Positions 1 through 64,000 of a stretch of DNA of 64,000 bases are shown piece by piece; positions within the stretch are counted from its first letter, which is position 1; every line of letters starts with the position of its first letter. The notes beneath the pieces were generated by a model. The model saw only the letters and a program-made list of their open reading frames with translations, made no database searches and was not told the DNA's origin. The stretch lies in NCBI GenBank assembly GCA_964016885.1, contig OZ024741.1, positions 53,506,001 through 53,570,000 on the forward strand, given 5' to 3'. This stretch comes from Eledone cirrhosa. Taxonomy: Eukaryota. The position numbers and the translations under genes are program-made.

Positions 1-250
1 TCAAAAATTGGAAGAGCACTCAATCAATGGGATATGTTGTGGCATACAGATATTACATTAGGATGCTGTCATAAACATTGTCAATAATGGCTGATGAATT
101 TAGGCCTACTTCAGACACAACTGTTTCATTCAAAAAGTACCTTACAAATTGTGATTATTCCCAATTGAACTTGGGACTCCTAATAGGATATATATTTATC
201 CTTATCCAGCCCTCTTTGGATTTTAGTCTTCACATTTATTATTATTATTA

Positions 251-425
251 TGGCAGTATCAGTAGAGGGTTGGACGCCAAGCTTTCTAGCATAGTTACGT
301 CCCTTTACAGTCTGAGTTCAAATCCCGCCAAGGTTAACTTTGCCTTTCATACTTATGGGGGTCGATAAAATAAAGTACCAGTAATGTACTGAGTAATTGC
401 TGGCCTTGTGCCTAAAGTAGAAACA

Positions 426-457
<32 letters not shown>
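251..457 (+). mobile_element. tRNA-derived SINE (family A) with (TTA)n tail
   Basis: A-box-like TGGCAGTATCAGTAG, B-box GAGTTCAAATCCC, central GCCTTTCAT..GGGGTCGATAAAATAAAGTACCAG and (ATT)n tail; homologous to copies at 485, 8706, 59074 and 61790. Confidence 0.85.
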
Positions 458-484
<27 letters not shown>

Positions 485-489
<5 letters not shown>

Positions 490-671
490 GTTTCTCCGTT
501 TGGCAGAAGGCCATCAATTATCCCAGTTCATTACTGGTACTTTATTTTATCGACCCCCATAAGGATGAAAGGCAAAGTTAACCTCGGCGGGATTTGAACT
601 CAGACCATAAAGGGGCGTAACGTTATGCTGCAAAGCATAGTGTCAGACCTCCTACCGATACAGCCAAACCG
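485..671 (-). mobile_element. tRNA-derived SINE (family A), tail-to-tail with the copy at 251
   Basis: Reverse complement of family A (GGGATTTGAACTC, CTGGTACTTTATTTTATCGACCCC). Confidence 0.85.
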
Positions 672-673
672 AA

Positions 674-830
674 TTGGCACTGATAGGAACATCCGGTAGA
701 ATGCTTTGTGGTATTGTTTCCAGCTCTCTACCCTCTCAGTTTAAATACCACTTAGGTCAACTTTCATTTCATCCTTTCGAGGTCGATAGTAAAAGGAATA
801 GTTTAGTACTGGGAGTCGCTTTTACCTCTA
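674..830 (+). mobile_element. Degenerate SINE related to family A
   Basis: Retains TTTCATCCTTTCGAGGTCGATA central motif and an eroded tRNA head. Confidence 0.5.
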
Positions 831-1661
831 TATTACCTTCTAAATTTCTTTCTATCGCCTTCTCTATTTCTCTAGGAGAAATCGGCTGTGTTCAGAACTG
901 GAGATGATGGGCTTCACCAGGTTTAAGAGATTCTTCTTCTTCTTCTTCTTCTTCTTCTTCTTCTTCTTCTTCTCTTTTTTCTTCCTGAAATTTGCCACCT
1001 CCTTCTTCTTCTTCTCATCCTCCTCCTCCTCATCCTCATCCTCATCCTCCTCCTATGCCAACACCCTCTTTCTCCCTCTTTTCAGCATAATAATCATTTA
1101 TGTGTGTTACTACCGTTTGTTGCTCCATTTGTTGTCTTTCGGGGGAATGGTATCCGAGATTCGTTTCCGGCATCAGAATATGTTCGACGTATGACGCTAA
1201 TGAACTGTAATGTGCTAACAATCCCAAGGGGCAGAAAAGAAAAACGGTTGTTTTGCTACTGGTAGTAGTAGTAGGAGGAGGAGGAGGAGGAGGAGTTGGA
1301 GGAGGAGGGGGGAGTAATAATACTTGTAGTATCGCTATGTGGTGCTGATATGTTTGGTGGTAGTAGTTACGTTTATTGTTGCTCGTGTTTGTCATGGTAT
1401 TGGTGGTGGTTGTGATAGAGACAACTACCTGCTATTGACAGTTGCCTGTTAGCATTGATATTCACTTTAGCGAGATTGTTATTACGTACATCACTTTCTT
1501 CCATAGATTTTCTGGTACTGTCTTTGATTGTATGTACACACCATACACACGCACACACATATAGCGGCTGCTGGCCATTATCTCTATCTATGAGGGTACT
1601 TTACCCAATTTTCTAAACAGTTTTCATAGCAATCTCCTGTGTTCGAAATGTTCTACATTTC

Positions 1662-1713
<52 letters not shown>

Positions 1714-1823
1714 GTTATACATACATATATAAATATAAATAAGATAAGGGTAATATTGTATATTACTCGCTTACTAGTAAGATAAGTAGCTCAATGTAAA
1801 ATATCAGTAATACTACATATGTT

Positions 1824-1875
<52 letters not shown>

Positions 1876-1876
1876 T

Positions 1877-1919
<43 letters not shown>

Positions 1920-1920
1920 T

Positions 1921-1953
<33 letters not shown>

Positions 1954-2393
1954 CTAAAGGTTTTCCGAAAAGTAGATCAAGGATGAATAGCGTTCGTTTT
2001 AACGTACACAGCCAAAGTGTATGTTTTAAATAAGTTTTCAACACTAACGCAAGCTACCTAGGATTTCAAACTCAGACTAGAATAGGGCATAGACATTTTA
2101 TATCTGGTAGTTTAGTTATCTTCAGGCAAATCCAAGATGGACGAACGTTATTTCGTACATGGGAACGCGTCAGATATGAGGGGGATAATAAATGTGATAA
2201 TATATTTGGTATTTTTTTTATTCAGGTATAAACCGAATGAGCAAAAAGTACAGGAATCAGCCGATGCCGATCATTTTCTGTTCAGTGGGTTTTTACGCCC
2301 GTTATTCTTAGACTATTTTATTTAGTCGAAGATACAAAATCTTTTAATTGGATTTGCAAATTCCGCTCGCTATTTTCTACACATACACAGACA

Positions 2394-2542
<149 letters not shown>

Positions 2543-2952
2543 GGCATATACTCTATCTAATTAGCTAATGTATAGCAACTGGCTGTACTTGCACCTATTT
2601 TCTGCGCTTGAGCATTCTACATATTGTATAAACTATATTTTCTCAGCGCTTTGTAAGTTCGAAGGTTCGAGTTTTGTACGCAATGATTGTGTACATTCTC
2701 TAAACCTGTTTGAGTCAGTTCCATCATTTATACGGTATAATGTTGTCAGAGGTTCTTTAGGTAAATAGCTTGAGCTCGCTCTCAGCTGTATCTGAGAGAT
2801 ACGAGGTTCCGTCCTTCGTAGCGTCCGTTGTCAACTTCTTCCGATTTTAAGGGTCTTTGCACTATTGAATAACCTATTCTATAGCGACAGACTCTACTTG
2901 TGGTTATTTCTTGCAGTTATAATTATATGTATATATATAAGTGTGTATGTCC

Positions 2953-2986
<34 letters not shown>

Positions 2987-2992
2987 GCATAT

Positions 2993-3028
<36 letters not shown>

Positions 3029-3029
<1 letters not shown>

Positions 3030-4065
3030 TGTTATACTTTGGGAGGGTCATGTTGCCAATAAGAAACACACGCACCAGATGCTTTCACTTCAATTTATTA
3101 TATATTTATAAATTTATAAATTTATAAATTTCTGGTTGGTTGGTTCCACAACCAGATAGTTGTTTCGTCACACACTATGTGACCTCTTCAGTGACTGGGG
3201 ATTCCTTTCTTTGTTTCTGTGCCTCTCCTTTGTTCCGTCCTACGCCATTTTGTTTCTGTGTGTGTGTTGTGTGCTCAGTCTGCGCATGCGCCACATCCGG
3301 GTGTCTGTGTGTGTTTATGTTCATTTATTTATTTGTTTATTTACATGTTACTGGTTGGTTGTTTGTTCTATGTGTGTGTGTGTTTTCATTTTGTCCTTAA
3401 TTGTAAGTTGTGATGTTGCTGTTCCACTCATATTTTCTATTTAATTTTGGTTGTAATTCTTTTATGTTTATTGCCTCTGTAATTTGTCTAAACATTGCGT
3501 CTTTTCTGTGTGTAGATTCTATTTTTATTTCTATGTTCTCTAATTTACCCTTGTGTTCTATTTTAGCATGTTGGTAGAGTACAGATGATTCTTTATTATC
3601 TTGAAGGTCTCGCCAGTGTTCATTTATCCGTTCCCCTACACTACGAGCTGTCTCACCTATGAACACTATATTTTTGTCTCTACATTGTCCTTCAGTACAT
3701 CTTATGCTATACACTACATTTCTGCATGCGCAGACTGAGCACACAACACACACACAGAAACAAAATGGCGTAGGACAGAATAAAGGAGAGGCACAGAAAC
3801 AAAGAAAGGAATCCCCAGTCACTGAAGAGGTCACAGAGTGTGTGACGAAAGAACTATGACTATATATAAACAACTATCTGGTTGTGGAACCAACCAACCA
3901 ACCAGAAATTTATAAATTTATAAATTTATAAATATATAATAAATTGAAGTGAAAGCAACTGGTGCGTGTGTTTCCTATTGGCAACATGACCCTCCCAAAG
4001 CATAACAATATCGGTTTCAACACACGATTTCAGATAAAGAATCTTGCTAAACAAATTCAGAAACG

Positions 4066-4068
<3 letters not shown>
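3029..4068 (-). mobile_element. 5'-truncated Penelope-like element: GIY-YIG remnant between inverted pseudo-LTRs
   Basis: Minus-strand peptide CRNVVYSIRC..FIGETARSVGERINEH..RQITEAINIKELQPKLN (about 3420-3725); 3029-3290 is the inverted copy of about 3723-4009; (TA)n on both sides. Confidence 0.85.
3817..3861 (+). ncRNA. Minimal type I hammerhead ribozyme motif
   Basis: agtca-CTGAAGA-g-gtcaca(gagtg)tgtgac-GAAA-gaac-TA-tgact; stem I agtca/tgact. Confidence 0.65.
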
Positions 4069-4133
<65 letters not shown>

Positions 4134-4149
4134 CATTCTTTCTAACACC

Positions 4150-4458
4150 GGATTCACTAGCGAAAGGTCTGTTGCTGACTCGCTCATATATTCACACAGC
4201 TGATGCTGAAAGAATAACTATGTTGCTTGTGTTTATTTCCATCTTCGGTTAGCTTCCCCCTGTGTTGTTTACTTGTCTCACTCGCTTTACGTGTTTCTAT
4301 TGTCCTAATAACTTATTTTAGTTATTATCGCTCCAACGTGAGGTATATGATTTTTAATGCCATGAAATACCCATGATCGTTTGGTAAATCACTGATGGGG
4401 GACTCATTTTATAACATGTTATCCATGTGCAACCAGCAGTATTCTTCTCACCCATATT

Positions 4459-4460
<2 letters not shown>
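4150..4460 (+). repeat. Diverged fragment of the 496-bp repeat family at 42.2-43.4 kb
   Basis: Shares gctcatatattcac, tgtctcactcgctttacg, gtcctaataacttatttt and aaatcactgatg. Confidence 0.75.
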
Positions 4461-4504
<44 letters not shown>

Positions 4505-4507
<3 letters not shown>

Positions 4508-4700
4508 ACCTGTTAGTTTTATCGTTGCTCTGGTCTTGTGTGTTAGGTTTTCCCTACCACAATGTTCAATTTGTCAAGCTATTTAAACGTATGTTGTTAC
4601 ACTAAGGACCTACCCTTATTGAGTGCTTTGCTAACTCATTCATATTGTAGGTCGACTTAGCTTGCCCACAGCCAAAGCTTCGATTATACTAAGCTTCCAC
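4505..4700. repeat. Dispersed repeat homologous to 28530-28730, ending at (TA)n
   Basis: Shared tttgtcaagct..taaacgtatgtt..ttgtaggtcga..caaagcttcgatt..actaag.ttccac. Confidence 0.75.
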
Positions 4701-4938
4701 ATATATATATATATATATATGGGATAACAAGTTATCGTTATAGGTAATCCAGTTAGAGGTTGTGAGTACTCTGCGTCGTGGATAGTTTTAACATACGGGT
4801 TTGTTTGACTCAACAATATGCTTCCATAGTTATGCAGCTAGTTCGCGGTAATTTCTGTGCAGGTTATACCTGCAGTAATAATAGTTAAAGAATGAAGAGT
4901 AACATGGTTGGCTGTACAATTAGGGGCTTTATTTAAAC

Positions 4939-5281
4939 TACTGACAATTGTTTCGTTGATTAGGTGAGTCTAGAGTTCGCTAATCGCTTGAATTTGCGTC
5001 ATTCGATCTCTAATACATTATTTACCTCTGGTCAACACATCAGAGTACGGAGATATGAAAGTAATTCACTTGAGGCAAGACTTATATAGAAAAATAGCGT
5101 ATAACGAAAACAATTATACGCTATTTTTCTATATAAGTCTTCCCTCGAGTGAATTACTTTCATATCTCCGTACTCTGATGTGTTGACCAGAGGTAAATAA
5201 TGTATTGGAGATCGAATGACGCAAATTCAAGCGATTAGCGAACTCTAGACTCACCTGATAAACGAACACAATTGTCAGTAC
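4939..5281. repeat. Fold-back palindrome (about 165-bp arms, about 8-nt spacer) containing a hammerhead-like motif
   Basis: 4939-5104 is nearly the reverse complement of 5113-5281. Confidence 0.9.
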
Positions 5282-5699
5282 TTTAACCAGTTCGGTTACA
5301 AAGTTCTTATTATATTTGCCTTCAAAAAGGGGGGGGGGGATCAGATTGTTTTTTCATATATGAGTGAAGTTTGGTTGGTTGATGTAGTCACGTGAATAAG
5401 CACATCAGCTTTCGCGCCAGTTTGTGTTTGAATTTCTTTTTACCACACAAAACCTATTCCAAAACCATCGACTCCAAACGACACAGAACCTGTGCCAAAA
5501 CCGTAGATCCCAACCCACATAAAGGAACAACATTTACAAACCGGACCTCAATACTTCGCGAACGTCTATACAAGACCACACAACAACAGGGTGAATGCCA
5601 TTAGATATAATAATACCCATTTAAAACAATTCGGAAAAATCATATTTTAGACCAAGGCTACAGGACCCACGACACCCGGTGGCACAAACCGATTTTGAA

Positions 5700-7908
5700 A
5701 AACCGAAAATAATCAACCTTTAAAATACAAACCTCTCAGCCCAACAAATTAAAATTCTCTCCAAAGGACTGAAATTCACACCAACACCACAATATTCTAA
5801 CCTCAATGAGATAAATGACGATATCTCACACTTCTGTAGAATATTACGTCTCACAGAGGAATCTTTTGACAAGGAGAATAACGACCAATCAATTGAACGG
5901 AATAAAAGCAGCTACAACCCAACAAAGGGTAGGAACAGAGTTCTGGACAAATTTTGTGACCACATAGCAACTTTCCCATACCATGAACTACCGCAACCTA
6001 AACCCAAACCCAGCACGAGTCGAAGGAAATGGGAGATTATCCATGAACTTAAAACAATACTGACATTATAATTAAGGAAGCGGACAAGGGAAGTACTGTC
6101 GTCATTATGAACTTATATAAATTCTATGTTCTCTCTCTTATAAGATACTAACTACTATGAAAGAGTAAAAAACTACCAGCAGTCAAAAACGATGACCAGA
6201 TTAAACACATTAATTTGTCGAAACCAGGAAGACTTAACTAAAATGGAACGCGATTAGTTAACACATTTTGAATACAAAACCAGCAACCTTTACGGACTTC
6301 CGAAGATCCACAAGTGTAAAATAATTAACGATGCCTGTAAACAATCCACCTCAACCTGCATGTACACACAATACCAGAAGACAAATTGTAGCGGGCCCAC
6401 AATTTGAAACACACAGACTAAGCAACTTTATAGACATACTACGAAAACCAATTTTCAAACACATACCAAGCCTTGTAAGAGACGATCTGGACCTCTTAAA
6501 CCACTTTCTCAAACATGTCAACAACGACACTATTATTGTGTATTTCGATCCCACACCAATAGGGACTAGAAGCAATAGGATTCTGGCTAGAGAAATATCC
6601 CAATGGGATACCTGACAGAATAGAAAAAAGCTTCATCAACGAGGGATTAAAATTTATTTTACAGAACAACTTTTTTTATTTCGATAGCAGTACTTACAAG
6701 CAAATATCAGGGATTACAATGGGTACAAAAGTCGCTCCAACTTATGCCAACTTAGTCATGGCATACTTGGAAGTCCAGATATATGAACAGTCCAAATCAA
6801 AATACGGATTGAACTTCCACAAATATTTATCAGAGATTTGGAAACTCTACTTGGATGATTGTCTCATTCTTTGCTCTCACACACTCGACGAACTAAATGA
6901 TTTCAAAAATTTAATTAACGGCACCAATAACCACATCCAATTTACAATGCAATACAGCCAAGATCAACTCCCATTTCTGGACATCTTAATCATAAAAAAA
7001 GACACAAATATTGAAACTGACATACACTACAAACCAACAGATTCCAAACAATACCTGCTATTCACCTCCAACCATCCAAAGCACAACCTTTTAACATCCC
7101 TTTTAACCTAGCAAGAAGAATTTTCACAATTGTCTCCAATTATGAAACGGGAAATAAAAGACTTCAAGAATTAAAGGAAATTATGCTCGAAAGACAGTAC
7201 CCACCATTACTAATAAATAATGGAATAGAAAGGGCTAAAGCAATAGGCATTACGAATTAATAGGTATTACGAAAACAGAAAAAAATTCAAGGTACGTCCA
7301 ATATTCTATCATATGTTTCAACACACAACTCAAGAAATGCGGAAGATTACAACATTATTCACATGAACACCCACTAGTGAAACAAGACCCAAGAATGAAA
7401 AAAGCTCTTGAAACACACAAAATAATAAAAAGCAAAAGACAACCGAAATCACTAAAAACATTACTCACCAATGCCAAATTACCTACCACAAACCCACAAC
7501 CAACTGTTAAATATGTGGCCGCTCTATTTGTGGAACCTGCACTCACCTCATTGAAGGAAACACGTATATATTTTACTCAGGACAAAATTTTGCTGTAAAA
7601 AATTACTTCACTTGCTCATCAAAAAATGTACTTGATGCCATTAAATGTAAAGGATGCAATGAAGATTATATAGGACAAACTAAACTCACACTCAGAAAAA
7701 AATGACAATTCATCGCCAACAATTACGAGACCCTACCACAAGACAGATACCACTCAGTGCACATCTAGACATATGCGCAAGTAATAAGACCCCCAAATTC
7801 CAAGTCTTCCCATTTTATCTTTGCCCTGACAATACAACAGAACAAATTCGAATAAATAAGGAAAATACGTTTATTCAAAAATATAGACCAGCATTAAATA
7901 TAGTTTAA
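5700..7908 (+). pseudogene. PLE reverse transcriptase + GIY-YIG endonuclease, with multiple stops and frameshifts
   Basis: ORF pieces 6719-7111, 7377-7598 and 7702-7908 plus motifs in adjacent frames. Confidence 0.88.
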
Positions 7909-8587
7909 TATACATTATGTGAACACCATAACATGCTAACCATTCAAACAGACACATACATACACACACACAAAACACCTATTTTAGAAAATAAAAACCA
8001 GAGCTAAATAAACCTTAACATACGTTAATACTCTAACACCTTAACATGCTAACCACACCCCCCACACACAAACACGTAACTGCCTCCCTCATTTCTGCTA
8101 ATGGATTCATTTTCCAACACACACCCACAAACGAATATATATATATATTCTCTCCATCTTAACATGCTAACTATGCTGCCACACACACATACACACACAT
8201 AACACCTCCCACACACACAACACCCTCCCCCATATCTACTAATAGAATCATCTTCCTACACACACACACCAGCACACAAATAAACATACATATCTCTACT
8301 TTCCTTATTTCAATAGAAACTTTGAATTTTGACACCCCAGCACACCAGCCATATTCACTGAACCAGAACAATTCTCCCCATCCCGTTTTTCTTGACCAGT
8401 ATCTTTTGTCTGGCACAACATTCTCTAAATGGTTAGAAAAGAAATTCCCAAATACGGGCGCGAAATTTAATGTACTTGTTCACGTGACAGTAAAAATTTC
8501 ATTTATAACCAATCAAATTACATTTCAGCACTGAAACGGAACAACTCTCTCCATCCCTTTTTCTTGACCATTATCTTTTGTTTGGCA

Positions 8588-8696
8588 CATATTACGCTGA
8601 AAACACCGGTTCTCGTCCGATTACCGAAGTTAAGCAACGTCGAGCCTAGTTAGTACTTAGATGGGTGACCGCTTGGGAACACTAGGTGCCGTAAGC
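8588..8696 (+). pseudogene. 5S rRNA retrocopy, missing about the first 9 nt
   Basis: CATATTACGCTGAAAACACCGGTTCTCGTCCGATTACCGAAGTTAAGCAACGTCGAGCCTAGTTAGTACTTAGATGGGTGACCGCTTGGGAACACTAGGTGCCGTAAGC matches metazoan 5S rRNA. Confidence 0.93.
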
Positions 8697-8705
8697 GTAA
8701 AAAAA

Positions 8706-8895
8706 TGGCGGTAGTTTGGCAGTATCGGTAGAGGTTCGGACGCCATGCTCTCCACCATAGTTACGTCCCTTTACGATCTGAGTTCAAATCCCGCCGAGGT
8801 TGACTTTGCCTTTCATCTTTACGGGGTCGATAAAATAAAGTACCAGTAATGCACTGGGTAATTGCTGGCCTTCTGCCTAAAGTAGAAACAATTAT
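8706..8895 (+). mobile_element. tRNA-derived SINE (family A) fused behind the 5S copy
   Basis: Full SINE body; the 5S+SINE unit is flanked by the 20-bp direct repeat ATTATCTTTTGTTTGGCACA (8570-8589 and 8891-8910). Confidence 0.9.
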
Positions 8896-9373
8896 CTTTT
8901 GTTTGGCACAAAGTTCTCTAAATGGCTATAAAAAAAATTCAAAAATACGGGCGTGAAATTTAAAATATTTGTTCACGTGACAGTCATAATTTCATTTATA
9001 ACCAATCAAATAACATTTATTAAAAAAAAACAACTTCGTGAGCCCACTTCTTTTTTAAGTAAAAAGAAATTCAAACACAAACTGGCGCGAAAGCTGATGT
9101 GCTTATTCATGTGACTGCATCAACCAACCAAACTTCACTCATATATGAAAAAACAATCTGAGCCCAGCTTTTTTTTGAAGGCAAATATAAGAGCTTGGTA
9201 ACGCGAACTGGCACGAAATTTATTATACTTATTCACTTGACAGTCATCAACCAACCAAATTACTTCTCTAAAAACCTAGCATTTAGAGCCACTTTTTTTC
9301 CATATAAAACAAAAGTAACGTTCGAATACCAACCAGATGTGAAAAAACCCACCAACCGTCCATCTCAATTCTA

Positions 9374-9409
9374 CTTTTGAAAAGCACAAGAACTGTGAAA
9401 CCGGTAAAG
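9374..9409 (+). ncRNA. Hammerhead-like motif with U3-A8 core (degraded stem II)
   Basis: ctt-TTGAAAA-gcac(aagaa)ctgt-GAAA-ccgg-TA-aag. Confidence 0.55.
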
Positions 9410-9540
9410 GAACCAAATAAATATATATTTTTATAAAAAAAAGACTCCAGTTGCATTTTCAATTTGATCTTTTTCCCGTATACTTTCACTCGTGTAGGAC
9501 ACCTCGTTTTTTTTTTTCATTTTGTAAAAATAGCTCACTT

Positions 9541-9579
<39 letters not shown>

Positions 9580-9586
<7 letters not shown>

Positions 9587-10865
9587 AAGTGAGTCCTTCA
9601 TCAGTGACCCTCCAACCGTCCTCGGCATTTCATCGCTTTAAGGGCCATATACCTCAGGTTAGTGCGAACAACGGCTAAAAAAAGTCGTTGGGACACGTAA
9701 ATAAAGGGGGACGCTAGAGTAACAACAAAAGGGTTTAAGCAACGGAAAGTGAGTAGAAATAGTCAAGTCCAAGATCTCTATGAATATAAACTCTGTGAAA
9801 TCGTGAACAAGAGACGAAAGACCATCGAACCTGGTAGAAATGTGAGCAAGGAAAGAATTTCGCCCAAGTTTGACGGGGGGAAGACTTGTCTATTTCTACT
9901 CACTTTCCGTTGCTTAAACCCTTTTTGTTGTTACTCTAGCGTCCCCCTTTATTTACGTGTCCCAACGACTTTTTTTAGCCGTTGTTCGCACCAACCTGAG
10001 GCATATGGCCCTTAAAGCGATGAAATGCCGAGGACGGTTGGAGGGTCACTGATGAAGGACTCACTTTTTCATATGTATCCCATTTGCAACGCCGCAGCTC
10101 CATTATTATCATCATATTTACACATATTACTTTTCCATGCTGCCTGTCTGTTTCGTTCCTTGTATCTTTACCCCTTCTAGCAGTCTCTCTCTCTCTGTTA
10201 GCCTCCTCCTCAACTTTCACTCACTCATTCTCTGTCACTACCTCTCCTCCTCCTCTTTCCTCCTCCTCCTTCAAGTTTGACCTGTGTGTAATTCTTTTCT
10301 CGCGCAGTCTTGACCGAGCTGGTATGGAATTTTTTTCTCTCTCTCTTTCGTCTGTGACTTCACAAAACTTGCGTTTACCGAATTCGCAGACCAGACCACC
10401 TTATCTTCTTCTTCTTCTTCTTCTTCTTCTTCTTCTTCTTCTTCTTCTTCTTCTTCTTCTTCTTCTTCTTCTTCTTCTTCTTCTTCTTCCTCTTCTCTCC
10501 TTTCTCTGTCTCTCTCTCTCTCTTTTTTCCCCCGTCAAACTTGGGCGAAATTCTTTCCTTGCTCACATTTCTACCAGGTTCGATGGTCTTTCGTCTCTTG
10601 TTCACGATTTCACAGAGTTTATATTCATAGAGATCTTGGACTTGTCTATTTCTACTCACTTTCCGTTGCTTAAACCCTTTTTGTTGTTACTCTAGCGTCC
10701 CCCTTTATTTACGTGTCCCAACGACTTTTTTTAGCCGTTGTTCGCACCAACCTGAGGCATATGGCCCTTAAAGCGATGAAATGCCGAGGACGGTTGGAGG
10801 GTCACTGATGAAGGACTCACTTTTTCATATGTATCCCATTTGAAACGCCGCAGCTCCATTATTAT

Positions 10866-10870
<5 letters not shown>
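9580..10870. mobile_element. Non-coding element in (TA)n: about 300-bp inverted arm, 756-bp unit and about 230-bp partial tandem copy
   Basis: 9580-9882 is the reverse complement of about 10527-10830; 9883-10112 is repeated at 10639-10868; PLE pseudo-LTR-like architecture. Confidence 0.8.
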
Positions 10871-10903
<33 letters not shown>

Positions 10904-10966
10904 TAGCGAGAATCGTATTTCGGCATAGGAATTAACAAAAAACAACTTCCGAGATGTGTGGCAAGA

Positions 10967-11012
<46 letters not shown>

Positions 11013-11014
11013 TT

Positions 11015-11250
11015 ACGATCATAATGTCGAGAGCTCGATTCCTGGGTTGCGTGTTGTGTTCTTGAACAAAACACTTCATTTCACGTTGCTCCAGTATACT
11101 CAGCTGGAGAAGAGTACCAGCAATAGCTGGAGGTTTAACCCTGCGAAGGACTGGCGTCCTGTTCAGGAGGGAGTCTTGTACTATAAGTCTCTTCACGCCA
11201 TGAAACCGGGATAAGCACCGGCCAAATGAGCCATCTGGCTTACGACATAC
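11015..11250 (+). mobile_element. Probable second SINE family, 5'-eroded
   Basis: B-box-like CTCGATTCC, GTTGTGTTCTTGAACAAAACACTT and CCTGCGAAGGACTGGCGTCC blocks typical of SINE central domains. Confidence 0.5.
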
Positions 11251-11257
11251 TTTAGAC

Positions 11258-11288
<31 letters not shown>

Positions 11289-11314
11289 GGCGAGAGAGAG
11301 TGATGTTATATATA

Positions 11315-11405
<91 letters not shown>

Positions 11406-12300
11406 TATACATATCTAAGTAAAATATGTGGATAAGTGTCTGTCAAACCTCCAAGTCTTTATTTTTTTTTTGCATTCTAGTTGTTGTGGTTTGTATTTCT
11501 ATCGTTATTGTTGTTATTATTTCTATCTATTTTAGCATTTTCGCCTGATAGGAATATGCCTATATATGTGTGTGTACACGTGTGCATATATCTCTGTGTG
11601 TGTATATGTTTCTATATAATTGTGTATCTGCACTTAAATTTTCCTTGATTTTACTTTTAGCGTTAATATTGTTGTTGATTTTGTTGCTGTTATCGTTTAT
11701 TTCATTTTAATGAGTACCGCGATGTTTGTGGTTGCTGTTGTAGTTGTACTTATAGTTGTAGTTGTTATTGTTATTATCATAGCTTGTTGGTATTCTTGAC
11801 GCTGTAGCTGTTGCAGCAGTTGAAGATGCTGTTTGTTGCTGTTATGTTCCAGAATTACCATTTTCATTACAGATGCAACTTGCAATTTTATATAAATTTA
11901 TTTACACCATTTGTTAACTATAACTGCCAAAAACAACAACAATAACCATGTAGACAACTACTAGAAAACAACGATACCATTGCCAACACAACTACCACCG
12001 AAACCACCACAACTACTATTACCACCAGCAACAACAAAACCAACCCTGGTACAATTATCCCATCAACTTCAACAACCACAACAACAATAGCATCAACCAC
12101 AACATCATCCACTACAAGAATATCTACTATGGCAACTCCAATATCAACAACAATACTGCCATCACCCTGACAACTACAGCACCAGCACCATCATTGCCAT
12201 CTCCATTACCACAATTAAGACAAATATGCGTTACTCTTGGATAGAATGCTTTGATTACAGTTTTGTAATATATATGTATATATACATGTATATATATATG

Positions 12301-12695
<395 letters not shown>

Positions 12696-12700
<5 letters not shown>

Positions 12701-12788
12701 CAACATGACCCTCCCAAAGTAGAACAATATCGGTTTCAACACACGTTTTCAGATAAAGAATCTTGCTAAACAAATTCAGAAACGAAAT
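12696..12788 (+). repeat. Solo terminal fragment of the PLE end at 3977-4068
   Basis: Near-identical attggcaacatgaccctcccaaag...aaattcagaaacgaaat between (TA)n tracts. Confidence 0.85.
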
Positions 12789-12970
12789 ATATATATATAG
12801 CAGCCAAATTTGCCACATATTCCAAAGTTTGTTTTCACAAAAAGAAGCACATTGCATAATGTCGTTTTAGAGATATTGATATTTTGTTTGGAAAATATAA
12901 GATGTTCATAGCTGGAATGGCCTTGTTCATAGTAAGTGGGTAAAAGTCAAGCTGGCGTAAAACATGAAGA

Positions 12971-12971
<1 letters not shown>

Positions 12972-13048
<77 letters not shown>

Positions 13049-13073
13049 CAGCAGTAGTAGTAGTAGTAGTAGC

Positions 13074-13116
<43 letters not shown>

Positions 13117-13130
13117 CTAGTAGTAGTAGT
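12972..13130. repeat. (AGT)n microsatellite
   Basis: Direct reading. Confidence 0.95.
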
Positions 13131-13299
13131 GCAAAAAGACGAAGAAGAAGAAGAAGCAGAAGAAGAAAGAGGTCCCAAAAAGAAGAGAGCCTGGACAACA
13201 CTTAACTATCAACAAGTCAACTGACCTATGTAAATAGGTACAAATATTATAAACTGTGTAAAACTAATATTAAAAGTCAATAGATTCTAAGCAATAAAA

Positions 13300-15630
13300 T
13301 ATCACAACCACCATTACTGCAACCATTACCACAACCACCACCACTACTGCAACCATTACCACAATCACCACCACAACCACCGTTACTGCAACCATTACCA
13401 CAACCACCACCACAACCACCACTACTGCAAACATTACCACAACCACCATTACTGCAACCATTACCATAACCACCACCACTACCACCACTACTGCAAACAT
13501 TATCACAACCACCATTACTGCAACCATTACCACAACCACCACCACAACTACCATTACTGCAACCATGACCACAACCACCACCACTACCACCATTACTGCA
13601 ACCACCACCACAACCACCACTACTGCAACCATTAACACAACCACCACCACTACCACAATTAGTGCAACCATTACCACAACGACCATAACAACCACCGTTA
13701 CTGCAACCATTACCACAACCACCACCACTACCACCATTACTGCAACCATTACCACAACCACCACCACTACCACCATTACTGCAACCATTACCACAAACAG
13801 AACCACAACTACCATTACTGCAACCACCAACACAAACACCATTACTGCAATCATTACCACAACCACCACCACTACCACCATTACTGCAACCATTACCACA
13901 ACCACCACCACTACCACCATTACTGCAACCATTACCACAACCACCACCACTACCACCATTACTGCAACCATTAACACAACCAGAACCACAACTACCATTA
14001 CTGCAACCATTATCACAACCACCACCAATACCACCATTACTGCAACCATTACCACAACCAACATCACTACCACCATTACTGCAACCATTACCCAAACCAC
14101 CACCACTACGACCACAACTGCAACCATTACCACAACCACTACCACTACCACCATTAATGCAACCATTACCACAACCATCACCACAACTACCGTTACTGCA
14201 ACCATTACCACAAACACCACCACTACCGCCATTACTGCAACCATTACCACAACCACCACCACAAACACCATTACTGCAACCATTACCACAACCATCACCA
14301 CAACAACCATTACCACAACCACTACCACTACCACCATTACTGCAACCATTACCACAACCATCACCACTACCGCCATTACTGCAACCATTACCACAACCAC
14401 CACCACAAACACCATTACTGCAACCATTACCACAACCACCACCACTACCACCATTACTGCAACCATTACCACAACCACCATTACTGTAACCATTACCACA
14501 ACCACCACCACAACTACCGTTACTGCAACCATTACCACAACAACCACCACAACCACCATTACTGCAACCATTACCACAACCACCACCACAACTACCGTTA
14601 CTGTAACCATTATCACAACTACCATTACTGCAACCATTACCACAACCACCAACACAAACACCATTACTGCAATCATTACCACAACCACCACCACTACCAC
14701 CATTACTGCAATCATTACCACAACCAACACCACTACCACAATTACTGCAACCATTACCACAACCACCACCACAGCTACCATTAGTGCAACCATTACCACA
14801 ACCACCACCACAACTACCATTACTGCAACCATTATCACAACCACAACCACTATCACCATTACTGCAACCATTACCAAAACCACCAGCACTACCACCACAA
14901 CTGCAAGCATTACAACAACCACCACCACCACCATTACTGCAATAATTACCACAACCATCACCACAACTACCATTACTGCAACCATTACCACAAACACCAC
15001 CACTACCACCATTACCACAACCATTACCACAACCACCACCACAAACACCATTACTGCAACCATTGCCACAACCACTACCACTACCACCACTAGTGCAACC
15101 ATTACACAATCACCATTACTGCAACCATTACCACAACCACCACCACAAACACCATTACTGCAACCATTGCCACAACCACTACCACTACCACCACTAGTGC
15201 AACCATTACCACAACCACCATTACTGCAACCCTTACCACAACCACCACCACAACTACCGTTACTGCAACCATTACCACAACCACCACCACAACCACCATT
15301 ACTGCAACCATTACCACAACCAGCACTACAACTACCGTTACTGTAACCATTATCACAACTACCATTACTGCAACCATTACAACAACCACCACCACAACTA
15401 CCATTACTGGAACCATTACCACAACCACCACCACTACCACCATTACTGCAACCATTAACACAACCACCACCACCACCACTACCACCATTACTGCAACCAT
15501 TACCACAACCACCACCACAACTACCATTAATGCAACAATTATCACTACCAGCGTTACTGCAACCATTACCACTACCACTATTACTGCAACCATTACAACT
15601 ACCAGCACCACAACCGTCACCTCCACCCAC
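13300..15630. repeat. ACC-rich minisatellite (core CCATTACTGCAACCATTACCACAACCACC, about 27-36 bp)
   Basis: Dozens of tandem variants. Confidence 0.95.
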
Positions 15631-15639
15631 CACATCTAT

Positions 15640-18600
15640 AACCACTACAACTATTACTCTATTAGGCACTACAGCTATTACTACATTAGACACTATAACT
15701 ATTACTACATTAGACACTATAACTATTACTACATTAGACGCTATTACCACTACAACTCTTACTACATTATACACTATAACCACTACATTATAACCACTAC
15801 AACTATTACTACATTAGACCTTATAACCACTACAACTATTACTGCATTAGACAATATAACTATTACTACATTAGACACTATAACCACTACAATTCTTACT
15901 ACATTAGACGCTATTACTACATTAGACACTATAACCACTACAACTATTACTACATTAGACACTATAACCACTACAACTATTACTACATTAAACACTATAA
16001 CCACTACAACTATTACTACATTAGACGCTATAACCACTACAACTATTACTACATTAGACACTATAACCACTACAACTATTACTACATTAGACGCTATAAC
16101 CACTAAAACTGTTACTACATTAGCCACTATAACCACTACAACTATTACTACATTAGATGCTATAACCACAACTATTACTACATTAGACGCTATAACCACT
16201 ATAACTATTACTACATTAGACGCTATAACCACTACAACTATTACTACATTAGACGCTATAACCACAACTATTACTACATTAGAGACTACAACCACTACAA
16301 CTATTACTACATTAGACACTATAACCACTACAACTATTACTACATTAGACGCTATAACCACTACAACTATTACTACATTAGACACTATAACCACTACAAC
16401 TATTACTACATTAGACGCTCTAACCACTACAACTATTACTACATTAGACGCTATAACCACTACAACTATTACTACATTAGTCACTATAACCACGACAACT
16501 ATTACTACATTAGACGCTATAACCACTACAACTATTACTACATTAGACACTATAAGCACTACAACTATTACTACATTAGACGCTATAACCACTACAACTG
16601 TTACTACATTAGACACTATAACCACTACAACTATTACTACATTAGACTCTATACCCACAACTATTACTACATTAGACGCTATAACCACTAAAACTGTTAC
16701 TACATTAGCCACTATAACCACTACAACTATTACTACATTAGATGCTATAACCACAACTATTACTACATTAGACGCTATAACCACTATAACTATTACTACA
16801 TTAGACGCTATAACCACTACAACTATTACTACATTAGACGCTATAACCACAACTATTACTACATTAGAGACTATAACCACTACAACTATTACTACATTAG
16901 ACGCTATAACCACTACAACTATTACTACATTAGACGCTATAACCACTACAACTATTACTACATTAGACGCTATAACAACTACAACTATTACGCCATTAGA
17001 CGCTATAACCACTACAACTATTACTACATTAGACGCTATAACCACTACAACTATTACTACATTAGATGCTATAACCACAACTATTACTACATTAGACGCT
17101 ATAACCACTATAACTATTACTACATTAGAGGTTATAACCACTACAACTATTACTACATTAGACGCTATAACCACTACAACTATTACTACATTAGACGTTA
17201 TAACCACTATAAATATTACTACATTAGACACTATAACCACTACATTATAACCACTACAACTATTACTACATTAGACACTATAACCACTACAACTATTACT
17301 ACATTAGACGCTATAACCACTACAACTCTTACTACATTAGACACTATAACCACTACAACTATTACTACATTAGACTCTATACCCACAACTATTACTACAT
17401 TAGACGCTATAACCACTATAACTATTACTACATTAGACACTATAACCACTACAACTATTACTACATTAGACGCTATAACCACTAAAACTGTTACTACATT
17501 AGCCACTATAACCACTACAACTATTATTACATTAGATGCTATAACCACAACTATTACTACATTAGACGCTATAACCACTATAACTATTACTACATTAGAC
17601 GCTATAACCACTACAACTATTATTACATTAGACGCTATAACCACAACTATTACTACATTAGACACTATAATCACTACAACTATTACTACATTAGACGCTA
17701 TAACCACTACAACTATTACTACATTAGACGCTATAACCACTACAACTATTACTACATTAGACGCTATAACCACTACAACTATTACTACATTAGACGCTAT
17801 AACCACTACAACTATTACTACATTAGACGCTATAACCACTACAACTATTAATACATTAGACACTATAACCCCTACAACTATTACTACATTAAAAACTATA
17901 ACCACTACAACTATTACTACATTAGACGCTATAACCACTACAACTATTACTACATTAGACGCTATAAACACTACAACTATTACTACATTAGACGCTATAA
18001 CCACTACCACTATTACTACATTAGACACAATAACCACTACAACTCTTACTACATTAGACGCTATTACTACATTAGACACTATAACCACTACAACTATTAC
18101 TACATTAGACGCTATAACCACTACAACTATTACTACATTAGACGCTATAACCACTAAAACTGTTACTACATTAGCCACTATAACCACTACAACTATTACT
18201 ACATTAGACGCTATAACCACTACAACTATTACTACATTAGACGCTATAACCACTACAACTATTACTACATTAGATGCTATAACCACAACTTTTACTACAT
18301 TAGACGCTATAACCACTAAAACTGTTACTACATTAGCCACTATAACCACTACAACTATTACTACATTAGACGCTATAACCACTACAAGTATTACTACATT
18401 AGCCGCTATAACCACTACAACTATTACTACATTAGATGCTATAACCACAACTATTACTACATTAGACGCTATAACCACTATAACAATTACTACATTAGAC
18501 ACTATGACCACTACAACTATTACTACATTAGACGCTATAACCACTATAACTATTACTACATTAGATACTATAACCACTACAACTATTACTACATTAGACG

Positions 18601-21600
18601 CTATAACCACTAAAACTGTTACTACATTAGCCACTATAACCACTACAACTATTACTACATTAGATGCTATAACCACAACTATTACTACATTAGACGCTAT
18701 AACCACTATAACTATTACTACATTAGACGCTATAACCACTACAACTATTACTACATTAGACGCTATAACCACAACTATTACTACATTAGAGACTATAACC
18801 ACTACAACTATTACTACATTAGACACTATAACCACTACAACTATTACTACATTAGACGCTATAACCACTACAACTATTACTACATTAGACACTATAACCA
18901 CTACAACTATTACTACATTAGACGCTCTAACCACTACAACTATTACTACATTAGACGCTATAACCACTACAACTATTACTACATTAGTCACTATAACCAC
19001 GACAACTATTACTACATTAGACGCTATAACCACTACAACTATTACTACATTAGACACTATAAGCACTACAACTATTACTACATTAGACGCTATAACCACT
19101 ACAACTATTACTACATTAGACACTATAACCACTACAACTATTACTACATTAGACTCTATACCCACAACTATTACTACATTAGACGCTATAACCACTACAA
19201 CTGTTACTACATTAGCCACTATAACCACTACAACTATTACTACATTAGACTCTATACCCACAACTATTACTACATTAGACGCTATAACCACTACAACTGT
19301 TATTACATTAGACACTATAACCACTACAACTATTACTACATTAGACTCTATACCCACTACTATTACTACATTAGACGCTATAACCACTAAAACTGTTACT
19401 ACATTAGCCACTATAACCACTACAACTATTACTACATTAGATGCTATAACCACAACTATTACTACATTAGACGCTATAACCACTATAATTATTACTACAT
19501 TAGACGCTATAACCACTACAACTATTACTACATTAGACGCTATAACCACAACTATTACTACATCAGAGACTATAACCACTACAACTATTACTACATTAGA
19601 CGCTATAACCACTAAAACTATTACTACATTAGACGCTATAACCACTACAACTATTACTACATTAGACGCTATAACCACTACAACTATTACTACATTAGAC
19701 GCTATAACCACTACAACTATTACTACATTAGACGCTATAACCACTACAACTATTACTACATTAGACGCTATAACAACTACAACTATTACGACATTAGACG
19801 CTATAACCACTACAACTATTACTACATTAGACGCTATAAACACTACAACTATTACTACATTAGATGCTATAACCACAACTATTACTACATTAGACGCTAT
19901 AACCACTATAACTATTACTACATTAGAGGTTATAACCACTACAACTATTACTACATTAGACGCTATAACCACTACAACTATTACTACATTAGACGTTATA
20001 ACCACTATAAATATTACTACATTAGACACTATAACCACTACATAATAACCACTACAACTATTACTACATTAGACACTATAACCACTACAACTATTACTAG
20101 ATTAGACACTATAACCACTACAACTATTACTACATTAGACTCTATACCCACAACTATTACTACATTAGACGCTATAACCACTATAACTATTACTACATTA
20201 GACACTATAACCACTACAACTATTACTACATTAGACGCTATAACCACTAAAACTGTTACTACATTAGCCACTATAACCACTACAACTATTATTACATTAG
20301 ATGCTATAACCACAACTATTACTACATTAGACGCTATAACCACTATAACTATTACTAGATTAGACGCTATAACCACTACAACTATTACTACATTAGACGC
20401 TATAAACACTATAACTATTACTACATTAGACACTATAACCACTACAACTATTACTACATTAGACGCTATAACCACTACAACTATTACTACATTAGACGCT
20501 ATAACCACTACAACTATTACTACATTAGACGCTATAACCACTACCACTATTACTACATTAGACACAATAACCACTACAACTCTTACTACATTAGACGCTA
20601 TTACTACATTAGACACTATAACCACTACAACTCTTACTACGTTAGACGCTATTACTACATTAGACACTATAACCACTATAACTATTACTACATTAGACGC
20701 TATAACCACTACAACTATTACTACATTCGACGCTATAAACACTATAACTATTACTACATTAGACGCTATAACCACTACAACTATTACTACATTAGACGCT
20801 ATAACCACTACAACTTTTACTACATTAGACGCTATAACCACTACAACTATTACTACATTAGACGCTATAACCACTACAACTATTACTACATTAGACGCTA
20901 TAACCACTACCACTATTACTACATTAGACACAATAACCACTACAACTCTTACTACATTAGACGCTATTACTACATTAGACACTATAACCACTACAACTCT
21001 TACTACGTTAGACGCTATTACTACATTAGACACTATAACCACTACAACTATTACTACATTAGACGCTATAACCACTACAACTATTACTACATTAGACGCT
21101 ATAAACACTATAACTATTACTACATTAGACGCTATAACCACTACAACTATTACTACATTAGACGCTATAACCACTACAACTATTACTACATTAGACGCTA
21201 TAACCACTACAACTATTACTACATTAGACGCTATAACCACTACAACTATTAATACATTAGACACTATAACCCCTACAACTATTACTACATTAAAAACTAT
21301 AACCACTACAACTATTACTACATTAGACGCTATAACCACTACAACTATTACTACATCAGACGCTATAAACACTACAACTATTACTACATTAGACGCTATA
21401 ACCACTACCACTATTACTACATTAGACACAATAACCACTACAACTCTTACTACATTAGACGCTATTACTACATTAGACACTATAACCACTACAACTATTA
21501 CTACATTAGACGCTATAACCACTACAACTATTACTACATTAGACGCTATAACCACTAAAACTGTTACTACATTAGCCACTATAACCACTACAACTATTAC

Positions 21601-22640
21601 TACATTAGACGCTATAACCACTACAACTATTACTACATTAGACCCTATAACCACTACAACTATTACTACATTAGATGCTATAACCACAACTATTACTACA
21701 TTAGACGCTATAACCACTAAAACTGTTACTACATTAGCCACTATAACCACTACAACTATTACTACATCAGACGCTATAACCACTACAACTATTACTACAT
21801 TAGACGCTATAACCACTACAACTATTACTACATTAGATGCTATAACCACAACTATTACTACATTAGACGCTATAACCACTATAACTATTACTACATTAGA
21901 CACTATGACCACTACAACTATTACTACATTAGACGCTATAACCACTATAACTATTACTACATTAGACGTTATAACCACTACAACTATTACTACATTAGAC
22001 GCTATAACCACTACAACTATTACTACATTAGACGCTATAACCACAACTATTACTACATTAGACGCTATAACCACTATAACTATTACTACATTAGACACTA
22101 TGACCACTACAACTATTACTACATTAGACGCTATAACCACTATAACTATTACTACATTAGACACTATGACCACTACAACTATTACTACATTAGACGCTAT
22201 AACCACTATAACTATTACTGCATTAGACGCTATAACCACTACAACTATTACTATATTAGACGCTATAACCACTACAACTATTACTACATTAGACACTATA
22301 ACCACTATAACTATTACTACATTAGACGCTACAACCACAACAACTATTACTACCTTAGATACTATAACCACAACTATTACTACATTAGACGCTATAACTA
22401 CAACAACTATTACTACATTAGCCACTATAACCACTACAACTATTACTACATTAGACGCTATCACCACTATAACTATTACTACATTAGACGCTATAACCAC
22501 TATATCTATTACTACATTAGACGCTATAACCACTACAACTATTACTACATTAGACTCTATAACCACTACAACTATTACTACATTAGACGCTATTACTACA
22601 TTAGACGCTATTACTACATTAGACGCTATAACCACTATCT
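15640..22640. repeat. 33-bp minisatellite (ACATTAGACGCTATAACCACTACAACTATTACT) with 30- and 18-bp variants and higher-order duplications
   Basis: About 7 kb of tandem units; diagnostic variants recur in blocks. Confidence 0.97.
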
Positions 22641-22929
22641 ACATCATTACCAGCTCCATTATAGCCACTAAGACCTCCTCTATAACTAATACCACCAGAC
22701 TACCATATGGTCCATAACCACCACTAACATCACTACCACTTCCTCTACAACTACTACCACCTACACTATCATCACTGTTATCATCACCATCAGCATCATC
22801 TTCAACATTAGCTCAATCTCTCGCACTGTCACACCAAGCCTTCCATTATCTTCACCACTACCAACACCATCAGCAAAATTGAAACTACCACCGACACCGA
22901 AATAATCATCACTACAATTATCAATATTA

Positions 22930-23420
22930 CAAGCCCTTCCACCACCACCACCACCAGTACAATCACTAAAACCAACAACAAAAACAACTGTAATAAGGTC
23001 ACCACAACCACCACCAGTACAACCACTAACACCAACAACAAAAACAACTGTAATGAAGCCACCACCACCATCACCACCATTACCACCACAACCACCACCA
23101 GTACAACCACTAACACCAACAACAAAAACAACTGTAATGAAGCCACCACCACCATCACCACCATTACCACCACAACCACCACCAGTACAACCACTAACAC
23201 CAACAACAACTGTAATGAAGCCACCACCACCACCACCACCATTACCACCACAACCACCACCAGTACAACCACTAACACCAACAACAAAAACAACTGTAAT
23301 GAAGCCACCACCACCATCACCACCATTACCACCACAACCACCACCAGTACAACCACTAACACCAACAACAAAAACAACTGTATTGAAGCCACCACCACCA
23401 CCACCACCACCACCACCAAC
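22930..23420. repeat. About 84-bp tandem repeat within ACC-rich low-complexity DNA (22.7-24.3 kb)
   Basis: Repeated gtaatgaagccaccaccacc..cagtacaaccactaacaccaacaacaaaaacaact. Confidence 0.9.
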
Positions 23421-24099
23421 AGCAGCAGCAGCAGCATTAGAACTAGAGCACCATTAGTACTACCATCATGATAAGCACAAACACTGCAATTACCACTATT
23501 ATCCTCAACAACACCAGCGTTCTGAATAGTAAAACCAACACAACCCCCAGCACCACAACCACCATCAACACCACCACAACCAACAGCATGACAACAAAAG
23601 TCCGCCACCCCACTACAACCACCACCACCACGAACTTCGCCAGTACCAATAACACCACCACCAACAACAACAATACTCTGTACTCACACTACTACCACCA
23701 CAAAACACTCACCTCTAACACAACTACACCCTGTACTATCACCATCACTCCCGCCACCACCACCACGAACTTCACCAATACCAACACCACCACCACCACG
23801 TCAACCAACAACAACGCCACCACCACCAACGCCAACAACAACAGCAAAACTCAACCATCACATTACACCCACCAGTACCACCACAGCCACAACCACCTAA
23901 ACAAACATTCACCTCTCATAACTACACCCCCTACTATCACCATCATTGCCACCACCACCACTACCACCACCACCACAAAGTACTCATCTCTCAGACAACA
24001 ACACCCCCTACCATCATAATCAGTGCCACCACAACCGCCACCAACTTCACCATTACCAACACCACCACGATAAACAACAACAATAACAACGCCACCACC

Positions 24100-24131
<32 letters not shown>

Positions 24132-25469
24132 CAAAACTCAACCCTCCCACTACAACCACCAATACCACCACCCCACCACCACCACCACAAAGTACTCACT
24201 TCTCAGACAACACCACCCCTACCATCACCATCATTGCTACCACAAGCTCCACTAACTTCACCAGTAACACCACCACCACCACCACTACCACTACCACCAA
24301 CACCACCAACAACATTATTTCTTTAAACAAAAATAATATGGTTTCAATGAACGCCACGGTGGCCAACATCTTAATAATTAAATACAAAAGAAATCGCTGG
24401 CAAAAGATGGAAGAATTGCAGACGAGTACAACCACATGCACACACATATATATACACTCGAAGACACCTACACGTATACATACAAACACATGCACATAAA
24501 ATAATGTAGACTATGAAACAACATATATTTTTCTATGGGTCTATGCGCATGTGCGTGAGTGTCGAATTATATATATGTATATATATTCCTACATATTCCT
24601 ATATACATTCCTATACACACACACTCACATGTATATACATAAATATATACATGGATGTATGCATATATGTGCATATGTATATATATATATATATATATAC
24701 TTGTATATATATATATGTATATACATGTATATATACATACATGTGTATATATATATATAGAAAATACCAACCAAATATAAACAAATGAAATCAAATGAAA
24801 ACAAAGAAATAATCGAACGCAAAACAGAAAGTGAAAAGACGACAATCCATTGTGGATCATTCACCGGAAACTAAATCGACGCCTGCGCAATGAAGTAATA
24901 TCGATGAATAACATTCTTCCATATTGGCAATAGCCGGTCTGACGTAAAATTGTATTTTTTCGCACCTCCAGCACATTAAACAATCTTTATGATATATTTT
25001 CAAACTCATTTTTACTTGCTTTAATCGATCTCATCTGTTAATGTGTGTGTTTGTGTGTGTAAGTGTGTGTGTGTATGTATATATACAGAGAGAGATGTAC
25101 ATATGTATGCATGCATCTATGTATATATATATTTGAATGTAAATACATGAGTATATATACTCATAAATATGTGTGTGTGTGTGTGTGAATGTGTGTGTAT
25201 GTGTGTGTGTGTGTGTGTGAGTACTGTACATAGTTCTTCAGAATATTTTTTTTATTATTGCGTGTATGTGTGTGTCTGTGTGTCCGTGTGTATGTGTGCA
25301 TGTGTGTGTGTATGTATGTATATCAGTGTGTGTGTGTCTGTGTATGTGTGTGTGTATGAATGTCTATGTGTGTATGTGTGTGTATTGTACATAGTTCTTT
25401 ATAGAATATTTTTATTACTTGTTTGTTTGCACATTTTATGTTATTGTTGGTTATGGAAGGTTGCTGGTT

Positions 25470-28230
25470 GGCTGATGGTGGTAGTGGTGGTGGTGGTAGT
25501 GGTGGCGGCAGTAGTGATGATGGTGGTAATGATGGTGGTGGTAGTGATGGTGGTGATGGTGGTGTTAGTGGTGGTGCTAGTAGTGATGGTGGTTGTAGTG
25601 ATGGTGGTGGTATTGGTGGTGGTGTTACTGATGGTGGTGGTAGTGATGGTGTTGGTAGTGGTTGTGGTGGTGGTAGTGGTGGTGGTAGTAGTGATGGTGG
25701 TGGTAGTGATGGTGTTGGTAGTGATGGTGGTGGTAGTGATGGTGGTGGTAATGATGGTGGTGGTAGTGGTGGTGGTGGTAGTGGTGGTGGTAGTGATGGT
25801 GGTGTTAGTGGTAGGGTTGGTGGTGGTAGTGTTGGTAGTGGTGGTGGTGGTAGTGGTGTTGCTGTTAGTGGTGATGGTGGTAGTGATGGTGAGGTAGTGG
25901 TGGTGGTGGTAGTCTTGGTGGTGGTAGTGGTGGTGGTCATAGTGATGATGGAGGTAGTGGTGGTGGTGGTGGTGGTAGTGATGGTGGTGGTAGTGATGAT
26001 GGTGGTAGTGGTGGTGGTGGTAGTGGTGGTGGTGGTAGTGATGGTATTGATAGTGATAGTGGTGGTAGTGATGGTGGTGGTAGTTGTGGTATTGGTAATG
26101 ATGGTGGTGGTAGTGGTGGTGGTGTTAGTTGTGGTATTGGTAGTGATGGTGGTGGTAGTGATGGTGGTTGTAGTGATGGTGGTGGTAGTTGTGGTATTGG
26201 TAGTGATGGTTGTGGTAGTGATGGTGGTGGTAGTGATGGTGGTGGTAGTGGTGGTGGTGTTACTGATGATGGTGGTGGTAGTGATGGTGTTGGTAGTGGT
26301 TGTGATGGTAGTGGTGGTGGTGGTGGTGATAGTGGTGGTGGTAGTAGTGATGGTGGTGGTAGTGATGGTGTTGGTAGTGATGGTGGTGGTAGTGATGATG
26401 GTGGTAGTGGTGGTGCTGGTAGTGGTGGTGGTAGTAGTGATGGTGGTAGTGATGATGGTGGCAGGGATGGTGGTGGTAGTGATGGTGGTGGTAGTGATGG
26501 TGGTGGTAGTGGTGGTGGTGGTAGTGGTGGTGGTGGTGGTGATGGTGGTATGGATGATGGTGGTAATGATGGTGGTGGTAGTGGTGGTGGTGGTAGTGGT
26601 GGTGGTGTTAGTGGTGATGGTGGTAGTGATGGTGAGGTAGTAGTTGTGGTGGTAGTGTTGGTGGTGGTAGTGGTGGTGGTCGTAGTGATGGTGGAGGTAG
26701 TGGTCGTGGTGGTGATGGTAGTGATGGTGGTGGTAGTGGTGATGGTGGTAGTGGTGGTGGTGGTAGTGATGGTATTGGTAGTGATGGTGGTTGTAGTGAT
26801 GGTGGTGGTAGTGGTGGTGGTGTTACTGATGGTGGTGGTAGTGATGGGGTTGGTAGTGGTTGTGGTGGTAGTGGTGGTGGTGGTGGTAGTGGTGGTGGTA
26901 GTAGTGATGGTAGTGATGGTGGTAGTGATGATGGTGGCAGGGATGGTGGTGGTAGTGATGGTGGTGGTAGTGGTGGTGGTGGTAGTGGTGGTGGTGGTAG
27001 TGGTGGTGGTGGTGGTGATGGTGGTGGTAGTGATGGTGTTGATGGTGGTGTTAGTGGTAGGGTTGTTGGTGGTAGTGGTGGTGGTAGTGGTGGTGGTAGT
27101 GATGGTGGTATGGATGATGGTGGTAATGATGGTGGTGGTAGTGGTGGTGGTGGTAGTGGTGGTGGTGTTAGTGGTGATGGTGGTAGTGATGGTGAGGTAG
27201 TGGTGGTGGTGGTAGTGTTGGTGGTGGTAGTGGTGTTGGTCGTAGTGATGGTGGAGTTAGTGGTGGTGGTGGTGGTGGTAGTGATGGTGGTGGCAGTGAT
27301 CACGGTGGTAGTGGTGGTGGTCTTAGTGATGGTATTGGTAGTGATGGTGGTGGTAGTGATGGTGGTGGTAGTTGTGGTATTGGTAGTGATGGTTGTGGTA
27401 GTGATGGTGGTGCTAGTTGTGCTATTGGTAGTGAGGGTGGTGGTAGTGATGGTGGTGGTAGTTGTGTTATTGGTAGTGGTGGTGTTGGTAGTGATGGTGG
27501 TGGTAGTGATGGTGGTGGTAGTGATGGTGGTGGTACTGATGGTGGTGGTAGTGATGGTGGTGGTAGTGATGGTGGTGGTAGTTGTGGTATTGGTAGTGAT
27601 GGTTGTGGTAGTGATGGTTGTGGTAGTGATGGTGGTGGTATTGATGGTGGTGGTAGTGATGGTGGTGGTGCTGATGGTGGTGGTAGTGATGGTGGTCGTA
27701 GTGATGGTGGTGGTGGTGATGGTGGTGGTAGTGATGGTGGTGGTGATGGTGGTGGTAGTGATGGTGGTGGTAGTGATGATGGTGGTAATGATGCAGGTGG
27801 TAGTGATGGTGATGGTGGTGATGGTGGTAGTGATGGTGGTGGTGGTGATGGTGGTGATAGTGATGGTGGTAGTAGTGATGGTGGTGGTAGTGATGGTGGT
27901 GGTAGTTGTGGTATTGGTAGTGATGGTGGTGGTAGTGTGGTTGTGGTAGTGATGGTGGTGGTAGTGATGGTAGTGGTGGTGATGGTGGTGGTAGTGATGG
28001 TGGTGATGGTGGTGGTAGTGATGATGGTGGTAGTGATGGTGGTGGTAGTTGTGGTATTGGTAGTGATGGTGGTGGTAGTGATGTTTGTGGTAGTGATGGT
28101 GGTGGTAGTGATGGTGGTGGTGGTGATGGTGGTGGTAGTGATGGTGGTGGTAGTGATGGTGGTGGTGGTGATGGTGGTGGTAGTGATGGTGGTGGTGGTG
28201 ATGGTGGTGGTAGTGATGGTGGTGGTAAAA
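25470..28230. repeat. GGT/GAT/AGT-rich degenerate trinucleotide-based satellite
   Basis: Repeated gtagtgatggtggtg units. Confidence 0.95.
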
Positions 28231-28439
28231 TTCAAAATAGTTGTAGTGTTGAAGATGTTGGTAATTGTGGTGTTTGGGCTGGTGATAATGTTGTTTGTTT
28301 TTTTATTGGGAGTAACAGAGTTGGAAAAGTTAGTTGTAGATAAAGAAGTGGTAATTAACGTTGGTGGTGGTGGTGGCAGTGTTAATTGTGGTAGACATGA
28401 CGTCGTTGGTGGCAATGTTGATATATTGTTGGAGCTGGT

Positions 28440-28729
28440 CATGTTGCTACACTTGCTGTTGCATTTGTGTAGCCCTAGGTCAGCAATGATTAAGCCGAAC
28501 TATAATCAAACTTATTCCACATATGACTATCCCATCTTGTCTAACCTGACTAGTTGTTTGTGGTATTGTCTGGCTAGGTCTGCCTGCCGCAATTTTCAAT
28601 TTGTCAAGCTGTCTAAACGTATGTTATTTACTCTAAGCCCCGACCTATTGAGTGCTTTGCTGCTCATTCCTAATTGTAGGTCGATTTGCTTGGCCACAGA
28701 CAAAGCTTCGATTTTACTAAGTTTCCACT

Positions 28730-28730
<1 letters not shown>
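28440..28730. repeat. Dispersed repeat homologous to 4505-4700
   Basis: See the 4505-4700 entry. Confidence 0.75.
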
Positions 28731-28791
<61 letters not shown>

Positions 28792-29120
28792 TCCACAGAA
28801 TCATTAGATAAAATATATACAGTATTTCCTCTCCCAATCAATATAAATCAACCACATAAAAAAATTATTTAAACGAGGCTATAAGTTTAAAATGTACTAT
28901 GGAGAAATAATAGACAAATGATACAGATTATTTTCCGCGACGTACAGCCATATGACACCTATCTAATTATTTCTTCTACCCTGTAGAAATTTACTAGACA
29001 AATAGTTAACTACACAGAATTAGGTACAAAATAGAAGTTTGAAAAAAAATTCTCATAAATTTTACCAGAATTCTCATAGTCTCTACCACCGGTGGTTTCG
29101 TTCCACTTTTTGGATATACC

Positions 29121-29152
<32 letters not shown>

Positions 29153-29271
29153 ACGTGTGTGTTTGTATGTATACGTGCGTATATATGCACCTACCCACTC
29201 ATATGTAAATGTTTTCACACATACTCACTCATAAACACATACGTACCAACACACAGAGATACCCCCCCCCC

Positions 29272-29302
<31 letters not shown>

Positions 29303-29374
29303 AGAGGAGGAGAGAGACAGAGAGATATTGTCAGATAGATAGATATAGATGTACATACATACATACATACATAC

Positions 29375-32300
29375 AGTCAACGCGATCAGTCGCATATTTT
29401 GGCGTGGGAGACTATTTATTAAATTTAAGATGAATACTACCTCCGACAATAATGCCACAACTACAGCCAGGTTGAATAACTGGTTATTCTTCTAACTATA
29501 ACTTCTGGCGACACCTTTTATTCGAATTCGTAGAAATATCCGACTAAATACATGATTCATTTTACAAGGATTTGCTTCAAACAGTATGGCTGAACACAAC
29601 ATCAACAACAACATTAAGGAAGTACCGAAGACAAATAACAAGGAAGGTAAACAAACTTTATTCAGTTGTAGCTACAGAAGAAACCGAAATTATAAATCGC
29701 ATTTCTCTTGGAGTTGCGAACTTAATGATTTATTTAATTGTTATAAAATGGCAAAAAGCAATCCCTCCATTGGCTATATGAACAGAATGAAGCTACACTG
29801 GGACGAAATACACCCAGAGCTAAATTATTTGACGGCGAAACAATTACGCCAACAAGCGACGTTTGTTGAACGTAAAAATAAGATAAATATTATTAATTGT
29901 AAGACCCCCACAACAAACATGTTATCAACAACACGTGCTTCATTTCGCCATGCTACTAGACTTCCTAGCAGCCAGGTCGAACAGCGTCTTGAAACAACTA
30001 AGCCTGTAAGAAACTTGACACCACCTGCACCATCTAAGTCTTCCGCGAATGCTGTGGAAAACACTATCCATAATAATAATAATCATGTATAAATATCTCT
30101 CTTGCTGAACGTATTAAAACGACAATGTTTAATAAAGCACCAAATAATGAAATATTACGTGTTATTGACGAAATAGGGGATGAATATTTACGACGGATAA
30201 AAACCCAACATTTTGGCAAATCAACGCTTGTTTTTATGCCTTAGCAACGAGAGTGAAGCATTATCTTGGTGATAGCAGAGATATTAACAAGAACAGAACA
30301 CCACCAGAAATAACATAATATATAACTAAAATAGAAAAAAAGATTGCTGACCTACGAAAAAACATAGGATATGTTACAATGCTCCTTACATGCAAACAAA
30401 CACAAAAAAACCTCACTCCTCACCAACAAAGAGTGAAAAATAAAATAGAGACGATGTTTGGTAACAGTAGAACCAGAACTCTCCATCAAGAATTGAGAGC
30501 TGTTAGCGGAAAACGCCGATACCTGAAGAAAGTAGATGAGAGAAAAGTGCTTAATAAAAGATTCAGACGAAACCAAACATGAATCTATAGAGATATGAAG
30601 GAAAAAATAATAAGTGTCACTGAGGCCCCATCCCAGAAAGACATAGATTCCTTTTGGAGCAAAATATGGGGTGAAAAGAAGAATTTCAACCAAGATGCAG
30701 TGTGGCTAAGAGAAATCCGAAAGAACTATTTCTCCTACACTACAACAAAAAAACATACGAAATAAGTGAGGGTACCCTTGAGACTATGATAGGAAAACTC
30801 CAAGATAAGATAACACCAGGAAGAGACATGATTGTCGGCTACTAGTACAAAAAACTGATATTCTATCGGAGGTATCTTACTGACCTCTACCAACAAGTTC
30901 TTAAGGGAGATACACTTATACCTGAATGGTTGACATTAGAACAAACATTACTGGCCCCCAAGAACAAAGACACCCATTTGGCAAAAAACTACCGACCCAT
31001 TGCATGCCAGAATCTGATCTATAAGATGTATACAGCCTGCCTGAACCTATTCCTCCAAGATCACTGTGAAAATAATAACATCATCACAGTTGAACAAGCA
31101 GCTGGAAAGAAAGGGGTTTGGTGATGTGCTGAACAACTCCTAATCAACAAAACTGCGATGTCGGAGGTGCGACAACTTAGGAGGAATATGGCTACAGTCT
31201 GGCTGGACTACGGAAAAGCTTTTGATTCTGTTCCCCACTCTTGGATGATAGAGGCCCTCCAACTTGCTAAAGTCCCAGACATTATTGTTAGAGCCATAGA
31301 GAGGCTGTCCTCTTCTTAGGCTACTATCCTAAGGTTAAAAACAGAGAGGGAGAATCTATTTTCACTGATAAAATAAAATATTGCAGGGGTATATTTCAGG
31401 GGGACAGTCTCTCTGTAATATTATTCATCTTGTCATTAAACCCCTTGTCCTTTCTGCTCAAGAAATGTGAGGGATACATCATTGGCTCACAAAAGGACAG
31501 AAATACGAAACTAACCCATAATTTTTTTGTGGACGATCTGAAACTCTATGCCAAGAACATGGATGGGATGAAGAAAAATCTTGACCTGGTTACAACGTTC
31601 TCAAAGGATATAGGAATGGAGTTTGGCCAAGATAAATGCTCATCTATGACTGTAAAGCGGGAAAAACAACAACCCAATCTAGCAACATTGTCATCAATGG
31701 TCTAACTGTTTCACCGATATCTGATGAGAACTGCTACAGATACCTGGGGATAGATGAGAACATATCGTATAATGGTATCTGTAATAAAGAACGCGTAACC
31801 AGGGAATACTACACCCGATTAAGAAAGATCTGGTCATCGGAACTCTGTGCACAAAACAAAACAGTGGCTTACAATGTGTTTGCTGTGCCTGTCATAACAC
31901 CAACGTTTGGAATACTCAATTGGACGATAGACGAAATCCGAGCAGTTGATGTTGGAACTCGAAAAATACTAAACAACACCGGAAACTTCCACATCAACAG
32001 TTACACAGAGCGCCTTTACTTGAAACGTAAGCAGGGAGGCAAAGGCCTAACATCAGTCCAGACAATATTTGAATGTCGCATCATATCTCTCCGACAACAT
32101 CTTCGAACCTCGAAGCGAAGGAGCCCGTTTCTCGAGCAAGTCTATCTGCATGAAACAGATAAGATCATGAGAGTTGGGAAGGAACTCCTCGAGTAATATT
32201 CCCTATGTGATAATCAAAAACTCATACTCAGGGAAATCGCTCAGCAGTATCGCAGTGAATCCATGGATGAAAAACTGCATACTTATCAGCAAAAAATCAT

Positions 32301-33320
32301 GCATGGATATGTTCCCAGGAAGATGCAGAGTGAGAGTAATATAGATAAGGAAAGTAGTCTATCTTGGACCAACAACCGCTATATTGGCTCCCACGTTGAA
32401 GGATACGCTTTTGCAATCCAAGAACAGGAGATTAACACGAAATACCTGATTCACAAAAGAGATAGGGATGCAGGCAAAACACCTAGATATGATAACAAGT
32501 GCAGACTCTGCAGAACTAACATCGAGGATATCACCCATGTCATCAGCAGCTCTCCAAAGATGTCATCGTGGTACTATCTACATATGAGGCATGATGTAGT
32601 GGCTAAAACACTGTACAATGCAGTTCGTAAGAAAGATAGCCCCGATAATAAACACATTAAAAGCTACAGCAATGTGGAAGACATACATGTACATAATATG
32701 AAAGAGTACTGGTGGAATGTTCCAGTAAAAACCCCAATAAAATGCAGGCATAACAGACCAGATATTATGATATGGGACAGGGAGAAGAAAGCATGCACAG
32801 TAATGGAAATTAGCTGCCCAGCAGATGCCAATATAATATCAAAGATTAGTGAAAAGGAAAATATTTATGCAGAACTGATGAGAAATCTGCAGATACTCCA
32901 CCCTTATTACACCTTCAGATTTATGCCTGTGATTATTGGGGCACTGGGGTATGTTAGTAACTGCCTCAATACAAATCTTTAGAATCTAGGGTTCACAGGA
33001 ACATAAAGAACACAACTAGTTAAGAAATTATAAGTACAATCCATTAATGGAACAGTAAATATATGTAAAACATTCCAAAAATGTTGCATCTAATAACTGC
33101 ATATACACATGTAGAGATGGAAAGCATATACACATGCACACATACAACTCAAAACATCCACATCCACACATACAATAACATCCATATCTACACATGCATG
33201 CATACATACATGTCTACCTAGTTGATGTTGTGTAAATTCCAATGAGAGAGTATTGTGTCTATGTTAGAAACCGACTCTCTCTATTGGTAAAACTTTGTGA
33301 AATTATAAAACCAGAAGAAC
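29375..33320 (+). mobile_element. R4/Dong-like non-LTR retrotransposon (RT + CCHC + restriction-like endonuclease), apparently near full length but decayed
   Basis: NYRPIACQNLIYK, WLDYGKAFDSVPHSW, FQGDSLS, FFVDDLKLY, RLYLKRKQGGKGL, CRLC..EDITHV, RHD, RPDIMIWD..MEISCP; flanked by (CATA)n on both sides. Confidence 0.88.
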
Positions 33321-33689
33321 ATACATACATACATACGGTCAAAATATACTCGAAATTAAGAGAAAGATATAATACATACATACATAGATACATACATACA
33401 TGATGATGGCTGCCCCCTCGTTATCGAGTATGGCCATTGCACAATAGAATTAAATAATAATTTTTAATAATTATTAATTAATTCTATTATTAATAATTAT
33501 TAATGAATTCTATTATTAATAATTATTAATTAATTCTATTATTAATAATTATTAATTCAATTCTATCGTGCAATGCCTGTGCGAGAAGATATTTTTTAAA
33601 GTGAGGAAAGACTGTGCACTGAGCCAATCCCACACTCTGAGCGACTGTAGCTATAACGTGAAAAGAAGAAAAGATCAACATCATCGGTA

Positions 33690-34005
33690 ACTACTGAGCC
33701 GCAGGTTTTATATCGGAGTTATCCCAGTTTCCTGAGTTGCCTTCTCCTAGAAGAATGCCCTGACAAAGGCTAGGGGTCCTTCACTCCCAGTGTATGTAAA
33801 TATACATATTTACACACTTTTGGATGGCCGTTGACTCTTATGTGTTCTTCCGCCCTTTGTCAGGTTTTGTTTTTTGTCATGCCGGGTGTTCAAAATCAGC
33901 CTCATCACCAAGTAAACTTGGTGGGGTTGCCGGTTTAGTCGCCGACGCCGGACCATGCGACAGGTTGTACTGGGTTGCATGTTACCAGTAGCACTCAAGA
34001 GTGAT
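33690..34005 (-). mobile_element. Possible 5' UTR remnant of an RTE-like LINE
   Basis: GC-richer block with ttgccttctcctag..aaggctag; resemblance from memory only. Confidence 0.3.
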
Positions 34006-35087
34006 ATACATATATACATACACAGGTACATAAACATATACATACATATATACATACATATTTACATATATACATTCATGAATACATACAAACATACATA
34101 CATATATATATACACATGAATACATACGTACATACATAACTACATACATGCATACATATACACATACACATATACATACAAAACTTACAAGGATCTTGCT
34201 AATGTTTGTACCGAACTATCGACTCTTCTACCCCTTCCTCATTAACTCTGCACGCCACAAACAGAGTACCACAAGTTGTAGGAATGATGCGTTTTTCATA
34301 TAGTGGTGGTTTTGTGTTGGTGAAGATGGTTGGCTTGTAATGGTCGAAGGAGTGGTTTTGTGATTTTGATGTTGTAGAGGTGGGATTAAATAATGTGTAG
34401 AATATAATAAGACGTGCAAGAGTTGAAGCCTGAGAAGTGGAAATAGGAAGCGTTTATAGAAAAAGAGGGATATGAAAAAATACAAAAATTTAAAGACAGA
34501 TTATATATTCTTTTCTTCTTGTACTTAGACTCGTAAATAGACTGCGCTCATACTAGGGCATCTAAATAACCGTATCGACCCTTGTACTGAACTAAATGTT
34601 TCAAGTATGTTATTTAATTGATCGACAGGTTTTTTTTTTATCGAACCACTAACATAGAGGACACAGCCATTCACACACGTTCACACTGAAACAAACATAC
34701 ATACTCACACAAACAGGCACACACACACATATATATATATGTGACAGTTTCCAGAGAAACCTTCTACAAAATTCCATTCACAAAGCATTAGTTAACGCAA
34801 AGCTATAATAGAAATTATTTGCCTATGAAGGCACGCAGCGAGCTGTAATCCAGAATTAAGATAGCCCATCATAAATGAGAGTAATATATCTAAAGGAATG
34901 TAGTGTAAGAAATAAACTTAGAAATTCAGTGAGGAAAATTGGGAAAAGGAGAGTGTGGGTTATAAAGAGAGAGAGGGCTGGAATGAAAGAGCTGAAGCGA
35001 CAAAGGAATGGTAAACCGATGTATTAATTAAATACAAAACATCGTCTTATTTGTTTCATTGTCATACCTTAAATATACATATATATA

Positions 35088-35177
<90 letters not shown>

Positions 35178-35568
35178 TGTGTGTGTGTGTAACTGTGTAT
35201 GTGTGTGTGTATGACTGCGTGAAAGCTAATTCTTTAAAGCTGAAATTAGGGTGACAAAGGCAGAAAGAATTCTATAAACAGGTTCAAGTTATGGGATGCT
35301 TCCCCTTATTGTGAAGTTTCTCTTTATTTATATTCCAGGTGTCAACAAGCACATTCTCACACACACACTTACCCACATACACACACACACACTTACCCAC
35401 ATACACACACACGCACACACGCACACACACGCACACACACACACAACAAACGCACATATAAATACATACATATATATATACACACATACATATATATATA
35501 TACATATACATATATGTAAGTATGTATGTATACGTACATACATATATGTATATAGACGTACAGTAGCA

Positions 35569-35620
<52 letters not shown>

Positions 35621-35752
35621 TATATATATACATACAGGTACACATACACATATGCACGCATCAGTTTAGCGGACAAACGAACAAAGCGGCAATCGTCCGC
35701 TAAACTGATGCGTGCATATGTGTATGTGTACCTGTATGTATATATATATATA

Positions 35753-35783
<31 letters not shown>

Positions 35784-36020
35784 GCATGCTACTGTACGTC
35801 TGTATACATATATGTATGTACGTATACATACATACTTACATTTAAGTAAGTGCCATACTAAGAGTGAGAAATGAAATTTCGTTTTCATTTTTTTCAACTT
35901 ATCGTTTTCGGTATGCCTGACCGATTTAACTCACTCAATATGCAAATTAGGCTGCTCAGCCGTTAATTTTCATAAGGAAAGTATATACTTTCGAACGTTC
36001 AACTATCTGGCAGATGGATA

Positions 36021-36065
36021 AACGGTGCTGATGATAGCTAACAAGCTTGAAACTAGTACATCGTT
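36021..36065 (+). ncRNA. Minimal type I hammerhead ribozyme
   Basis: aacggtg-CTGATGA-tagc(taacaa)gctt-GAAA-ctag-TA-catcgtt. Confidence 0.8.
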
Positions 36066-36220
36066 CCTGTGTCAGTGTTGAACAAAAAGGTGACGTGGTT
36101 GCCTTAACACCGTATGGCATAAATTCAGGCTGTTCAGTTTGTTGACAAACGAACAAAGCGGCAATCGTCCGCTAAACTGATGCGTGCATATGTGTATGTG
36201 TACCTGTATGTATATATATA

Positions 36221-36284
<64 letters not shown>

Positions 36285-36518
36285 TGCTACTGTACGTCTG
36301 TATACATATATGTATGTACGTATACATACATACTTACATTTAAGTAAGTGCTATACTAAGAGTGAGAAATGAAATTTCGTTTTCATTTTTTTCAACTTAT
36401 CGTTTTCGGTATGCCTGACCGATTTAACTCACTCAATATGCAAATTAGGCTGCTCAGCCATTAATTTTCATAAGGAAAGTATATACTTTCGAACGTTCAA
36501 CTATCTGGCAGATGGGTA

Positions 36519-36563
36519 AACGGTGCTGATGATAGCTAACAAGCTTGAAACTAGTACATCGTT
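36519..36563 (+). ncRNA. Minimal type I hammerhead ribozyme (tandem copy)
   Basis: Identical to 36021-36065, 498 bp downstream. Confidence 0.8.
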
Positions 36564-36719
36564 CCTGTGTCAGTGTTGAACAAAAAGGTGACGTGGTTGC
36601 CTTAACACCGTATGGCATAAATTCAGGCTGTTCAGTTTGTTGACAAACGAACAAAGCGACGTTAGCGCCGCTAAACTGATGCGTGCATATGTGTATGTGT
36701 ACCTGTATTTATATATATA

Positions 36720-36783
<64 letters not shown>

Positions 36784-36895
36784 TGCTACTGTACGTCTGT
36801 ATACATATATGTATGTACGTATACATACATACTTATATTTAAGTAAGTGCCATACTAAGAGTGAGAAATGAAATTTCGTTTTCATTTTTTTCAAC

Positions 36896-36966
<71 letters not shown>

Positions 36967-37083
36967 CACATATATATACATATATATACATACACATATA
37001 TACATATACACATATATATATATACACATATATATACATATATAAATGCTTATATACATATATACATATATACATATATACAT

Positions 37084-37175
<92 letters not shown>

Positions 37176-37304
37176 CTGATGGTAGCTAATATTCTTCCAT
37201 AGGCGGTATGCCCGTTGAGCACTCTATGCGCTTACAGAGCAGAGTATATGATAGAATAGAAAACGAAAAATTAGTGATGCATCTGAACTCAATTTATTCC
37301 TAGC

Positions 37305-38790
37305 TAGGTTAGGTGTAGTGGAGTAGGAGAGCCTTATTGTGTTCTTATTGAAGATGGTGTAGTCTCTATGTTGCATGGGGAAGTGTTTGTTCAGCAAAAT
37401 GAAGAAAGTCTTAGCTATAGGTGTAGAGACCTCTCTATTGAAGGGGGCGGGGTTGTACTAATTAATCTGCCTATGTCTATTCCACCTAGTTAGTCTTGGG
37501 GTGGTTTCTAGGTAAGTGATCTTTTCTTTAAATCCGATGCGGGCGAGGGCGTCGTTGTAATAGGAGGCAGAGGCGTTAAAGATATCTTCATTGGCCGAGA
37601 GGTCGAAGATTCTGATTGAGACGCTTTTTACAAAGTTATGTGATGTTTTCGGGGTGGTTAGAATTAACATTAATATATCGACGGGACACTTTAGATTTGT
37701 GGTACGAGTAATAGAGGGAAGTATCTAGATCGAGAGTGACATCTAAAAAGTTGGCCCTAGTCATATTAGATTCTATGGTTATTCTAAATCCTAGATTACG
37801 GAAGAATGAGCTTAAGTTTCTCCGAAACCCATCAGTGGTTCAGGTGGTTAACCTTGTGCAATGCGGAGAGGCCGTCGTCTCGGTATAATCCTCCGGTAAG
37901 GCCAGTAAAGTGGTTCTTCAGGTGGTGTAAGATGTGCAGGCCCACGAGGTCGCTTATTTCAGCCGAGTCACTTGCTCCCATGCTGACGTCAAAAGGGGGT
38001 CTGAGACTTCTTGTTGATCCAGTAAGATACCTCGTGGTCTAGAAAGGCCTTACGGGCATGGAGGATCAGATCTTGCTCAGCGTCGGTTATGGTGGCAAAA
38101 TTCCTGGCAAAAGCAAGTGCATCCTTCAGTAGCGGCTCTGAGATAGAATCATAGTAGTCTTCTATGTCAAGTTGCAGGAAGCGAGTGTGGCGTTTGTTGG
38201 GCAATTCTTGGAACCAAGAGATTGCTTCGGATGTTCTGCTCCAGAGTGGGAGTGGTGAAGCAGCCCGCAGTGGTGGTAGAACACTATCGAGGATCTTTTT
38301 GCTGATAGGGCCGATGTCCGAACGTGTGGTGTTGATAAGTCTGACTGATGGCTTATTGAGGAAGTTTCCCTTGTGGTTCTTCAGGGTAAAGTGCGAGGTC
38401 TCTACCCTTAAAGGTTCCGTTCGGTCGTGTAGTTTAAGGGACTTGGCAATTTCTTTTCCTGCCGCATTGGTCTCAGTCAATGACATCTCATTCACCTTTT
38501 TGTAGGTAGTCGTGATGGCATTGTTTGCCAGCTTATAGGTCGGTGGATCTACCTCATAAACGTTTTTGGTTTTATCGGTGGAGACATGGAGCTTGGGGGA
38601 CTTTTTTATATTGCACATTTCAGTATGTAAGTAGGCCTGGAATGGTGTATTGGCTCTCCGAAATTTGATATCTTTCATCATCTTGAAGAAGTCTTCCTCA
38701 AAAGGTTCAAGTAGTCTGTTGGTGGGTGGTGCCTTATTCGTTTTGAAACCGAACTTCTTCACAAGAAAAGATATAAATACCACCATATTT
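37305..38790 (-). pseudogene. Naiad-type PLE reverse transcriptase fragment
   Basis: DKTKNVY, KPSVRLIN, FLQLDIEDYYDSI, FDVSMGASDSAEISDLVG, GGLYRDDGL, then a thumb-like NKHFP..IFNKNTIRLSYS segment. Confidence 0.8.
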
Positions 38791-38884
38791 ACGTGGACAG
38801 TCAGCTTCCTGGTGATTTCTCAGGTATTAAACACTTCTAGTCCTGTAGAAGCTTTTCTATATTAATATATATATATATATACAA

Positions 38885-39725
38885 CGATATTAAATAAATG
38901 GAAATTATATTTATGAAACCATACTTTTTCTATTATATATATTTCAAGGGTACCAAAACTTTGGTACGCTTTCATCAGATAAAATACAAAGTTTGTTTAA
39001 ATTTTGACATAATCAAGAAAAGATACCTTAACGGTTACCTTAACGGTTGAAGTTTTCCTTGGATAGCGAAGGGATAAGAGACGAAAAGTCAGATATTTCA
39101 AATTATTAATATGAGTATGCAAATGAGGTTGAGGTATAGGGCTGAAAGAAACGTTATTTTAGACGCTATCCAGAATTTAAATATATAGGATATATGTATG
39201 TATGAGTAGGAAGAAGAAAAAGGAAGAAGGGCTTGTATTTACGTTAATTTAAAAGGAATTAATAATTTGGGTGTATGGTGGAATATGATTCCAGAATTTA
39301 AATTTATTTAGCTATATCATGAGTTATAATATTGTATATATATAATCAATTAGATTATATGAAGAATTATGGTTGTAAGTATATTTTAACTTATTACATT
39401 ACGATAGGTTATAAGTATATAAGTATCTATATAGATTAATAATTGTGCATGTATAAGTATTATAGAAATATCCAAGGAAAACTTAAACCGTTAAGGTATC
39501 TTTTCTTGATTATGTCAACATTTATAAAACAAAGTTTATATTTCACATGATGAAAGCGTACCAAAGTATTGGTACCCTTGAAATATATATAATACAATAA
39601 ATATGGTTTTACAAATATAGTTTGCATTTTTTATTTAATATCATTGAATATTATACTTCGGAAAACTTGTCGAGTGCTCTGAATCAGTTATAAACATTTA
39701 TATTTGTTGAATTACCAACAAATTG
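38885..39725. mobile_element. Inverted-repeat element (about 180-bp arms) carrying a hammerhead
   Basis: 38885-39065 is the reverse complement of about 39468-39645. Confidence 0.8.
38931..38981 (-). ncRNA. Minimal type I hammerhead ribozyme
   Basis: Reverse complement: tat-CTGATGA-aagcgtacca(aagttt)tggtaccctt-GAAA-tatata-TA-ata; the plus-arm copy near 39545 has a mutated core. Confidence 0.7.
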
Positions 39726-40249
39726 AATATCCCTTTTGCTTATATATATATATACATATATTTATATATATGTATATATACACACAATGAGACAAACACA
39801 CACACACACAGACACACACACACCCACCCACACACACATATATATATACATATATATATGTATATGTGTGTGTGGATGAGTGTATGTGTATCCATGCATA
39901 TATATGTATATATAAGTACATATATATATGTTCACACAGACAGGCACGCGCACGCACTCACACACGCGGCATATATATATATGTTTATACATATATAATA
40001 CTGTTCCGTTAAAGGGCAATGCTAGGCTTTCATATCTCACTATCTTTTAGCGTCTTAGGTATCCTGGTAAGATTCTACAAATTGCAACACATGCATTATA
40101 GTGAATCACAGGAAATTGTTCATAATTTACAAGACAGTATGTGTCAAACAAAGAAAGTCATCCGGTATTCGGCGTCACTAAGCCTAGTTAGAAATGGTGA
40201 AAATAGCATTTTCTAGTAATCATCTAGTAATCATCTAGTAATCATCACC

Positions 40250-40990
40250 ATCGGGTGCACCGACAGCAAATCAGAGACCCAAATGTCCGTCAGATACCCC
40301 TAAGTAACCATCTAGCAACATGTGGTCAGAGAATATTTATAATATTTCCATTCTACAAATTACACAGCCCAAGTGAAATCAAGAGAAAAATCAAAGAAAA
40401 GAATTTTATTGATAAATTCCAACCCAAGCTAAATGAACAATAATAATGGGTTATTACTCCTACTATGAATACGACGATGTCGACTACTACCACTAACAAC
40501 AACAACAATAATTATAAAAGTGATATTGATGGTGATGATTACTAGAAAATGTTATTTTCATCATTTCTAAAAATAGCAAAACAATTGATGCTTTGGATAG
40601 GGTCATTTAGTAGTCCTTAGACATGCTCAACCAACCGTGATGCCTAAACTAATCAGCTTTAGTAATCCAGTGAAACTACACACCGATTGGTCGAAATAGA
40701 GTTTGCAGAATCTAGCATTATGTAGCCGCTTTTCACTGTATATAAGGCACACACTTTACCCATCTCATTACAGTTGAAAATTGCAAACTTGACTCTCACC
40801 ACAGACTATGAACCTGAAGATTGCGAAAGCATGGAAGTACTTGTTCAATTAACACTTAACATTTAATATTCTACCATACTATTTCATTCTAATAACATTA
40901 TACATTTTAAAGGATTGTAAATAAAACGAGTAAATCAGAAAAAGTTGGAATTTCTTTTATTAATATAATCTTCTATACACAATCATACAC
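40250..40990 (+). mobile_element. 3' fragment of a Neptune-like PLE (GIY-YIG C-terminus + 3' region)
   Basis: HRQQIRDPNVRQIPLSNHLATC..PFYKL..EKNFIDKFQPKLN, similar to 7702-7908. Confidence 0.75.
40809..40847 (+). ncRNA. Hammerhead motif with GAAA mutated to GGAA
   Basis: tgaac-CTGAAGA-ttgc(gaaa)gcat-GGAA-gtac-TT-gttca. Confidence 0.55.
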
Positions 40991-40992
40991 AC

Positions 40993-42070
<1,078 letters not shown>

Positions 42071-42128
42071 TATATGTATATATATATATGCATATATATG
42101 TATATATATGTATATATATGTGTATATA

Positions 42129-42196
<68 letters not shown>

Positions 42197-42204
<8 letters not shown>

Positions 42205-43423
42205 TATAGAGAAAATACTGCAGGTAGCACATGGTAACATGTAATAAAATACGTCCCTCATCAGTGATTTGCCGAAGATCATAGATATTTCATTGCATTA
42301 AAAATCATATATCTCACTTCGGTGCAATAATAACCCAAATAAGTTATTAGGACAATTAAAACGCGTAAAGCGAGTGAGACAGGGGAACAACAGAAAAGAT
42401 AGCATACCGTGGGAGAGAAACAAGCTTCAAAAATTATTCTGTTAGCGTAAGCTAGGTGAATATATGAGCGCTAGGGAAAGAATAGTCCAGCACGAACGAA
42501 TGCCATTGAGCAGAGGGAGAAAAAATAGCGTCCGTGAGTGCAGGATGAAATGAAGAGAAGAGGGAGAAAAACAGTGAGTGAGTGAAAGTGTGAGGAAGAG
42601 TTAACGGACAAGACAGAGGGGGAGAAACAGAGAGAATGGGGGAACAGTAAGAGAGAGAGAAAAAACACAGAATCGCAGTGGTAAATATATGTATTAAAAT
42701 AAGCGCTCATATATTCACCTAGCTTACGCTAACAGAATAATTTTTGAAGCTTGTTTCTCTCCCACGGTATGCTATCTTTTCTGTTGTTCCCCTGTCTCAC
42801 TCGCTTTACGCGTTTTAATTGTCCTAATAACTTATTTTGGTTATTATTGCACCGAAGTGAGATATATGATTTTTAATGCAATGAAATATCTATGATCTTC
42901 GGCAAATCACTGATGAGGGACGTATTTTATTACATGTTACCATGTGCTACCTGCAGTATTTTTCTCTATATTTTAATACATATATTTACCACTGCGATTC
43001 TGTGTTTTTTCTCTCTCTCTTACTGTTCCCCCATTCTCTCTGTTTCTCCCCCTCTGTCTTGTCCGTTAACTCTTCCTCACACTTTCACTCACTCACTGTT
43101 TTTCTCCCTCTTCTCTTCATTTCATCCTGCACTCACGGACGCTATTTTTTCTCTCTCTGCTCAATGGCATTCGTTCGTGCTGGACTATTCTTTCCCTAGC
43201 GCTCATATATTCACCTAGCTTACGCTAACAGAATAATTTTTGAAGCTTGTTTCTCTCCCACGGTATGCTATCTTTTCTGTTGTTCCCCTGTCTCACTCGC
43301 TTTACGCGTTTTAATTGTCCTAATAACTTATTTTGGTTATTATTGCACCGAAGTGAGATATATGATTTTTAATGCAATGAAATATCTATGATCTTCGGCA
43401 AATCACTGATGAGGGACGTATTT

Positions 43424-43428
<5 letters not shown>
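42197..43428. mobile_element. Non-coding element in (TA)n: full inverted unit plus about 1.5 tandem 496-bp units
   Basis: Direct units start at 42703 and 43199; 42197-42701 is the reverse complement of one unit. Confidence 0.85.
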
Positions 43429-43505
<77 letters not shown>

Positions 43506-43509
<4 letters not shown>

Positions 43510-43989
43510 AAAAAGAGATGAAATCGAAAATGCAACTGGAGTCTTATTTTTTTTTTAAATATATATATTTATTTGGTTCCTTTACCGGTTTCGCAGTTCT
43601 TCTGCTTTTCAAAAGGTGAGTTGAGATGGAGGGTCTGTGGTTTTTCTCACATCTGTTTGGTCTCTGAATGTTACTTGTTTTATATGGAAAAAGTGTGACA
43701 AACCAATCAAATTACTTCTCGAAAAACCTGGCATTTCGAGCCACTTTTTCCATATAAAACAAGTAACATTCAGAGACCAACCAGATGTGAGAAAAACCAC
43801 AGACCCTCCATCTCAACTCACCTTTTGAAAAGCAGAAGAACTGCTAAACCGGTAAAGGAACCAAATAAATATATATATTTTTTTAAAAAATAAGACTCCA
43901 GTTGCCTTTTCGATTTCATCACTTTTTCTTTATACTTTCACTCGTGTAGGACACCTCGGTTATTTTTCATTTTGTAAAAAAAACCTCAC

Positions 43990-43996
<7 letters not shown>
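43506..43996 (+). mobile_element. Fold-back mini-element made from the 3' end of the Neptune PLE
   Basis: About 43512-43696 is the reverse complement of about 43742-43925; tail matches 9480-9545 and 46277-46343; (TA)n flanks. Confidence 0.85.
43579..43616 (-). ncRNA. Hammerhead with U3-A8 core variant (best-preserved copy)
   Basis: Reverse complement: cctt-TTGAAAA-gcag(aagaa)ctgc-GAAA-ccgg-TA-aagg. Confidence 0.7.
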
Positions 43997-44049
<53 letters not shown>

Positions 44050-44165
44050 GTAATATAATATAATATAATATAATATAATATAATATAATATAATATATAT
44101 AAATATAATAATCATAATTAGGTAAAAGTCGGCAAGTTTTCGAGCAACCCACTTTCTCTAATTGA

Positions 44166-44581
<416 letters not shown>

Positions 44582-44719
44582 GTATATATATATATGTATG
44601 TATATATATATATAAGGAATGTAGAGAATTGACACGCTGGTTTATATATATAAACAAATAGTAAAAAGGAAAAGAAATACAATAGAAAATGTTGGAGGGG
44701 TTTTGTCAGTATAATATCA

Positions 44720-46336
44720 AAATTATCAAAAGCAAAAGAGATCCGAAATCACTAAAAACATTACTCACCAATAATGCCAAATTACCTACCACAAACCCAC
44801 AAATCAACTGTCAAAAAATCTGGTCGCTCTAATTGTGGAACCTGCACTCACCTCATTGAAGGCAACACGTATACATTTCACTCAGGACAAAATTTTGCTG
44901 TGAAAAATCACTTCACTTGCACATCAAAAAATGTAATTGATGCCATTAAATGTAAAGGATGCATTGAAGATTATATATAACGAACTAAACTCACACTCAG
45001 AAAAAGAATGACAATTCATCGCCAACAATTGCGAGACCCTACACAAGACAGATACCAATCAGTGCACATCTAGACATATGCGCAAGTAATAAGACACCTA
45101 CATTCCAAGTCTTCCTATTTTATCTTTGCGCTGACAATACAACAGAACAAATACGAATAAATAAGGAAAATATGTTTATTCAAACATATAGACCAGCATT
45201 AAATATAGTTTAATATGCATTATCTGAACACCATAACATGCTAACCATCCAAACAGACACATACATACACACACACAAAACACCTATTTTAGAAAATAAA
45301 AACCAGAGCTAAAAAAACCTTAACATACGTTGATACTCTAACACCTTAACATGCTAACCACACACCCCCACAGACAAACACGTAACTGCCTCCCCCATTT
45401 CTGTTAACGAATTCATTTTCCAACACACACCCACAAACAAATATATATATATTCTCTCCATCTTAACATGCTAACTATACTCCCACACACACATACACAC
45501 ACATAACACCCCACACATACACAACTCCCTCCCCCATATCTACTAATAGAATCATCTTCCTACACACACACACACGCATACAAAAGCACACAAATAAACA
45601 TACATATCTCTACTTTCCTTATTTCAATAGAAAGTCTGAATTTTGACACCCCAGCACACCAGCCATATTCACTGAACCAGAACAATTCTCCCCATCCTGT
45701 TTTTCTTGACCAGTATCGTTTGTCTGGCACAACATTCTCTAAATGGTTACAAAAGAAATTCCCAAATACGGGCGCGAAATGTAATGTACTTGTTCACGTG
45801 ACAGTCATAATTTAATTTATAACCAATCAAATTACATTTATTTAAAAAAAGCCTTCGTGAGCCACTTCTTTTTTAAGTAAAAAGACATTCAAACACAAAC
45901 TGGCGCGAAAGATGATGTGCTTTTTCACGTGACTGCATCACCCTACCAAACTTCACTCATATTTGAAAAAACAATCTGCAAATATAATAAGAATTTTGTA
46001 ATGCGAACTGGCGCGAAATTTATTATACTTATTCACATGACAGTCATCAACCAACCAAATTACTTTTCTCAAAACCTAGCATTTCGAGCCACTTTTTTAC
46101 ATAGAAAACAGAAGTAACATTCAAACACCAACCAGATGTGAGAAAAACCACCAACCCTCCATCTCAATTCTACTTTTGAAAAGCAGAAGAACTGCGAAAC
46201 CGGTAAAGGACCCAAATAAATATATTTTTTTATTAAAAAAGACACCAGTTGCATTTTCGATTACATCTTTTTTCCTTATACTTTCACTCGTGTAGGACAC
46301 CTCGGTTTTTTTTTTCATTTTGTAAAAAAACCTCAC

Positions 46337-46343
<7 letters not shown>
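44720..46343 (+). mobile_element. Second, 5'-truncated copy of the Neptune PLE (linker, GIY-YIG, 3' region), without the 5S-SINE insertion
   Basis: Highly similar to 7420-9545; GRSNCGTC..TCTSKNVIDAIKCKGCIEDYI. Confidence 0.92.
46173..46208 (+). ncRNA. Hammerhead with U3-A8 core variant
   Basis: ctt-TTGAAAA-gcag(aagaa)ctgc-GAAA-ccgg-TA-aag. Confidence 0.65.
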
Positions 46344-46379
<36 letters not shown>

Positions 46380-46596
46380 TATGACCAGGGAGTGTAATAC
46401 GAAGTTACTGTAGGTTCACCTAGGTGAGACCTCGGGTTCATATGGCTCTGTTGTCGTCAAAGATACTTACAGCTTGTACAGATAAACAAAAAAACACACA
46501 CGACTCACAGCTTTCCTAGAGATGGTGACACGAATGGACCTGTTATTTTTCTATAAAAGTATTTTCTTTCGTTTGTGCCACTGCCCGACTCCTCCT

Positions 46597-46644
<48 letters not shown>

Positions 46645-46849
46645 AAGAAACATCCTGGTTAAATGCATCCTTTAATCTCTACGCCCGTTTCAATACAGGT
46701 GATTGTAATACATGCATAAGAAAACAATCGAAGATAGATAATTACCAATTATTAATAGAAGACATAATACATATAACCCCATTTCTTCGGGAAAGATAAG
46801 AAGTAATTATTTTTACCAATGAGGCAACATTAGTAAAGAGGCAGGGGTA

Positions 46850-47545
<696 letters not shown>

Positions 47546-47551
47546 TATATG

Positions 47552-47622
<71 letters not shown>

Positions 47623-47663
47623 TGTACAATGTACGTATATACACATATAAGCATCTGTATATA

Positions 47664-47781
<118 letters not shown>

Positions 47782-48421
47782 CCTTCATACATATATGACA
47801 CACACGGAGACACACATATGTATTAGCTTGAAGCTAAATTGTTCCCGAAAGATCTGTCTTTTCATCTTTAAATGTTCCGATTAATTGTTCCGATGATTTG
47901 TGAGATGTAACGACAACAAATCTTTGGTAAACAATTTTAGCTTTCAGCTAAATTTAAAGAAAATTGTACTTATATTCTGCTTTGCAATAAAGTGGCTTTG
48001 TTTTTGTTTTGTTTTATTTTTTCTTCTTGTCTATGTTCTCTGTTCCAACGAACACATACAAACACGTGCGCTCGGACAAAATTGCATATATATATATCTG
48101 TTGAAAGTTTAAATATTATTATCACGTTAAAAGTTTAGGAGTTAGGTAGTACTTACCAGAAACGTTTTATTGATCCTCCTACACAAGCATATCCGTTCGT
48201 GAATATCTATATATCATATGTATATATATATATAAGGAAATGTACTGTAAGTTGATATATTTATACAGATATATACATGCACATATATCTAACTATTTTA
48301 TATTTCCGATAGTATGCAAGAGCAGTATAAATTTTGAATAAATTTTAGCTGTGGGAAATCGTTTTTCAGGTTGCACCAATGATCTGAAAAATATAAAAGA
48401 GACATAAAGAATCAATACTGA

Positions 48422-48487
<66 letters not shown>

Positions 48488-51400
48488 GGCGACCTACGTA
48501 GTAAATCGTATCATCGTGAGCTCCGCAAAGGTTTGTTATTTCCGTTTGTTAAAAATTGCCATTTATGGAAAATTGTATTGTTAACTGTTTATAAGCGCAC
48601 ATACATTGTTTTCCGAAAAGGACACCCAAAAAGATTGGGGCCTTATGCCCAAAATTTAAACATTTATAATTATCAAAAAATTTTCTTAGAAATAAAAACA
48701 TGGAAGTCTCACAGCCGCACGAAGCTGACAGCCTTCCTCATAAACTAACACCTCACACCGACACCACCATTGTAAATATTACTACGTTTGCCAACACTAA
48801 AAATTTAATCAGTAGCAATATTTTAAATTTGTCTCAGGCAGACATTCATTTCCCGCCATTACCAATGACTGCAGGTGTTAAAGCCGCCACCACCACAACC
48901 ACCGCGACAACCACCACCACCACCACGACCGCGACAACAGAAACAAAAGGAAAAAATGAATCAACTCGTGATGTCGAAATATTTTCAACCAAAATGGACT
49001 CTTCCACACGGAATACCACTGACGTCACCACCACCACAACTGAAACTAACATTAATAATAACAAAAATAACGATAACAACAACAGCAACAATGACATTAA
49101 AAAAACCACCCTGAGTTTTGCCAGAGTAGCAAAACAGTGCGAAGCATTTACGGTAACTCAGGAGGAATTAGAAAATGCCTAAAAAATGGTAAAGAAAGAT
49201 GGGTACAGGGTCAGACCCCCCCCCCCCCACACACACACACACACACCACCACCACCACCACCACCCACCTAATAAAATGGAGCATCGGCGCCTATGCACC
49301 GTGTCGTATCGAACAATTAATGTAAAATCGCGCCGAGTGGAACGGGCATCCGAGTCCCAAATCCAAAAAGCTTTGGGACATGTATGGGCAAGAAAAACCC
49401 ACATCAGACGTAGGCAGAAGTATGGAACCGTGGACGTATTCTTTGAAACACCAGAGGGGGCTAGAGAACACTCCATGGCCCCATTAAGAAGTGACGACTT
49501 TACACTCGTCCCAAGCTATTGTGGCCAGCGACTCGTAAAGATCAGGGTGACCCACGTTCCACCGGCCATCGAAATTCCCTGGCTAATAGCGGCCGTCGTC
49601 GCCGGCATCGAAGCCAACACAAAGATAATAGCAATAGCAAAAGAAAAGCAGGAGAACTAATCCCGATCTGGGATGGAGCTCCTGATCCAAGCGGACCAAA
49701 AAAGCATTGAGATCCCAGAGGTAATAGACCTCACTGACGGCAGCCACCTCACCGTAATTGTCGAGGGCAGAAGGCCTAGGTGTGTCGTTTGAGGTGAAGG
49801 AACCCACCTAAAGGCTTTCTGCCCTCAGGCCAAAAGGTTGAGGCCACCTCTCCTACCCACCCCAGTGACTCAACCATCAACACCACCAGTAGCAGAGATG
49901 GCAGCAACAACTGTAGCAGCAACAACAGAAGCAACTATAACAGCAACAACCCCAGCAACAGTAGCAAAACCAACACCACCACCACCCAACGCTTCAGAAC
50001 TAGCACCAGCGCCTACACCATCCACCACGCCTACACCATCCAAACTAACGCCTGTGGAGGATTTTCCACTCCCCGGCCTATCACAACTGGAGACAGATTG
50101 TGACGACGAGGAGTGGGAAACGGTATCAGGAAAAAAGAAAAAAAGAAACCAAAAAAGAAAAAAATTCTCTTCCTTCCCCCTCCAAAAACAAAATACAGAG
50201 GGAAACAAATAAATTAACAAACAAAAAAGTTAGGACAGATATGCCACCATCCACACCAGCATCACCAACCCCATCATCCCAAACACCAACACCATCACCA
50301 TCATTAACCCCAACACCACCATCACCTACACCACAAAAGTCACCAAAATGCGAAACAGAAACAAACCCACAACAAACGCAAACAAAACAAAACAACCAAA
50401 ACGATACACACTACACAGCATTAAATTTGAACAACAAGCAACACAACACCAGCATCACAGAAAAAGACTACACAACAACCCAACAATTCACACCTCCCCC
50501 ACACATACAAATCACTCGCATCTCACAGAAAACGTACATAACACTAAAACAAAAATTCCCCAAAGACATCGGAGACTTCCGACAAGCACTCTCCATGAGG
50601 AGGCCAAAAGCAGTAAAAAGGATGGAAAAACCGTCCTTCCTCTACGAGAAGTAAGGTAAGTGGTCTTTCCCATCTTTTCTACTCCATTTCAACATGACCT
50701 CACTCAGAATAGGCAGCATAAATGCGCGTGGCTTGGGGTCGTCATGGAAGCAGGGCCACCTGCTCAGCGACCTAAGGTCACTAAACATAGATGTAGTGGC
50801 CATCAGCGAGACCAGAATCTCCGAAGCACGGGCCTTCGCACCGATCTTCAGCGGCTACGATGTGTACGCATCTCCCAGCCGTCCGGGATCGGGACTAGGA
50901 GTTGCTGTGCTTTTTCGGAGAGGTTTGGATCTTGCCATACGGTCCATCTTCCTGGACCCAGAAGGTAAGTTGGTGGTGCTGGACGTGACCAGCGGAGACG
51001 GGCAAGCTTTCAGGTTAGTGGCCGTCTATGCCCCGACAGGAGCAGGGCGGCCTGATTTCTTCCGGCGTCTGGAGACCTTTCTTGGAACGTCCCGCTCTTT
51101 AGTGTTAGTGGGCGACTGGAACGGGATCTTAGATGCAGGCTGGGAGTGTGTGGAATTAGCGGATAGGGGAGGAGGGTGTAAAAGCCTAGCAAACCTACTC
51201 AGACGTTTTCAACTGTCTGAGAGTTACCGTCTGGATTTCCGGAATGTACCAATGTGGACATGGACAAACCGCATCGGGTCATCCAGATCATATCTAGATA
51301 GGGTATTTTGTAGGGAAATAGATAGGTCTAGCATAGTCTGTCAACAATTCAAGATAGTCGACTACACGGACCACAAATTCGTCATCTGTGTGGTTGACTT

Positions 51401-52550
51401 AGATAGGCTTTATAGACGAGGACCCGGCTACTGGAAGCTAAAGGCGTCGTTAACAGCACGCAAGGCCTACAGACATGATTAGAGAACTAGTTAAGTGGGC
51501 GTTGGCGGGGGGCATCGTCAACAACAAATGGTGGTTTGCACTGAAAAGAGCGATTAGAATAGAGTCCATTAGGTTTAGTAAGGCTTTAGCAATAGAGAAA
51601 AATAGAGCAGAGGGACAACAAGTTACAAAATTAGATGAGGCGCTTAGTAAAGGCATCGTGACCGACATGCTTGCGGCGAAATTGGCTCTTGACCAATTCT
51701 TCAATGCAAAGCACGAAGGCTGCGTTGTCTGAGCTAGGATGCGTGCTCTCAGACACGAGGGGACGAAATTCGTTCGATGGGCCCGAGTGGCGGAGGCGCG
51801 TCGTAGCAACAAAATCACGATCTGTTCTTTGGAGGACCACGACGGGCGTATGTTACTCAATCCAGGGAAAATGTGCGGGTTTTCAGCGACACTTCGCTCA
51901 GCTGTTCGGGGGCAGCGGCAGGCCGGATCACGGGATGGACTTTAATGCCCACGTCAACAAACTGCTGTGACTATCGGCCAATGAGGCGGAGTGTTGCGAA
52001 AAGCCAATAACAACTGTTGTAGTACGGGAGTCAATGACTGGCAGCAGAACAGGACAATTCCCAGCTCTGTGATCCGAGGAGCGGTGGCGCTGCTGAGTAA
52101 AGACCAGAAGAAGGAGAACAATATAGATAATTTCAGATCCATAACTCTGCTAAATGCAGAGTTCAAAATTTTGGCCAAGGTGCTAGCAAAGAGGTTTGCG
52201 CTTGTCGTCGGTGGTCTGGGGGGAGAGGCACAGACATACGCCATACTAGACAGATCCATCCACGACAATCTCCACCTCATACGATACATCGTGGAGAGGG
52301 TAGCTAGGGAACCTGGCACTGGTGTGTCCTTGATCAATTTAGATCAGTCGAAAGATTTTACAGGGTCGACCCTCTTTATCTGGCGGCGGTCCCGAGGGCG
52401 GTCGGCTTTGGGCTCGTCTTCAAAGCTGGATCGCTGCAATGCACAGCGACATATGCTCTGTGGTGAGAGTGAACGGTCACCTTTCGGTGCCTTTCGACAT
52501 CATGCACTCGGTCTACCAAGGATGTTCCTCTCGTCTGCACAAACTGGAAA
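48488..52550 (+). mobile_element. Tx1/L1-like LINE, 3'-truncated, following (TTA)n
   Basis: Decayed ORF1 with zinc-knuckle remnant (RPRC..GTHLKAFCP) and ORF2 APE + RT start. Confidence 0.85.
50694..52550 (+). pseudogene. LINE ORF2: APE endonuclease and N-terminal RT, frameshifted
   Basis: SINARGL, ISET, VYAP, GDWN, WTW, SYLDR, TDH, GYWKL; NFRSITLLNAEFKILAKVLAKR, LINLDQSK. Confidence 0.88.
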
Positions 52551-52559
52551 CGTTTAGGG

Positions 52560-52790
52560 GCGTAAATTTTTGTAAGTACCGCGGTTTTGATTATGTATTT
52601 GGTTGTGTGGGATTTTTATCCTTCCCAGAACACTGATACAGACTTTATGTTTTCATCAACCACATTCTGGTTATTTCATCTCCAGATCTTTGTATTTAGT
52701 TTTTTCTATTTTCTTCATAGATATGTTGTCGTCTCTGGGATTGATACCTGAATTAGAAAGCATGCATAACAGCAAAGTTCGTGAACAACA
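52560..52790 (-). pseudogene. Possible C-terminal REL endonuclease scrap of another non-LTR element
   Basis: DDNISMKKIEKTKYKDLE resembles the EK..KY.DL motif. Confidence 0.35.
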
Positions 52791-54239
52791 TTCTATTATC
52801 ACGAACATTTCATTGGAATAAAGAGGACGAGAAAGCATTGAAACGTTAATGGATCTATGGATAAAGAAATGCTTTTGTCGCAATATTTGTGGGTGGGAGA
52901 CAGGATTATTGGTTTAATTGTGAGAGACGGAAATATTGCTGTAATTATAGGAAATAGGAGTGTTGCTTTAATTGTATGAATCAAAAGCTATGTTCTAACG
53001 GACGATGTCCAGAAGAATCCATTAGATCGACTGTTAGGTTATGACTAGTATAGCCAGCTCCCAAAAAGATCGAAAGACATGCTACTGAACACCACAGGAG
53101 TTTTTTCCCTCATCAATCAATAACGATAGTCTGTCATTCACCAAAGAAGAAGACGACGACGAAGATGAAGGTAAAGAAAGAACGAAAGAAGACGATGAAG
53201 ATCAAGGGAAAGAACGAAATAAAAATAAAAATAAGATGAATGAATGTATTGGTGGTGGTGCTTAATAGTCAATCAATCAGTTAACTTCCCTCCCAGATAA
53301 GTTACAGTTTGATTACATGTTAGGTTAGTATTAGTATCTAACGTAAGCAATTTCCACACGTATATCTGGTGTTGAAGAGGCGATAAATAAACGAATAAAT
53401 AGAACCCATCATAAGTTACAAATAAGTTATCATGAATTTTAAATTAAACCAGTAATACTTTAAATATAAATGACACAAAGAAGTCTATCGTCATGAAAAT
53501 CAAATTTCAGTAATTATCTATCAGCTAGATGTAATTAGATGACAATAAAATCATCTATCAACGTAATGTAAAATGTGCTAAAGAAACATCATTAGTTTTA
53601 TATCAGTAAATCATTTAAATAGCTTCATTTGATAGAAAACAACAGAAATACGGTCTCACGGAATTTGATATTTAAAATATGAGAGACAACTGAGTGTATT
53701 ACATAATGTATCATGGACGCTGCGTGGATGAATCGTTTCTTATTTTAGGCAATTATCATTTACCATAGCTTAGGGTCGACCCATGACTTGTGAGCTAAAT
53801 TGGATAGACGGAAAGAGATGGAAGCCCGTGCGATGGTCTGTACGTGTAATTCAAAGGGCCAGCGTTATAAAACACGTTTTACTCTGAATTTACCTGAGAA
53901 CTACATTAAGGGTACAGGCGTCTGAGACATTCGAACTTACCAGAGGCCATAGTAAATAAAACTTGCTCAAGGTGCTACGTAGTGGGATCAAATCCTCAAT
54001 CTTTTGATTACTTATCAAACTCCTTAACTATTCAACCATGATGCATCAATACAATACAATAAGACATTAGAGAACGAGGAAGCATTCACAAGATTACTTA
54101 ATCTGCTAGAAATACCAACTAAATTCCCTTAATTCATATCGTACCGCCGTAAAAGGAGAAAAGATCGACAAAAAAGAGAAAACAACAACAATATCATGAA
54201 ATATACGTTTACGAATATATATACAGAACACCCGCCAAT

Positions 54240-55830
54240 CTCATAAGAGTCGAACAACGAACCATCTTCATCTTACAGACCCACACTCCCCCCGGCCTGA
54301 ACCACCACCCTTAATCATTTAGCCTTCGACTGCCCCCCTCCCCCACATATATCCCCCACTAACACCACTAACACACACCCTCCTTTTCACCGCCCACCCC
54401 ACAACTAACAATACTAACACCTCCACCCCACACCCGACCACCCTTCCCCAACTAACATACTAACACCCCTCCCTTCTTCTCCCCCCTCCTTATCACACGC
54501 AAACACCCACCGGTACATATATACATGCGCTCACACTAAACACACACCCTACTACCACCACTAACCCTCACCCCCACACATCCACCCCACCACCCCGCAA
54601 CTAACATCACTAACACCCCCTGACCCCAAGCACACGAACACACACCCCCACTTATACCACCCACCCTACACGCAACTAACATCACTAACACCCCCAACTC
54701 TACGCACACGTACACACACACTCTCTTACACCACCCACTCTACACACCCTACCACCACTGACCCCCACTCACACCCGCATTCAACCCTTTCTCCACCTCC
54801 CGTATACTAACACCCACTAACACCCCCTTCACCACACACACACACCAGTACACTACACTCCCTCCATCGGCCCCCACACCCTTCTCTCCCCATTCCACCC
54901 ACACCCTTTCTCAAACACTCACTCATCCCACTAACACCTCTACTAATACACACACACCCCCTCTCACTCCAACTTTCACACCTACCCATCCTCTCCCCTG
55001 TCCACCGCACACACTGACACACCTTCACTTACCATTCTACCCTACTGCTGCTATGCCCTCTGACCACCTCTCCGCACACACAGACACACAACACTCCTCC
55101 TGCCTTGACTCTCTGACCACTTCCTGTTCCGCGCGCACCCCACATCTCCCCTCCTCCGACCAATCTCTTCACGGATTACACATATGTGAACCTTGATCCC
55201 GAGAATCCACCAAATCCCAGGATTTTACTCAGCATTCCACCACATCTTTTTACGGAATTACCTTTATGACTCACCCCACATACACACCCAAAAACATTTT
55301 TTTTCGCAAACGCCACCTACATCCACAACACGCATAAACACCACACACACACGAGCGTACCACCACATATTTACACATTCAGCCACCCGAATCTTCTCCC
55401 CCCACCCCTCTATCCACACACGCACACACACTCCGATCTACACCGCACCCCACACACACCTCTTCCTGAACATGCAACCTCATTCTTCCCCCAACCCTTG
55501 CTTTCACATACACACACACGCACACACACGTACACCTACACACACACACCACCTTCAGCCCTCCCCGCTCGGACACCCCGTTTCCCTCTCCCCACTCCAC
55601 CCGCCACCACCCCTACACGCCTCAAACCCTTCCACCACCTGTTTTACCCAATTTTAATTTTATTTTGATCATGCCTTTATTTTGAATTTCATTTGCACCG
55701 TTTCCTCTCACCCACTTTTTGCTATATGTCCTGCCCCCCCTACAGACCCTTTGAACTCTCTTCCCACACACTTTTCACCTGAAGAAGGGCTTATGCCCGA
55801 AACGTCGTTCCCCACCACCACCACACTCTC
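54240..55830 (+). repeat. C/A-rich low-complexity tract ending in a hammerhead motif (probable PLE 3' region)
   Basis: Strong C/A skew as in 7920-8300; hammerhead at its end. Confidence 0.5.
55776..55809 (+). ncRNA. Minimal hammerhead motif
   Basis: cac-CTGAAGA-agggc(ttat)gccc-GAAA-cg-TC-gtt; weak stem I. Confidence 0.55.
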
Positions 55831-55844
55831 TCTATATATATATT

Positions 55845-56600
55845 GGTAAAAGGAAAAGAAAATGCTGACAAATTGTTCCCAGGGGAAAATAGTTTAATTA
55901 GGAATAAGTAAAAATTAGTAATAAGTATTGGTTAGTATTCAGTTTTGGTTTTAAGTTTTTACCGGTTGCGCATTTCTAATGCTTTTCAAAAATAATTTTG
56001 AGATAGAGCGCCCGTGATGTTTGGTCTAATCTGATCAGTTTTGCAAATTCTACCTGTTTTATGTGAAAAAAAGTGGCTCCAGAGGTATTAAAATAAGTTT
56101 CGCGCCAATTCGTGTTGCAAAAATTCTTGTGGTCAAAACAATTTTGATTGGTCGGTAGAGGTTACGTGAATGTTAAAAATCGATTTTGCGCCAAATGTAG
56201 GTTTGTCGAAGAGTGTCTTTTTCTGCCTGATTGAGAAGTCACTGAAAAATAAGTCTTTCAAGACAAATATGTGTGTGTGTTTGTGTGTAGTAAAGAGGTT
56301 CATTGTCGTGATAATTTTCAGTAGGGATGTGTGTATGATTTGCAGATCGGTCAGTAGGAATGCGTCTGTACGTGTGTGGGGGATATGTTAGATATTTTTC
56401 AGCTCTTGTCTTATACGGAGAAGTTTGTGTGTGTGTGTGTGTGTGTGTGAGTGTATGTCTCTTTGTATGTCTCTTTGTATGTTACTGTACGCGTGTGTAT
56501 GTGTGTCTATATATGTGTGTGTATATGTGTGTATGTTTATGTGTGTGTGGGTGGACCAGTATTTTTGTGATACTTGTAAAAATGGTGTACATTATACGAT
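55845..56600 (-). mobile_element. Divergent relative of the Neptune PLE 3' region
   Basis: Reverse complement retains the ttgaaaagc..ccggtaaa motif (55956-55992), gagccacttttttt and ggcgcgaaa. Confidence 0.55.
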
Positions 56601-56753
56601 ATTTTCAGGAATATATATATTTTATATATATATATATATATAAAACATTATACTGAGCTAAAACTACGCTAATTAACAAAGCTATTCGTAAACGTATATT
56701 TCATGATATTGTTGTTGTTTTCTCTTCTTTTGTCGATATTTCCTCCTTTTACG

Positions 56754-56932
56754 GTCGTAGAGCACTCAGTCCATGGGATGAGTTAGGTAGAACTGGTTAC
56801 ACAACAGTTAGTTCACCATACCGAGAACAATTGTTTCACCTTAGTGGATCCTCAGCTCGTAATCGGTATGGTGAACTAACTGTTGTGTAACCACTTCTAC
56901 ATAACACGTCCCATGGACTGAGTGCTCTTCGA
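56754..56932. repeat. Inverted repeat, about 70-bp arms
   Basis: 56754-56824 is the reverse complement of 56863-56932. Confidence 0.85.
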
Positions 56933-56960
56933 CTACGGATATTACCTTCCAGTGTTCCAC

Positions 56961-57010
<50 letters not shown>

Positions 57011-57103
57011 ATATATATGGAAGCACCATAGCTACCATCATACACACGTATATATATATATATGTATATTATAAGTTCAAACGATGGTTAAAAGAGTTCC
57101 AAG

Positions 57104-57174
57104 TATTTTATTATGCGCATTTCAAAAACAAATATCATCATGGGATGATATCTGCGTTCTCATCAGATAAAATA
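57104..57174 (-). ncRNA. Type I hammerhead ribozyme
   Basis: Reverse complement: tattttat-CTGATGA-[long stem II ..gatatcatc/tgatattt..]-GAAA-tgcgca-TA-ataaaata. Confidence 0.75.
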
Positions 57175-57299
57175 GGGAGATATGATATGAAGGTTAAAAA
57201 ACACTTGTGAGCAGTGAAGTTTTAAATCAACGTATGAAAAAATAAAGTAAGATGGATATATGAGATTGGGAAAAAATGTTAGGAAGAGTGTGTTAGTGG

Positions 57300-57359
57300 T
57301 GTTAGTGGGGGATATGTGTGTGTGTGGTGGTGGTGGGGGGGGGGGGGTTAACAGGTCGG

Positions 57360-57415
<56 letters not shown>

Positions 57416-57478
57416 CCGACCTGTTAACCCCCCCCCACCACCACCACCACCACACACACACATATCCCCCACTAACAC
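57300..57478. repeat. Palindrome centred on a (TA)n tract
   Basis: 57300-57363 is the reverse complement of 57412-57478. Confidence 0.85.
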
Positions 57479-57496
57479 ATAAACATATATATATAT

Positions 57497-58181
57497 ATAT
57501 AATTGAATAAACAAGGGAGATGAACACTAATATAAAGAAGAAAAAAGCTGTATGTTTATATTAGTGTTCATCTCTCTTGTTTATTCAATTATAATACACG
57601 GCTCGAAAAGCTTTTTTCTTAGAGCTATTTAATTGTAAGAGACTACTCTGAGTTTCTAACTCACTATATATTTGTCGGCTCCATCATGTAGAGCTAATTT
57701 TAATGTCTTGTTAACCAGGCTGCTACTTTTAGTGGCATAGGATTTCGAGACATGCTGGGTTCCGAAGACACGTGCGATAACTATTACCGCACACAATTCA
57801 GTCTTCTAATAGTTTTAGAAGTGGAAGGATCACTAATTTCTCATCAACTACTGAGGAGCAGAGAAAAGTGCGGACTTCACTTAATAAGATGTTGCGAAAC
57901 AGTTTCCAACACTGTCTAGTTGTTACCAGGCGATTGCCCGATATAGTTCTGTTATTTTTATTAATTTTTATTAAATTAATACTTAAAATTAATTCTGACA
58001 AACCATATTACTGTAGTTAGTATTTTTTCACACCACCAAACTTAGTCGTTACGATTCGAACACGTGTATGTTTATTTGAGTGTTCATCTCTCTTGTTTAT
58101 TAAATTATATAACATGGCTCGGAAAAGCTTTTTTCTTAGAGCTATTTAATTGTAAGAGACTACTCTGAGTTTCTAACTCAC

Positions 58182-58185
<4 letters not shown>
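57497..58185. mobile_element. Short inverted arm plus partial tandem element (about 515-bp period) in (TA)n
   Basis: Hairpin 57497-57593; 57552-57665 is repeated at 58066-58183. Confidence 0.7.
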
Positions 58186-58218
<33 letters not shown>

Positions 58219-58410
58219 TCAGTATGAAACAGAGATCTGTCAGCTTATCTCACTTTGTTTGTTGAAAAAAGAAGTAAGTGACTTAGTCACTACTTTAAAA
58301 CAATAGCGTAGGGTCTTCAAAATGCTTTTAATGAAGTATACAATATATTGCCAAATACACTATATATACATTCATATATACATCGCTATTTCAGAGCACC
58401 AATTCTAATT

Positions 58411-58449
<39 letters not shown>

Positions 58450-58504
58450 ATATCTATATATATATATATCTATATCTATATATATATATATACATATATA
58501 TATA

Positions 58505-58733
58505 TAGTTTTGCGAGGTTTTTGATATGAAATCGTGTGTCGAAACAAATATTGTTGTACTTGGGGAGGGTCATATTTGTGTAATATTGCCAGAATTAATA
58601 ACAGAACACACTCACTGTTTGGTTGGTTTTCGCTTTTCGCTTCTGTGTCTTTTATATCGGTTAATTTAATTTATTCGGTCCTCAATGTTATTAATTCTGG
58701 CAATATTACACAAATATGACCCTCCCCAAGTAT

Positions 58734-58741
<8 letters not shown>
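58505..58741. repeat. Inverted-repeat element sharing its terminus with 3977-4068 and 12696-12788
   Basis: 58548-58602 is the reverse complement of 58686-58741; atgaccctcc..aag.a.aacaatat..gtttc.acacacgatttc. Confidence 0.75.
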
Positions 58742-58770
<29 letters not shown>

Positions 58771-58788
58771 TATATACATATATATTTG

Positions 58789-58825
<37 letters not shown>

Positions 58826-58901
58826 CGAAGGAGTTGTGGTAAGCAACCAGATGGACCATAACGCACCAGAGTTCTCAATACTTAGGGTAGTAGAGTGGGT
58901 A

Positions 58902-59027
58902 ATAGGAGAAAGTATGACCCCGACAGCTGCGCTCAAGCCGTTTGGGCGGCTATTTCTGGACTAAAGTCTTTAGTCCAGAAATACCCGTCGAAACGGCATG
59001 AGCTCTGCCGTCGGGGTCATACTTTCT

Positions 59028-59030
<3 letters not shown>
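58902..59030. repeat. Near-perfect hairpin; related solo fragment at 60888-60945
   Basis: ataggagaaagtatgaccccgac..ctggactaaag / ctttagtccag..gtcggggtcatactttctcctat. Confidence 0.85.
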
Positions 59031-59060
<30 letters not shown>

Positions 59061-59073
59061 TGTATATATACAT

Positions 59074-59252
59074 ATAATTGTTTCTATTTTGGCAGAAGGC
59101 CAGCAATAACCCAGTTCATTACTGGTACTTTATTTTATCGACCCGGTAAGAATGAAAGGTAAAGTTAACCTCTACAGGATTTGAACTCAGACCGTAAAGG
59201 GACGTAACTATGCTGGAAAGCATGCCGTCCGACCCTCTACCGATACTGCCAA
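59074..59252 (-). mobile_element. tRNA-derived SINE (family A)
   Basis: Homologous to 485-671. Confidence 0.85.
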
Positions 59253-59518
59253 TTCATATAATATATGTTTATCATATGTTCGGGATATATTACTAGAAAT
59301 ATACTTTGTGATCTTATCAGCTACATGGCAGTAGTTAGCTCCCAAATTGAGGTAATTAAAGAAGCGTTTGTGAACTCTCCCTCGAGTGTGTGCTGGTTTA
59401 TCTCGAAAAGCGAAGATGCTATACGCTTGGATTTTCTACAGTTTAAAAACCGAACTGTGTTTATAGACATATTCACACTCATATACATACACACCAACAC
59501 ACACACTCACACAGACAA

Positions 59519-59555
<37 letters not shown>

Positions 59556-59571
59556 ACTGTGTGTGTTTATA

Positions 59572-59619
<48 letters not shown>

Positions 59620-60064
59620 AGATCGCGTAAACTTGTCAATATTATCATATGTAAATATTATCTCACATTTAATAAAAAATATTTCAACCATGTAGTTCTA
59701 ATCAGAGCAACTGATGTACTATGTTCTCTTATCTAAAAAAATTTTTTTCCTTATTCAAATTATCACTAACAAAGTCTCCAGAACGCTTGCAGCGAGGCCA
59801 ATCAGAAAGGGTCGCTCTCTGTACGATATAAGTACAAAAATTTTCCTTAGACACATCAATAATTGTCATTAAATGTAAGAAAATATATACCTTATATATC
59901 ACCGAGGGAAATATAGGTAATAAAGAACCGTCATCAGAGATGAGAAAAATATAATAATGGTTTCTACAAGTCGTGCAGGGAAATAAAATAATATATGCCT
60001 TTAATAAACTATAACACACGTAATCACGCACACGAATAGACACAGATATAGACCCACCCACCCC

Positions 60065-60156
<92 letters not shown>

Positions 60157-60160
<4 letters not shown>

Positions 60161-60852
60161 AAGGAAAAGCGAAGTAGTTTCAGATGTTCAAGTCCTTTAA
60201 TAATAATGCTGTGATATATATTTCAATGACGACACTGGCCACACTGTTCTGTGTGCGAGTGTCGTGACATCATCAGACAGCTTGGTACATAATAAGGTTA
60301 TGTTTCCGAGGCAATCCAAATTGAATCGACATGGGAACGGATGAAGTGTGTGCTTTTGGGTTCTTCATCCGTTCCCCTGTGAGTACCAGTTCACCCCACC
60401 GGTCTGCGCAGGCGCATGTCCGAAGGAAGTTGACCATTAGCTACCGCAGATTTCAACGAAATTCGCTTAGTCAGTTCACTATCTGCGGTAGCTAATGGTC
60501 AACTTCCTTCGGACATGCGCCTGCGCAGACCGGTGGGGGTGAATTGGTACTCACAGGGGAACGGATGAAGAACCCAAAAGCACACACTTCATCCGATCCA
60601 ATGTCGATTCAATTTGGATTGCCTCGGAAACATAACCTTATTATGTACCAAGCTGTCTGATGATGTCACGACACTCGCACACAGAACAGTGTGGCCAGTG
60701 TCGTCACTGAAATATATATCACAGCATTATTATTAAAGGACTTGAACATCTGAAACTACTTCGCTTTTCCTTATTCGATATTTACTCCGTCACTCCTATG
60801 TGGAAAAAGTACGTTGGGTGCTTGAATTGAATTGCATCGAATATTTACCCTA
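60157..60852. mobile_element. Fold-back element with 295-bp near-perfect arms, 29-nt spacer and one-sided tail, in (TA)n
   Basis: 60157-60451 is the reverse complement of 60481-60776. Confidence 0.9.
60652..60725 (+). ncRNA. Type I hammerhead ribozyme with extended stem II (mirror copy 60208-60281, minus strand)
   Basis: gctgt-CTGATGA-..acgacact..cacacag/cagtgtg..agtgtcgt..-GAAA-tatata-TC-acagc. Confidence 0.8.
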
Positions 60853-60941
60853 ATATATATATATACATATATATATATATAATATAATCCAGAATTAGCC
60901 GTCGAAACGGCTTGAGCTCAGCTGTCGGAGTCTTACTGGTT

Positions 60942-60983
<42 letters not shown>

Positions 60984-61251
60984 AGGAAAATATTAAAATA
61001 CAAAGGGGCTTGAAAGCGCACCTGGTACTTATATATAGAAAGGATCTTTATTACACGTATAAAAATTGATGCTAGCAAAGACTGCTTTCTCCATTTTGGA
61101 TCTTCAAAACATTTTTTATTAGGTTAAATTGTATTTTCACTAAAATTCCTGCAATGTCGTCGAAAATATCATGCAGGCGTTTCACTTATATACACACACA
61201 CGCGCGCGCGCGCGCACACACACACGCACACACATGTATATATATATATAC

Positions 61252-61314
<63 letters not shown>

Positions 61315-61335
61315 CACACACATATATATATATAT

Positions 61336-61374
<39 letters not shown>

Positions 61375-61417
61375 TACACACATATATATATATATATATA
61401 TACACATATATATATAC

Positions 61418-61448
<31 letters not shown>

Positions 61449-61787
61449 CTTATATATATGTGTAGATATATACATATATGCATAGGCATATATGCATATC
61501 TATGTACATAACACCAACAACTCAACAACAACAACACAATAATAATAATGACGTGAGTATATTGCCGTTACTTCTACTATTGATGATTAGTCGAGGAACA
61601 ACAACAACTACAACAACCACTCAACAGTCGCCACAACTATTACATAAAAAAAGATTGCCATCATAAATAAGATACATTACTATGACAGTATGAACAGCAT
61701 ATATGACAAAAGGCAACAGCAACAGCAACAGCAACAGGAACATCAACATATACACAGCACGGGAAACAAACAAGAACAGTAATGCTT

Positions 61788-61998
61788 TCTTATATAGGCA
61801 CAAGGCCAGCAATTTTGGGGGAGGAGAAAGTCGATTAAATCGACCACAGTGCGTGACTGGTACTTTATTTTATCGACCCCATAAGGATGAAAGGCAAAGT
61901 TAACCTCGGTTGGATTTGAAATCAGAACGTAAAGGGGCGTAACTCTATGCTGCAAACATGGCGTCCGAGACTCTACCGATACTACTAATCCACCGCCC
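61788..61998 (-). mobile_element. tRNA-derived SINE (family A, longer variant)
   Basis: Same head and central domain, plus an extra segment (gtcgattaaatcgac hairpin) before the tail. Confidence 0.8.
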
Positions 61999-63280
61999 TT
62001 AATGTTGATAATAATAAAGATTATAACGAAAATTTTCTCCTGGTGAGGCAGGTTTTATAGAAATAATTTCTCAATAAAAATACTCATGGGAAGGTAACTC
62101 CCACAAACCACTCTTATGGAACAATGATACAAAACAATAATAAATGAAGAACTTACGGTGAAGGTCTCTCGCCGTGTGGAGCCTTCCTAAACAGAAGAAA
62201 CGATCTGACAATGGACAGTCGTTACCAAGCAACAGATTACGCAAAAATGTATGCGCAGCAAGACGCAATTGGAGGAAGGGAGAGTGAGCTGCTACAGTCA
62301 TTGGATTTAATGAAAGAGAAAAATTGGAATGAAGCCGGATGTTTCATCAATTTTAATTAGGATTTTTCGTATTTCATTCTAAATTCTATGTACTTTGTTT
62401 GCAACAACAGCGTTCCTAAATCGCTCTGTGTATAAACGTTTCGATGTCTTTACAGCCACAACTTCAGAATGTGTATCATGTACATCGGATCAGACCAAAC
62501 AAACGGAACTTTGCTACCTCTTTCATCAAGAATGGAAATGAAAAACCTCGTGATAATGAAGAACTGAGGCAGTTTTTCATTTAAATGGTATTAACACTGA
62601 TTTTATATGCACACACTGAAACAAAAAATTCCTAACAAAGACTGAACATAATAGAATCCAATTCCCATTTCCAATGCCTCAGTCTCTCTCGCTCTCTCCA
62701 TCTCTCACTATTAAAAACATATAGGGACTCGTGCGCTAGTTGTACCGCGGCCCCGGCTGACAGAATAGAGAATAGAATTAGAATAGTTATACAAGTGGCT
62801 ATTTGGACAAGAGCTTAGCCATGTTGGTAAATACTCCTGGGAGAAGAAAGAAATCATGGGCACTTAATTTATAGTACCTCAGTGGTTGGTGGCTGGCAGA
62901 TAATATAATAGATATTGTGTCTGCTGTGTAAGTGTTAATTTAAAATAGGGCATTTGTCATTCGCTACACTTCCCTTGATACCTTGAAACAACTGATAATC
63001 ACGTGATCAATACATCAGTTTCCTGCCCCATTTGTTCCTGGGTATTGCGCTGTAAATGCCTTGTAATGTTAATAACCAACAAAGCAGGAATTTATGACAA
63101 GGAACTATGAAAAACCATTAATATAAATGATTAACGTGGAGCTCAGTCGTGTTTTCAATGAAACATGTTCCCTACTTATACATACATATGTATATACATA
63201 CATAAATTTAGAAATATATGCATATATATATATACTATATATATATATAAATGTATGTCTGTATATATATACATACACAA

Positions 63281-63334
<54 letters not shown>

Positions 63335-63910
63335 CGAAATATCCGTTTTGAATTACAAGTGCATTAGGAAATCGAACATTCTATACTTATGGACCTTATA
63401 TATATATTATATTATATTATATTGATATAATATAATAGCATAATTTGCTCAAATATAACCTAATACAATAGATTAAAAATTTCACGATATTTAATTGATC
63501 GCTTCTACCTGAATTAATATTTGAAAAAGACTGTCACGCATCATGTCCCTTCCTTCTTTCTTTTTTATTTCTTTTCCTTTACAGTTATGTATTCCATTCT
63601 CTATTACATCTCCTTCTTCTTACTTTTATCTTCATCTATTTAGGTTCTTCCCTCCCCTCTTATATTTAACACTCTCTCTCTCTTTTGTTTTTTCTCTAAC
63701 ACAGATATTTACGGGGTTATTTATGTCTTCTATATTTTCTCTTACTCACCCCCTCCTAAAACTTGTATATCGCTACATATCCCTCCCTCCATCACATTTA
63801 GTTTGTCATCTTATTACTTGTGGTATATAAATATTGAGTTTTGTTGTAATAAATCACTGCCAAGACTGAAATTGAACCATCAACACAGTTGAGGTATGTC
63901 AATTCATATA

Positions 63911-63972
63911 TTTTATCTGATGAGGACGTACTGAAAAAACAGCACAGTACCTCCGAAATATATATAATAAAA
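63911..63972 (+). ncRNA. Type I hammerhead ribozyme
   Basis: ttttat-CTGATGA-ggacgtactg(..)cagtacctcc-GAAA-tatata-TA-ataaaa. Confidence 0.8.
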
Positions 63973-64000
63973 CATATATTTTGATTATGTAAATGTCTCC

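What the first reader, a model, noticed from the sequence alone, without database searches (positions are those of the whole stretch)
43579..43616. Natural hammerhead with a compensated U3-A8 core (UUGAAAA) in the Neptune PLE 3' end
Seen: five copies (9374+, 43579-, 43821+, 46173+, 55956-) have full hammerhead topology: stem I, stem II hairpin, GAAA, palindromic CCGG and UA. The core reads UUGAAAA instead of CUGANGA. The divergent copy at 55956-55992 keeps this core with covarying stems (gcag/ctgc to gcat/atgc; ctt/aag to ttt/aaa). Two copies carry a GAAA mutation. Known: C3 and G8 form a tertiary Watson-Crick pair, so C3U plus G8A is the compensatory swap. Inferred: a real ribozyme variant that CUGANGA-based searches would miss.
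Basis: partly seen in the sequence, partly recalled or inferred. Interest (0 to 1): 0.8.

Follow-up and report, generated by a model that had tools for sequence, protein, structure and literature searches.

The report
Transposon hammerhead with swapped U-A core
This is a real hammerhead-ribozyme motif in the end repeats of an abundant Penelope-like jumping gene and likely cuts its RNA slowly as a pair; its swapped U-A core is already published, and the new details are a 4,800-copy sister family with a changed core base and a predicted hairpin that would mask the core.

Summary
Observation confirmed; novelty claim not. All five copies lie where stated, with core UUGAAAA. They are minimal type-I hammerhead motifs in the pseudo-LTRs of Neptune-type Penelope-like elements (PLEs): intact 775-aa RT/GIY-YIG copies carry the motif 3' of the ORF and again about 4.7 kb upstream. 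The genome holds at least 13,143 family-1 and 4,834 family-2 copies. Three PLE families only about 58% identical in protein keep the core and the ACCGGU palindrome while stem II covaries, position 17 is never G, and a fourth family varies position 7. A separate 316-nt tandem retrozyme (2,199 matches) also uses U3-A8. But natural U3-A8 cores are in print (Perreault 2011), including UUGAAAA in a Schistosoma PLE (Cervera 2014), and this scan noted one in another genome. Corrections: only 2 of 5 window copies are intact; G12U at 43845 is private decay, while A13C at 55968 is fixed in family 2 (98 of 100 listed); stem I is only 2-4 bp; no C3-G8 sister family exists here, so 3-8 covariation is not shown within the lineage. 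Cleavage is untested. Copy 3' ends lie 70-150 nt past the site, so cleavage does not define them. Residual interest: the A13C family and a UCAA:UUGA anti-core hairpin.

The parts
43579..43616 (-). Minimal type-I hammerhead motif, family 1, intact (U3 at 43612; predicted cut 3' of A17 at 43583)
43621..43624 (-). Upstream UCAA predicted to pair with core U3-U4-G5-A6 (alternative, inactive hairpin)
43821..43858 (+). Family 1 motif with G12U at 43845 (private change at the general base, predicted dead); other arm of the same inverted insertion
43434..44002 (.). Inverted, 5'-truncated family 1 insertion: arms 43434-43695 (-) and 43696-44002 (+), both ending in (TA)n
9373..9410 (+). Family 1 motif with weakened stem II, 3' of a decayed RT/EN ORF
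5443..9551 (+). Decayed Neptune-type PLE copy: frameshifted RT-GIY-YIG ORF about 5625-7908 (80-90% identical in protein to the intact copy in L058), 3' region with the motif, (TA)n end
46172..46209 (+). Family 1 motif, intact core, 3-bp stem I
44718..46349 (+). 5'-truncated family 1 copy (EN remnant plus 3' region)
55956..55992 (-). Family 2 motif: U3-A8, stem II GCAU/AUGC, GCAA in place of GAAA (A13C at 55968, fixed in the family)

Best explanation
The motif is a minimal type-I hammerhead sequence in both pseudo-LTRs of Neptune-type Penelope-like retrotransposons; two copies likely pair through the ACCGGU palindrome, with U3-A8 predicted to replace the C3-G8 pair, and would cleave slowly after GUA, probably with help from the element's protein. 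Shown: the sequence, its place in the element, copy numbers and stem covariation across families. Inferred: dimer formation, the 3-8 pair, cleavage, and that cleavage is an accessory step (trimming the 5' end of the transcript that runs from the upstream pLTR into ORF1) rather than a requirement for copying. Most genomic copies are passive 3' fragments.
For: Motif 3' of the ORF on the same strand in 18 of 19 loci chosen for an intact 775-aa ORF; a direct 5' copy about 4.7 kb upstream in 5 of 19; same layout in family 3 (L206, L209). Families 1-3 are 57.5-58% identical in ORF2. Stem II pairs 10.2, 10.3 and 10.4 change on both sides between families, G10.1-C11.1 is kept, stem I pair 2.2-1.2 swaps U-A to A-U, position 7 is A or U, position 17 is A, C or U and never G. 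Family 2 was found by BLAST, not by the core pattern, and keeps 17 of 18 core and stem III letters, while ungapped 20-nt flank bins match at 4-12 of 20. Palindrome duplex -8.3 kcal/mol. A separate retrozyme with full stems I and III and covarying stems II and III has U3-A8 in 100 of 100 listed matches although the pattern allowed C and G. U3-A8 is active in vitro and natural (PMC3088659). PLE min-HHRs cleave weakly as dimers (PMC4209133). The anole Poseidon HHR is protein-assisted and dispensable for insertion in vitro (PMC11167929).
Against: No cleavage or expression data. Stem I is 4 or 3 bp in family 1, 3 A-U pairs in family 2 and only 2 bp in families 3 and 4; its first pair has probability 0.00-0.34 in monomer ensembles, against 0.64 for the canonical retrozyme. 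Family 2 spread to 4,834 copies with A13C, a position whose mutation is reported to cost 10-100-fold (PMC4075628). No C3-G8 family with the CCGG palindrome exists in this genome (10 hits, control 145), so the 3-8 pair is not shown by covariation within the lineage. Families 3 and 4 were found with a pattern that fixed the core letters, so their core identity is circular; only their stems, palindrome centre, position 17 and location are independent. Copy 3' ends lie 70-89 nt (32 of 69) or 140-149 nt (31 of 69) past the site and none at it.
Confidence: 0.68

Rival explanations
1. The motif descends from a hammerhead but no longer cleaves in this lineage. It is kept as a structural element (two hairpins plus a dimerising palindrome) for packaging, ORF protein binding or positioning reverse-transcription start sites.
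For: A13C is fixed in a 4,834-copy family with an open RT-EN frame in L219. Stem I is reduced to 2 bp in families 3 and 4, and the UCAA:UUGA hairpin is favoured over stem I in most representatives (G5 paired upstream with probability 0.24-0.99). Insertions end at two fixed points downstream and always span the site. HHR mutants do not impair insertion in the anole element.
Against: Families 1, 3 and 4 keep every catalytic core letter, vary only at position 7 and obey the not-G rule at 17, which is the pattern catalysis predicts. Published PLE HHRs with a 2-bp helix I exist (Drosophila virilis).
Confidence: 0.22
2. The motif is a regulated ribozyme: the upstream UCAA pairs with core positions 3-6 and holds it off until dimerisation or protein binding refolds it, and the U3 state is kept partly because of this hairpin.
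For: UCAA lies 3-8 nt upstream of the core in all four PLE families, including the pairs 1/2 and 3/4 whose flanks show no BLAST similarity. It extends to 6 bp in family 2. Only 4-7% of 14-nt windows in these 3' regions hold TCAA.
Against: Only two independent groups. The four letters never vary, so there is no covariation. The hairpin is absent from the U3-A8 retrozyme and two other U3-A8 families. By eye, about 10 of the 56 published PLE HHRs in Cervera's Fig. S3 have a comparable complement, and those may be 3' splice sites.
Confidence: 0.07
3. Chance resemblance in an A/T-rich repeat end.
For: Monomer folding energies are not better than shuffles; no Rfam match.
Against: Same position in three PLE families at 58% protein identity with compensatory stem changes. 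The descriptor finds 52 distinct U-A or C-G motifs in the 1.26 Mb held against 5 hits, none U-A or C-G, in three shuffles (these loci were enriched by my searches).
Confidence: 0.03

Closest known systems
Minimal hammerheads (min-HHR) of metazoan PLEs, including the U3-A8 families Sm3/Sm4 of Schistosoma mansoni Cercyon (Cervera & de la Pena 2014, PMC4209133; read: main text parts 1-2 of 4, supplement parts 1-2 of 3)
   Same: Type I, palindromic stem III needing a dimer, located in both pLTRs, many single and opposite-strand copies, U3-A8 core (S. mansoni 4 has UUGAAAAA).
   Different: [quoted passage not shown]
Natural core variants of hammerheads (Perreault et al. 2011, PMC3088659; read: section 8 and passages)
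   Same: C3-G8 to U3-A8 covariation seen in nature and active.
   Different: An A13 substitution is not among the variants described in the section read (A6C, A6a and U13a insertions, U15.1-A16.1).
Poseidon element of Anolis carolinensis (Frangieh et al. 2024, PMC11167929; read: passages)
   Same: HHR in the pLTR, two downstream end points ('tail'), uncut RNA as template.
   Different: Canonical C3-G8; ORF starts inside stem II. Here ORF1 starts about 170 nt past the site.
Non-LTR retrozymes (Cervera & de la Pena 2020, PMC7229834; read: passages)
   Same: This genome's 316-nt and 466-nt tandem repeats with type I hammerheads fit this class.
   Different: The motif of the finding is in an autonomous PLE, not a retrozyme. 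The 316-nt retrozyme has a U3-A8 core, which the passages read do not mention.

Membership tests
Hammerhead ribozyme, type I minimal (PLE) | Core C3-U4-G5-A6-N7-G8-A9 or its compensated U3/A8 form | tested here: met
   U3/A8 form in all five copies and four families
Hammerhead ribozyme, type I minimal (PLE) | G12-A13-A14-A15.1 and U16.1-H17 | tested here: met
   Met in families 1, 3, 4. Not met by the 43825+ copy (G12U) or by family 2 (A13C in 98 of 100 listed)
Hammerhead ribozyme, type I minimal (PLE) | Stem II closed by G10.1-C11.1, with covariation | tested here: met
   Three pairs change on both sides across families; counted by hand, too few lineages for a statistic
Hammerhead ribozyme, type I minimal (PLE) | Stem I | tested here: inconclusive
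   2-4 bp, one compensatory swap, low predicted occupancy
Hammerhead ribozyme, type I minimal (PLE) | Palindromic stem III allowing a dimer | tested here: met
   ACCGGU self-complementary, -8.3 kcal/mol
Hammerhead ribozyme, type I minimal (PLE) | C3-G8 to U3-A8 covariation among homologous copies | tested here: inconclusive
   No C3-G8 family with CCGG in this genome; U-A or C-G, not mixed, in the multi-copy families seen
Hammerhead ribozyme, type I minimal (PLE) | Self-cleavage at NUH | not testable with these tools
   Needs an in vitro assay or RNA end data
Penelope-like element, EN+ | RT with C-terminal GIY-YIG endonuclease, pLTRs, inverted 5'-truncated copies | tested here: met
   RVT_1 E=1.6e-6 (just under its curated cut-off) and GIY-YIG E=5e-6 (above cut-off) in L058; pLTR and inversions
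Neptune clade | CX2-5CxxC linker before GIY-YIG, two Cys inside GIY-YIG, (TA)n targets, optional frameshifted ORF1 (Craig 2021) | tested here: met
   CGRSNCGTC linker and IYAIKCKGCNEDYIG; ends in (TA)n; ORF1 overlapping in the -1 frame
Neptune clade | Phylogenetic placement against Nematis and other clades | not tested
   No reference sequences were available; the linker is shared with Nematis, so the label is by features only

The most novel reading that the evidence does not exclude
In this Neptune lineage the hammerhead is turning from a catalyst into a structural switch: a conserved UCAA hairpin sequesters the U3 core, stem I has shrunk to 2 bp, and one family spread to about 4,800 copies after fixing A13C. 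That would be a natural, genome-scale demonstration that PLE hammerhead catalysis is dispensable, or else that A8 tolerates C13 as a new active core.
Probability: 0.25. Interest if true: 0.6.

Novelty: new member of a known kind. Interest (0 to 1): 0.3.

Why it matters
The U3-A8 swap itself adds little, since it is published. The value is in the set of natural variants in one genome: families with an intact core (1, 3, 4), one with fixed A13C (2), and a full-stem retrozyme with U3-A8. Together they allow a direct test of an open question, namely whether PLE hammerheads need to cleave for the element to spread. They also show that more than 20,000 motifs in this genome are invisible to CUGANGA-only descriptors and to Rfam.

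Tried and rejected
Rfam: no hammerhead among the 150 of 331 matches shown for the window, none among 19 for 43540-43900, none at gathering score in 5 loci including the canonical retrozyme, so Rfam silence says nothing. Monomer folding z-scores were uninformative. Related elements in metagenome contigs: 166 pattern matches, none confirmed. Sequencing runs: no RNA holder listed; contigs of four runs laid on 43700-43960 were cut at 43854 and showed no variant above 5% in the core. One search's spacer range missed the modal family-2 length (194 hits, deletion-biased); one search replaced it. MAFFT misregistered stem II, so no formal pair count was run. A search for further families with GG/GT stems gave 46 hits against control 20, mostly singletons and old low-copy families. 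Lunse 2017 and Martick & Scott 2006 could not be read, so anything they say on these variants is unseen. Paper searches: 'hammerhead'+'A13C' gave 0; 'octopus'+'hammerhead ribozyme' gave nothing on this motif in the 4 listed. The octopus label is my guess from genome size and repeats, not a tool result. Copies that begin at the cleavage site were not searched for. I considered a splice acceptor inside the core of families 3 and 4 but could not test it without RNA.

Full report
Observation. The five copies are at the stated places. The focal copy on the minus strand reads stem I CCUU, core UUGAAAA, stem II GCAG-AAGAA-CUGC, GAAA, CCGG, UA, stem I AAGG. Only this copy and 46176+ are of the family type. 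9377+ has a weakened stem II, 43825+ has G12U and 55989- has A13C. The copies at 43612- and 43825+ are the two arms of one inverted insertion (junction 43695/43696), so they cannot act as a tandem dimer on one transcript. Monomers fold no better than shuffles and the minimum-energy structure includes stem I in 1 of 5.

Host element. The window lies in a 3.0-Gb animal genome. The 9377 copy is 3' of a frameshifted RT/GIY-YIG ORF. Many genomic copies have an open 775-aa frame. One of them (L058) has RVT_1 and GIY-YIG matches, the CX4CxxC linker and two cysteines within GIY-YIG, which Craig 2021 gives for Neptune and Nematis (passages). In 19 loci chosen for an intact ORF, 18 have the motif downstream on the same strand and 5 have a direct copy about 4.7 kb upstream. 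L090 shows a 1.2-kb 5' pLTR holding the motif, a tail, a 400-aa ORF1 and the RT-EN ORF in the -1 frame. 'Neptune' is therefore supported by features, not by a tree.

Genome survey. Family 1: 13,143 matches to a flank-anchored pattern, control 0; none of the first 100 listed has C3 or G8, read by eye. Family 2 (the 55956 type): 4,834 matches, control 0; position 13 is C in 98, A in 1 and G in 1 of the first 100. It is a separate PLE, 58% identical in ORF2. A U3-A8 pattern with a longer stem-loop II gave 4,560 matches, control 42. These include family 3, a third PLE at 57.5-58% with the motif in both pLTRs (L206, L209); family 4, related to family 3 in its flanks but not firmly tied to an ORF in 8 loci examined; and a 316-nt tandem retrozyme (2,199 matches, control 0). 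A C3-G8 pattern with the same CCGG palindrome gave 10 matches against control 145, so this lineage has no canonical sister here. A canonical-core retrozyme of 466-469 nt dominates the 9,723 matches.

Is it a hammerhead? Across families 1-4 the variation falls where hammerheads allow it. Position 7 is A or U, position 17 is A, C or U, G10.1-C11.1 is constant, pairs 10.2-10.4 change on both sides, and stem I pair 2.2-1.2 swaps. The core identity of families 3 and 4 is partly built into the search pattern, but their paired stem II, palindrome centre, position 17 and location are not. Family 2 was found without the pattern. The retrozyme has full stems I and III with compensatory changes in II and III and keeps U3-A8 in 100 of 100 listed matches, which is independent support that this core is maintained. 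Against: stem I is 2-4 bp and rarely formed in monomer ensembles, family 2 has A13C, and in all four families an upstream UCAA can pair with core positions 3-6.

Mechanism. By analogy with published PLE min-HHRs, two motifs would pair through ACCGGU (-8.3 kcal/mol) and cleave weakly, perhaps only with the element's protein, as shown for the anole Poseidon. Of 69 distinct family-1 3' flanks held, 32 end 70-89 nt and 31 end 140-149 nt past the site, 5 run on, 1 ends at about 30 nt and none ends at the site. This matches the two-start 'tail' of PLEs and means the templates were uncut, or rejoined, at the 3' motif. Cleavage in the 5' pLTR would leave a transcript starting about 170 nt before ORF1; this step is inferred and copies starting there were not counted. 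The spread of family 2 with A13C, where mutations are reported to cost 10-100-fold, suggests that fast cleavage is not needed.

Comparison with print. U3-A8 was reported in nature and as active by Perreault 2011 and in about 1,300 S. mansoni PLE motifs by Cervera 2014, whose alignment lists a Cercyon motif with UUGAAAAA. I found no paper on A13C hammerheads or on this motif in the guessed host, but Lunse 2017, which lists about 150,000 PLE variants as I recall it, could not be read, and supplements of the other papers were not seen.

Verdict. A real motif and a new member of a known kind. Confidence that it is a working, if slow, ribozyme in family 1 is about 0.7. Interest 0.3, carried by the A13C family, the U3-A8 retrozyme and the possible anti-core hairpin rather than by the U3-A8 swap.

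Noticed in passing
window 8581-8895: A 5S rRNA copy (Rfam 86.7 bits) followed by a dispersed repeat is inserted in the 3' region of the PLE copy, between partly duplicated segments (8356-8525 repeated at 8529-8589 and 8893-9018); absent from the 44718-46380 copy.
   Followed up: partly
L163-L168, L187, L095, L096: 316-nt tandem retrozyme with a full type I hammerhead and U3-A8 core; stems II and III covary; 2,199 genome matches.
   Followed up: partly
L131-L160: 466-469-nt tandem retrozyme with a canonical core and CUAG palindrome, in arrays of 30 or more copies; most of 9,723 matches.
   Followed up: partly
L090:2902-4103: 400-aa ORF1 overlapping the RT-EN ORF in the -1 frame with a U-UUU-UUA heptamer, the same in 5 full-length copies. 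Weak gag/PNMA-like look-alikes only (0.85, low recognition). Frameshifted ORF1 is known in PLEs.
   Followed up: partly
window 55779-55809 (+) and 3817-3864 (+), partial at 3191 (-): Canonical C3-G8 hammerhead-like motifs of other repeat families; the 3822 type recurs in many loci and lies beside a GIY-YIG-like fragment on the opposite strand at 3397-3873.
   Followed up: no
window 37989-38819 (-): PLE-like RT fragment with a DKT motif, possibly of the Hydra clade (by eye against Craig 2021); no Pfam match.
   Followed up: no
L169:2870, L212:324, L223, L091:1686, L235: Further low-copy U3-A8 hammerhead families with other stems, three of these hits found incidentally.
   Followed up: partly
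G000:C1, pairs listed: Many family-1 copies are head-to-head inverted pairs with junctions within about 20-90 nt of the two motifs; may only reflect short 5' truncation.
   Followed up: no
window 13270-28500: About 15 kb of 9-, 15- and 33-nt tandem arrays.
   Followed up: no
window 29556-32982 and 50655-52557: Decayed non-LTR retrotransposon-like ORF fragments, recognised by eye; not scanned.
   Followed up: no
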